Of a stretch of 47,511 nucleotides of DNA, positions 1 through 47,511 are shown piece by piece. Position 1 is the first letter of the stretch; each line of letters opens with the position of its first letter. This stretch comes from a virus (taxonomy: Duplodnaviria > Caudoviricetes), in IMG/VR virus record IMGVR_UViG_3300016667_000679, positions 1-47,511 of that record. One strand, written 5' to 3'. The position numbers were made by a program, and so were the translations under genes. The notes below the pieces were generated by a model. That model had not been told where the DNA came from, did not search any database, and saw nothing but the letters and a program-made list of their open reading frames with translations.

Positions 1-8
1 TATTTATA
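1..8 (-). promoter_or_regulatory. T4-type late promoter (TATAAATA)
   Basis: tatttata at 1-8 reads TATAAATA on the minus strand, the T4 gp55 late promoter consensus. Confidence 0.55.
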
Positions 9-188
9 ATTTATGGTACCTAGCAACCCAGCCCATAATTCTTCCATTGTAATTAAAACAATGATGATGTCTTGGAAATATGCTCTCCAAGACATAGAAT
101 TTATCCCATATGAAGAATGGAGGGAAGATGGGCATCATTGTATTCCAGAGAAACCTTCTGGTGGTAAAGAATTCTTCTAGATCTTCTT

Positions 189-1505
189 CTATGTTACTTC
201 TTCCCACGATATGCTTCCTGCTACGTTACAAGTCGCAGTATCAGAAGTAACAGCAATAGTCAATACAGTTGTTGTGTTTGCGAAAGAATTTCTTTCTAGC
301 TGATATTTAAACATTTGGCCAGTTAAAGGAACGGACCCACCACCACCTTGAACTGTTGCAGATAGATATCCAGAAATTAATTCATCTCCTCCACTAAAAG
401 TGGCTGATGCATTTGCATTATATTGAACAGTGGAATCAATTGAAGCGTTAGCCCAAACAGCACCAGTAACAGTTCCGCCAGAAACAATCTTATAACGATA
501 ATTAGCAGCATTAATTGGAAGTAATGCTACACTAGTTGGTACAACTAACGAATCTTGATAGTCTGGATTTAATCTTATTGATATTACAGGATAATATGTT
601 CCTGCATTAGTTAATCTTGTTCCTGGATTTGGATTTTGTCCATATGTTCGCGCCTTGCCTGTTAAAGCATAACCACCTTCAGAAATAACGGTAGCGCAAA
701 TTTGTTTATATGTGCTAGAAGAATTTGTTGTTCCAATATTTTCTATTTCTGATCTTATTGGTAAACATGCTGTTTGCATGTATGCGCCTTTAGGAGAAGC
801 AGATAGATTGGAATGATGGAAAGAATGACACCATATTAATTGACCATTAATAACAAATCCCATGCGAACAGAACCAACACCAAGCCATTCAATGTCAATG
901 AAAAGGATCTGGGGTGCTTCCAAGTCTAAAGTAAGAAGAGAAGGACCAGTTCCATCAAGTTTATCAACATTCCATGATTGTTGATCTACATATGTATTAA
1001 CAACAGCTCCAGTAACCTTTGATCTTTTTACAAATGCGATTCCGCTTGTTGTTTGATCTGATCTCTCTAAGAAGAAACCGTTATCATTATTAAAATAACC
1101 CACACGTTGTCTTAAATTTGTTTTGTGTGGAGACATTACAAATGTTTTTAAAATTTGTAATGATTTACCAGGTTGATATGCAAAAACTTTTTTAGATTCT
1201 CTATAAACATAATGACCTGAAGTTGTATCGACAGTCATGTCAATTGATGCTGTATTAGCATTAAATACAGCAGTGGCGCCAGCAGTATTTGATGTATTTT
1301 CTTTTCCATTATCAGCAAATCTATGGAAAGAATCATAAAGAGTTACTGGTTGTGACATTCTTGCACGACCAAAACCGTCAATAGACATTCCTGAAGGATT
1401 AGCTGGACCAACAAGGTTACCATATTGGTCAGCAAGCATCATTACTTCAAAGATAGTTTTACCATCACCAAGATATTCATGAGTATCTTTTCTAAATTGA
1501 GCCAT
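189..1505 (-). CDS. hypothetical protein, probable virion structural protein
   Basis: 438-aa ORF, Ser/Thr/Gly-rich with beta-type composition, translationally coupled to the upstream gene at 1505. Confidence 0.6.
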   Translation of the reverse strand: MAQFRKDTHEYLGDGKTIFEVMMLADQYGNLVGPANPSGMSIDGFGRARMSQPVTLYDSFHRFADNGKENTSNTAGATAVFNANTASIDMTVDTTSGHYVYRESKKVFAYQPGKSLQILKTFVMSPHKTNLRQRVGYFNNDNGFFLERSDQTTSGIAFVKRSKVTGAVVNTYVDQQSWNVDKLDGTGPSLLTLDLEAPQILFIDIEWLGVGSVRMGFVINGQLIWCHSFHHSNLSASPKGAYMQTACLPIRSEIENIGTTNSSSTYKQICATVISEGGYALTGKARTYGQNPNPGTRLTNAGTYYPVISIRLNPDYQDSLVVPTSVALLPINAANYRYKIVSGGTVTGAVWANASIDSTVQYNANASATFSGGDELISGYLSATVQGGGGSVPLTGQMFKYQLERNSFANTTTVLTIAVTSDTATCNVAGSISWEEVT

Positions 1506-2113
1506 TATTCAACGCCCATACCCTTTCTCACATCATTATACATTTCGTCTTTATGTTCGGGTGACATTTTTGATGGTGCCATAGCGTGGAAAGCTTTTTT
1601 ATCACCAGACTTAGCTGCTTCTCTCATTTTTGTAGCGGAAGCAGCCTCAACTCCGCCACCACCTTCTTTTCTTTCTCCACCAACAGCATGAACCTTAATT
1701 CTCATTTTATAGTAACCATGCTTACCTTCTACATCGTTATATTTGTGTAAAAGGTTACTAAACTCACCAACTCTGTCAGAACCAACATGGAGATGAAATT
1801 CGCGAACTCCTTGTTTATGCAATTTAGACAAATGATGAAGAAGAGTTGGAGCGTCTTTGGTTGTTGTTTCTACATTAGCTCCAGGAAAGGCTCTTTTAGC
1901 ATGCTTCAATTTTTGTTCTGGGGTCAATGGATTTTTCTTAGCGTCTTGAGATCCAGTAAAAACAATGCTATGACTTCCGCCATCTTTTTTAGCAGCTGCT
2001 ACAACTTCGTTTACACCAAGTTCATGTCCACGATGAATTGGGTTGCCTCTACCCCACCAAGTGTGATGAATTTTGCTGTGTTCTTCTTTTATGAACTGGG
2101 AAAACTTCAGCAT
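1505..2113 (-). CDS. cytidyltransferase-like (HxGH) nucleotidyltransferase
   Basis: GRGNPIHRGH, KKNPL and VGSDR motifs and C-terminal SATKMR typical of T4-like phage cytidyltransferases. Confidence 0.8.
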   Translation of the reverse strand: MLKFSQFIKEEHSKIHHTWWGRGNPIHRGHELGVNEVVAAAKKDGGSHSIVFTGSQDAKKNPLTPEQKLKHAKRAFPGANVETTTKDAPTLLHHLSKLHKQGVREFHLHVGSDRVGEFSNLLHKYNDVEGKHGYYKMRIKVHAVGGERKEGGGGVEAASATKMREAAKSGDKKAFHAMAPSKMSPEHKDEMYNDVRKGMGVE

Positions 2114-3276
2114 TATTTTGCTCCCTTTGATGCGCGAAGAGCTTCACTTCTTTTGAAGTTGGCTGCTGAGAACTTTTGTCTATTAACAACCTTTAGACCA
2201 CCACCAACGAAACCTTCCGGATCAGCCTTCTGTCCTTCGATCTCGTGTTCGTAACCACCATGCGCTCTTCTTGACAGAGAGTCAGCTAGTGTATTGGTTG
2301 CTTGTTGTAGATGATGGTGGATTTGAAATGTTCTTCCGAAAGCTTCTTTATTTTTATCAATATGAGCCATATCAGCTTGCTTAGCAGCAGTCTTAGCTTG
2401 CTTGGCTGCTGGTGTTTTTACGCCTTCAATCTTCTTGTCATGAGCAGCTGATAAGTGAGCCTTGTATCCTTCAACGGAAGGAGTTTGTCCAGTACGAATT
2501 GTATGATTGATATATGTACGAAGATGAATCTCATGACCAGATGTGTGAGCGTGTGTTTGCTGACCAAGAAGCTTCTCGGCTTTGTTGATGTGATCTTCAG
2601 CAGTTTTTCTATCTTCTGGGTGAATCTTAGATTCTTCTTTACCAACAACATGTGACATCATGTGTACGTCGGGGTGACTCTTGAACTCAGATGCGCTGGT
2701 GATTGGTTCTGGTTCTTTGTTTGGTCCATGAAGTTCTGTATGGATTGCTATACCAACCTTAGCACGTTTAATTTTCTTTCCTTCTTCTGAATTTTCAGGA
2801 ACAGAATATTTGATTGTGTTTGGGTGGAAAGAAATTTTTCCATTTTCAGTTGTTGGTGGTTTGCCTGGATGGTGCACCACACCACCTTGATATTCACCAG
2901 GACGATTAGGAAGAACCTTACCAACATGTTTTACAAGAGCCTTCAATGGTTCAGCAAGATATGGCTTGTGACCATGTTGCTTTTCAACATCTGATTCTGA
3001 ATAGTTGTAATGAGAACCTGACCCCTTGTATTTCACGCCAACTCTTCCATCTGGGTGACGGATGGCTTGGAAAGACATGCTATCGTCAATCTTTCTGGTG
3101 AGTGGTTCTCTTCCAGCTGCTACATTACGAAGTGTTTTGACAACATGCTTGGCAGCTTCAGAACTATCAAATGCACCAACGTCTGATGGATGCTCCATGT
3201 GAGCAATACCAGCACCTTCTTTTGCACCAGGAGCCTTGATTAATGCCTCTAGAATGAACTTCTTAAACGATAGCAT
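2113..3276 (-). CDS. conserved phage protein (DUF6267-like), His-rich, probable internal head protein
   Basis: HMEHPSD, TRKIDD, YQG, FHPNTIKY, EGFV and LKVVNR motifs; lies next to the cytidyltransferase; N-terminus MLSFKKFILE. Confidence 0.6.
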   Translation of the reverse strand: MLSFKKFILEALIKAPGAKEGAGIAHMEHPSDVGAFDSSEAAKHVVKTLRNVAAGREPLTRKIDDSMSFQAIRHPDGRVGVKYKGSGSHYNYSESDVEKQHGHKPYLAEPLKALVKHVGKVLPNRPGEYQGGVVHHPGKPPTTENGKISFHPNTIKYSVPENSEEGKKIKRAKVGIAIHTELHGPNKEPEPITSASEFKSHPDVHMMSHVVGKEESKIHPEDRKTAEDHINKAEKLLGQQTHAHTSGHEIHLRTYINHTIRTGQTPSVEGYKAHLSAAHDKKIEGVKTPAAKQAKTAAKQADMAHIDKNKEAFGRTFQIHHHLQQATNTLADSLSRRAHGGYEHEIEGQKADPEGFVGGGLKVVNRQKFSAANFKRSEALRASKGAK

Positions 3277-3286
3277 CTTTATCTCC

Positions 3287-4258
3287 TTATTCTGTATGAC
3301 CGAGTTTATTTTTGATATGGGAAATGCCTTCGTCTGTGGTCATATTGAAAGGAGACTTATCCATCTTCTTAACATTGAACTGCACAGTCAATGAATTTCT
3401 GTGCTTTTGACGAACTCTATATCTACCAGTTCCCTTTGTTTGTGGGAGACCGATACCAGTTCTGTCTTTAGCGTGACTCAAACCTGCTCTGAATGTTCCA
3501 TGAGAACCAACATGAAGAACGTCAACATGGTGATCTTTCAGATATGCATGCATCGGAGCATGATCGGTTTCATCTGAGTAAACGTTGGTTGAGCTTTTCT
3601 TTTCTCTGTCTGGTGCACCAAATGTATCATTAACATGTTTGAGCAAATTCTTTTTCTTGCCGTCAACAGATACTGTGGCTTTCTCAACTTCAGCAGCAAG
3701 GTGTGGGAATCTTTCTCTGGTCTTATCAGCAATGTGCCATCCTTTTTCAGGATGGTGAGTCAAACTCATTTGACCGAATGCCGCACTGAGATCCTTCTTT
3801 GTTTCACCTTGATAAGCATGTTCAGCCATCTTGCCTTTAATTTTCTTACCAGTCTTTTTGTTGATTAGATGGAAGTCGTTGCCGCCTGTTGCTCCTGCGC
3901 CCTGCCCACTCATCAAACCATGTTCGTTTAGTTTACGAACTGTTTCACTTTCAAAATCAAACCCTTTGTTTGCTTGCTTAACTGGTTTGTTAATTTTTGA
4001 AAATGGAACATTAACCTTCTTGCGGGAACCAACCTTACTGACAATAGCATGATGTTTCCCATCAATTACCGTCGATCCATGGACGGTAACTGGGGATTCG
4101 GCTTCGATGCCTTCATGTTCTTTTTTTAGAGTATGGGTGCCAGTTTGACCGACGAATGGCTTAATATATTTTTCGTCGTGTCTTTTTGCTTCTGATCCTG
4201 TAGAAACAAGAGTGGCTTCGCTTAAAATAAAATTTGAGAATTTTTTGAAAGATAACAT
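3287..4258 (-). CDS. hypothetical protein with possible PD-(D/E)XK nuclease motif, probable internal head protein
   Basis: GFDFE..GGNDF..GETK pattern; N-terminus MLSFKKFSNFILSE; AATAAATA late-promoter-like element at 4301-4308. Confidence 0.5.
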   Translation of the reverse strand: MLSFKKFSNFILSEATLVSTGSEAKRHDEKYIKPFVGQTGTHTLKKEHEGIEAESPVTVHGSTVIDGKHHAIVSKVGSRKKVNVPFSKINKPVKQANKGFDFESETVRKLNEHGLMSGQGAGATGGNDFHLINKKTGKKIKGKMAEHAYQGETKKDLSAAFGQMSLTHHPEKGWHIADKTRERFPHLAAEVEKATVSVDGKKKNLLKHVNDTFGAPDREKKSSTNVYSDETDHAPMHAYLKDHHVDVLHVGSHGTFRAGLSHAKDRTGIGLPQTKGTGRYRVRQKHRNSLTVQFNVKKMDKSPFNMTTDEGISHIKNKLGHTE

Positions 4259-4310
4259 CTATTAAATTCCATCATTGAATGTTGAGGACAATTTAATAGA
4301 TATTTATTCA

Positions 4311-4784
4311 TTACAGAATGTCGTATCCTTGATTGTCGAGGGAATAAACAACGTTCTTAATGTCAAACGTAGCGATCGCCTTGGTGCAACCCTCACAGGG
4401 CTTAGAGAGTCCCTGTACAAACTCCCGACGATCCGTTCCAATATACTTCATGCGACAGATATACAAAGTGGACTTAGCCAGCTGTTCCTGATCAATGAAC
4501 CGAAGCGCATTCTTGATGGCATCGGTTTCCGCATGAAGGAAGATGCTCTGATGGTTACGCTGAAACTTAACCTGAAACGGATGGGTCTTCTTCTGGTTGA
4601 TACCAAACGAGATCATATCGTTCTTATAAACGACAGCTGCTGCGATGCGAGCACTGGCTACAGGCTCAACAGTCACAGCAAGCTTGCTCAAAATGTCTAG
4701 TATCTTGAGATTCTTATCCCTCTTGCCCGCCATAGACGGTCGCAAGAGGGTAGTCGGTCGGGGCAATTCAATAATGTTACTCAT
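4311..4784 (-). CDS. cytidine/deoxycytidylate deaminase-family zinc protein
   Basis: HAE and KPCEGC zinc-binding motifs. Confidence 0.8.
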   Translation of the reverse strand: MSNIIELPRPTTLLRPSMAGKRDKNLKILDILSKLAVTVEPVASARIAAAVVYKNDMISFGINQKKTHPFQVKFQRNHQSIFLHAETDAIKNALRFIDQEQLAKSTLYICRMKYIGTDRREFVQGLSKPCEGCTKAIATFDIKNVVYSLDNQGYDIL

Positions 4785-4989
4785 GTTCGTTCTCATAATT
4801 ATCCATCAAGTCAATCAGGTCGCTCATCTTTTCATGAATACGAAGGAAAGCCCTTTTTTCGTGGGCAGACATGCGATCCACAAAATCCGGAAAACTTACA
4901 CCATCTTCCATCGCTTCCTCGACAATCGAGATAAGCTGGTCAATATCCTTTGAGGTGTTTTCAAACGCACAGTAAGACATGTTAGCCAT
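4777..4989 (-). CDS. hypothetical phage protein
   Basis: MANMSYCAFENT start; coupled to neighbours. Confidence 0.7.
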   Translation of the reverse strand: MANMSYCAFENTSKDIDQLISIVEEAMEDGVSFPDFVDRMSAHEKRAFLRIHEKMSDLIDLMDNYENEHE

Positions 4990-5147
4990 CAGATTGCTTC
5001 CTTCTTGTCAATTATTTTCACCAGATCTTCGATAGCATATGCTGCACGATAGAAGGCAGAGACACGTGCTTCCTTACATGATGACTTGTTAGCCTCTTCC
5101 ATCGCTTCAATTCGCAGCCACTGGGCAAGCTTGAGGTACTCTTCCAT
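4989..5147 (-). CDS. small hypothetical protein (52 aa, not in ORF track)
   Basis: MEEYLKLAQW...KKEAI*; AGGAG upstream; overlapping stop/start junctions at both ends. Confidence 0.6.
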   Translation of the reverse strand: MEEYLKLAQWLRIEAMEEANKSSCKEARVSAFYRAAYAIEDLVKIIDKKEAI

Positions 5148-5488
5148 CACACAGTCTCCTTCAACCACCTGATAACGTCTTCGGCATCAGTGTCCCATTC
5201 GGCTCGCTCGGTGTAGGACTCGATTAGATCTTCGAGAGTCTGAATCTCATCGAGATAATTCTCGCCGAACGAAGCCAGAGCACGCTGATCAGGACCGATA
5301 TCCCAGTCGAACTCCTCTTCGAAAGCCTGATACGAGTCGCAGACGGAGCAGGAACCGTATCCAATCTCGACGTAGCCGTTCTTGCCAGCATATTCGACCT
5401 CAGCGAGGATGGTTCCCTGATAGTCTCCAAAGTACTGATAGCGAAGCACTCGGGCTCCAGCAGCTTCAAGAGCAGTCATGTAAGACAT
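5147..5488 (-). CDS. hypothetical phage protein
   Basis: start moved to MSYMT; YGSCSVCD motif. Confidence 0.7.
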   Translation of the reverse strand: MSYMTALEAAGARVLRYQYFGDYQGTILAEVEYAGKNGYVEIGYGSCSVCDSYQAFEEEFDWDIGPDQRALASFGENYLDEIQTLEDLIESYTERAEWDTDAEDVIRWLKETV

Positions 5489-5498
5489 GTTATTTCTT

Positions 5499-5774
5499 TC
5501 AGGCAGTGACGCGATTGTTGATGGTCTTATAGATGTCCCGTTGACGATCATTCAGCCTATTACGAATACCAGCCAGAAACTGCTGAGTATTCTCTTCGCT
5601 CATCTTAGATACAGCTAGAGAAACAAGCGACTCGAGTCCGCCAGTAACCCGAGCGTACCCATTGACATAAGATCCGCCCTCTTCTTCTAGTTTGCTCTTG
5701 GCGAGAACTGCCTCGACATAGAGGGCAACAGCGTTCTCGATCTCGCGTTGAGTTTCGATCGTAGTCTTTTCCAT
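5499..5774 (-). CDS. hypothetical protein
   Basis: start MEKTT after AGGAAG. Confidence 0.6.
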   Translation of the reverse strand: MEKTTIETQREIENAVALYVEAVLAKSKLEEEGGSYVNGYARVTGGLESLVSLAVSKMSEENTQQFLAGIRNRLNDRQRDIYKTINNRVTA

Positions 5775-5791
5775 CTTATCTTCCTTTCCCA

Positions 5792-6283
5792 TTAGACGTT
5801 AAAAAGAGCACAGAGATCCTCGACCTCATTGGTCTCCGAGATGTCGGGCTCAAACTCCCGAGTCTTGTAATTAAAATTAGCAGCGAAACCAGTCGCACCC
5901 TCAGCCCTAAGCTGGTCGCGGAGGCGGATCCGCTCAATGGCTTCCTTGATGTCATCGGCAGTGCGCATGACAGTCTGACCATCGGGACCGATCACAGGGA
6001 ACTTCTTACGGTCATTGACCTTCTTAGGGGTCTTGACCGTCTTAGGCTTCGCGACCTTGGGAGTCTTCTCAGCCTTGACCTTGGGGATCTTGACATCGGC
6101 GACAGCCTCGGTCTGGTTGCAGAGACCGTTCTTGATAATGTAACGGTAGTAGGACTTGGCGTTGGCTTCGGTCACGTCGATCTTCGCGGCGATCAGACGA
6201 ACCACTTCGCCCATGGGCATGGTGGTGTTCTGGTTCATGATCTCAATCGCGAGCGAACGCTTGCTAGGGGTCTTGTCAGTCAT
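5792..6283 (-). CDS. early hypothetical protein with Lys/Pro-rich linker, possible DNA-binding
   Basis: HTH-like N-terminus, KTPK-type repeats, first gene after an IHF-linked promoter. Confidence 0.6.
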   Translation of the reverse strand: MTDKTPSKRSLAIEIMNQNTTMPMGEVVRLIAAKIDVTEANAKSYYRYIIKNGLCNQTEAVADVKIPKVKAEKTPKVAKPKTVKTPKKVNDRKKFPVIGPDGQTVMRTADDIKEAIERIRLRDQLRAEGATGFAANFNYKTREFEPDISETNEVEDLCALFNV

Positions 6284-6310
6284 CACGGTTTCCTTCATCA
6301 TCATGTTGAT

Positions 6311-6372
6311 ATCATACCCGATATTTCGGGCAATGTCAAGGGGATTATTTTACTAACAAAATCAACGAGTTA
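6311..6372 (-). promoter_or_regulatory. early sigma70 promoter with upstream IHF site
   Basis: TTGACA-17-TATGAT (6339-6311); AATCAAcgagTTA at 6360-6372. Confidence 0.85.
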
Positions 6373-6633
6373 GAAAACCAGCGAATCGGCTGCAGTCTCA
6401 ATTTCATCGACATTAAAGTCGACAAAATCAGCATACTCGGAGTCATAGTCAATCACCTGGACAACGTCGCCGTCCAGAATGATAACCAGATTTTCCTCGT
6501 AGGCAATTCGAGGATTTTCGGTTTCGCAGCCACAGAAGGCATTCCAATCTGCCTCATTGAACGGCTGCAGCGGATTACGCGAAAGAATTTCGACGACCAG
6601 ATCAGGAGTCACGTCAGAGATAAGGTAAGACAT
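6370..6633 (-). CDS. acidic hypothetical protein
   Basis: ORF with GGAAGG RBS; its TAA stop forms part of the IHF site. Confidence 0.65.
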   Translation of the reverse strand: MSYLISDVTPDLVVEILSRNPLQPFNEADWNAFCGCETENPRIAYEENLVIILDGDVVQVIDYDSEYADFVDFNVDEIETAADSLVF

Positions 6634-6650
6634 CAGATTTCCTTCCATTT

Positions 6651-7001
6651 TTAGTGATTCTTCTTGGGGCGGATATCGGTATTCAGCTTCGGCTTATGCT
6701 CGGCGATCAGGTCTCGCTCCAGGGAATGGGCGGGAGCCTTGCCCCGAGCCTTGCCGAGGATACGGTACTCAACGTCCTCGACGGCATCCAGGGTCCGCAG
6801 AGCCTCGCTCAGCTTCCAGGTCTCGTTCAGGACGTGAGCCTTATACCAGTGACCGACGATCCGGAGGCGCATGGTCTTGGCGACCGAGCCATCCTTAAGG
6901 ACCGTGATCCCGATATAGGTCTTGCGACCGACCGTCAACTCGTACACGAGGTGGGTCCGATCAGACCGCTTTTTGCGTCGGGGAGAACGTTTTTCAACCA
7001 T
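6651..7001 (-). CDS. GIY-YIG-like domain protein, probably leaderless
   Basis: LVYEL..TYIGIT..R..H..E..N pattern; ATG at 7001 coincides with the predicted +1. Confidence 0.7.
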   Translation of the reverse strand: MVEKRSPRRKKRSDRTHLVYELTVGRKTYIGITVLKDGSVAKTMRLRIVGHWYKAHVLNETWKLSEALRTLDAVEDVEYRILGKARGKAPAHSLERDLIAEHKPKLNTDIRPKKNH

Positions 7002-7007
7002 AAGACT

Positions 7008-7068
7008 ATTATGACCCAAAACCGACCAATTGTCAAGAGCCAAATTTGTTAATAAAATCAATGACTTA
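7008..7068 (-). promoter_or_regulatory. early sigma70 promoter with upstream IHF site
   Basis: TTGACA-17-CATAAT (7036-7008); AATCAAtgacTTA at 7056-7068. Confidence 0.85.
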
Positions 7069-7215
7069 GCGATCCCTGGGTGCTGCAGGGACCAAAAATA
7101 GGGGTTTTTTGGCGATTTTTGGGTCAAAATTGGGTAAAAAATCGTTCTCAGGAGGAAAAATCGTCCTCACAGGAAAACAGGACGCCTGAACGGTCCCTAT
7201 GGACCCAATTTGGGC

Positions 7216-7249
7216 AAAAATGTGGGGTGGACCCCGAAAGATCCACCCC
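7216..7249 (-). terminator. intrinsic terminator
   Basis: GGGGTGGA/TCCACCCC hairpin followed by ACATTTTT on the minus strand. Confidence 0.75.
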
Positions 7250-7378
7250 TTTGTGATATGTGGGCGAGAGGAACCCCACCTTGCTGAGAACCAGCTGCCT
7301 CGCCACTTCCGTGCTTTACGCTTGCCTCTTTTGTCTAATGACAAAAACACATATCCGTGGTATGCCCACGATAGGCTT
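7250..7378 (-). ncRNA. candidate structured non-coding RNA (late-promoter driven)
   Basis: nested stems GAUAUGUG/CACAUAUC, UUUUGUC/GACAAAA, GGCGAG/CUCGCC, GCUG/CAGC, CGUGG/CCACG between TATAAATA and a terminator. Confidence 0.55.
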
Positions 7379-7383
7379 GTAAC

Positions 7384-7391
7384 TATTTATA
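7384..7391 (-). promoter_or_regulatory. T4-type late promoter
   Basis: exact TATAAATA on the minus strand. Confidence 0.65.
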
Positions 7392-7572
7392 CATCAAGAT
7401 CGGGAATTTTGAAGTTTTTTAGAAAAAAATTTGGCGTAAACCCATCAAATCCTCCGCCAAGATTAAGATGCCGAGCAAGCTTCTTAGCCTCGTCAACAGT
7501 TTTTGCTGTTTTGATTGTTTGAGAGGTGGTAGTTTCGATTACAGAGGTGTCGATAACTTTATATGGTAGCAT
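7387..7572 (-). CDS. small hypothetical protein downstream of helicase
   Basis: MLPYKV... after AGGAG; LNLGGGFDGFTPNFF motif. Confidence 0.7.
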   Translation of the reverse strand: MLPYKVIDTSVIETTTSQTIKTAKTVDEAKKLARHLNLGGGFDGFTPNFFLKNFKIPDLDV

Positions 7573-7588
7573 AACATTTCTCCTAGGA

Positions 7589-9007
7589 TTATTTGAAACC
7601 ATCAAACGCTTTGAGTTTATCAAATTTCTTAGCCATCTTAAACTCTTCGTCGAACCTTTCTCCAAACTTGGTGTTATCCATGACAGATTTAAATTTCGGA
7701 CCATCCATAACATCTTCCTGCGCCTCTTGTTCGACATCATACAGCTTCATTCGACTTTTATCAACACCAACCACGAACCTACGTGTCAAGGCAAGATCAT
7801 TGTAGCGATTCTTCAGTTGCTTCACCATTATCTGCCCAAGATCCTGTAGATCCTCCGTTTGAATGAGCGCAAACATAAGGTCAGCAGTAGCGGGAAGCCC
7901 AAAGCTTTCCGACGTATCTTGAAGCTCAACATCTGAACTCGAATAGCCAGATCGAGTTGTCTGAGTCGCAGAGACAATCGGAACAGCAAATTCGACTGCC
8001 AATCCACGTAGCTCTTCTGCAATTGCTTTAACATAGGTGTAAGAGTTGACATTGGCTCCATTCTTAATCCTCGATGACATACAGATGTTTAGATAGTCGA
8101 TGTAGATGATGTCGGGTACAAAGTTTTTCTTAATACGAAGCTCGTTCAACAGATGGCGGAAATTAGCTGAACCAGCACAAGCTGTAGGATATTCCTTAAT
8201 GATAAGTTTACCATGCGTCTTATTCTTCAGACGCTCAATCTTTTTATCATATGCTTCCTTGGGTAGGATCTCAAGTTCATCAAGAGGAACGTTTAGAAGG
8301 TTGGCGTCGATACGTTCGGCGATCCTTTCCTCTGCCATTTCCATTGTGATATAAAGAACATTCAACCCAGCAACCAGATTACCAGCAGCACAGTGACACA
8401 TGAAAAGAGACTTACCAACACCTGTCCCTGCCAGAGCAATGTTCAGAGTCTTTGTAGGAAGTCCACCCTTGGTAATCTTGTTGAACATATCAAGATCAAA
8501 AGGAATCTTCCGTTCTTTCCTGTGATAAAATTCATATCGAGAATCTGTATCATCAAGGAAATCGTGACCGATGGCAGTGTCAAAGGAAACGCCCAACGCT
8601 TCGTTGAGGATTTGTGGGATCGCTCCCTTTGACAGCTTACCAGTCTTATCATCCAGAATGTTGATGGATGTCATGATTGCATTGTAGATAGCTTTATCTT
8701 GACAAAACTTTTCAGTTGTATCAAGAAGCCACTCCATATCCTTGTTGGACTTTTCTTCAAAGGATTGCACCATATCACTGGCAAGCTTGAACTGCTCGTC
8801 GGAAATGCCGTCCTTCTTGCCAAGATCAATAACAAGAGCTTCCTTTGTGGGAAAACTGTTGTACTCCTTGACATAATTATCAATTAGATTGAAAATAATC
8901 CGATCTGTTGAGTCTGAAAAATATTCAGGCTTTACGAAAGGAATAACCTTGCGGGCATATTCCTCATTGAAAACGAGATGCGAAAGAAGGACTTGCTCAA
9001 AATTCAC
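7589..9007 (-). CDS. 41: replicative DNA helicase (T4 gp41, DnaB-like)
   Basis: Walker A AGTGVGKS, IIYIDYLN, SATQTTR, ESFGLPATAD, KQLKNRY. Confidence 0.97.
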   Translation of the reverse strand: MNFEQVLLSHLVFNEEYARKVIPFVKPEYFSDSTDRIIFNLIDNYVKEYNSFPTKEALVIDLGKKDGISDEQFKLASDMVQSFEEKSNKDMEWLLDTTEKFCQDKAIYNAIMTSINILDDKTGKLSKGAIPQILNEALGVSFDTAIGHDFLDDTDSRYEFYHRKERKIPFDLDMFNKITKGGLPTKTLNIALAGTGVGKSLFMCHCAAGNLVAGLNVLYITMEMAEERIAERIDANLLNVPLDELEILPKEAYDKKIERLKNKTHGKLIIKEYPTACAGSANFRHLLNELRIKKNFVPDIIYIDYLNICMSSRIKNGANVNSYTYVKAIAEELRGLAVEFAVPIVSATQTTRSGYSSSDVELQDTSESFGLPATADLMFALIQTEDLQDLGQIMVKQLKNRYNDLALTRRFVVGVDKSRMKLYDVEQEAQEDVMDGPKFKSVMDNTKFGERFDEEFKMAKKFDKLKAFDGFK

Positions 9008-9211
9008 TTAGAACTCCCTGTATGTGCCGTCGCCAAATTTAAGAGATACAATTTGAGCGACCAATTTATCATTGAAAAGAAACTGAACCGTGTTCATTTC
9101 CTCGTTGATATAGTCATCTTGAAATGGATGCAGTTGGAATTCATATTCCCCCTGCGCCCACTCAACAACCTCACTCGCCTTCTTCTTCGGAATCACTACC
9201 CTGAACACCAT
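9008..9211 (-). CDS. small hypothetical protein between uvsX and gene 41 (start uncertain)
   Basis: open frame filling the uvsX-41 gap, stop abuts the gene 41 start. Confidence 0.4.
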   Translation of the reverse strand: MVFRVVIPKKKASEVVEWAQGEYEFQLHPFQDDYINEEMNTVQFLFNDKLVAQIVSLKFGDGTYREF

Positions 9212-10214
9212 AACTAAACTCCTTGTGAGCAACTTCTTCTAGTTGAGCCATAATTTCCTCAGTGAAATATTTTTCAGGATTATTGTTGATTTCTTTCCCG
9301 AAAACTTTTGCGCCGTCTGGCAGTTCGTAACGAGTTGAAACCTTCTTAATGATACCGTATTTCTCAGCTAAGTCAAGCAGTCCGTAGTAGCGATCAAGAC
9401 CTTTTTCATAAGATAGCTTTACCTCGACCTGAGCATTCTCCTTTGAGAGTCGGCTCTTGTACATTTTAACTTTGATGATGTTACCGACTACATCGGTGCC
9501 GTCCTTGTCCTTCTTCTTAGAAAGCATAGCGATTGTTGAAGCTGAATACTTCAGTCCCGAACCACCAGCGATTTCATTAGTAGGAATGTAAGCACCAACC
9601 GCAGCATACACATGGTTGGTTACTAGCATTGGCACACCAGCCTTGGCGCACTTCAGAGTTAGAATACGGAAAGCAGCTTTGATAGTAGCAGCCTTAGTCA
9701 TATCCTTGGTTTCTTTACCTTCGGTTGAATCTTCCATCTCCTTGGTGGTTGATAGCTGACCAAGCGAATCAAGAACGAAGATCATAGGCGGACGTTTATC
9801 GGCTGGCGTCTCGATATATGCATCAAGCATTTTGATAGCATGATGGCGGAATTTTTGAATAGTGTCAGGCTCAGATATGATGACACGATTTGTATCAATA
9901 CCACGAGACTCCATCATCTGCTTTGTAACAGCAGCCTCGGTATCATAATAAACAACACCACCATCAGGGTTAGCCTCTAGGAACGAACGAACAATGTTCA
10001 GAACAAAGAACGTCTTACCAGTGGCTGGCTCACCAGCGAAGGCAGTGATCTTGTTGTTAGGAACACCACCGTAAAGGCTACCTGACATCACAGCATTTAG
10101 AATGTAACAACCAGTGTCGATACACCCAGTATATTCGGCAGAACCAAGACCATCCGCTGCGATGTTTGTGTCTTCGTCTTTGATCTGCTCAACTAGATTG
10201 CGAAAAAAACTCAT
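9171..10214 (-). CDS. uvsX: RecA-like recombinase UvsX
   Basis: GEPATGKT, YYDTE, LDSLG, TNHVY, GGSGLKY. Confidence 0.96.
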   Translation of the reverse strand: MSFFRNLVEQIKDEDTNIAADGLGSAEYTGCIDTGCYILNAVMSGSLYGGVPNNKITAFAGEPATGKTFFVLNIVRSFLEANPDGGVVYYDTEAAVTKQMMESRGIDTNRVIISEPDTIQKFRHHAIKMLDAYIETPADKRPPMIFVLDSLGQLSTTKEMEDSTEGKETKDMTKAATIKAAFRILTLKCAKAGVPMLVTNHVYAAVGAYIPTNEIAGGSGLKYSASTIAMLSKKKDKDGTDVVGNIIKVKMYKSRLSKENAQVEVKLSYEKGLDRYYGLLDLAEKYGIIKKVSTRYELPDGAKVFGKEINNNPEKYFTEEIMAQLEEVAHKEFSYGVQGSDSEEEGE

Positions 10215-10228
10215 AACTACTCCTTCTC

Positions 10229-11080
10229 CTATTCCATCTTCATGATGGATTTCTTATCCAACTGAATGATACTATCTTTTAGTACATTTGTAAAGCCTTT
10301 TTTCTTCTTGGGTGGGCGACCTCGGCGAGCAACTTGTGGCTGAGAAAGCCCAATGTTAGCAGAGATCAGAAGAAGAATGGCGAGTGGGTCGAACACAAAG
10401 ATAATTACAAAAATTACATAACGAACAGCACGCTCGATCATTGATGTATCAGCTTGATCGCCATAGATCAGTTCCGCAATATATTTTAGCGGACCAACCT
10501 CAACCTCAATCTTTCTTTGCTCTTGTGTATAAACAGTTCGTTCTTCTGTTAATGCACTCAGCTTTTGTGTAGCATCATCAATCGTTGCAGTCAGATTATC
10601 ACGTTCTTGCTTTTGCGATTCTCTGAGAGCAATCGCTCCGTTTGGTCCGCGAACTCTTTGCGAGTCAAGTAGCGTTTGAACAGAAGCATCAAGTTGCTTT
10701 AGAACAGTCTGCGAACTATCAATCCTCTGCTTTTCGTTTGCAATCTTTTGATCCAGCATTGCAATTTGTTCAATTGAAACGCCAGCATTGGTAGTGGTTT
10801 CGATGTGAGCCTTTGATAGGAAACCGAAGATACCCATGCTTGTTATAAGCATAAGAATAACAACAGCGGTTGACAGATAATATCTGATTAGCCTTGGGAC
10901 TCGATTCCAGTTTCTGTACAACCAGGAAACGGTCACAACCTTGGCTGCTTCTAGGATTGTACCCATCACCAAGATTGACCAGAAAGCACCGCTGAAGATA
11001 GCAGTCAATCCTATGATAGAATAATAGCCAGCGACTACTGAGAGTGCCAGTGCTATGATTAGGGCTGCGTAATTAATCAT
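10229..11080 (-). CDS. membrane protein with coiled coil
   Basis: several hydrophobic helices, GIFGFLSKAH, long heptad region, EVGPLKYIAELIYG. Confidence 0.75.
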   Translation of the reverse strand: MINYAALIIALALSVVAGYYSIIGLTAIFSGAFWSILVMGTILEAAKVVTVSWLYRNWNRVPRLIRYYLSTAVVILMLITSMGIFGFLSKAHIETTTNAGVSIEQIAMLDQKIANEKQRIDSSQTVLKQLDASVQTLLDSQRVRGPNGAIALRESQKQERDNLTATIDDATQKLSALTEERTVYTQEQRKIEVEVGPLKYIAELIYGDQADTSMIERAVRYVIFVIIFVFDPLAILLLISANIGLSQPQVARRGRPPKKKKGFTNVLKDSIIQLDKKSIMKME

Positions 11081-11354
11081 TGATGTAATTGTCCAGTTTC
11101 TTGATGAAGGCTTGAATTTTATCGGTTCGGTTTGGCCAATAGAGATAATGTTTATCTGGGTTAGCCATCAGATTGTTTAGCAACGGCATAATCATTGCTC
11201 TCATACCCTGTAGCTTATTGGCGATCTCCTCTTTTGATTTAACAACTTCCTGATGCTTCTGTTGCACTTCCTGAAGCATTTTGTTTTCATACTCTTTGAT
11301 TTCTTCTTCGGATACAAGAGAGAAACCAAAATCATCGTCTTCGTTTAGTTTCAT
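11073..11354 (-). CDS. hypothetical phage protein
   Basis: MKLNEDDDFGF...YWPNR; ATGA overlap with the polymerase stop. Confidence 0.75.
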   Translation of the reverse strand: MKLNEDDDFGFSLVSEEEIKEYENKMLQEVQQKHQEVVKSKEEIANKLQGMRAMIMPLLNNLMANPDKHYLYWPNRTDKIQAFIKKLDNYIND

Positions 11355-12455
11355 GAGAACCAGTCCTCCAATGTTGCAATCTTTTCTGCCTTCCAACCAA
11401 TACAATCAACGATAGATGTGATAGGATCAAGGAAAGTTTTTTCAAATTGTTTTCCTTTGTCGATGTACTCGTCCAACCCAAACTCAGAAGGCAGCGCACC
11501 AGCTGTTGCGATAACAGAAGTGTTTAGTGGGTTTGGTTCTTTCAAATAAGCAAACTTGATCTTGTCACCTTCGCCGATTGGCTGAACCTTTGTCATCTTC
11601 TTCTTTTTAACATAATGATTGAAGATCAGCGCACCACGAACATGGATCGGTGTTCCCGACTTACAAATCTGATTATCGTCTTGATATTTCTTAAGACCCT
11701 TTACGCCACGAGGGAAAGCCACGTCTTCAAAAGGAAGAGTCATAAACTCATTGCGGAAATCTTCAACGAAACTCTGTAGAGATTCTTCATTTTCATTCAT
11801 GATAATCTCAAGAGCTTCCTTAATCTTACCACGACAGACGCCAGGAGTGGAAGAACGAACAGCCTCGATGCCCATCATCTTGAGCTTTGGCTTCTCATAT
11901 TGTACACCCTCATTGTTCCACACGTTGAGGATATACATCTTCTTGGCTTTCCAGATCCCCTTGTTGGCGATAGCTTCCCGCTTCATGATCATCTTCTGAG
12001 CATAAGCGTTCATCATATCTGCTAGCTCTTGGAAAGATTTATCAATAAAAGGTTGGATCTTTGCCTCGATGAATTTATCAAGAGCCTCAACAATCTTCTT
12101 CTCGTCTTTCAGACCAACGGAACTGACGATGCCACTCATATTAACATATATCGAATCTGTGTCAGAAGCAATAACATAATCAACATTCTTGGTCTTCAGC
12201 ATCTTATTCATGTACTCGTTCATCTTCCGTTCGATCCAACGAATAGAAAGCTGACCAGACATGGTGATCGCCTCGGCGTGCTTGATGTCATACCAACGGA
12301 AGTATTGGTTGCTAACCCAGCGCACCGTAGGCACTGTTCAATTGAATCTTTTTCGCCATCTGTAGATTGTGATAGCGAGAAATATCATTGACAGTTTGCC
12401 TACGGAACGCTGCAATCTCCTCATTAGTTAGAGTTGACAGTTCCACTTGTTCCAC
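11351..12455 (-). CDS. 43: DNA polymerase family B, C-terminal subunit (gp43B), frame broken at 12311-12314
   Basis: GTG at 12455 opens ...QMAKKIQLNSAYGALG then TAG; NQYFRWYD, ASDTDS and KMMGIEAVRSSTP continue in the +1 frame to 11351. Confidence 0.9.
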
Positions 12456-12457
12456 TT

Positions 12458-13150
12458 TTAATTTACCTTTCTACACATCCAACCTTTAGATCTTCCTTTT
12501 GTTGAAGGTTTGCCAGTTTTAGATGTGTTCCATAATGTTGTGTATGCAAGATTGCGTAATTGACAAAATTCTTCAAGTCTATTTGTTTTATAGATATTTC
12601 CTTCTGGACAAACAACTTCAAAGTAAGAAGACAATGAATCTCTTATTTTTTCTTTATTGTTCGCCCAATTATTTTTAGCCCATTCTTTCATAAACTCAGA
12701 ATGTTTTGGCTTTTTTCTTCCTGTGTTTTTTTCAACAGCTTTTTTTAAATTTTCGCGACTTATGTCATCATAATAATGTTTCTTTTCTGGGTCGTTTCTA
12801 GTCACCTTGACAGCTTCTGACACTTTTTTTCTAGCTTGTTCAGATCTTCTCATTGGATTATTATTTCCAGAATTATCTATGTGCGAAAATCCACCAACAC
12901 CACCAAGAGTCATATTATAGCTGGTTTCAGAGATAATTACAAGCTCTTTTTCTAGATTATACATTTCTGATTCTGATTCGCAGAATTTTAATATTTCTTT
13001 GGTGAAATTTTCTTTACCATATTTTTTTATGGATTTTTTTAAAGCTACACCAGAACCAAAATATCCATCTTTCAGATTTTCAGTTTTATGTGCACCAATA
13101 TAAAATTTACCATTTTGATTGTTTGTTATTTTATAAACATAATAGAACAT
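12458..13150 (-). CDS. GIY-YIG homing endonuclease (Seg-like)
   Basis: YVYKITN..KFYIG..YFGSG..YN motif; AT-rich; own late promoter. Confidence 0.9.
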   Translation of the reverse strand: MFYYVYKITNNQNGKFYIGAHKTENLKDGYFGSGVALKKSIKKYGKENFTKEILKFCESESEMYNLEKELVIISETSYNMTLGGVGGFSHIDNSGNNNPMRRSEQARKKVSEAVKVTRNDPEKKHYYDDISRENLKKAVEKNTGRKKPKHSEFMKEWAKNNWANNKEKIRDSLSSYFEVVCPEGNIYKTNRLEEFCQLRNLAYTTLWNTSKTGKPSTKGRSKGWMCRKVN

Positions 13151-13176
13151 TTGTTTCTCCATTACAGTTCTATTTG

Positions 13177-13184
13177 TATTTATA
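13177..13184 (-). promoter_or_regulatory. T4-type late promoter of the homing endonuclease
   Basis: exact TATAAATA just upstream of the gene. Confidence 0.8.
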
Positions 13185-13197
13185 AAATACTAGTTTC

Positions 13198-14649
13198 CTA
13201 GGTAGAAAGTAATCCACGTTTTTTCATTTCAGCATCTATCAATTCAAGTCGCTTCTTAGCTTCGATCATCTTCTTTTTGTAAACAGTTCGATCATTGTAC
13301 ATACGTTCCATGATCTCGGCTAGGAAACTCTGGTTTTCCTTTCGATAAAAACATCCATTCGCAGCATAAGAAGCATTCAGATCAGGCTCAAAGTTACCTT
13401 CAAGAAGCTCGTCGATACTTGGAATATATCCCTGTCCCGCCCATGTATCAGGACCAATGTTGTACTGCATGATAAGATGAGGATACAGAGAGTTCAAGTC
13501 GAAAGAAACAACCCACTCGCTGAGACCAATCTTTGGTTCCTTCACATATGCACCAACAAGATCAGAGCCATGCGCTTCTTGGAAAGGAGACACAACAATG
13601 TTACGATCAAGAAGGAAGTTATGAATGATAACATCCCACTGACGAACGGAAGCTAGAGTATCATCATAGTTTACCTTGGCGTCATAAGCCAGAGCCAAAA
13701 CCTGTTCGATGAATCCTAGCTTCTGCTCCAACTTCTCGATCAGTTCAACGTCGCGGATGTTATACTCGATGTACTTCTGAAAGTCTCGGTTGTACATATC
13801 CTGAAGACCATCATATTCAGAGTAATCCATCTTACGTTCGCCAAGTTCAATGTTGGCAATGTGGTCTAGGCGATATGATTCCTGAGCAGTATAGGTGAAC
13901 TTGCGATACAATGCAAAATAGTCAAGAGCCGAGATGCCAATCAGATCATAAGACATCTGCTTCTTGCCACGCATCTCAACTTCATATTCATTAAGAATAC
14001 CCCAAGGCGAAAGCTTCTTAGCTTCGTCCTCTCCAAGAAGAAGTTTGATTCGATTGACAAGATACGGAATGTCGAAGAACTCGATATTCCACCCAGTGAG
14101 AATGTCTGGCGACCATTCGTTCCAGATTGTCAGAAACGAGCGTGCCAGGGCAAACTCATCTTTACACTTGAAGTATCTTACTGATTCTTTGTGTTCCTTG
14201 TAATCACCACACCCGAAAACAACCTTCTCACCGTTGCGGGCGATAGTGATTGCGGTGATCGGATTTCTAGCAGTAGTGATGTCAGGAAAGCCTTGATCGA
14301 CAGCCACCTCGATGTCGAGGGAGACGATTGAGATATCCGAGACATTATATTTGATTTCTCCCCGAAAGTTGTCATAGATGTACGTGTAAACAAATTTGTC
14401 CAGACCATAAACCGTGAAACCTTCGACATCTTTGTATTGCTTGATGAACTCTCGGGCTTCGCTCATTGAATCAAAATCAAGCTTTGACACAGGAGCGCCA
14501 TGGATGTTCTTGTACTTTGTTTCCTTGCCTCGTGCAGGAACAAACATGTATGGTTTGTATTCAACAGTCTGCTTGAATGGCTTACCTTCGTTGTAGCCAC
14601 GAACAAGAAGTTTGTTTCTGTACTGGTAAACGTTTGTGTAAAATCGCAT
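13198..14649 (-). CDS. 43: DNA polymerase family B, N-terminal subunit (gp43A: exonuclease and part of palm/fingers)
   Basis: SLDIEV, GWNIEFFDIPY, YNIRDV, SFDLNSLYPH; ends within the fingers domain. Confidence 0.95.
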   Translation of the reverse strand: MRFYTNVYQYRNKLLVRGYNEGKPFKQTVEYKPYMFVPARGKETKYKNIHGAPVSKLDFDSMSEAREFIKQYKDVEGFTVYGLDKFVYTYIYDNFRGEIKYNVSDISIVSLDIEVAVDQGFPDITTARNPITAITIARNGEKVVFGCGDYKEHKESVRYFKCKDEFALARSFLTIWNEWSPDILTGWNIEFFDIPYLVNRIKLLLGEDEAKKLSPWGILNEYEVEMRGKKQMSYDLIGISALDYFALYRKFTYTAQESYRLDHIANIELGERKMDYSEYDGLQDMYNRDFQKYIEYNIRDVELIEKLEQKLGFIEQVLALAYDAKVNYDDTLASVRQWDVIIHNFLLDRNIVVSPFQEAHGSDLVGAYVKEPKIGLSEWVVSFDLNSLYPHLIMQYNIGPDTWAGQGYIPSIDELLEGNFEPDLNASYAANGCFYRKENQSFLAEIMERMYNDRTVYKKKMIEAKKRLELIDAEMKKRGLLST

Positions 14650-14672
14650 TGCTACTCCCTTTATAGAGTATC

Positions 14673-14701
14673 ATCATAAACTAAAATGTGTGAAAAGTCA
14701 A
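14673..14701 (-). promoter_or_regulatory. sigma70-type promoter for gene 43
   Basis: TTGACT-17-TATGAT. Confidence 0.75.
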
Positions 14702-14707
14702 GTCAGA

Positions 14708-15319
14708 TTATATAAAAACGCTCTTAGCTAAACCAAGAAGCTGTGTTCTATGATCTAATCCGTTGTATCCACCATTGATAACTTTGGTGGCACCCTTTAG
14801 ATCATCAGCATCAGCCTTAGCGTTTAATTTATTTTTATTCCAAAACCAGCCAGCTGACATGGCTGCACCTTCTGGTGTTTCAAGATATGCAACAACTTGA
14901 TCAAGAGGCATACCGATATCGTTGGCGAAGTTGGTGTAATTTGTCTTACCAGTTAGCTGAATAAGACCACGACCACGATAGGTCCAACCATCATTCGAGA
15001 TAACATCGCCGTTACCCATTCTATTGGAATAGACTCGATTAGCAATCATCTGAGGGTTGCGAGCATGAGAAGCTGCATTGTCTGGATTAAAATATTTGGG
15101 GAATACCTTGAGAAGAGCATCTGCAGAGTAATTGAGATTCTCTTTAGTGAAAAGAAATCCACCTGATTCGTGTCCAACTTGAGCAATGAAATGTGCCTTG
15201 CGTAGCGGAGTATTGATTTCATATTTCGTGAATGTTTTAATAAGCGGATTAATGTAAGAAGCAAGAGTTTCTTCTGGTGTTTTTGGGAAAACTTTTTTGA
15301 GTTGGACGAGAGCGATCAT
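14708..15319 (-). CDS. glycoside hydrolase family 19 endolysin/chitinase-like
   Basis: FIAQVGHESGG, ENLNYS, YRGRGLIQLTGKTNY, INGGYNGLDHR. Confidence 0.92.
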   Translation of the reverse strand: MIALVQLKKVFPKTPEETLASYINPLIKTFTKYEINTPLRKAHFIAQVGHESGGFLFTKENLNYSADALLKVFPKYFNPDNAASHARNPQMIANRVYSNRMGNGDVISNDGWTYRGRGLIQLTGKTNYTNFANDIGMPLDQVVAYLETPEGAAMSAGWFWNKNKLNAKADADDLKGATKVINGGYNGLDHRTQLLGLAKSVFI

Positions 15320-15366
15320 ATCATACCTCCTAAAGAATGAAGGGGGAGTTTCCTCCCCCTCCGTAT

Positions 15367-15807
15367 TTATTCTGTTAGAAGTTGTTTTGTAGTTGGCTCT
15401 GTGCCAGTTTCCTTAACTTCAATCTTACGTGGCTTCTTGTGATCTGGGATGATACGTTCTAGCCAAATCTTAAGAAGTCCATTAACAAGAGCGGCATCCT
15501 TAACTTCGATGTGGTCTTCTAGATAGAACTTACGTTCAAACGCACGATTGGCGATTCCTTTATGAATGTAAGTAGGAGTTTGCTCACCCTCAATCTTTCC
15601 TGCGATCTTAAGAGTGTTTTCTGCCATTTCTAGTTCGATATTTTGCTTACCGAATCCAGCAACAGCTAGTTCGACGAGGTATCTGTTCTCGTCAATCTTA
15701 CTGATATTGTATGGGGGATAGTTCATTTGTTTAGCAAGTTGATCGTGAGCATTTGCAACACGATGCCAAATTTCGTCAAAACCAATTAGAAAAGATGAGT
15801 TTTGCAT
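15367..15807 (-). CDS. hsp20: small heat shock protein Hsp20 (IbpA-like)
   Basis: YPPYNI, ELAVAGF, HKGIANRAFER, NGLLKI, KKPRKIEV. Confidence 0.95.
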   Translation of the reverse strand: MQNSSFLIGFDEIWHRVANAHDQLAKQMNYPPYNISKIDENRYLVELAVAGFGKQNIELEMAENTLKIAGKIEGEQTPTYIHKGIANRAFERKFYLEDHIEVKDAALVNGLLKIWLERIIPDHKKPRKIEVKETGTEPTTKQLLTE

Positions 15808-15833
15808 ATTTTGCCTCCTTTAGACAGCAAGTG
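15808..15833 (-). promoter_or_regulatory. ROSE-like RNA thermometer at the hsp20 RBS
   Basis: CUUGCU can pair with SD AGGAG with a bulged G. Confidence 0.6.
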
Positions 15834-15906
15834 AAAAAGCGACCGCGAGTAGCCAGACTGCAACAACCGCAAATTCAAAATGCGGTGTTTCAATAAAAGT
15901 ACGCAT
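15820..15906 (-). CDS. 28-aa hydrophobic peptide upstream of hsp20
   Basis: MRTFIETPHFEFAVVAVWLLAVAFSLAV* with strong GGAGG RBS. Confidence 0.55.
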   Translation of the reverse strand: MRTFIETPHFEFAVVAVWLLAVAFSLAV

Positions 15907-15994
15907 GTATACCTCCAAAAGCAAGGTTAGAATTCAGTCTGACCCAAAAAGCGATCAGACCATATTATATAGGTGCTACGCAATATTTGTAAAG
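15907..15994 (-). promoter_or_regulatory. RpoH-like promoter, leader hairpin and second ROSE-like element
   Basis: CTTTAC-15-CCTATAT; GTCTGA/TCAGAC hairpin; ACCUUGCUuuuGGAGGU over the RBS. Confidence 0.5.
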
Positions 15995-16431
15995 GGGTAA
16001 GTGTAAAAATTTATCACGATTCCTGCATGACGAAACATATGCTTGGTTTCTGATGTATGAAACTTTTCGTGATATGCATCGTTGTCAATAAAAGGTGAGA
16101 CTACCCGAGCGATTCCTTTTTGCACGATTGACTTGGCGCATTCATTACAAGGAAAATGTGTGGTATAAAGGGTGCAGCCTCGAACAGAGCCATCATAGTT
16201 ATCAAGAGCATTTCGTTCAGCATGAGACACCAGCTTAATCTTCACATCTCTGTTGAGATAATCTTCTTCGAGATCAGGGACTCCACGAGGGAATCCGTTG
16301 TAACCCATACTCAGCACCCGTCGATCTTCTGTTACAATAACAGAGCCAACCTTTGTCGAGGGATCCTTCGACCAAGTGGCAACATGCTGAGCAAGTTCAA
16401 TAAACCGCTGATCCCACTTTTTGTTTAGCAT
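15976..16431 (-). CDS. cd: dCMP deaminase
   Basis: SKDPSTKVG, GYNGFPRG, HAERNA, PCNEC. Confidence 0.93.
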   Translation of the reverse strand: MLNKKWDQRFIELAQHVATWSKDPSTKVGSVIVTEDRRVLSMGYNGFPRGVPDLEEDYLNRDVKIKLVSHAERNALDNYDGSVRGCTLYTTHFPCNECAKSIVQKGIARVVSPFIDNDAYHEKFHTSETKHMFRHAGIVINFYTYPFTNIA

Positions 16432-16432
16432 T

Positions 16433-16963
16433 TCAAATCCAATCTGGAGCTTCTCGATTACGCCAATTCAGCATCTTGGTCTTACCGAACTTGTAATAGT
16501 TGCGATAATTTTCAACAACATCATCTGAGATGATATACTCAGGAGCCATCGCCGAGGGAGGCTCAGTCCAGTCCCATGCCTTCAGTTCAAGCGGAGGCGA
16601 CTGAAGATAGTAAGCAAGTTCAGCGACCTTGTGCTTCTTACCGTAACGATAAGTGTACTCGCCAAGAAGAGCAAAGAGATGATCGGCAAGCCAGAGATAG
16701 TTTTCTACAGACTGGCGACACCAAACTGCTGAGGGATGATTTACATGGGTAGCCTGATACATGATCTGATCGCGATGATCTGGGAGTCGCCACCGTTTAG
16801 CTTTGCGCCCACTAGCAGAGCTACCTTCGTACTGCTCGCCGTCAATTACACGATGGGCAGTAGAAAGGAGTTGAGCGGACTCCAGAATCATCTTCACAAC
16901 ATGTTTGTCAACCATCCACTCAGCAGCTTGGACTGGGTCGCGGGAAATGAAGAAGATATTCAT
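16433..16963 (-). CDS. pyrimidine-dimer DNA glycosylase/DenV-related protein
   Basis: MNIFF, DKHVVKMILESAQLLSTAH, THVNHPSAVW, YRNYY. Confidence 0.75.
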   Translation of the reverse strand: MNIFFISRDPVQAAEWMVDKHVVKMILESAQLLSTAHRVIDGEQYEGSSASGRKAKRWRLPDHRDQIMYQATHVNHPSAVWCRQSVENYLWLADHLFALLGEYTYRYGKKHKVAELAYYLQSPPLELKAWDWTEPPSAMAPEYIISDDVVENYRNYYKFGKTKMLNWRNREAPDWI

Positions 16964-16965
16964 GG

Positions 16966-17106
16966 TCACTTACTCACATAATAATTTCGATTGTTCTTGA
17001 GTTGAACAACTACTGTTTTCCAGTAGCGTTTAGCCCATCTAGTTTTAGCATTCTTTTTTGCTGTGTTTGCCAGATGGAGTCTTTCAAGATAAACCATTTC
17101 ACTCAT
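16966..17106 (-). CDS. small basic hypothetical protein (46 aa)
   Basis: open frame exactly filling the gap between flanking genes. Confidence 0.45.
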   Translation of the reverse strand: MSEMVYLERLHLANTAKKNAKTRWAKRYWKTVVVQLKNNRNYYVSK

Positions 17107-17114
17107 AACAAAAA

Positions 17115-18125
17115 TTAATCTCCAACAATCGGTATCAAGTTGTCAAGAAAGATATCTTTACATCTTTCCCACGTATACTCTAGACTTGTATTATACACTA
17201 TTTTTCTATCCAAGTCAATACATTTTTTTACAGCTTCAGTCAAGTCTTCATTCATCGAGCCGTTAATACCTTCTTTGACTACAGACTTCGGACCAGTAAC
17301 AGGATAAGTAGCAATGGGAGTGCCAGAAGCGATACTTTCAATAAGGACAACACCAAAAGTATCATTAAGAGAGGGAAAAACAAACACATCAGCGTCACGA
17401 TAAAATTGCCCAAGTTCTTTCCCCGTCTTAGCTCCAACGAATTCTACGTTGGGATACTTTCTTTCTAGTTCTTTTCTAACAGGACCATCTCCAACAACAA
17501 TCAAATGTGTTTCGTTAAATTTAAAATCAAGAGGATTTAATTTACAAAACTCTTCAATGTTTTTTTCATGAGAAACTCTGCCGACATAAAGCAACGTCAG
17601 CCCATCTCTTTTACGATTTGATGGTTTGAAGACAGATCTGTTGACTCCTCTGGTCCAAACAACCATGTTTTTGAAACCACGAGCTTCTAGTTCTTCTTTC
17701 ATACAGTTTGTTGTAACAAGAACACGAGAGGAAGCAGAATGAAACCATTTAAGATATGTATATCCAAAACCAAGAGGAAAGATTGGAACACGAGCCTTGA
17801 TGAACTCTGCAAACTTGGTGTGAAAGGAAGTTGTAAATTTTATCTTATTACGAATGCAATACATTCTTGCAGCTAGACCGAGCGGTCCTTCTGTTGCAAT
17901 ATGAATATGTTGCGGATTATAAAACTTCAACAGCTTTCTTATCTGACGAAACTCATAACATATCTGTATTTCGTTATAACCAGGCAATGAGAAAGATTTG
18001 AACATCGAAGGCTCGATTATGAAGACTTCGTACTCATCTCTCTCAAGCTGTTCTTTGAGGTTTACTAATGTGGTTACCACACCATTTATTTGTGGTAACC
18101 ACGCATCTGTTACAATACAAATCAT
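17115..18125 (-). CDS. GT4 glycosyltransferase, Agt-like diacylglycerol glycosyltransferase
   Basis: IVTDAWLPQINGVVTTL, HIATEGPLG, YVGRVSHEKN, DVFVFPS.DTFGVVLIE; coupled by TAATG to the plcP-like gene. Confidence 0.85.
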   Translation of the reverse strand: MICIVTDAWLPQINGVVTTLVNLKEQLERDEYEVFIIEPSMFKSFSLPGYNEIQICYEFRQIRKLLKFYNPQHIHIATEGPLGLAARMYCIRNKIKFTTSFHTKFAEFIKARVPIFPLGFGYTYLKWFHSASSRVLVTTNCMKEELEARGFKNMVVWTRGVNRSVFKPSNRKRDGLTLLYVGRVSHEKNIEEFCKLNPLDFKFNETHLIVVGDGPVRKELERKYPNVEFVGAKTGKELGQFYRDADVFVFPSLNDTFGVVLIESIASGTPIATYPVTGPKSVVKEGINGSMNEDLTEAVKKCIDLDRKIVYNTSLEYTWERCKDIFLDNLIPIVGD

Positions 18126-18901
18126 TAGTATTCCTTAATCACTTTCATCGAACCGTCTTTTTGATACTCGAGTAGCTGCCAAATACCATCATGGGTTTCA
18201 ACAAGAGCAGTCTTACTTTCTACCCAGTCGCCGTCGTTCATATAAATTGTATTTTCAATCAGTTTAATCTCGGCAGTATGAATGTGTCCACAAATGATAC
18301 CATCATAGTTGTTTTTATTACAATATTCAGAAATCAAATCTTCGAAACGATTGATGTATGCCAGAGCTTGTTTAGTTTTCTTTTTAAGAAATGCAGAGAT
18401 GCTCCAATATTCCATGCCAAGAGCAACTCGAACGATGTTTAGTTTCGTGTTAAGGACAACCAACATATCATAAAGAATATCCCCTATACTCATCCAAAAT
18501 TTATTTTCATGGCGCATCATTGAATCAAACATATCGCCATGAACCACAAGGAACTGTCTACCATGTATATCCCAATATGTGTGGCGGTTCATTATATCAA
18601 TGTTACCAAGAGCAATATCATATCTGAGAAATGGGCGAAGAGCCTCATCATGATTACCCACAACATAATGTACTTTGGTTTCTCTTTTGGCTGCTGTTAA
18701 AATTCTACGAATCACGTTTGAGTGGCTCTGGTTCCAGTAGTACTTACGCTTGAGTCTCCAACCGTCTATGATATCGCCGATCAGATAAAGGTTTTCTGCT
18801 GTGTTGTGTTTTAAAAAGTTACAGAGTTCATCAGCCTTGCATCCTCTTGAACCTAGATGAACGTCGCTGATGAAAATGGATCTGTATTTGGGGGAATCCA
18901 T
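18125..18901 (-). CDS. PlcP/LpxH2-like metallophosphoesterase (phospholipase C)
   Basis: FISDVHLGSRGCKA, LIGDIIDGW, GNHDE, HGDMFD, CGHIH, NDGDWVES. Confidence 0.85.
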   Translation of the reverse strand: MDSPKYRSIFISDVHLGSRGCKADELCNFLKHNTAENLYLIGDIIDGWRLKRKYYWNQSHSNVIRRILTAAKRETKVHYVVGNHDEALRPFLRYDIALGNIDIMNRHTYWDIHGRQFLVVHGDMFDSMMRHENKFWMSIGDILYDMLVVLNTKLNIVRVALGMEYWSISAFLKKKTKQALAYINRFEDLISEYCNKNNYDGIICGHIHTAEIKLIENTIYMNDGDWVESKTALVETHDGIWQLLEYQKDGSMKVIKEY

Positions 18902-18931
18902 ACTTGCTTCTCTCTTTAATTGGAGATGCAA

Positions 18932-19246
18932 TTATTTATCAACAAGTTTCATATAATCTCTCAGTAGAGAATCATATCTGTCTTTTAATTGACGATGTTC
19001 TTCTTTCATGTCTTCATATTCGGTTTCTAGATCGTGATATTCGTCTTCTAGGTCGCTGTATTCATAATCTTTTTGATTACAATCGTCACAGTATCTTTTA
19101 TATTCATCTTCCATTTCATCAATATACATGTCAATCTGGCGTTCTAGTTCCCAGTAAAGAGAATTCACATCAAACTTATCAGCCTTCCTGACACCATCAT
19201 TAATCATCTTAAGATCATTAAGGACATCTTTCCAAGATTCGCTCAT
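18932..19246 (-). CDS. acidic coiled-coil hypothetical protein
   Basis: GGAGG RBS; heptad-rich. Confidence 0.65.
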   Translation of the reverse strand: MSESWKDVLNDLKMINDGVRKADKFDVNSLYWELERQIDMYIDEMEDEYKRYCDDCNQKDYEYSDLEDEYHDLETEYEDMKEEHRQLKDRYDSLLRDYMKLVDK

Positions 19247-19476
19247 TCTATTACCTCCCAAGCCCAATGAATAACACACCAATCTTCAATACATTCATTG
19301 AAAGAATATACGGTATCAACCGTTTCTTTACCAAACTTTCGGCACATTTGTTCGTACCACCAAGGATAATAGTTTTCGCGAATCCAGTCTTCGCTGACGG
19401 TCATAACGACTCCAGCCGTGCTACCGTCGAAAATCTCATCAGACTCGACTGGTTCATGATAAGAAAAATATCGCAT
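19243..19476 (-). CDS. hypothetical phage protein
   Basis: coupled ORF; CIEDWCVIHWAWE. Confidence 0.7.
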   Translation of the reverse strand: MRYFSYHEPVESDEIFDGSTAGVVMTVSEDWIRENYYPWWYEQMCRKFGKETVDTVYSFNECIEDWCVIHWAWEVIE

Positions 19477-19694
19477 TATTTCAAGTCTTTTGTTTGTACA
19501 TGATCTTGTATGAGAATTATTGAAGCTCTAATTGGATCTCTAAATCCATTAACACAAGGGGGAACTTTGCCCCCTGCTGCTTCAAATCCCATAAACCAAT
19601 ATTGCAGTCTTCTTAAATCTTGTCTAACTGCTTCAACATAAATTTTTGTAGGAAGAGACTCTTCTTGATCCTCATCATCAGTAATATCTTCCAT
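19476..19694 (-). CDS. hypothetical protein
   Basis: start moved to MEDITDD; coupled stop/start at 19476. Confidence 0.55.
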   Translation of the reverse strand: MEDITDDEDQEESLPTKIYVEAVRQDLRRLQYWFMGFEAAGGKVPPCVNGFRDPIRASIILIQDHVQTKDLK

Positions 19695-19698
19695 TGTA

Positions 19699-20280
19699 TT
19701 AATCCCAAAGAGCATTGAAATATTTTGCAAAAAGTCGCCGACCATTTTCTGCACGAGCATCGATGGCTTTCTTCTTTTCCATATCATAATCGTAGAAGCC
19801 ATCATCGCCTTTCTTAATTTTGTAATCGTATTCGTTATCATCCTCACAAATGTAAGAAGAGAACGCCCAGATCATTTCATCAAGAACCCAATCCCAACGC
19901 TTGTGGAAATTTTCGTCGGTATCATAGTCATCTACAGGAGGAGCAGCAGTAGAACGAAGATGCTCTGGGACATCCTCGTTGTCGATTGAAGGCCAACCGT
20001 GCTTTTGTTCCTTGAGCTTCTTAAGAACTGGAACAATGATTTCAGCCAGAGTGTGATCAGCACTCCAAACGTCATAATTATCTACACGAACGTAGATACG
20101 ATTCTTGCTCGCGCGATTATAGAAATAATCGTTGATCTTATTGATTTTAAGTTTCTTAAAAAGAGAATCTAGATAATCGCCAGCGATATCTCGGTTATCT
20201 TCGCTTAGGAAAGGTAGAAACTTTTCCACAACCTGATGAGGTCCCCACCAAGTAGGGTAAGGCTTCATGATTACTTTCAT
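19699..20280 (-). CDS. hypothetical phage protein
   Basis: YDVWSADHTLA, WDWVLDEMIWAF, FAKYFNALWD. Confidence 0.75.
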   Translation of the reverse strand: MKVIMKPYPTWWGPHQVVEKFLPFLSEDNRDIAGDYLDSLFKKLKINKINDYFYNRASKNRIYVRVDNYDVWSADHTLAEIIVPVLKKLKEQKHGWPSIDNEDVPEHLRSTAAPPVDDYDTDENFHKRWDWVLDEMIWAFSSYICEDDNEYDYKIKKGDDGFYDYDMEKKKAIDARAENGRRLFAKYFNALWD

Positions 20281-20285
20281 TTTAA

Positions 20286-20531
20286 TTATTTCCTTCCAAG
20301 AACCGATTTGTATTCTTCGATTTCATCTTCAAGCTTTTCATTTTCTTTTTCAAGCTCATAAATTTCATCTTTAAGACCTTCAATTTCCCACTTCATATCA
20401 GAAACATCGCTTGCATCGTCAATCGCCTGATTAACTTCAGATTCTATATCATCAATATACCTCAAAAGTTCATATTTGTCAAGAACTTTTTCATATTTGA
20501 TGTATTCTTTTAGACGTTTGATGTTGTCCAT
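20286..20531 (-). CDS. coiled-coil hypothetical protein
   Basis: tightly packed ORF, heptad repeats. Confidence 0.65.
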   Translation of the reverse strand: MDNIKRLKEYIKYEKVLDKYELLRYIDDIESEVNQAIDDASDVSDMKWEIEGLKDEIYELEKENEKLEDEIEEYKSVLGRK

Positions 20532-20532
20532 T

Positions 20533-20790
20533 TTATTCTGCTCTTGTTATGCTGATATTCGAAAAAGTAGAAGTTACCCTTGTCGGGCATTTTGGATTGT
20601 TACACACAAGAGCCATTGTTCCAGCGATTTTGCAAGTAGGGCACTGGTAAAAAGTTCCAGTAATCTGACCAACCTGAGGTGTATTCGGATTAGGAGCAGT
20701 CATGTATACATGTTCAGGACGAAAACTCTTAAACGCTTCCATAGCGTCTCGGTAGCCATCACGATATCCTTGCTTATATTCTTCACTCAT
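20533..20790 (-). CDS. hypothetical protein with Cys cluster
   Basis: MSEEYKQGYRDGY; CPTC...CNNPKC. Confidence 0.65.
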   Translation of the reverse strand: MSEEYKQGYRDGYRDAMEAFKSFRPEHVYMTAPNPNTPQVGQITGTFYQCPTCKIAGTMALVCNNPKCPTRVTSTFSNISITRAE

Positions 20791-20791
20791 C

Positions 20792-21094
20792 TCACCACTC
20801 CGGACCTGTAACCTTATCGGTTCGCTGATAGATCTGCATCCAGTCGACACCATAGGCAGGGACGATCATGATTTTCTCGGGTAGACCGTTCTGATCTTTC
20901 TCGCCCAACTCACCACAGATAAAGTATGTATCTGGAAAGTTTTCAGGGTTGAGGCGGCGAAGGATCGTAGCTTGCTTGTCGCACTTCTCTTTTAGACGCT
21001 CGACTTCACTACGAAGAGCTACGATCTCTTCAGCAGCATCGCTGGCGGCATCTCTGTCTGTGGCGTCGTATAGACGATCTACGATATCAGTCAT
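20792..21094 (-). CDS. hypothetical protein (MTDIV family)
   Basis: packed ORF. Confidence 0.65.
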   Translation of the reverse strand: MTDIVDRLYDATDRDAASDAAEEIVALRSEVERLKEKCDKQATILRRLNPENFPDTYFICGELGEKDQNGLPEKIMIVPAYGVDWMQIYQRTDKVTGPEW

Positions 21095-21266
21095 TAGATA
21101 TAGCCTTTATAATATCTGAGCGAAGAGTCCATCTACCGTTTTCCCAATTATCAACGATCTGCTTCATGATCTTAACGATAGTCTCAGGCTTCATTCCTTT
21201 ATTAATATACTTATCTCCGACTGTCATAAAATCAATGGCTGCTCTGACGGCATCTTTGTCAGTCAT
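21087..21266 (-). CDS. small hypothetical protein (59 aa)
   Basis: MTDKDAVRAA...; overlaps neighbours by 8 nt at each end. Confidence 0.5.
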   Translation of the reverse strand: MTDKDAVRAAIDFMTVGDKYINKGMKPETIVKIMKQIVDNWENGRWTLRSDIIKAISND

Positions 21267-21486
21267 TTAGTAATCCAATCAATTTGTGACAACGCTTTTT
21301 CCAATCATTACGCTGCCAAGCAATCTTATCGTGTGACAGTTCGTGATAATCATTAGCGATAAAACCAACCAATTCTTCATACTTTCGAAGACGCTCGATC
21401 TCAGAAGCGGCGTCTAAGCACATACGGCGGACCGTGCCTTCGTTTTGACAGTGCTGGTCACGTAGCATCATTACAATATCAGTCAT
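21259..21486 (-). CDS. hypothetical protein (MTDIV family)
   Basis: GGAGG RBS; DAASEIERLR. Confidence 0.65.
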   Translation of the reverse strand: MTDIVMMLRDQHCQNEGTVRRMCLDAASEIERLRKYEELVGFIANDYHELSHDKIAWQRNDWKKRCHKLIGLLND

Positions 21487-21967
21487 CACTTACCTCCAAC
21501 CTTTGGATAATCTTATACGGCTTGTTAGAAATCATCTTAGTAGAATGTTCTGAATAAAAGTATTCCCAGCCTGAAGACTTGGTAAGTCGAGCAATGGTTG
21601 GCTTGTCAGACTTTTCATGTTTAAACACCCAATAGTATCCTGGTTTATTTTCCATCACTTCATTCCTTCACGAATCCACTTCTTTGTGAAATAAGAAGCA
21701 AGAGAGAATGCAAATACTGAATGGCAATATCCAAGTGTTAGAATTGTAATCACGCTGTCAAGAATGCCAGCAAACGCTACCGCAATTGCTTCAAGTCGTT
21801 TACGCATCTTTAATTTCCACACCCATAAGAACCGCAGTTCTGTTTACAATCAGGATCATTGATAGGACACTTGAAGTATCGCTTCTCAGCAATCAGCCTT
21901 GCTCTTTCGTTGTTTTCTTTTAGAAGTTGGCGAAATAAAGCAAGTTCTGACTCGCTGTATCGTCCGC

Positions 21968-22234
21968 TCATATGATCTTCCAAACGTAGATCGAGTTACG
22001 AGTCTTGAAACGGATATAATCTTCGCGCTCTTCTAGAATCTCAGTAACAGGAGTCGTCTGCCACCAATCCTGGCTAACAAAGGTTCGACCAGCATATGAC
22101 CCAACCCGAACACCACAACCAACCCTAGGACGATACTCGCCTTTAATAGCAGTGTAGCTTTCACGGTCTAGGATCTGACACATAGGACCAGAATCACCAG
22201 CACCATCCCGCTCACGAACTAGACTGAACCGCAT
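21968..22234 (-). CDS. hypothetical phage protein
   Basis: AGGAG RBS; QDWWQTTPVTEI. Confidence 0.7.
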   Translation of the reverse strand: MRFSLVRERDGAGDSGPMCQILDRESYTAIKGEYRPRVGCGVRVGSYAGRTFVSQDWWQTTPVTEILEEREDYIRFKTRNSIYVWKII

Positions 22235-22243
22235 AACAATCTC

Positions 22244-22429
22244 CTATTGATCAAAAAATTGATAGTTCTCTTTGATGTATTCCCAACCTTGGTTGAGGTT
22301 ATCACACATAATTATGATACCATTATATTCCTTATCTGAATACATGTCAATGATTGTTTTATCTTCAGTATCAAAAACAAACCAACGCTGTAACTCAGAA
22401 TTGTATAAAGGAATATAACGTTTCATCAA
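22244..22429 (-). CDS. hypothetical protein
   Basis: packed ORF. Confidence 0.55.
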   Translation of the reverse strand: MMKRYIPLYNSELQRWFVFDTEDKTIIDMYSDKEYNGIIIMCDNLNQGWEYIKENYQFFDQ

Positions 22430-22758
22430 TCTTCTTTCAGCAGACCATGTTCGCGAAGAGCACGAACAACAGCAAGAGCGATACCGAAATCGTTACGATT
22501 AGTATCGACAGCCCATTTAACGGCAGTAGTGATGTCGTCAACAACTTTGCTATCTAGACAAATAGAACGTTCGACGATATTAGTGAAATCGCCAGTTCGA
22601 CGAAGATAATCCAAACCACCATCTACAGCGACAGCACCACAGCTACACTCTTTATAGTCGTGTCGGTGAGCAGAGTAGATAATATCGTTGCAGTTCTTAC
22701 ACTGGATCTCGTTCTGTACGATTCGTTCGGGCATTCTCTTATCCTTTTCAATCATCAC
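22426..22758 (-). CDS. Zn-binding hypothetical protein
   Basis: CKNC..HRHD..CSCGAVAVDGG. Confidence 0.75.
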   Translation of the reverse strand: MMIEKDKRMPERIVQNEIQCKNCNDIIYSAHRHDYKECSCGAVAVDGGLDYLRRTGDFTNIVERSICLDSKVVDDITTAVKWAVDTNRNDFGIALAVVRALREHGLLKED

Positions 22759-22764
22759 ATAATG

Positions 22765-22793
22765 ATTATACTACAGTTGAGTGCAAATGTCAA
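22765..22793 (-). promoter_or_regulatory. sigma70-type promoter
   Basis: perfect TTGACA-17-TATAAT. Confidence 0.85.
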
Positions 22794-22796
22794 GCA

Positions 22797-22985
22797 CTAA
22801 TAGTCGCCCTCGATATGAAATTTAACAGGTTGCAGTTGGACCTCGACGATACCACATTCTTCCCAGCAGCCGTGATCTTCTTTGAGTTGTTCGATAGAGG
22901 CATAGATCTTCACGTCTGTGCTTTCTACCTCACAATCCCATGAGATTCCGCACATATAGGCAGTCTTGACGGCGTTTCTATTCAT
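22797..22985 (-). CDS. hypothetical protein
   Basis: packed ORF; CWEECGIVEV. Confidence 0.6.
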   Translation of the reverse strand: MNRNAVKTAYMCGISWDCEVESTDVKIYASIEQLKEDHGCWEECGIVEVQLQPVKFHIEGDY

Positions 22986-23229
22986 CGTTCATGCTTTCTT
23001 CGAAACTCTTTTCTTTCAGAGTCTTGTCTTTCCAAACCTTACGAGGGTTGGCGCACATATGACAATCAGGAATACCACAGTTGAATGGACTGTGTTTATG
23101 AAACTTATGCGGAGAATCTTTGTAATCTCGCCCAACGTCTTTTAGCTGACGTTCTCTCTTTTTAATAATGTTTTCTGTTAGACGAAGTCGTTTGGATCGC
23201 TTAGGTTCTTTGAAGTCATCTGAATCCAT
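22978..23229 (-). CDS. basic Cys-cluster hypothetical protein
   Basis: CGIPDCHMCANPRK. Confidence 0.65.
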   Translation of the reverse strand: MDSDDFKEPKRSKRLRLTENIIKKRERQLKDVGRDYKDSPHKFHKHSPFNCGIPDCHMCANPRKVWKDKTLKEKSFEESMNDE

Positions 23230-23764
23230 GTTCCTCTCCATAGTTCTTTAACCATTCATATGCTCGGTCTGCTTGTTTTTTCCAAGACTCAGCTAGTGCT
23301 GCAAATTGTTCCTCTGTATATTTGTGCTGTGTAATAAACGTTTCTCTTGTTTCTGCACCAACTTCATAGTTTTCAAGATAGTCGAGGGCTTTTTCGATGG
23401 TTCTGCCACCAATAAAAGAACGACTGATGTAACCAGCTTCGTGTTTACCGAGTCCTTCTATCGTATCAATCCCAAGATATCCTTCAGCCCTACACTTACC
23501 ACATGATGCTGGAACACAGGTACAGTCTCCGCAGTGTTGTTCATCGCTTCTAAGGCACTTCTCGGCGTATGACAGCATTCTATCTACGTGCGCTTCCATA
23601 TCTGTCTCTAAAGTTTCGATTGAATATCGACCGACATTTGTGTAAGCATCATATAGACGACCAAAAAGAAAATTGTTCTCTATCTTAAGACGCATCATCT
23701 GTCGATCACGGTCGTCAATTTCAACCCTTGTCTTAAGAGGGTTGGGATTCCAGATTATATCCAT
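23216..23764 (-). CDS. hypothetical protein with Cys cluster
   Basis: HCGDCTCVPASCGKC. Confidence 0.7.
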   Translation of the reverse strand: MDIIWNPNPLKTRVEIDDRDRQMMRLKIENNFLFGRLYDAYTNVGRYSIETLETDMEAHVDRMLSYAEKCLRSDEQHCGDCTCVPASCGKCRAEGYLGIDTIEGLGKHEAGYISRSFIGGRTIEKALDYLENYEVGAETRETFITQHKYTEEQFAALAESWKKQADRAYEWLKNYGEEHGFR

Positions 23765-24302
23765 AGGTGTTTCCGTTTGTCATATAGTTTGACTTCTTCT
23801 CAGCGATCTTCTGTAGAAGCTCGGTCATTTCAATTGGTCGGTAGTCGATCTGCTCCACACATACACAGAAATAGCCAGGATGATCGATGTAATTAGCATG
23901 TGTATGCCCGTGGACGTTAGTATTAAATCTACTAGTGATGCTGTCCACATGAAGAGGAATATGTGAAAGAATAAACTTTTCGAGAACACGTACGCCATAG
24001 ATTTCACCAAAATATTTCATGTAAGTTTTTGTCTTGGCTGTATCATGGTTACCACGAATCAACCGCTTATTACCATTTAGGCGGTCTAGAATAGGAAGGT
24101 TTTTATGGTTAATGGTCACATCACCAAGATGATACACCTTGTCGTCAGGACGAACGACTTCGTTCCAACGACGAACCATCTCCTCGTTCATTTCCTCAGC
24201 AGAAGAAAAGGGGCGCAGCAGTGTGCCGTCGCCCCTCTTAAACACAGTGCAAGTTTTCTCATGTCCGAAGTGTGTATCGGAAATGAAGAATACGTTAGGC
24301 AT
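23733..24302 (-). CDS. calcineurin-like metallophosphoesterase
   Basis: SDTHFGH, YHLGD, GNHD, SHIP, HGHTH. Confidence 0.9.
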   Translation of the reverse strand: MPNVFFISDTHFGHEKTCTVFKRGDGTLLRPFSSAEEMNEEMVRRWNEVVRPDDKVYHLGDVTINHKNLPILDRLNGNKRLIRGNHDTAKTKTYMKYFGEIYGVRVLEKFILSHIPLHVDSITSRFNTNVHGHTHANYIDHPGYFCVCVEQIDYRPIEMTELLQKIAEKKSNYMTNGNTYGYNLESQPS

Positions 24303-24303
24303 A

Positions 24304-25158
24304 CTACTTTCCCACATTAATAAAGGGAATTGAACCATTACCAGCCATCGTGGTAGGTAGAGAGCCATTCCATTTCTGAAGAGCGGTGTACTGAACTAGT
24401 TCGCTGGTTAGTGATTGGGCAAGGATTCGATTTGCCTCAGCCTGAGCCTGTGCTTCCAGACGAATAGACTCAGCATTACCACGAGCCTCTTCGATCTTCT
24501 TCTGTGCTTCTGCTCGGGCGGTAGCTACCTCGTTTTCACGCTGCTGCGAGATCTGAGTAGCTGCTTGCTTGGCATTTAGAGCAGCGACGACTGTCTCGGG
24601 TAGACGAAGTGAACCGATCCAGTAGATCTTCTCGATAACGATACCGATAGAAGCTACCTGTTCTGAAACGTCCTTCTGAACCGCATCAATGATGTCAGCC
24701 TTACCAGCGCCATATACGCTATCAATTGGCTTGGTGCTTGCGACTCGAACTAGACTATCGCGAACCATGTTTCGCAGATAGATGTTTGTGATCTCATCAA
24801 TACCCTTGCGATACTTCTGAAACACCAGAGGAACCTTGTCTGGGTCAATATGATACGAGATACCAACATCGGCGTTGACATTCATACCCTCGACGGTACC
24901 AAAACTAATTGATTCATCATTAGGTGATGAACGAGAAGCTTCTGCATCCCAAGTGTAGTTCTGAGTGAAGGTAGGAAACACGTAAAGCTCTTCGTTCATA
25001 CCAATCCAGTAACGACCTGGACCTAGAACCTCCTGAGATACACCCTTGGTATCACCGAGTAGGTTAACTTTCACACCCACATTACCCGCTTCAACTCGCG
25101 AACATGCAGCGAGAGAGAAAGCGAGAAGCGAAATCATACCGATATTCTTAACGTTCAT
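24304..25158 (-). CDS. SPFH/band-7 domain lipoprotein
   Basis: lipobox LAAC, VEAGNVGVKV, AEA-rich coiled coil, KWNGSLP. Confidence 0.9.
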   Translation of the reverse strand: MNVKNIGMISLLAFSLAACSRVEAGNVGVKVNLLGDTKGVSQEVLGPGRYWIGMNEELYVFPTFTQNYTWDAEASRSSPNDESISFGTVEGMNVNADVGISYHIDPDKVPLVFQKYRKGIDEITNIYLRNMVRDSLVRVASTKPIDSVYGAGKADIIDAVQKDVSEQVASIGIVIEKIYWIGSLRLPETVVAALNAKQAATQISQQRENEVATARAEAQKKIEEARGNAESIRLEAQAQAEANRILAQSLTSELVQYTALQKWNGSLPTTMAGNGSIPFINVGK

Positions 25159-25351
25159 TGATCTTGTCCTTCACAATCTTGTATAGACTCTTGCCGATAA
25201 AGGCAATAAAAAAGATGTAGGCTGTGATAAATCCAAACCCTAGCATCACCATGATAGTATCTTGAGCACTAATAAGCCATGGCAGTGCCCAACCAAAGGT
25301 AAGAATGCTGAACCAGAAAAAAGCTGCAGCATAGATCCCATACTTAAACAT
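25148..25351 (-). CDS. small two-helix membrane protein
   Basis: two hydrophobic segments; directly upstream of SPFH gene. Confidence 0.7.
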   Translation of the reverse strand: MFKYGIYAAAFFWFSILTFGWALPWLISAQDTIMVMLGFGFITAYIFFIAFIGKSLYKIVKDKINER

Positions 25352-25698
25352 TAGTCATAGTTCCTTTCATAGTATGGCTTGTCCATAAACACCCATGCAC
25401 CTTCATAAAACTTCTCGATATCTTCGATAGTAGTATCTAGTGCACAGAGATATGTCATATTCACTGTCGGGACTCGTTCGTCCTCACGAAACTGTACTTC
25501 TGGTTCAAATCCATAACGAGGAAGTTCCTTTGGAAACGAAATCCAGTTGATACGATCATACACATGAACATTGATATAATACTTAATACCATGTTCGTCG
25601 TCAACCCTTTTCTGTAGTAGGATGTCATAATTGTCAAAACTAGTAGGTTTGTGCTGTGTATACCCAAGAGAAAGGAATTTTTCAATCGTTAGTGTCAT
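25351..25698 (-). CDS. hypothetical protein
   Basis: packed ORF. Confidence 0.65.
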   Translation of the reverse strand: MTLTIEKFLSLGYTQHKPTSFDNYDILLQKRVDDEHGIKYYINVHVYDRINWISFPKELPRYGFEPEVQFREDERVPTVNMTYLCALDTTIEDIEKFYEGAWVFMDKPYYERNYD

Positions 25699-25812
25699 CT
25701 TCGAGTTCCTCTAGAAGTAGTTGGCGAAGCCTCTGTGCTGCCAGACCACATATTGGATTACCATAGCTAAGACCAGAGAAATGTTCTAGTCGTTCGATTA
25801 GTTCATCATCAG

Positions 25813-26313
25813 TCATGTGCGAACAACATCACCATTAGGATAAACATCATACATCAGATCAAACCCTTCTTTGAGCTCAGCCTTCTCGTGCGACTTCTTC
25901 ATAGCAGCCATAACCTCATCAGGAATATACTTACCATGTCGCTTTGCAAGCCGATTCATATGTTCCATATCATCAGGAGTAACAAAGGTATATGAAACGA
26001 AACTATACTGCTCCTTAGCATTCTTCTTGATAGCATTCATAACCTTGGCTCGCGAATTACGAGTAAGATTGGTGCGATCAACAACAATATCCATAGAGTT
26101 AAAAGCATACGTGGCAAGACTATTATAGAATGCCCTATCAGCAAACTTAATGACTCCATCGAAAACTTCCGAGTATGTAGCACCCAGAATCTCTGCAACC
26201 TTCTCGATATGCCAATCAGAAGAAGCAAGAGAAACATTAGTGTCAATATTCTTATCGATCCATGTAGACTTACCAACACCAGGAAGTCCAACCAGCATAA
26301 TACACTTGGGCAT
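25813..26313 (-). CDS. P-loop kinase (polynucleotide kinase-like)
   Basis: VGLPGVGKST, VVDRTNL..R. Confidence 0.85.
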   Translation of the reverse strand: MPKCIMLVGLPGVGKSTWIDKNIDTNVSLASSDWHIEKVAEILGATYSEVFDGVIKFADRAFYNSLATYAFNSMDIVVDRTNLTRNSRAKVMNAIKKNAKEQYSFVSYTFVTPDDMEHMNRLAKRHGKYIPDEVMAAMKKSHEKAELKEGFDLMYDVYPNGDVVRT

Positions 26314-26327
26314 AATATATCCTTTAA

Positions 26328-26807
26328 TTAACAGCCAGCGTCGTAGTCGTACCACTCTTGGGCTTCGTCTACGCCATCATCCCACTCGTCATCCTTATCA
26401 TCAACATCACGAGCAGTGTAGATTTCAACATGTCCGAACTTAATGGTGCCATCTTCCAGATACTCAACAGCGAAGTCTTCCTTAAACTCAGCACCACCGT
26501 GACCATATGGGCTGTATGGAGTATCAAGCATGCCGAAAGGAATGATGGCAATACAACCAGCATCAACAGGATAGGTGTCGCCGTCATTTGAACTAAACAG
26601 CCCATCACCGTAAGCAGTACCAACGACGGCAAACTTCAGACCAGTAACCTTGTCAACGAAGATCCCACCACCACGTGCAAACTGCGGATCGACGGAACTC
26701 AACCCGAAATAATTCGTCTCTTCGAGCAGAGCATCATACCGCTCGCGATCGAACACATAACAAGGATCAGAGATCAGATACTGACCAGCAGGGAGAACGT
26801 TCATCAT
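26328..26807 (-). CDS. hypothetical phage protein
   Basis: ISDPCY, TAYGDG, VDAGCI. Confidence 0.7.
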   Translation of the reverse strand: MMNVLPAGQYLISDPCYVFDRERYDALLEETNYFGLSSVDPQFARGGGIFVDKVTGLKFAVVGTAYGDGLFSSNDGDTYPVDAGCIAIIPFGMLDTPYSPYGHGGAEFKEDFAVEYLEDGTIKFGHVEIYTARDVDDKDDEWDDGVDEAQEWYDYDAGC

Positions 26808-26814
26808 ATTATCC

Positions 26815-27972
26815 TCAATTCTCGTTGAACGGGGAGACCCCAAACAATTCTTCATTAAGCTTACTCCAATTTGCATTGGAAGTCAAGGACTTTCTCACAA
26901 CATTCAGAACAGCCGTTCGGCAGTCGTCGATAGAATGCTTTTCCCAAACGGCAAACACAAGACTCTTAAGAGTTCCGTAAGGATAAGACAGAGCAAAATC
27001 CTTACGAGTCATCTTCATAGAGGCATTATACTGAACGGTTATCAGATGCAGCCGCTCGATAAGAAGGTCGATAGACTCAACCACTTCAGTCTCGAACTTC
27101 TCGAGACGAACTCGATCCTGATCAGGAAGAACGGACTTGATATCGTCAAGCTTATTCTCCAGGATCAGGCTGACGATGTTACGGTCGTAAAGGATAGACT
27201 CCTTCGCCTTATGGACCGAAACATACCAATCAGCCTTAACCTTGATCATATTCCCGTCATTGAAACGGACCACCACACCTTCCTTGGTGGTGTACTGACG
27301 CACAGCCTCAACGAACGAATCAACGTTGTTAATAGGATAAGGAAAGGCATCAACTACCTCAACCCCATATCGGTTTCCTACATCAATCAGCTTGTCATGA
27401 GAATAGTACATCCCATAATTCATATCGCGCACAGCAGTAAGAACCAAACGGTCCTCAGGATAGTCGATCACGATCCGCTGCTTTCGCGAACACCACTCAA
27501 AGATAGGACACAGCTGGGAGCGGAGGAAGTTCTCCGCCAACTCAGCATATTGAGGATTCTTAGCAAGAAACTTATGAATGGTCTTAGCAACATCCGTGTC
27601 GCCCATCTTGGTTCCCCAGATAAGGCGATCGTTGATGATATAAGGTACGATCATAGACCCATCCAGTTTATCGTAAACCGTATGAGGCTGTGAGAAATCA
27701 ACGTTGCGAGAAAGGGTTTCCTCGCGTTCATTTAAATTGAAAAACTTATGATACGGACGACGAACGATATTCCCCGTAGCCTTATCAAAAATAAGACCAC
27801 GGCATTCGCGACGGATACGTCCAGTCAGGGTATCCGTCGAGGGAAAGGTTTCGTTATCAGAAACAACGTAGTTAATGATGATGTGGTCGTCGCGATCGGC
27901 AACCACAAACTCCGGACGACCCTCGATATGCGGAAGGACATCGTTGATGTTAAAGATAGTAGGGAAGTCCAT
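26815..27972 (-). CDS. rnlA: RNA ligase 1 (T4 RnlA-like)
   Basis: ECRGLIF, KFFNLNE, KLDGS (motif I), FEW, EGVVV, KVKADWY. Confidence 0.92.
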   Translation of the reverse strand: MDFPTIFNINDVLPHIEGRPEFVVADRDDHIIINYVVSDNETFPSTDTLTGRIRRECRGLIFDKATGNIVRRPYHKFFNLNEREETLSRNVDFSQPHTVYDKLDGSMIVPYIINDRLIWGTKMGDTDVAKTIHKFLAKNPQYAELAENFLRSQLCPIFEWCSRKQRIVIDYPEDRLVLTAVRDMNYGMYYSHDKLIDVGNRYGVEVVDAFPYPINNVDSFVEAVRQYTTKEGVVVRFNDGNMIKVKADWYVSVHKAKESILYDRNIVSLILENKLDDIKSVLPDQDRVRLEKFETEVVESIDLLIERLHLITVQYNASMKMTRKDFALSYPYGTLKSLVFAVWEKHSIDDCRTAVLNVVRKSLTSNANWSKLNEELFGVSPFNEN

Positions 27973-27987
27973 TGTGATTCCTTTAAG

Positions 27988-28674
27988 TTAAGCAGCCATC
28001 CGCACGAAACCAGTCGTGTCTTTCTTAGCACGACCCTTAGCCTTCAGACCAACGACCACACCACGACCGTCGAGGAAGCGGAGGTCGGTCTCGTCGCCAT
28101 TGACGACAGGAGCGCCCATGTACTCGCTCGGAAGCTCCTTGCGGAACACAACGGCAACATTAAGACCAAACGCAAGAGCCTTCTCGGCGTTGACATCGTT
28201 GTCCTCGGCGAGCGAGAACGTCAGGTGATAGTTGGCAGGGAGATCCTTGCGGTTGGCTCGCTTGGTGTAGTCGTAAAACTGCACGTCAGGGAACATCGCC
28301 ATGATGTTGGGATACTCGCCGACGGGCACTCGCTCCCAAGGAATATCGCTGGTCCCATTAAGACGGATAACAGGAATCATGTTAGCCTTCTCCGCCTTGC
28401 GGATCAGGGCAGCGATCTCCTTGGCGATCAGGAGCATAAACTTCTCCCGCTCTTCGAAGTACATCTTGGTCTTGGCGATACGAGCCGCCTGAACGTTACC
28501 GAAAGCACCACGCCCAGCCGTGTAGAGGCAAGCCTTGGTGCAACCAGCCGAACGCATGGCGCAGACCTCGTACCCAGACAGATCGGCGGGAGCGAGGTAC
28601 AGGATACCAGTCATATACCCCAGCTTCTCACCCTTGACGGTCTTGGCGTTCGTGTCGATACCGAGCAGCTTCAT
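27988..28674 (-). CDS. Gp88-like (radical-SAM-related) phage protein
   Basis: C..S.GC...CL...GRG, RLNGTSD, FYDYTK, GDETDLRFLD, VGLKAKG. Confidence 0.7.
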   Translation of the reverse strand: MKLLGIDTNAKTVKGEKLGYMTGILYLAPADLSGYEVCAMRSAGCTKACLYTAGRGAFGNVQAARIAKTKMYFEEREKFMLLIAKEIAALIRKAEKANMIPVIRLNGTSDIPWERVPVGEYPNIMAMFPDVQFYDYTKRANRKDLPANYHLTFSLAEDNDVNAEKALAFGLNVAVVFRKELPSEYMGAPVVNGDETDLRFLDGRGVVVGLKAKGRAKKDTTGFVRMAA

Positions 28675-28701
28675 CACATTCCCTTTCATCATCATATCAC
28701 T

Positions 28702-28762
28702 ATATTACCACATTCTAACCCATTTGTCAAGGATCAAAAGTTGTAATAAAATCAACGATTTA
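28702..28762 (-). promoter_or_regulatory. early sigma70 promoter with upstream IHF site
   Basis: TTGACA-17-TAATAT (28730-28702); AATCAAcgatTTA at 28750-28762. Confidence 0.8.
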
Positions 28763-28960
28763 GCGGATAGCGATACTTTCCACCTTGGCACAAACTCCCA
28801 GATCAGGGTACTCTCGCTGGGCGTAGATCATAGCACGGCGGAGGGCATCCTTGATATCCTCAGCCTTGAATTCGATACGCTCAAAATCGCCGTCCTCAAT
28901 CTCCAGAAGAACAGTATAAACTTCTCGCATGATTGCCTCCTTCAAGGTGTTACGATCCAA
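28760..28960 (-). CDS. hypothetical protein (start uncertain)
   Basis: ORF whose stop forms part of the IHF site. Confidence 0.55.
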   Translation of the reverse strand: MDRNTLKEAIMREVYTVLLEIEDGDFERIEFKAEDIKDALRRAMIYAQREYPDLGVCAKVESIAIR

Positions 28961-29063
28961 AGACCATACATAAGAGTAAGAAACAGTACAAACCCAACCG
29001 TATCAGCAAAGAGCCTCATTTCTTCCTCCTTCTATATATTGCAAACTGCCGAAAAATGTCAGG

Positions 29064-29285
29064 CTAGATGGTAGAAAGTTCATCAATAGCCTGATCAACT
29101 ATATCCATAACCTGACGATGGATCTCCAGCTTTAGGTTCGCATAAACATCGAACGAGTCATCTGAAAGGCTCGGGAGATCGATTCCCAGCCCATCCACCG
29201 CCTTGACCGCGATCAGGGTCGCGACGTGCTCGGAAACGGAATGGACCAGATCCTCACGGAACCCACGATTCATGTAACGCATCAC
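29064..29285 (-). CDS. hypothetical protein
   Basis: AGGAG RBS. Confidence 0.65.
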   Translation of the reverse strand: MMRYMNRGFREDLVHSVSEHVATLIAVKAVDGLGIDLPSLSDDSFDVYANLKLEIHRQVMDIVDQAIDELSTI

Positions 29286-29303
29286 ACAGTCTCCTTGTTT
29301 AAA

Positions 29304-29582
29304 TTAACGATAGTGCGCCTCTACGACCTGTACCAGAGCAGTCACCGTCGTCTCTAGTCCGACGATCGTCGCGACCGCACTCTTGACACGTGTCTCGTCC
29401 TCAGAATACAGGTTGTCATAGAGACGAGACATGTTATGCCCCTCCTCGTAGGCGAGGGTTCTGAACAGCTTGGTGGCGAGGTTAGCGTCCCAGCGATCCT
29501 CGTTCGCGTCGAAGAAGATCTTGGGTACCTCGATCTCCTCGGTGGTCTTGACCATCTTGGTGTACTTCACGGTAGCGGGCAT
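29304..29582 (-). CDS. hypothetical protein
   Basis: start moved to MPATVKY after GGAGG. Confidence 0.65.
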   Translation of the reverse strand: MPATVKYTKMVKTTEEIEVPKIFFDANEDRWDANLATKLFRTLAYEEGHNMSRLYDNLYSEDETRVKSAVATIVGLETTVTALVQVVEAHYR

Positions 29583-29986
29583 CACGCAGCCTCCTTCATG
29601 GTGGCGAGAGCCTCGGCGAAGAGACCCTTCTGGCTGTAAGAGAGACCGAGGCTCCAGCAGACGTAGTCCGCTCCGTAGGCGAGGTCCGTCTCGGAGAGGT
29701 CCATCCCCTGGAGGATCCAGCGGATCGCCGTGGTACGGTCGCCCGCACCAAGCGCGAGGGTCTCGGTCACCCGAGTCTCGAAACGAGCGAGGGCTTCCGC
29801 CTCGCGGCGAGCCTCCTCGTCCATGGTGCACCGAAGCTCCTCGAGGAGGTTGTCCCAGATGACCTGCTTGCGGTCGTCCGCCGCCTCGTTCCACGTCGCC
29901 CACCAACCCTCGCGAGGGCGGAAGCCACGGGCATCCTTGTGGAGGTCGGAGACGATCTGGGCGTCGAAGGTGTAGGTCGTGGTCAT
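29582..29986 (-). CDS. early hypothetical phage protein
   Basis: SDLHKDARGFRPR, AGDRTTAIRW; GAGGAG RBS; GC-rich. Confidence 0.75.
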   Translation of the reverse strand: MTTTYTFDAQIVSDLHKDARGFRPREGWWATWNEAADDRKQVIWDNLLEELRCTMDEEARREAEALARFETRVTETLALGAGDRTTAIRWILQGMDLSETDLAYGADYVCWSLGLSYSQKGLFAEALATMKEAA

Positions 29987-30018
29987 CACATCTCTCCTCA
30001 TTTCCATCTTATAGACCT

Positions 30019-30079
30019 ATTATAGGTCCATTTTCAGCAAAAGTCAAGAGCCAATTTTGTTAATAAAATCAATGATTTA
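30019..30079 (-). promoter_or_regulatory. early sigma70 promoter with upstream IHF site
   Basis: TTGACT-17-TATAAT (30047-30019); AATCAAtgatTTA at 30067-30079. Confidence 0.88.
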
Positions 30080-30313
30080 CCCAACCAGAGCGGCATAAAC
30101 CGCTCGGGCACAGTCGTAAATATTGATCTCCCTGTCTGGAGGGATCAGCCGCTCGTACTCGGCGTAAATGTCATCGAGGATCCCATGATGGGACATAAGA
30201 TCGTCTCCCACCATATTAGCCTCGACCAGTTCTCGGAGGCGGCTGGGGAGGATCTGCATGGCGAATGGGACTCGCATGTCGTTCTGAGCCTTCATGGCAT
30301 TAACAATAGACAT
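30077..30313 (-). CDS. hypothetical protein
   Basis: coupled ORF. Confidence 0.65.
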   Translation of the reverse strand: MSIVNAMKAQNDMRVPFAMQILPSRLRELVEANMVGDDLMSHHGILDDIYAEYERLIPPDREINIYDCARAVYAALVG

Positions 30314-30648
30314 TAGACATTCTCCTCTTCTTCTTCGTCTTCATATTCAGGGAGCCGATCGTGATATCGGTTCAAACATTCGCGAACTCGATCACTATCA
30401 GCCGAGTAAAACACCCAATCGCCAAGAGTCAGGCGATACTCCTTGTCGACATACTCAAAACCACCATAGTACTGCAGGAGGCGGTCCTGATTAGCGTGGA
30501 CGACGATACCTTCTTCAGAAACGAAGAGAATGTAAGCCGAACGAGGGTCCAAACCAAACCGCTCGATCTGATTGGTCTCTTCGTACTCTTCGTTCAGCAT
30601 GTCAAGGACACGATCATTGGTGTCGTAGAAGATTTCGTTGAAACTCAT
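30313..30648 (-). CDS. acidic hypothetical phage protein
   Basis: GLDPRS, LQYYGGFEYVD; AGGAG RBS. Confidence 0.7.
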   Translation of the reverse strand: MSFNEIFYDTNDRVLDMLNEEYEETNQIERFGLDPRSAYILFVSEEGIVVHANQDRLLQYYGGFEYVDKEYRLTLGDWVFYSADSDRVRECLNRYHDRLPEYEDEEEEENV

Positions 30649-30660
30649 GGCTTTCTCCTA

Positions 30661-30858
30661 TCAAGGAACATTGACGAGATTGTCTACCTTAACACACTTA
30701 GAACCAAAGTCGGTTGCAACCTTAACCATCTGGCGTTCGAAGCAATATTCACTCTTGACGTTATCAGAATGAATTCCGTAGAACATAAAGCCGAGGAGCA
30801 CAAAAGCTACCAGAACAAGCCACCCGCCAGCAAAAAAGTTATCCCAAAATTCACGCAT
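30661..30858 (-). CDS. small membrane-anchored protein
   Basis: N-terminal hydrophobic helix, two Cys; AGGAG RBS. Confidence 0.7.
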   Translation of the reverse strand: MREFWDNFFAGGWLVLVAFVLLGFMFYGIHSDNVKSEYCFERQMVKVATDFGSKCVKVDNLVNVP

Positions 30859-30888
30859 AGGTTTTTCTCCTTATCCAACCTTGAAACC

Positions 30889-30950
30889 ATTATGAATGTT
30901 TTTTACCAAAAAGTCAACGATTAAAATTATCTAATGAAATCAATTACTTA
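30889..30950 (-). promoter_or_regulatory. early sigma70 promoter with upstream IHF site
   Basis: TTGACT-17-CATAAT (30917-30889); AATCAAttacTTA at 30938-30950. Confidence 0.82.
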
Positions 30951-30952
30951 AC

Positions 30953-30983
30953 AAAAAAGGGTGGAGGTTTCCCCCCACCCTTT
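30953..30983 (-). terminator. intrinsic terminator
   Basis: AAAGGGTGG/CCACCCTTT hairpin followed by a T run. Confidence 0.85.
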
Positions 30984-31005
30984 CAAGCTTCTTATGTTTA
31001 AGAGA

Positions 31006-31563
31006 TTAGAAGCTACGAGTCAGCGACACGCCGACAGCCTCGGTCTCGGTGGTGCCAGTGGTGTAGTAGTACCCCAGACCAACGCCGACTTCCTTGGTGA
31101 CATCAGCAGCTAGACCAACGTTGTAGCGGTTTTCGCGAAGCTGATCAGAGGAAGCGCCAAGGCGGTAACGATAACCAACCGAAGCTGATACTGGACCATA
31201 GACTCGACGGCTGACTTCAACCCCAGCACCCCAGACATTGAAGTTGTCGCCTTCGGTAAGAACTCGACCAGCTTCAACATACACAACAGGCTTGAACCCA
31301 TAAACTGTTGGGAGAGCAGGACCAACCTTACCAGTGAAAGCAGTAGCAAGATCGCCTTCATTAGAAAGCTGATTAGCCTCTAGCTCAACACCAAGGTTAA
31401 GAGCGTTAGCTACGGTGTCGTTGTACTGAAGAGCATACTCGGTAGAATCAGGACCATCGTTGCGGCTGTTACCAAATCGAGCTTCACCAGTCACTTCTCC
31501 AGCCATTGCTGCTGATGAGAAAACTGTTAGAGCCGCTGCCATAGCTAGAACAAAATTACGCAT
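31006..31563 (-). CDS. outer-membrane beta-barrel protein
   Basis: signal peptide ending AMA, alternating hydrophobic strands, C-terminal Phe. Confidence 0.8.
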   Translation of the reverse strand: MRNFVLAMAAALTVFSSAAMAGEVTGEARFGNSRNDGPDSTEYALQYNDTVANALNLGVELEANQLSNEGDLATAFTGKVGPALPTVYGFKPVVYVEAGRVLTEGDNFNVWGAGVEVSRRVYGPVSASVGYRYRLGASSDQLRENRYNVGLAADVTKEVGVGLGYYYTTGTTETEAVGVSLTRSF

Positions 31564-31590
31564 TTTTTCATATTCTCCAAATTATTGCAG

Positions 31591-31625
31591 TAAAAAGGTT
31601 GGGAGATTGACCATGACCTCCCACG
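31591..31625 (-). terminator. probable terminator after pstS
   Basis: GGGAG/CTCCC stem followed by CCTTTTT. Confidence 0.5.
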
Positions 31626-31631
31626 GGTCCA

Positions 31632-32597
31632 TTAGGGAACCACCCCAAGATCAGTTAGATCCTTCTTAACAATCAGGAATGGTAGAGGGTAGTAACCATC
31701 CTTGACTGTATCATCTTGCCCATCACGGGAAAGGATGAACTTGATAAACTCTTGCTGCAGAGGAGGTAGTGAATCAGAGGGAGACTTGTTAAGATAGACA
31801 TACATGAAGCGAGTGATTGGATATTCGCCGCTATATGCCTTTTCCTGAGTTGGAGCCACACACTTACCATCGCGACCAGAAATTTGCACAACTTTTACAT
31901 CAGCTGTCTTATAACCAATCCCAGAGTAGCCGATAGCAAACTTGTCAGCACCAACACCCTGAACAACGGCAGATGACCCTGGCTGTTCCTTCACGTTATC
32001 CTTATAGTCACCACCTGCCAGAGCAGCTTCCTTGAAGTAGCCATAAGTGCCAGAGGCAGAGTTACGACCAAACAGGGAGATAGGTTGGTTCTTGAACTGC
32101 CCTGTAAGACCAAGGTCGCCCCATGTAGCAATGTTAGAGGTGCCTGTGTTACGAGTCTTAGAGAAGATGCCGTCTAGTTCAGCAAGACTGATACAAGTTA
32201 CAGGATTGTCTTTGTGAACATAAACAGCCAGCGTATCAACTGCTACTCGAAATGCGCTTGGCTTGTAACCATACTTCTGCTCAAACGAATCTACCTCAGC
32301 ACCCTTCATTGGGCGGGACATAGGACCGAACTGCGCAGTTCCAGCGATAAGAGCAGGAGGAGCGGTAGAAGAACCCTTGCCTTCGATTTCAATTTGAACC
32401 GAAGGATACTGCTTGCGGAAGTCTTCAGCCCAAAGAGTCATAAGATTGTTTAGGCTGTCAGAACCCATAGACTTCAGGGTTCCAGATACACCAGACACAG
32501 GTTTGTATGGCTGGTATTGCTTATCTAGCTCGGCAGCATTCGCGGAGAAACTGAAAACGATTGCTGTTGTTGCTAGAAGTGTTTTAATAAAATTCAT
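31632..32597 (-). CDS. pstS: phosphate ABC transporter substrate-binding protein PstS
   Basis: signal peptide, GSDSL, GKGSST, MSR, GRNSASGTY, IGYSGIGY, YPITR. Confidence 0.93.
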   Translation of the reverse strand: MNFIKTLLATTAIVFSFSANAAELDKQYQPYKPVSGVSGTLKSMGSDSLNNLMTLWAEDFRKQYPSVQIEIEGKGSSTAPPALIAGTAQFGPMSRPMKGAEVDSFEQKYGYKPSAFRVAVDTLAVYVHKDNPVTCISLAELDGIFSKTRNTGTSNIATWGDLGLTGQFKNQPISLFGRNSASGTYGYFKEAALAGGDYKDNVKEQPGSSAVVQGVGADKFAIGYSGIGYKTADVKVVQISGRDGKCVAPTQEKAYSGEYPITRFMYVYLNKSPSDSLPPLQQEFIKFILSRDGQDDTVKDGYYPLPFLIVKKDLTDLGVVP

Positions 32598-32621
32598 TGA
32601 TTCCTCATAATTCAGTGGATT

Positions 32622-32704
32622 TGGTAGGGACGGTCGGACTCGAACCGACAAGCCGAAGCGGCAGATTTTGAGTCTGCTGAGTTTACCAATTTCTCCACGC
32701 CCCC
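32622..32704 (-). tRNA. tRNA-Leu(CAA)
   Basis: cloverleaf, GCAGA-CT-CAA-AA-TCTGC, long variable arm, encoded CCA. Confidence 0.93.
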
Positions 32705-32712
32705 ATTAACTC

Positions 32713-33255
32713 TTACGAATATGGAATATACATCGATTCCTTCAAATAGTCAAGAACTTTTTCTGGAGAAGTTTCACCGTATGGGTCGTCGGTTGCATTA
32801 TCACGACGACCTGGCTCTTCGAAAAACTTCTCGATCCTGCCGTTGTTAACAACCATAGCGTAACGCCAAGAGCGCATACCGAAACCAAGGTTGTCCTTAT
32901 CAACTAGCATGCCCATTAGACGAGTGAATGTACCAGAACCATCAGGAATCATCTTAAGATTCTTAAGACCCTGATCTTGAGCCCACTTGTTCATCACGAA
33001 TGCATCATTGACCGAGATGCAATAAACTTCATCAACACCAAGCGACTTGATTTCATCATAAGCTGCTTCAAATCCTGGAACCTGATATGTCGAACAGGTT
33101 GGAGTGAAAGCGCCAGGAAGAGAGAAAACAACAACTCGCTTTCCAGCAAAATAATCCTTGGTTGTTACATCCTGCCAGCGATAAGGGTTTGGTCCGCCGA
33201 CTGACTCGTCACGAACACGAGTCTTGAATGTGATCATAGGAACGCTGTCAATCAT
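32713..33255 (-). CDS. peroxiredoxin (Prx5-like)
   Basis: LPGAFTPTCS, SVNDAFVM, GMRSWRY. Confidence 0.93.
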   Translation of the reverse strand: MIDSVPMITFKTRVRDESVGGPNPYRWQDVTTKDYFAGKRVVVFSLPGAFTPTCSTYQVPGFEAAYDEIKSLGVDEVYCISVNDAFVMNKWAQDQGLKNLKMIPDGSGTFTRLMGMLVDKDNLGFGMRSWRYAMVVNNGRIEKFFEEPGRRDNATDDPYGETSPEKVLDYLKESMYIPYS

Positions 33256-33262
33256 AATATCC

Positions 33263-33430
33263 TCACTTATTGATAAGATCTTTTAGATCCTTGCGAAGTT
33301 CGGCTCCCTCAAAGTTTTGCATCGAGAGGTAGTGAACGAGTCGATCGTTGCTGGGATCATGTTTATATAGTTCGCGAGCAAAGTCACGAATCATAGCATA
33401 GTCCATATCAGTCTTAATATGCTTACCCAT
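33263..33430 (-). CDS. small hypothetical protein (55 aa)
   Basis: MGKHIKTDMD...; GGAG RBS. Confidence 0.6.
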   Translation of the reverse strand: MGKHIKTDMDYAMIRDFARELYKHDPSNDRLVHYLSMQNFEGAELRKDLKDLINK

Positions 33431-33452
33431 CACATTACTCCATCATTAAAAT

Positions 33453-33528
33453 TGGCGGCAGCACTGGATTCGAACCAGACCCGAATAGAAGTATGGACCC
33501 TCTACACCTGCCCATGCAGCATTCTGCC
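33453..33528 (-). tRNA. atypical tRNA-like element (possible anticodon CCA)
   Basis: canonical T arm CTGG-TTCGAAT-CCAG and 3' CCA; shrunken D loop, acceptor mismatch, loop GTCCATA. Confidence 0.5.
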
Positions 33529-33534
33529 GAAATT

Positions 33535-33627
33535 TGGTAGTCCCAGCAGGACTCGAACCTGCACCTCGCGGTAATCTGCCGCTTAACCGTGTATAAGACG
33601 GACGCTCTGCCATTGAGCTATGGGACC
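33535..33627 (-). tRNA. tRNA-Ile(UAU) with long variable arm
   Basis: CCGT-CT-TAT-AC-ACGG; extra GCGG/CCGC arm; CCA. Confidence 0.8.
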
Positions 33628-33633
33628 GTAACT

Positions 33634-33709
33634 TGGTGGGTCTTACGGGAATCGAACCCGTGTTATCGCCGTGAAAGGGCGGTGTCCTAGACCTCTAGAC
33701 GAAAGACCC
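33634..33709 (-). tRNA. tRNA-Glu(UUC)
   Basis: cloverleaf, CT-TTC-AC loop, CCA. Confidence 0.93.
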
Positions 33710-33710
33710 T

Positions 33711-33787
33711 TGGTGGTTCCGACAGGACTCGAACCTGTAACCAATCCGTTATGAGCGGATAGCTCTGACCAATTGAGCTACAGAACC
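33711..33787 (-). tRNA. tRNA-CAU (elongator Met or Ile2)
   Basis: ATCCG-CT-CAT-AA-CGGAT, CCA. Confidence 0.9.
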
Positions 33788-34263
33788 GAAATTTCATGAT
33801 CCCAAGGATTATACACAACAGCAATTCTGTTACCCATAAAAGGTTCTACTGCATGCATCAATCCTGGACCAAAGATAATCAATCTGTCTGTTTTTGGCGA
33901 TATTGATTCAGTTTCAGTTATAAATCTACCGCCAATCATATTACTAACTTCAGGATAATAAATTATCGTACAAATTGGGGTAACAAGTTTACCAGTTTCT
34001 ATTAATCGAGTTTCATCTTTATCTATATGCCACCCTTGAGGAGAACTATCAACTGCTCCCCATCTTTCATAACCAACCATATTTGAAAGATCAAAAAATC
34101 TTTGCGTAAAATTGATTAGTTCTGGCATCAAAAGATCAGTGGGGTCTAAGATATCTTTATTAAGATATTTACTCTTAAGAGTTTCTGGTTGCTTTCGATA
34201 ATATTCAGCTAACAATGAAGCAGTAGAATTACCGAAGGCATTATCCTCAATAATTATTCTCAT
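33778..34263 (-). CDS. 2OG-Fe(II) oxygenase-like protein
   Basis: WHID, GGRF, HAV and terminal R motif. Confidence 0.75.
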   Translation of the reverse strand: MRIIIEDNAFGNSTASLLAEYYRKQPETLKSKYLNKDILDPTDLLMPELINFTQRFFDLSNMVGYERWGAVDSSPQGWHIDKDETRLIETGKLVTPICTIIYYPEVSNMIGGRFITETESISPKTDRLIIFGPGLMHAVEPFMGNRIAVVYNPWDHEISVL

Positions 34264-34267
34264 AAGA

Positions 34268-34555
34268 TTACTTTTTGAATGTCAAAAGAAACTCGGCTTT
34301 ATCTTTTACCCATTGATCGAACGGTAGATGCATACCAGTCGAACCATCCCAATCTTTGAAAGCTTTATCATAAAAACCAATCTTATGATTTTGCTTTTGG
34401 AGTTCGGTCAGTTCGTCAGCCCATCGCTGCCATGTACCATCATCAACCACAGAATCATCAAGAACATAGTAAAGATAAGAATGAACTAGCATTTGAGAAC
34501 GTCGCTGTCTAATCTTTTCATTCAGCGTTTGAACTTCCATAAACTGTTCGAGCAT
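34268..34555 (-). CDS. stand-alone protein resembling the N-terminal (Ia) domain of NAD-dependent DNA ligase
   Basis: HSYLYYVLDDSVVDD..W resembles the ligase YY..D.P..D..YD motif. Confidence 0.65.
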   Translation of the reverse strand: MLEQFMEVQTLNEKIRQRRSQMLVHSYLYYVLDDSVVDDGTWQRWADELTELQKQNHKIGFYDKAFKDWDGSTGMHLPFDQWVKDKAEFLLTFKK

Positions 34556-34587
34556 CTTATCCTCGCCGCTCAATCAATCATGTACAC

Positions 34588-34616
34588 AGTATATATCATA
34601 TTTTCAAAGATGTCAA
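34588..34616 (-). promoter_or_regulatory. sigma70-type promoter
   Basis: TTGACA-17-TATACT. Confidence 0.8.
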
Positions 34617-34625
34617 GCAAAAAAT

Positions 34626-34788
34626 ACCAGTTACCACCATCTGGTTCCACTATTTCGCTGTGGAGGATTTTAGTAGGAAAGGCGAGTACGAGTCCGCGAT
34701 TTCGAGTCCACGGCGACTCATGCTCCTCATAACACCGTACTCAAGCTATGAGGCGGTGACTAGGTTCCTATCTCCTAGCCACGGACGT
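34626..34788 (-). ncRNA. unannotated structured RNA, copy 1
   Basis: diverged repeat of 37395-37558 with compensatory changes in several stems. Confidence 0.8.
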
Positions 34789-34792
34789 GATT

Positions 34793-34868
<76 letters not shown>

Positions 34869-34874
34869 ATTAAA

Positions 34875-35060
34875 TTAAAAGTCGTCTTCAATAATGCCAA
34901 TCTGACCATTAAAATGAAAACCAGCACCACGAAGCCACTCTTCTACAACATTAAAAACATCATCAAGATTAATTGTTTCTTTAGAGAGAGTTTTTTCTGT
35001 AGAGTAAGACTCTCGGCTGTTTTCGAAGTCCTGAGAATGATAAAGGCGAATCGTATCCAT
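34875..35060 (-). CDS. hypothetical protein
   Basis: GGAG RBS; WLRGAGFHFNG. Confidence 0.65.
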   Translation of the reverse strand: MDTIRLYHSQDFENSRESYSTEKTLSKETINLDDVFNVVEEWLRGAGFHFNGQIGIIEDDF

Positions 35061-35084
35061 AATTTTCTCCATAATTAAAACGAT

Positions 35085-35159
35085 TGGTAGACCGAGAGGG
35101 AATCGAACCCCCAACCTTGACCGTGTAAAGGTCCTGCTCTACCGTTGAGCCATCGGTCT
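35085..35159 (-). tRNA. tRNA-Val(UAC)
   Basis: GACC-TT-TAC-AC-GGTC, CCA. Confidence 0.9.
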
Positions 35160-35166
35160 ATTGGGT

Positions 35167-35243
35167 TGGTAGCGGGAGTGGGAATTGCACACCACGACCT
35201 TTAGTTTATGAGACTAACGAGCTGACTTCTGCTCCATCCCGCT
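35167..35243 (-). tRNA. atypical tRNA-Met(CAU)
   Basis: TTAGT-CT-CAT-AA-ACTAA; acceptor AGCGGGA; non-canonical T loop; CCA. Confidence 0.75.
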
Positions 35244-35250
35244 ATTGAAT

Positions 35251-35327
35251 TGGTCTCGGCGGCAAGACTCGAACTTGCGACCCTCTGCTCCCAAAGCAGA
35301 TGCGCTACCAGGCTGCGCTACGCCGAG
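35251..35327 (-). tRNA. tRNA-Pro(UGG)
   Basis: cloverleaf, TT-TGG-GA loop, CCA. Confidence 0.94.
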
Positions 35328-35332
35328 AAAAT

Positions 35333-35406
35333 TGGAGCTTCGTGTGAGAATCGAACTCACGACCTCTGGTTGGAAGCCAGATACGTTACCTCTACGCCAA
35401 CGAAGC
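35333..35406 (-). tRNA. tRNA-Gly(UCC)
   Basis: cloverleaf, CT-TCC-AA loop, TCCA end. Confidence 0.93.
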
Positions 35407-35412
35407 AATAAC

Positions 35413-35946
35413 TTATTTAGTTACTCGACCTTTATACCAACCTTCTGGTATAAGATCATTTTTTCTTAATTTTTTATTATCAATTCCATTTGTAATCCAG
35501 AAAGAACCATACTGAGAATTACCAGATCCTTGTTGGTGAAGAGAATTCTTTTCTCCTATCTTTCTCTTAGCTTCCTCAGTATGCTTTTTTCCTTTCCAAC
35601 AATCAGGAACTTTCATAATTCCTTCTGCATGAAGTCGTTTGTTTCTAATCTTAGTAGCTTCTCTATTATAAGCTAATTGTCCAGGATTGTCAACTCCATA
35701 TTTCTCTTGCAGAATTTTATTTGTCTTTTTTCTTCCGAGTTTATGCAGTTCTTGCATAACTTCCGCTTTAGAAATAAGACCAGTCAAACCTTGCCAAGCA
35801 ATTCTATCTTGTTCAAACCCATATTTTTCATACAGGTCTCTATGAGCCGCTGCATGTTGCTCAATAGTTAATTCTTTGATATTTGATGGATCATCAGATC
35901 CACCCATATGTCTAGGAATTATATGATGTTTATGCAGCAAACTCAC
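35413..35946 (-). CDS. HNH homing endonuclease with NUMOD-like repeats
   Basis: [19 protein letters not shown]...H; [12 protein letters not shown]; WITNG. Confidence 0.88.
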
Positions 35947-35963
35947 AATATTACTCTAAAAAT

Positions 35964-36029
35964 GCACCTTTGTATCTATTCCTTAGAGGAAACGCTCACC
36001 ATACGGTGTCAGTTCGATTAACAAAGGCG
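35964..36029 (-). ncRNA. small three-way-junction RNA candidate
   Basis: GCCUUUGU/ACAAAGGU closing stem with CACC/GGUG and UUCC/GGAA hairpins. Confidence 0.35.
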
Positions 36030-36053
36030 ACTTAACATCAATTAACTTCAATC

Positions 36054-36082
36054 AGTATATATGATTCACATCATGAAGTCAA
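36054..36082 (-). promoter_or_regulatory. sigma70-type promoter
   Basis: TTGACT-17-TATACT. Confidence 0.75.
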
Positions 36083-36291
36083 GCACTATTTTCATCTTCT
36101 TTCAAAGTTTCTTTAGCGGCTCTTACAAGAGCATCATATAAAAACTCAGAGAAAAGTTTCTTTTGTAGTTCTTTATTATTTCTTACAAGAGCAACAACAA
36201 GCTCTTCCATCTCGGCTGGATCAGAATCAAAAATTATTGTCGCTGTTCCATCTTCGTTTTCAATAATTTCTTCAACGATAAGAGATTTCAT
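36079..36291 (-). CDS. hypothetical protein
   Basis: ENEDGTAT motif. Confidence 0.65.
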   Translation of the reverse strand: MKSLIVEEIIENEDGTATIIFDSDPAEMEELVVALVRNNKELQKKLFSEFLYDALVRAAKETLKEDENSA

Positions 36292-36309
36292 AATAAGAAC
36301 CCTTTAAAA

Positions 36310-36385
<76 letters not shown>

Positions 36386-36390
36386 ATTAA

Positions 36391-36480
36391 TGGCGGAGAG
36401 GGTGGGATTCGAACCCACGGAGGCTTTCATTCCTCGCTAGTTTTCAAGACTAGTTCCTTAAACCGCTCGGACACCTCTCC
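36391..36480 (-). tRNA. tRNA-Ser(UGA)
   Basis: CTAGT-CT-TGA-AA-ACTAG, long variable arm, GCCA. Confidence 0.94.
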
Positions 36481-36644
36481 TATTATTTTCATTCTCTGGA
36501 TATTTATCTCGGTATATACGCGAAGTTTCAAGACAAAGAGACATTACTGCTGCAGCGTTAATTTTAGCAGCAAACAGAACCAGCCGCTTGGCTATTACTG
36601 CAGTAAAATAATCAAATTTAGTCATAACAAACTTCCTTTAAAAT

Positions 36645-36805
36645 TGCTGGGCTACCGTCATACGTTTAAAAGCTCTTTGAACTTCCCTTAGAGTCATCTT
36701 TCAAGCTATTGCGTAGCTTATCCCAGCTAGCTGGTGATGATCATCCTCGGGTGGTGTTCTCCCTCGACGGTCAGGGTCTTGCTATCTTTCGCTCGCAGCC
36801 CAACA
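36645..36805 (-). ncRNA. candidate structured non-coding RNA
   Basis: terminal stem UGUUGGGCUGC/GUAGCCCAGCA; internal UCAUC/GAUGA, CCAGC/GCUGG, AAGCUA/UAGCUU; no ORF. Confidence 0.6.
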
Positions 36806-36809
36806 CTAT

Positions 36810-37202
36810 TTAGCCTCTCCTGCTCTTAGATCCAATGGTCTTGATATCTTCGCCAGGAGTAATCAACTGATATCCACCCTTGTTATAGGCAGGGGCAACC
36901 CGAGCAGCCTTCTTGAGAATCTGCATCTGAACGTCAACTTCCTCGTTCTCTAGATTCTCAAGAATAGTAGCAGTACGGAAACCGTTACCAACCTTGTTCG
37001 ACAGCTGAACGTTTTCCTCTGTCTTGTAGGAAGGAAGATCGATCTTATGCTTGTTCTTCTTAGCAGAAAGCTGTTCAGGATGAAGTCCCATCTTACGCAG
37101 CCACTTGTTATGTTCAAGCTGAGCCTTGGTTGGATCTCGGTCGCGAGTACGCCGATTAAACTTAGTAGTAGTTACCCAAGCTCGTTCAAGATGCATAGTC
37201 AT
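36810..37202 (-). CDS. hypothetical phage protein
   Basis: VAPAYNKGGYQ motif. Confidence 0.75.
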   Translation of the reverse strand: MTMHLERAWVTTTKFNRRTRDRDPTKAQLEHNKWLRKMGLHPEQLSAKKNKHKIDLPSYKTEENVQLSNKVGNGFRTATILENLENEEVDVQMQILKKAARVAPAYNKGGYQLITPGEDIKTIGSKSRRG

Positions 37203-37381
37203 TTGTAGATCCCCACAAACATGAGAAAAAGATAAACAAACATCACTATTATAACGTCAACAATCCTAAATTCAATATCTGGATGTTTATTTTTTATACT
37301 ATCATACCAAAAAAACAAAAAAACAGACCCATAAATCATTACGATTGGATCTATAATAAACGGATTTGTAAATGTTTTCAT
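37199..37381 (-). CDS. small membrane protein
   Basis: two hydrophobic segments; ATGA overlap. Confidence 0.55.
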   Translation of the reverse strand: MKTFTNPFIIDPIVMIYGSVFLFFWYDSIKNKHPDIEFRIVDVIIVMFVYLFLMFVGIYK

Positions 37382-37394
37382 TTTTTCACCGAAA

Positions 37395-37558
37395 ACCAGT
37401 TACCACCATCTGGCGCCAATGTTTCGTCTTGGCGGATTTTAGTAGGGAAGACGAGTGCGCTTTCGTGATTTCAAGTCCACGACGACTTATATCCTCCACA
37501 ACACCGCAGCCATAGCCATGGAGGCGGTAACTGAGATCCCAACCTCAGCTACGGACGT
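37395..37558 (-). ncRNA. unannotated structured RNA, copy 2
   Basis: diverged repeat of 34626-34788 with compensatory changes. Confidence 0.8.
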
Positions 37559-38051
37559 TGATCCTTTTCATCACTTCTTCAAACAAAATTGGTCGGTAAT
37601 CTGTATGCTCAACACAAACACACTGATACCAAGGATCATCCAGTTTACGAGCATGAAGATGCCCGTGAATATTACCAGCAAACCTTCCCTTACTATCAGG
37701 ATGAACAGGAATATGGCTTAGTATATAGTTGTTCATCACATGATATCCACGAATGTCGCGGAAATATTTTGTATAATCATCGAGACGAAAGATATCGTGG
37801 TTCCCTTTGATAAGAACCTTGTCGCCATTTAGCTGACCAAGAACCCAGAGGAATCGACGATTGATAACAACATCACCGAGATGATAGACTTTATCGTTTG
37901 GACCAACAGTTTCATTCCAACGCTTGATCATCTCGACGTTCATCTCTTCGGGATCGTCCCATGGACGAAGCTTGGTACCATCCTCACGAAGAAACTTACA
38001 CACTCCAGCATGACCAAAGTGTGTATCACTCACAAGAAAAACGGAAGGCAT
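37545..38051 (-). CDS. calcineurin-like metallophosphoesterase (paralog of 23733-24302)
   Basis: SDTHFGH, YHLGD, GNHD, SHIP, HGHLH; GAGG RBS. Confidence 0.9.
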   Translation of the reverse strand: MPSVFLVSDTHFGHAGVCKFLREDGTKLRPWDDPEEMNVEMIKRWNETVGPNDKVYHLGDVVINRRFLWVLGQLNGDKVLIKGNHDIFRLDDYTKYFRDIRGYHVMNNYILSHIPVHPDSKGRFAGNIHGHLHARKLDDPWYQCVCVEHTDYRPILFEEVMKRINVRS

Positions 38052-38065
38052 TTTTTCCTCGAAAA

Positions 38066-38141
<76 letters not shown>

Positions 38142-38148
38142 TGAAAGG

Positions 38149-38223
38149 TGGCTCCGAGTGCTGGGATCGAACCAGCGACCAATCGGTTAACAGCCGATTG
38201 CTCTACCGCTGAGCTAACTCGGA
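38149..38223 (-). tRNA. tRNA-Asn(GUU)
   Basis: ATCGG-CT-GTT-AA-CCGAT, GCCA. Confidence 0.94.
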
Positions 38224-38232
38224 ATATAATCT

Positions 38233-38261
38233 ATAATATCTTATATTTGACCAAATGTCAA
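38233..38261 (-). promoter_or_regulatory. sigma70-type promoter heading the tRNA array
   Basis: TTGACA-17-TATTAT. Confidence 0.78.
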
Positions 38262-38426
38262 TTACTTTTTTCGGATTTCTTCAATTCTTGACATAAGATA
38301 TTGTTTAATATTCTTTAGATTAAAAATTTGTTCTTCAGTGCATTGTTTATTTGAGATCAACACATCAATATACTGCAGTTCCAGCTGAAAAGAAGAAACC
38401 AGCGAGTAATCATAAGAGGACATCAT
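38262..38426 (-). CDS. small hypothetical protein (54 aa)
   Basis: TAATG-coupled ORF MMSSYDYS... Confidence 0.55.
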   Translation of the reverse strand: MMSSYDYSLVSSFQLELQYIDVLISNKQCTEEQIFNLKNIKQYLMSRIEEIRKK

Positions 38427-38608
38427 TACTCCATTCCTGACGAAAATTCGACCACAGTTTTGTCTTTGTTCTTGTACTTAGCTTCCATCAAGTCAAATAT
38501 CGACCAAGCTTCGGTTCCTGAATAAGTTGTGTTCGATTCAAGAACCTTATTACCCCTCTTCGCAGTTACCGTAAATTTCATACGGCGACGATTACCGAAC
38601 AGAGACAT
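38426..38608 (-). CDS. hypothetical protein
   Basis: GAGGAG RBS. Confidence 0.6.
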   Translation of the reverse strand: MSLFGNRRRMKFTVTAKRGNKVLESNTTYSGTEAWSIFDLMEAKYKNKDKTVVEFSSGME

Positions 38609-38636
38609 TATCTTCTCCTCTACAAGGTATAAAAAC

Positions 38637-38665
38637 AGTATACTCTAATGTGGTATTTATGTCAA
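38637..38665 (-). promoter_or_regulatory. sigma70-type promoter
   Basis: TTGACA-17-TATACT. Confidence 0.78.
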
Positions 38666-38673
38666 GGGTTATT

Positions 38674-39510
38674 TTAGAATGTCAAAACGTGAGGATTATC
38701 AGATGGTAAATTGATGGGGACATAATCCCAAAGCTCGCCGAGAACTGGAGTAAATGTTAGTGGAGAGCGACGAATGAAATACTTCTTCATCTTCATTCTT
38801 AGCTGGTCTACAAGATTGACATAAAACGAATCAATGCCAATAAAACATGCGCTGTTTTCTAGGACTGTGATCCAATCAAAGATATTATCGGTGATTGGCT
38901 TAATTTCGATGTGTTTGTGATTGGTATATCCTGCATTTTTCATAAATCCAGCAACATCCAAATCAAACTTAATCTTACCCATTGCCCCTTCTAGATGGGT
39001 AACAACGTATGGTTGCTTGTCACACTCTAGTTTCTTGAACAGATCAAATTCTCTTTGCATATTTCGACGAAGTTGAAGATTCCACTTCTCGAAAAAAGGA
39101 ACGTTTGCAGCAACATATTTGAAACGATCAAAGCTGCTTGTCTTGCTGAGTTTAAGATCTTTGGCTCGTTGTGGAACTGGATCAGATAATCTATGAGCAA
39201 GATCACCAATCTTATCTGGATGTTGTGATTCTTCATATGGGAAACTGATCACTTCATCGCAACCAGCGTCAATTAACATTTGCTTTGGTGTTTCAAACCA
39301 ATAAGGGCTTCTGATATTTGCTGTGATTGATTTTTCATCAACAGAAAGTGGATGGAAAGTAACATAAGGTGCAGCATATTTGAAAGATTCATAAAAATGC
39401 TGGTCAATTACCCAGTGAACATCCACTCCTCGATCAAAATAATATTTCGCGATTGGCAATGCAATAATTGCGTCGCCTGCACCTCTTAGCTGAATGATTC
39501 CGATTTTCAT
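38674..39510 (-). CDS. glycosyltransferase family 9-like protein
   Basis: QLRGAGDAIIALP start and FIGIDS motif typical of GT9/heptosyltransferase fold. Confidence 0.7.
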   Translation of the reverse strand: MKIGIIQLRGAGDAIIALPIAKYYFDRGVDVHWVIDQHFYESFKYAAPYVTFHPLSVDEKSITANIRSPYWFETPKQMLIDAGCDEVISFPYEESQHPDKIGDLAHRLSDPVPQRAKDLKLSKTSSFDRFKYVAANVPFFEKWNLQLRRNMQREFDLFKKLECDKQPYVVTHLEGAMGKIKFDLDVAGFMKNAGYTNHKHIEIKPITDNIFDWITVLENSACFIGIDSFYVNLVDQLRMKMKKYFIRRSPLTFTPVLGELWDYVPINLPSDNPHVLTF

Positions 39511-40085
39511 AGTTTCCTCATTACAATTTCAATAGATGATTCAATACATGGGTGAAGTGTTTGATCTTGACCTTTGATGTGATCATAATAGAAGTCTCGA
39601 ATAACTTCAACCTTTTCAGTCACAGCAATATTATTTCTTCTTCGTAACATTTCAAGAACGTTGATTGTTTTTGGCATAACAGATTTCTGTTTCATTGTAA
39701 ACGACCACTTGTGATCGTCGTTATATCTGCTTGGCCAGAAATTCTGTTCATACATTTCCTCGTCGGGAATAGTGATAACAAGATAACCGTTTGGCTTAAC
39801 AACACGAATCCAATTTATTAATGCAACATGTGGATCAACCATGTGTTCGAGACAATGACTGCTTGTTGCAAAGTCGAATGTGTCATTAGCGATTGTTTCT
39901 AGATATTGTGCGTCACCGTCAGGCATATCCCAACCGCGAACACTTTTAATTCCTCGAAACACATGACCAAAACGACCTAGATTGTCTTCCCCACAACCGA
40001 TGTCAATACCATCACCGATGAAATAACGGTTGTGAAAGTTGCCGTCGTCAAACCTTCTTTTTGCTGCTTTAGATTGTTCATACAT
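39507..40085 (-). CDS. class I SAM-dependent methyltransferase
   Basis: GIDIGCG, FDF..SSHCLEH, RVVKPNG. Confidence 0.88.
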   Translation of the reverse strand: MYEQSKAAKRRFDDGNFHNRYFIGDGIDIGCGEDNLGRFGHVFRGIKSVRGWDMPDGDAQYLETIANDTFDFATSSHCLEHMVDPHVALINWIRVVKPNGYLVITIPDEEMYEQNFWPSRYNDDHKWSFTMKQKSVMPKTINVLEMLRRRNNIAVTEKVEVIRDFYYDHIKGQDQTLHPCIESSIEIVMRKL

Positions 40086-40635
40086 TAAAAGACTTGGATA
40101 CCTCCCACATAGCAATAGAAGCAGCGGAACTAACATTCAGAGAACGAATAACTCCTCGCTGCGGAATCGAGAATATCTTACCTTGTCTCAGGATATCAGG
40201 ATCAATACCTTCACCCTCATTACCAAAGACAAGACAAGGTTTCTTATCTGTCTTATACTCAGAAAATTTGGTGATGCAGTCTCCGCCAGTTTCAATCATA
40301 ACAGGAGTGTAATTGTTGTCCTGCATCAGCTTATGAAACTTTACGGGATCGACATACCCGTCATCGTCAAATCCCCCAACCTGTACAACGTCAACATAAT
40401 TATGAGATCCAACAGTACTGCGACGATCGTACCTGCGACGACCAAAAACAAATACTTTCTCCGCACCCATAAGATTCGCGGTACGAATAATAATACCCGT
40501 GTTAAGGTCTCCAACAAGATTAATGACACAGACTGCGAATGGGAGTCTGTCTTGTTCTGTAATATCTTTGAGAGTTGGTACATCGCAGTTCTTCAAGTGA
40601 TCATGGACATTATAGTCGTACATCACAAACTCCAT
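40078..40635 (-). CDS. SpoU/TrmH-family RNA 2'-O-methyltransferase
   Basis: NTGIIIRTA, LVFGNEGEGI, IPQRG..RSLNVS.AASI. Confidence 0.92.
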   Translation of the reverse strand: MEFVMYDYNVHDHLKNCDVPTLKDITEQDRLPFAVCVINLVGDLNTGIIIRTANLMGAEKVFVFGRRRYDRRSTVGSHNYVDVVQVGGFDDDGYVDPVKFHKLMQDNNYTPVMIETGGDCITKFSEYKTDKKPCLVFGNEGEGIDPDILRQGKIFSIPQRGVIRSLNVSSAASIAMWEVSKSFNV

Positions 40636-40680
40636 AATTCAAGTACAATCATAATATATTATTTCAGCGCAAATAGCAAG

Positions 40681-41076
40681 TTATTTTTTACGACCTATAT
40701 TGTACTTTGTAACGAGTTCCCAGTCATTCTTTTCTTTGAATGGGAGGATCTTAATTTGACGAAGAGGAGTAACTGGTTCTTTAATTGATTCTGGCTCTAC
40801 AACCTTGATCAATCCCCAGTCTTGTAGAAGAGCAACGATTGTATTTCTACGACCTTTGTCTTCATCTGAAAAATTAGATGGTTTGCCGTCAAGAGCAAAT
40901 AGTTCTTTGAAGTGAACGATGTAATATTTGCCTTGTTTATGAAGGATATGACAAGATTGATAAAGTTTCTTGTCTTTGCGAGAAGCTACGCCGATTCTGG
41001 TAAGTGTTTCTCTGATCTTTAGAAAATCATCTTCCTCTGCCAACTTCACTTCAACTAATGAATCAATTACACTCAT
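40681..41076 (-). CDS. regA: translational repressor RegA
   Basis: FLKIRETLTRIGVAS, LYQSCHILHKQGKYYIVHFKELF. Confidence 0.97.
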   Translation of the reverse strand: MSVIDSLVEVKLAEEDDFLKIRETLTRIGVASRKDKKLYQSCHILHKQGKYYIVHFKELFALDGKPSNFSDEDKGRRNTIVALLQDWGLIKVVEPESIKEPVTPLRQIKILPFKEKNDWELVTKYNIGRKK

Positions 41077-41462
41077 CTCTTTATTCCACCTTTTTCTAAT
41101 TCAGTTTTTATAGTTTTTAATTGTTGTTTAGAAAGAAGTGAAACTGTTTCTCTTGCTTTAGAGTAACTATAGGAAAAATATTCCATAACAGCATTAATAT
41201 CACTACTTTCAATTTTCTTTGCCCAACTTGAGTTAACTCGTTTTTTGGGTCTGACAATATTTATTAAATAGTGATATTGAAGTTTATTATCCAAACTAGA
41301 CAGACGATTCATCTCATTAGCATAATATACCGTGTCCATGTGATAAGACAATGCTCTATTTGTTAAAAATGGATTATATCCTTTTTCTGCAACTGGATCA
41401 TCTCCCATAATATCTTTTTGTTTACCGAGAATATCGTTAACATAATCAAAAGGATTTGTCAT
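41073..41462 (-). CDS. 62: clamp loader small subunit gp62
   Basis: YNPFLTNRALS..D...ANEMN; position between 44 and regA. Confidence 0.92.
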   Translation of the reverse strand: MTNPFDYVNDILGKQKDIMGDDPVAEKGYNPFLTNRALSYHMDTVYYANEMNRLSSLDNKLQYHYLINIVRPKKRVNSSWAKKIESSDINAVMEYFSYSYSKARETVSLLSKQQLKTIKTELEKGGIKR

Positions 41463-41567
41463 CACCACCATCCGAGTTGATGTGAATTATTGAGAATAAT
41501 CATTAAGCAAGTTATCATATGAACGATTACCCAAACAGAACGCAATAATGCAGCTTTGTCCGAGTCT

Positions 41568-41807
41568 TTATCGTTCGGAGAAATCTTGCTCCCGATAGTT
41601 TTCGCCCAAATCTCCCATGCTGTCAGCTTTTTGTTTTGCATCTTCTATTTTATCCGCACATTCTTTACAGATGTCAACTGTAATAAAATCGTTTTTGTTT
41701 TTCTCAGAATCAAAATAACGAATTACGATTTCTGCATAATCTTCTTTTGATCTCTTTTCGCAAATATTGCATTTCTTGAAAAGATTCACTAAGCTTTGAA
41801 GTTGCAT
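41568..41807 (-). CDS. small CxxC hypothetical protein (start uncertain)
   Basis: CNIC..CKEC between genes 44 and 62. Confidence 0.5.
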   Translation of the reverse strand: MQLQSLVNLFKKCNICEKRSKEDYAEIVIRYFDSEKNKNDFITVDICKECADKIEDAKQKADSMGDLGENYREQDFSER

Positions 41808-42730
41808 GTGATCATTAACTCCGCTAGAAATGCAGCCGTGTTAATTTCCTGATCAACAACAAACGCAGATTTGTATTGATACTCGGCAAGCGAAACAACA
41901 ACTGCTGGAATACAGTTTGGTTGCAGTTCAAGTAGAAGCTTATCGTAAATAACCCTGAAGAAGGTGTTATGGTCCATATCTGAATTCTGACCAACCCACT
42001 TACGAACAGCGGTATAATCTTTTTCCTTGATCATCTTGACAAGTTCATTGATGATAATTTCTTTGCTGTTCGCGAGAATACCAGAATCAATCTTGCCAGT
42101 TGCAGAATAACGTTGTAGTTCATTCAGAACTCGCCGCCAATCTGGGAAATACTTCATGATGATCTCAGCTACAACCTGAGTATCAAATTCAATATTCTCG
42201 TTGCGAAGAATATTTTCCACCCTCACCATAAACTTCTTGGCAAGCTTGGCTTTCTCAGAATTAGAGATGTCAAAGTCGATGACCGAACAACGAGAATGTA
42301 GAGGCTCAATGATGCGGTTCTTGAAATTACAAGTTAGGATGAAGCCACAATTCTTCGAGAACTCTTCCATGAAGTTACGAAGAGCTGGCTGAACCTTCTC
42401 GGCTGAAAGATAATCAGCCTCGTCAAGGATAACATACTTGCGTCCACCAGAGAACGAAACGCTGGAAGCAAAATTTGTAATTTCGTTACGGAGAATGTCG
42501 ATGCCTGCATTCAGCGATCCATTGATTACAATGTAATCGCAACCAAGTTGTTCAAGCATGGCTCGGGCAACTGTTGTCTTACCAACACCAGCCTTACCTG
42601 TTAGAATGAGGTTTGGGATTTCACCCTGCTCTACGAATTGCTGAAAGACTGCTTTCAGATTTGCTGGTAGAATAGTGTCATTAATAGTTTTAGGGCGATA
42701 CTTTTCTACCCAGAGGAACTGTTCACGCAT
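41789..42730 (-). CDS. 44: clamp loader large subunit gp44
   Basis: WVEKYRP, GKAGVGKT, ILDEADY, LHSRC. Confidence 0.97.
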   Translation of the reverse strand: MREQFLWVEKYRPKTINDTILPANLKAVFQQFVEQGEIPNLILTGKAGVGKTTVARAMLEQLGCDYIVINGSLNAGIDILRNEITNFASSVSFSGGRKYVILDEADYLSAEKVQPALRNFMEEFSKNCGFILTCNFKNRIIEPLHSRCSVIDFDISNSEKAKLAKKFMVRVENILRNENIEFDTQVVAEIIMKYFPDWRRVLNELQRYSATGKIDSGILANSKEIIINELVKMIKEKDYTAVRKWVGQNSDMDHNTFFRVIYDKLLLELQPNCIPAVVVSLAEYQYKSAFVVDQEINTAAFLAELMITCNFKA

Positions 42731-42759
42731 TTCATCACCAAATAGTTGAGATATGTTTC

Positions 42760-42788
42760 ATTATATAGTATGACTTGTTTTAAGTCAA
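42760..42788 (-). promoter_or_regulatory. sigma70-type promoter for gene 44
   Basis: TTGACT-17-TATAAT. Confidence 0.8.
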
Positions 42789-42790
42789 GG

Positions 42791-42817
42791 AAAAAGAAAG
42801 GGGGATTTCTCCCCCTC
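42791..42817 (-). terminator. intrinsic terminator after gene 45
   Basis: AGGGGGA/TCCCCCT hairpin plus T-rich tail. Confidence 0.8.
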
Positions 42818-42823
42818 TCCAAA

Positions 42824-43492
42824 TTAACCGAATGTACTATTCGCTTCAACCGCGATGTAATATTCAATATCTTTACCAACAAAATGGGACAGACCCTTTG
42901 AGCTGATTGATACTGCATAATCTCCTGGGATCAGTTTTAGATTTTCAGCCTTAAAGATAAACTTGAAAGTGTTTTCAGTGCTACCGACGATCACACGGTG
43001 AACGTCGCCAGTTGGATTCTTAGAGTCCATTGCCTGTAGATAGATTGTACCATCTTCGCCAACAACTCCGATTTCTGGGAGACCAAGAACTCCAAGAGCC
43101 TTTTGAACCTTTGCGAAAGTTTTTTCATCAAGATTAAATGACACATCAGGATCTGGGAACTTAATATCTTTGGCTGGAGGAGCAACAATATTGCTGGCTT
43201 CAGCACAGATATAGTTGGTCTTTTCTCCTTGAGCAACATCATTCGAGATCACAACAATTTTGTCGTTGATAGCGATCTCTGGTGATTCGTAAAGAGAAAT
43301 TGTGCTCAGGAATCGAGAAAGATCATAGATAGCAAATTCATTAGGAATGTTTTCTGCGATTTTTGCTTTTGCTAGAATTGTTTTTGTTGGAGAAATTGTA
43401 GCAAGAGTTGTTCCTGGCTTGAACACAATCGACTGGTTGATGGTCGAAAAGTTTTTCAGAACCTGCATAGTGCGTGTCTGGAATTTCATCAT
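42824..43492 (-). CDS. 45: sliding clamp gp45
   Basis: LKNFSTINQSI, FAIYDLSRFL, ENLKLIPGDY, YYIAVE. Confidence 0.96.
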   Translation of the reverse strand: MMKFQTRTMQVLKNFSTINQSIVFKPGTTLATISPTKTILAKAKIAENIPNEFAIYDLSRFLSTISLYESPEIAINDKIVVISNDVAQGEKTNYICAEASNIVAPPAKDIKFPDPDVSFNLDEKTFAKVQKALGVLGLPEIGVVGEDGTIYLQAMDSKNPTGDVHRVIVGSTENTFKFIFKAENLKLIPGDYAVSISSKGLSHFVGKDIEYYIAVEANSTFG

Positions 43493-43510
43493 AAAGTCCT
43501 TTCTTCAATA

Positions 43511-44479
43511 TTAACCAAGTTTTCTCTTCTTTAGCTTTTCGACATCAGCTGTTGCTGAAGCGCCGATCGCCGCAAGATCTGCAAGAGAACCGCCGAAAAT
43601 GAAGGTACCAACATGTTGTAGGTGCATCCATGGGCATAGCCAAACCTTACCACCCATCTTCTGAACGTTATAACAGAACATGTAATCTTCTGATAGATAA
43701 CGCTTCGACCATTCTTTACTGCCACCATTTGGATCTTGAACGAACTCAAGGATCTGTTGCTGAGTAGCAGATGGGTTCTTATCAAGGAACCACTTTAGTT
43801 CCTCACCGATATTTGCACGCTTGGCTTCAATGATACAATCGAAGTAGGCATGAATTTCACGAGAACCATCGAAGTGTTCTGTACGAACATGGTCTGGCTT
43901 GTAAGTTAGATGAGGGAATGCTTGCTTGTATCTGTCAAAAACAGAACGGCGGATCATCATGAACCCAGTACCACCTTCAAGCACTTCGGCTGGTTCGCCG
44001 ATAGGAATCTCTTTAGTAGTAGCCTTTGGATTGAAAACGAAATCGCCGACAAAACGATCAAGAATATTTGGATCTTCGTCAGCAACACCCTTGTTTACTG
44101 CCTGAACAATCTTTTCCCAAGAGATACACTTTTTTGGATATGGACCACAAAGAACATCGTACTCGCTGTCATCGGACTGCATTGCCATTAGAGCGATAAC
44201 ATCATTTGGGTTGAAGCCGATATCCGAGTCAATAAACATCAGATGGTCAGCACCAGAACGAATGAACTCATCAACACAATAATTACGGGCGCGAGTAATT
44301 AGCGACTCGTTAAAAAGGAAATACATCTGTAGCTGAATGCCATAGTGAACGCAAAGTGCTGAAAGATCAGCAACTGAGCGAGCAAACATACCAGCGCATT
44401 GTCCGCCGTACATTGGTGTTGCTAAGAACAGTTTTCGTTTACGCAATTCTTCAATCGGAACCTTAATCTCAAACCCCAT
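43511..44479 (-). CDS. glycosyltransferase-like protein (GT-A fold)
   Basis: ATPMYGG, ESLITRARN, FIDSD, GTGFMMI, YLSEDY. Confidence 0.8.
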   Translation of the reverse strand: MGFEIKVPIEELRKRKLFLATPMYGGQCAGMFARSVADLSALCVHYGIQLQMYFLFNESLITRARNYCVDEFIRSGADHLMFIDSDIGFNPNDVIALMAMQSDDSEYDVLCGPYPKKCISWEKIVQAVNKGVADEDPNILDRFVGDFVFNPKATTKEIPIGEPAEVLEGGTGFMMIRRSVFDRYKQAFPHLTYKPDHVRTEHFDGSREIHAYFDCIIEAKRANIGEELKWFLDKNPSATQQQILEFVQDPNGGSKEWSKRYLSEDYMFCYNVQKMGGKVWLCPWMHLQHVGTFIFGGSLADLAAIGASATADVEKLKKRKLG

Positions 44480-44488
44480 AATAACTCC

Positions 44489-44779
44489 TTACTTCTCTAA
44501 CTGTTCATCATCATGAACATACAGTTGAATAATAGCATAATGTATGATTTTTAGCAAGTCTTTTTTATTGTACCCTTGCTTTTTCCCATACCGCTTGGCA
44601 TACTTCATAATATTGCCAATATTAAATCCAGTACCATGCCCAGCGTCAATAATCATATCTGTCGCTTGATACTTACCAGCATAGTGTTGCCCGTAAGTTG
44701 CGTCAACATACTTTTTGATTTCTGCTAGATAATAGTCCTCATTGAATTTATAACAGATTTCTTTGTTTTCACCTATCAT
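44489..44779 (-). CDS. DUF3310-like conserved phage protein
   Basis: TYGQHY, GNIMKYAKRYGKK, DLLKIIHY. Confidence 0.75.
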   Translation of the reverse strand: MIGENKEICYKFNEDYYLAEIKKYVDATYGQHYAGKYQATDMIIDAGHGTGFNIGNIMKYAKRYGKKQGYNKKDLLKIIHYAIIQLYVHDDEQLEK

Positions 44780-45291
44780 GCTGAAATTTTTTCCTTCTTT
44801 CTCCGAGAAAGAATTTTCATCTTTCTCTTACCCTGATCTAGATGATACAGAGTTGCTCTTTGGGTATGAACAATTCCATTCAAATGATCAAGTTCATGTT
44901 GGAACACACGAGCAGTAAGACCTTCAAATATTTCGTTACGAAGTTCACCGTTTGGCATTTCAAATCTGACTCTGATTGAAGCTGGTCGTTTAATTTTAAT
45001 GAAAAGGTTTGGATACGAGAGGCAACCCTCCTCCATCAAAACTTCTTCATTAGAATAATCAACGATGCGTGGATTGAAGCAAGCAAGCACTTGACTTCCT
45101 GTAATAACAAAAACTCTATAAGGAAGTCCAACTTGATTAGCTGAAAGCCCAAGACCATTGTTAGCAATCATAGTTTCAGTCAAATCAATAGCCAACTGGG
45201 TTGGATCTGTTTGAGGTTGATAGAAATTAAAATTTTCTAACTTGGTCTTAAGAATTGGACTGTGTGGAGGGATTAGTGGAAGCACTGCCAT
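44776..45291 (-). CDS. def: peptide deformylase
   Basis: GLSANQVG, EGCLS, QHELDHLNG. Confidence 0.95.
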   Translation of the reverse strand: MAVLPLIPPHSPILKTKLENFNFYQPQTDPTQLAIDLTETMIANNGLGLSANQVGLPYRVFVITGSQVLACFNPRIVDYSNEEVLMEEGCLSYPNLFIKIKRPASIRVRFEMPNGELRNEIFEGLTARVFQHELDHLNGIVHTQRATLYHLDQGKRKMKILSRRKKEKISA

Positions 45292-45830
45292 TAGAAGCTT
45301 TTCCCTCCAGCCTTTTCACGGTTGGCTAGCTGATGGTCTGCACGATTACGATTATAATCATGCTTCTCAGCAATAGCACCTGCTACGTCAAGATTGTAAA
45401 GCCCAGCCATATCAAGAATACGAATGATACAATCTGCAAGCTCCACCTCAAGCATCTTACGGTGGGGGAGGTGGTCATCCATTAAATCCTTTCGTGCACC
45501 TTCCATTGCTTCTGATAATTCAGAATGACAAAGTGCAATTAGTGTACCGACTTCACGTGGCTTATTGTGCCAACCCATTTCCTTTGCCTGTCCATGCAGT
45601 TTGCTTTGAACAAGACGAAGATAATCAACTTCAGTAGCTTCAATAGAAAACTTATTTGTCACTTTCTTTTCCTTTTTAATAATATATGCACAATCAGCGC
45701 AAACATATGATTTTTTGGCGCCAAGAAAATTATCAGAACATTTTGTACATTTACAAACATATGCTCCTGGTGACCAACCACCTAATGATGGTCGATTATC
45801 TTCCTTTGGAAACCCATGAACAGTTTTCAT
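45291..45830 (-). CDS. MazG-like NTP pyrophosphohydrolase with N-terminal Cys cluster
   Basis: HSELSEAMEG, EVELADCIIRILD, KHDYN; CTKC..CADC. Confidence 0.82.
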   Translation of the reverse strand: MKTVHGFPKEDNRPSLGGWSPGAYVCKCTKCSDNFLGAKKSYVCADCAYIIKKEKKVTNKFSIEATEVDYLRLVQSKLHGQAKEMGWHNKPREVGTLIALCHSELSEAMEGARKDLMDDHLPHRKMLEVELADCIIRILDMAGLYNLDVAGAIAEKHDYNRNRADHQLANREKAGGKSF

Positions 45831-45978
45831 ATCACTTCCTTTTGTACATTTTACTCCAAAGCCAATTATTGAACCTTGTTGATTTATTTAAAACCCAAGA
45901 ACAAAATTTACTATTCCAAAACCAGTGACTGTATCTTGTCTTTGGTTTACAGTTTTGACACTCCATAATTTCTTTCCT

Positions 45979-47511
45979 TTATGCAGCAATCCTGCTGAAA
46001 TTTTTATGTTTCTCGAAACGAATTACGCTGTGGAATTTGTCGTACAATTGATCGCCTTTATGCGATATAATAAACACATTTGTATCAGAAGTCAAGTTCT
46101 GAAGTATCTTTAAAAATTCATCTGTTCCATTTGCGTCTAGAGATGAATCGAAAACTTCGTCCATGATAAGAAGATTAGTAGAAGCAGAATTGCGTAGTTT
46201 GGCAACTGCCCTCCAAGTGAATAGAAGAGCAAGGTCAATTCGCATCTTTTCGCCTTCAGAGAAGGAAGCGTAACTAAACTCATCGCGGAACCTCGATTTA
46301 ATTTTTTCTTCAAACTGGTCATTGAGTTCAAATTGAACAAAGAATTCCATTGCCGCAAGATATTTGTTAATCAACTTGTTGATGATTGGAACATATTGCT
46401 TGATAATTTTAGTTTTGATTCCGCCATCTTTCAGAAGATTAGCTGCTACCTCAAGAACAGCCTTATCATTAGCAAGAGTTTCTTTGAGTTTAACTTGTAC
46501 ATCTAACTCCTTTAAGTATGTATTCATATCAGCGGAGTCAGTTATAAGTTTTTCTCTTTTATTTTTAAGATTTTCTTTTTCTGCGTTCAGTTCAGAAAGA
46601 TTTCTCTCATACATTTGTTTTTTTGTTTGGAGAGACTTAATCTTTACATTGATATTGTTTATTTCACCGACGAATGCTTCTATTCGAGAAACTTCTTCTT
46701 CGATAGAGTCAATATCAGTTTGCATTTTGGCAATAGCTTCTTCAATCTGCTTTGCCTTTTCATTTTTAGTATTGATATTTTCTTTCTTGAAGTCTTCAGA
46801 AATTATTTGTGTGCAAGCTGGACAATTTTCATTGTCGTGAAGAAAAGAAACGTGTTGTTGAATTTCTCTCAGCTTGAACTGTAATTCTTTTTGAACATCC
46901 AAGTATTTCTTGAGTTTCTTTTTGATTTTTTGTTCGTCAACAATTTTATCTTTTATAGAAGCAATTTCTGATTGTTCAGTATCAATATCAAACTGAATTG
47001 ATTCAATGGCTTTCAGAGTTTCGTTGATCTTGTTGTTTTTCTCAACAATCAACTCTTCGTTGTTTTTCTTGAGTTCTTCAAGATGCTTTTTGTTCAGATC
47101 AATTTTCTGTTCTAGCAGCCTGATTTCACTGTTGTTATCAATAATTGCTGCCTTGTTTGCCTGAAGTTTTTCCTTCAGAATATTGTTCATCGTCGAGAAG
47201 ATCTGGATATCTAGAAGATCCTCGATAACTTCTCGACGATGCGCCGCAGGAAGCTGCATGAATGGCACGAAATTAGCCGAACCGAGCACAACGATTTGTG
47301 AGAATGAACGATGGTTCAACTTCAGGATTTGAGTTTCTAGAATATCCTGATACTCACGAACATCGGCGCTCTGGTTCAGAAGTGTGCCGTCTGAGAAAAT
47401 CTCAAACACATGTGGCTTCATGCCTCGGCGAACCAAATAATTACGCTTGCCAATGGAGAACTCTACTTCAACAACAAGACCCTTGCCAGTGATAGAATTC
47501 ATCAGCTGTGG
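45979..47511 (-). CDS. 46: recombination endonuclease ATPase subunit gp46 (Rad50-like), 5' end outside window
   Basis: CPAC zinc hook, coiled coil, FSEGEKMRID, LIMDEVFDSSLD, IISH. Confidence 0.96.
   Translation of the reverse strand, partial: PQLMNSITGKGLVVEVEFSIGKRNYLVRRGMKPHVFEIFSDGTLLNQSADVREYQDILETQILKLNHRSFSQIVVLGSANFVPFMQLPAAHRREVIEDLLDIQIFSTMNNILKEKLQANKAAIIDNNSEIRLLEQKIDLNKKHLEELKKNNEELIVEKNNKINETLKAIESIQFDIDTEQSEIASIKDKIVDEQKIKKKLKKYLDVQKELQFKLREIQQHVSFLHDNENCPACTQIISEDFKKENINTKNEKAKQIEEAIAKMQTDIDSIEEEVSRIEAFVGEINNINVKIKSLQTKKQMYERNLSELNAEKENLKNKREKLITDSADMNTYLKELDVQVKLKETLANDKAVLEVAANLLKDGGIKTKIIKQYVPIINKLINKYLAAMEFFVQFELNDQFEEKIKSRFRDEFSYASFSEGEKMRIDLALLFTWRAVAKLRNSASTNLLIMDEVFDSSLDANGTDEFLKILQNLTSDTNVFIISHKGDQLYDKFHSVIRFEKHKNFSRIAA

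Follow-up and report, generated by a model that had tools for sequence, protein, structure and literature searches.

The closest described counterparts of the locus analyzed here are bacterial PlcP-Agt operons. They include the ‘type 2’ layout of Sebastian et al. 2016 (PMC4796936), the P. aeruginosa pair PA3219-PA3218 (PMC8528852), the SAR11 HTCC7211 glycosyltransferase GTcp (PMC8231724) and the Methylosinus PlcP-Agt pair (PMC9239053), all as described in the available portions of these papers. We compared with them a gene pair in a stretch of 47,511 nucleotides (hereafter the window), an IMG/VR virus record that is 28% complete. The pair shares with these systems its two families, its gene order and its overlapping or adjacent genes; it keeps the catalytic and substrate-binding residues, and its identities are in the range of proven orthologues. 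Unlike the bacterial operons, it sits in a lytic T4-like phage, has AT-rich codons, has no Pho box that we could find, and is present or absent within the population.

Among phages, pstS is known in cyanophages and pelagiphages as a phosphate-stress auxiliary gene. In both cases T4-like phages of aquatic habitats carry a gene of the host's phosphate-starvation response, and the window has a pstS as well. The difference is that phage pstS-type genes import outside phosphate, whereas the cassette described here would draw on the host’s own membrane. The main texts of the open, searchable literature yielded no report of a viral PlcP-Agt pathway; the initial annotation likewise knew of no characterized case in a phage. 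The available parts of PMC11360552 and PMC12282109 do not mention viral plcP. Three other papers, PMC10653327, PMC9611531 and PMC13384950, class viral ‘lpxH’ with the lipopolysaccharide genes; the genes so labeled there may not be of the PlcP type. With the cassette, a pathway known from bacteria recurs in viruses, where it is widespread and mislabeled; what the window itself adds is the exact presence and absence of the cassette and a lineage in which Pho control has apparently been lost.

The cassette and its phage setting

The pair occupies the following positions of the window:

18901-18125, minus strand: plcP-like ORF A, 258 aa; calcineurin-like metallophosphoesterase, predicted phospholipase C
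18125-17115, minus strand: agt-like ORF B, 336 aa; GT4, predicted diacylglycerol glucosyl/glucuronosyl transferase
18123..18127, minus strand: stop/start overlap of ORFs A and B, TAATG
16964..18942, minus strand: whole cassette, 1,979 bp; 195 other bases instead in a co-occurring variant

ORF A carries SDVHLGSRGCKA, GDIIDGW, GNHDE and NDGDWVES, and the N-terminus of ORF B is MICIVTDAWLPQINGVV; motifs and coordinates of both ORFs are exactly those first reported. Pfam matches are to Metallophos for ORF A (E = 1e-13) and to GT4 families for ORF B (E = 3e-25). The stop codon of ORF A and the start codon of ORF B have one base in common, and the same overlap is found in the relative L001. Translational coupling of the two genes is a prediction drawn from this overlap.

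On one side the pair is flanked by the T4-like core genes for gp43, UvsX and gp41, and on the other by gp44/62/45, RegA and gp46; the best isolate match of gp44 is 62% identical. The sequencing runs that hold this stretch are mostly freshwater metagenomes, with no RNA run listed among them, and contigs of other studies join the pair to the same flanks as in the window. Host contamination and a chimera were both rejected on the strength of the core T4 genes on both sides, the synteny in the relative L083 and the other-study contigs. The GC3 values of ORF A (0.385) and ORF B (0.299) fall within the span of the 30 other measured window genes (0.16-0.70) and far from those of the bacterial copies in P. 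aeruginosa (0.92) and S. meliloti (0.79), which bears out the phage-like, AT-rich codon usage noted earlier. Comparison of PlcP with L001 and L002 gave a pN of 0.04, with synonymous sites saturated; for the GT4, dN/dS was 0.07 and 0.16, as against 0.09-0.15 for neighboring core genes. These values indicate that both cassette genes are under purifying selection. In its viral flanks, viral codon usage and purifying selection, the pair resembles phage auxiliary metabolic genes.

Other genes in the window encode a peptide deformylase, a SpoU methylase, a Band-7 protein, a peroxiredoxin and Hsp20, and an endolysin gene lies 1.8 kb downstream of the pair. Two deaminase-family genes (4311-4796 and 15976-16431), two phrog_547 phosphoesterases (23733-24368 and 37545-38126) and 12 tRNA genes (within 32622-38223) are also present. 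A gp88-like gene (27988-28695) has a GC3 of 0.70, well above the remaining window, and is likely a recent arrival. The gp43 DNA polymerase gene (11351-14649), a single ORF in the close relatives L083 and L129, is split here: a GIY-YIG endonuclease insertion (12458-13162) divides it and brings new ends for both halves, a late-promoter motif lies at the insertion (13177-13184), and a stop with a frame change occurs just behind the motif-B residues near 12315. The split may stem from assembly error, recoding or decay, and no other exact match to it was found in IMG/VR.

Family assignment of the two proteins

All seven metal ligands of the metallophosphoesterases are intact in ORF A (D13, H15, D43, N83, H121, H206 and H208), the list being drawn from the available text of the LpxH paper PMC5016852. 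The identities of ORF A are 53% (pelagiphage Mosig_00120), 46% (PlcP copy of P. aeruginosa), 41% (PlcP copy of S. meliloti) and 21% (LpxH of E. coli); the two bacterial PlcP references belong to other strains, and gene layout was the basis for equating them with PA3219 and the S. meliloti PlcP orthologue. The named best matches are from Hellea, Hirschia and Robiginitomaculum (56-60%), an affinity that found no firm support in either a quick or a more careful tree. In the quick tree LpxH falls outside with a support of 100. In the careful tree, built without LpxH and with the P. aeruginosa and S. meliloti copies as references, a 97/99 clade holds these two and not the window protein, and the deeper branches give no firm placement. 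The quick tree separates ORF A from LpxH; nesting of ORF A among proven PlcPs is neither favored nor disfavored by the careful one. An AU test went against a single origin of viral plcP (p = 0.021), a result that is a hint only, the tested group having been picked after the first tree and two of its members being of unknown origin.

That ORF A is instead an LpxH of lipid A synthesis, with the pair altering lipopolysaccharide, we hold to be extremely improbable. The two proteins are alike in fold, in the seven metal ligands, in a helical insertion and in their database label (PMC5016852, available text), and the best NCBIfam and PDB matches of ORF A are to LpxH. Databases give the label to homologues of ORF A, and equally to the PlcP copies of P. 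aeruginosa and S. meliloti. The predicted structure of ORF A (pLDDT 84) retrieved LpxH and other metallophosphoesterases only, the nearest solved fold being LpxH at a TM of 0.52-0.55; this does not discriminate, because the set compared contains no PlcP structure. Against the LpxH assignment stand the low identity and the scores with the NCBIfam models PRK05340 and TIGR01854 (51/134 and 39/190 bits, score/cut-off), both far below the cut-off. ORF A moreover reads GNHD where LpxH reads GNRD, with His84 at the position of LpxH Arg80, the residue that binds the lipid X phosphate and is described as an LpxH hallmark (PMC5016852, available text). The viral ORFs recovered from the 80 related loci described below have GNHD in 78 of 78 cases and GNR in none of the 78. 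On these grounds the LpxH identity was rejected. A neighboring gene for a non-phosphorus-lipid synthase, by which PlcP is also recognized, is predicted here in ORF B. Identity, motifs, trees and gene order support the first proposal for ORF A, a metallophosphoesterase of the PlcP type, as against LpxH.

The SAR11 HTCC7211 enzyme GTcp is a guide for ORF B, since its residues have been mutated and shown to be essential, and its diacylglycerol (DAG) contacts described, in the available part of PMC8231724. When GTcp residues are placed on ORF B by motif, H102 and D255 correspond to the His104-Asp256 dyad; G15, G80, G83, R183 and K188 to Gly16/82/85, Arg190 and Lys195; and T256, F257, G258 and E263 to Thr257, Phe258, Gly259 and Glu264. 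The motifs GRVSHEKN and FPSLNDTFG stand where GTcp has GRVAXEKN and FPSXTDTFG, so that two positions differ (A to S and T to N). The DAG-contact residues His104, Arg163 and Trp320 of GTcp are matched by H102, R159 and W319, and they are kept in 43-44 of 44 viral GT4s. In 15 of the 44 viral Agt-like proteins, the dyad resembles that of Agt2 in having Glu for Asp256, a substitution that may alter the choice of sugar.

For ORF B, identity is 39% (273 bits) with the Agt1-type copy of P. aeruginosa and 40-42% with four copies from Alphaproteobacteria, as against 31% with Agt2 and 22-26%, over partial alignments, with WaaG/WaaB. The corresponding scores are 256-273 bits for Agt1-type copies, 165 bits for the Agt2 copy and less than 47 bits for WaaG/WaaB, and in the tree a 100/100 split sets ORF B, together with Agt1, apart from Agt2. 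The identities of both window proteins are in the range accepted for proven PlcP and Agt orthologues (46-47% and 41-43%; PMC8528852 and PMC9239053, available text). Among 401 Alphaproteobacteria, no bacterial homologue comes closer to ORF B than about 50%. Identity, motifs, gene order and the phylogenetic separation from Agt2 all agree with the Agt-type family originally named for ORF B, and an Agt-type GT4 is the supported assignment. The sugar is predicted to be glucose or glucuronate and the product MGDG, GADG or both.

Relatives, phosphate control and variation of the cassette

In IMG/VR, a single narrow scan with gene A found 361 relatives, and the analysis covers the best 80 of them. With a GT4 counted when it starts at most 1.5 kb downstream of plcP and a GT2 when it adjoins plcP, 43 of these 80 loci have a GT4, 24 a GT2 and none both; nine have neither despite room for one, and four are too short. 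Dereplication at 95% leaves 34 with GT4, 13 with GT2, six with neither and three too short (n = 56). A need for some glycosyltransferase partner fits DAG as the shared intermediate. In bacteria, plcP-agt is the commonest layout, and plcP pairs there with other DAG glycosyltransferases as well. The viral GT2 (238 aa; L027:10895-11611 and 23 other loci) takes the place of the GT4 beside plcP and never occurs with it; in L208 it is upstream of plcP. Directly behind plcP, 27 of the 80 loci have a conserved 57-aa ORF (L080:2460-2633 and 26 other loci) with a hydrophobic N-terminus, two cysteines and no Pfam or PHROG match, and a CHASE2 adenylate cyclase is near plcP in 8 of the 80 (for example L018:6959-8998).

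Full-length plcP was found in four of 23 longer records drawn from 80 loci of the downstream phage gene, including two of the three records in this set that are at least 90% complete; a fifth match is weak and partial. A search of 50,697 GenBank phage records gave five matches to gene A. Two of these are from cultured T4-like phages: Mosig_00120 of Pelagibacter phage Mosig EXVC030M (MT647606.1), the 53% homologue, which faces pstS and is divergent from it, and QPX48289.1 of Synechococcus phage S-SRM01, a 34% homologue. Both differ from ORF A in being annotated as UDP-2,3-diacylglucosamine hydrolase and in having no glycosyltransferase partner that sequence queries with the GT4 and GT2 could find. 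In S-SRM01, a freshwater cyanophage (L082), the divergent lone homologue lies beside psbA. According to the available text of PMC4796936, cyanobacteria largely lack plcP, as does the genome of Pelagibacter HTCC1062, the host of Mosig; a term search of the available Mosig announcement found no mention of phosphate or lipids. The pair is common in freshwater T4-like phages.

The features of the window that bear on phosphate and on transcription of the pair are:

31632..32597, minus strand: pstS, phosphate-binding protein, above the TIGR02136 cut-off; behind prx and tRNA-Leu
31006..31563, minus strand: protein next after pstS, predicted to form a small outer-membrane beta-barrel and possibly a porin
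19456..19484, minus strand: sigma70-like site (10/12), the nearest upstream of the pair
20482 (11/12), 22350 and 22793 (12/12): sigma70-like sites further upstream
17190..17218, minus strand: sigma70-like site (11/12), pointing toward the following phage gene from within the 3' end of the GT4 gene

Because the long start annotated for pstS runs into tRNA-Leu, the ATG at 32597 is the true one. The initial annotation had cited PstS as encoded in the same window; the gene is indeed there, and it lies 12.7 kb from the cassette and outside it. Named best matches of PstS are 67-69% identical overall and alphaproteobacterial (Parvibaculum, 67-68%), and the best match among the 401 Alphaproteobacteria genomes is 67%, which hints at an alphaproteobacterial host. 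The product of 31006-31563 has a signal peptide, belongs to a virus-wide family and has a homologue in L001.

Upstream of plcP, a Pho-box match of 13-14/14 was found in 21 of 76 viral loci, as against 12 of 1,520 background windows, and nearly all of the viral matches are at -40 to -65; after dereplication, 14 of 54 relatives have one. The scan reached a score of 12 in three of five bacterial controls. The window has no Pho box scoring 12/14 or more in the 4 kb that precede plcP or the 3 kb that precede pstS, and L001 has no match of at least 12 upstream of plcP. The strict consensus occurs four times in the window, against 5.9 expected, and a Pho box there was rejected on both counts. The complete 218-kb record G002 has, at L003:8950-12498, a pstS-plcP-agt-ugd run with a Pho-box-like site (12/14). 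This run is a fuller module, in which the UDP-glucose dehydrogenase-like gene could supply UDP-glucuronate; a search of the window (28% of a genome) with this ugd as query found no counterpart. Speaking against a tightly bound module, pstS was found in just six of the 39 longer records with plcP, chosen from 84 loci, and in one of the three that are at least 90% complete.

The pair stands in a run of small genes in which all seven best sigma70-like sites are on the coding strand, two of them perfect, and the window scan found no T4 late promoter motif near the pair. As consensus matches, these sites suggest that transcription of the genes in this lineage probably starts early, at phage promoters of the sigma70 type, without control by host PhoB. 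In this one lineage, Pho control appears to have been lost.

In runs X5 and X6, both from one study other than the source study of the window, a contig joins 16963 to 18943 through 195 other bases and lacks exactly both genes; in X6, this contig extends 413 and 100 bases on the two sides. In X9, from another study, there is a loose end at 16963, and runs X8, X12, X14 and X2 gave no cassette-free joint. Contigs were placed at thresholds of 85 and 90%, under the 95% advised for joints, so that the cassette-free variant is possibly a closely related phage and not of the same population. A search for more cassette-free loci by way of the downstream gene found none that reaches the slot in a near-identical phage. 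Because a co-occurring variant has 195 other bases in its place, the cassette is dispensable and replaceable. Contig depth, which is a rough guide only, was 13.5 for the cassette-free and 5.9 for the cassette-bearing form in one run, and 17.5 and 3.5-5.7 in the other; that the cassette-free variant is deeper in both samples suggests that the benefit is conditional.

Predicted function and alternative readings

From the characterized bacterial homologues (PMC4796936, PMC8528852 and PMC8231724, available text), gene A is predicted to cut the phospho-headgroup off inner-membrane lipids, leaving DAG, and gene B to add glucose or glucuronate from a UDP-sugar to give a phosphorus-free glycolipid. 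We consider it very probable that the pair converts host membrane phospholipids to phosphorus-free glycolipids in this way.

The glycosyltransferase would stop DAG from building up or being re-phosphorylated, so that the membrane would hold until lysis, and host phosphatases would free phosphate from the cut headgroups. The phosphorus released would then pass into phage nucleic acid. Assuming our own values for lipid area, protein share and cell sizes, replacement of 40% of the lipid would yield about 2.5, 8 or 20 equivalents of a 170-kb phage genome in small, medium and large cells, a contribution that is useful and not dominant. An Agt-type gene of their own is found in 149 of the 401 sampled Alphaproteobacteria (a set that includes the unpublished genome G305), which would make the cassette redundant for many possible hosts. 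We slightly favor, as the best of the readings, that what the phage gains from the lipid swap is phosphorus for its nucleic acid. The phosphorus mining put forward in the initial annotation is partly supported, by relatives with their Pho boxes and the pstS-plcP-agt-ugd run; the window falls short of it in its missing Pho box and unlinked pstS, and so do the plcP-bearing records, most of which lack pstS.

The same chemistry might serve another purpose: an altered membrane charge or protein environment could reduce the adsorption of competing phages, blunt membrane-acting defenses or stabilize the infected cell, with phosphorus release as a side effect. The unlinked pstS and missing Pho box of this lineage, the place of the pair among small genes behind strong sigma70-like sites and its exchange at a variable slot all suit such a role, and lipid remodeling affects phage adsorption and polymyxin tolerance according to the available part of a review (PMC9804370). 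However, the 14 dereplicated relatives with Pho boxes and the pstS-linked layouts of Mosig and L003 connect the family with phosphate stress, and by our own reasoning a bulk lipid change would be a slow way to block a receptor; we judge this purpose unlikely. A shift of substrates, with a different phosphodiester (lipid-linked or nucleotide) as the target of the phosphoesterase and a different envelope acceptor as that of the glycosyltransferase, appears more doubtful still and is on the whole improbable. The distance of ORF B from all sampled alphaproteobacterial homologues, the position of the window PlcP outside the clade of the two characterized-type copies and the ability of an unrelated GT2 to fill the partner slot would be compatible with it, but the DAG-contact residues are retained in the window and in nearly all viral GT4s, the identities equal those of proven orthologues, and other DAG glycosyltransferases also partner bacterial plcP, as noted above.

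Lastly, the phospholipase might mainly weaken the membrane and aid lysis, as could be read from the lone plcP of Mosig and S-SRM01 and from the endolysin gene nearby. We regard this as very improbable: the partner enzyme would rebuild a bilayer lipid, the upstream promoter sites are of the early and not the late type, and relatives carry Pho boxes. Returning to phosphorus supply as the gain, a broader version of this reading would have freshwater T4-like phages widely mining host membranes and this lineage, freed from PhoB, swapping lipids early in every infection, also where the cell itself would never do so, with the cassette tracking lake phosphorus; we offer this extension tentatively and think it rather doubtful.

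Viral plcP is hidden under the lpxH label, and surveys may count it among lipopolysaccharide genes. For the first enzyme, Mosig on Pelagibacter HTCC1062, a host without plcP, provides a cultured system. If the proposed function is true, phosphorus would be taken from the host membrane while the cell stays intact, whereas the known phage phosphate genes import it. Viruses would then contribute to the balance of phospholipids and glycolipids in phosphorus-poor waters, and viral copies would be included wherever counts or transcripts of plcP serve to indicate phosphorus stress in bacteria. If such mining is widespread, part of the glycolipid pool that marks bacterial phosphorus stress would be virus-made.
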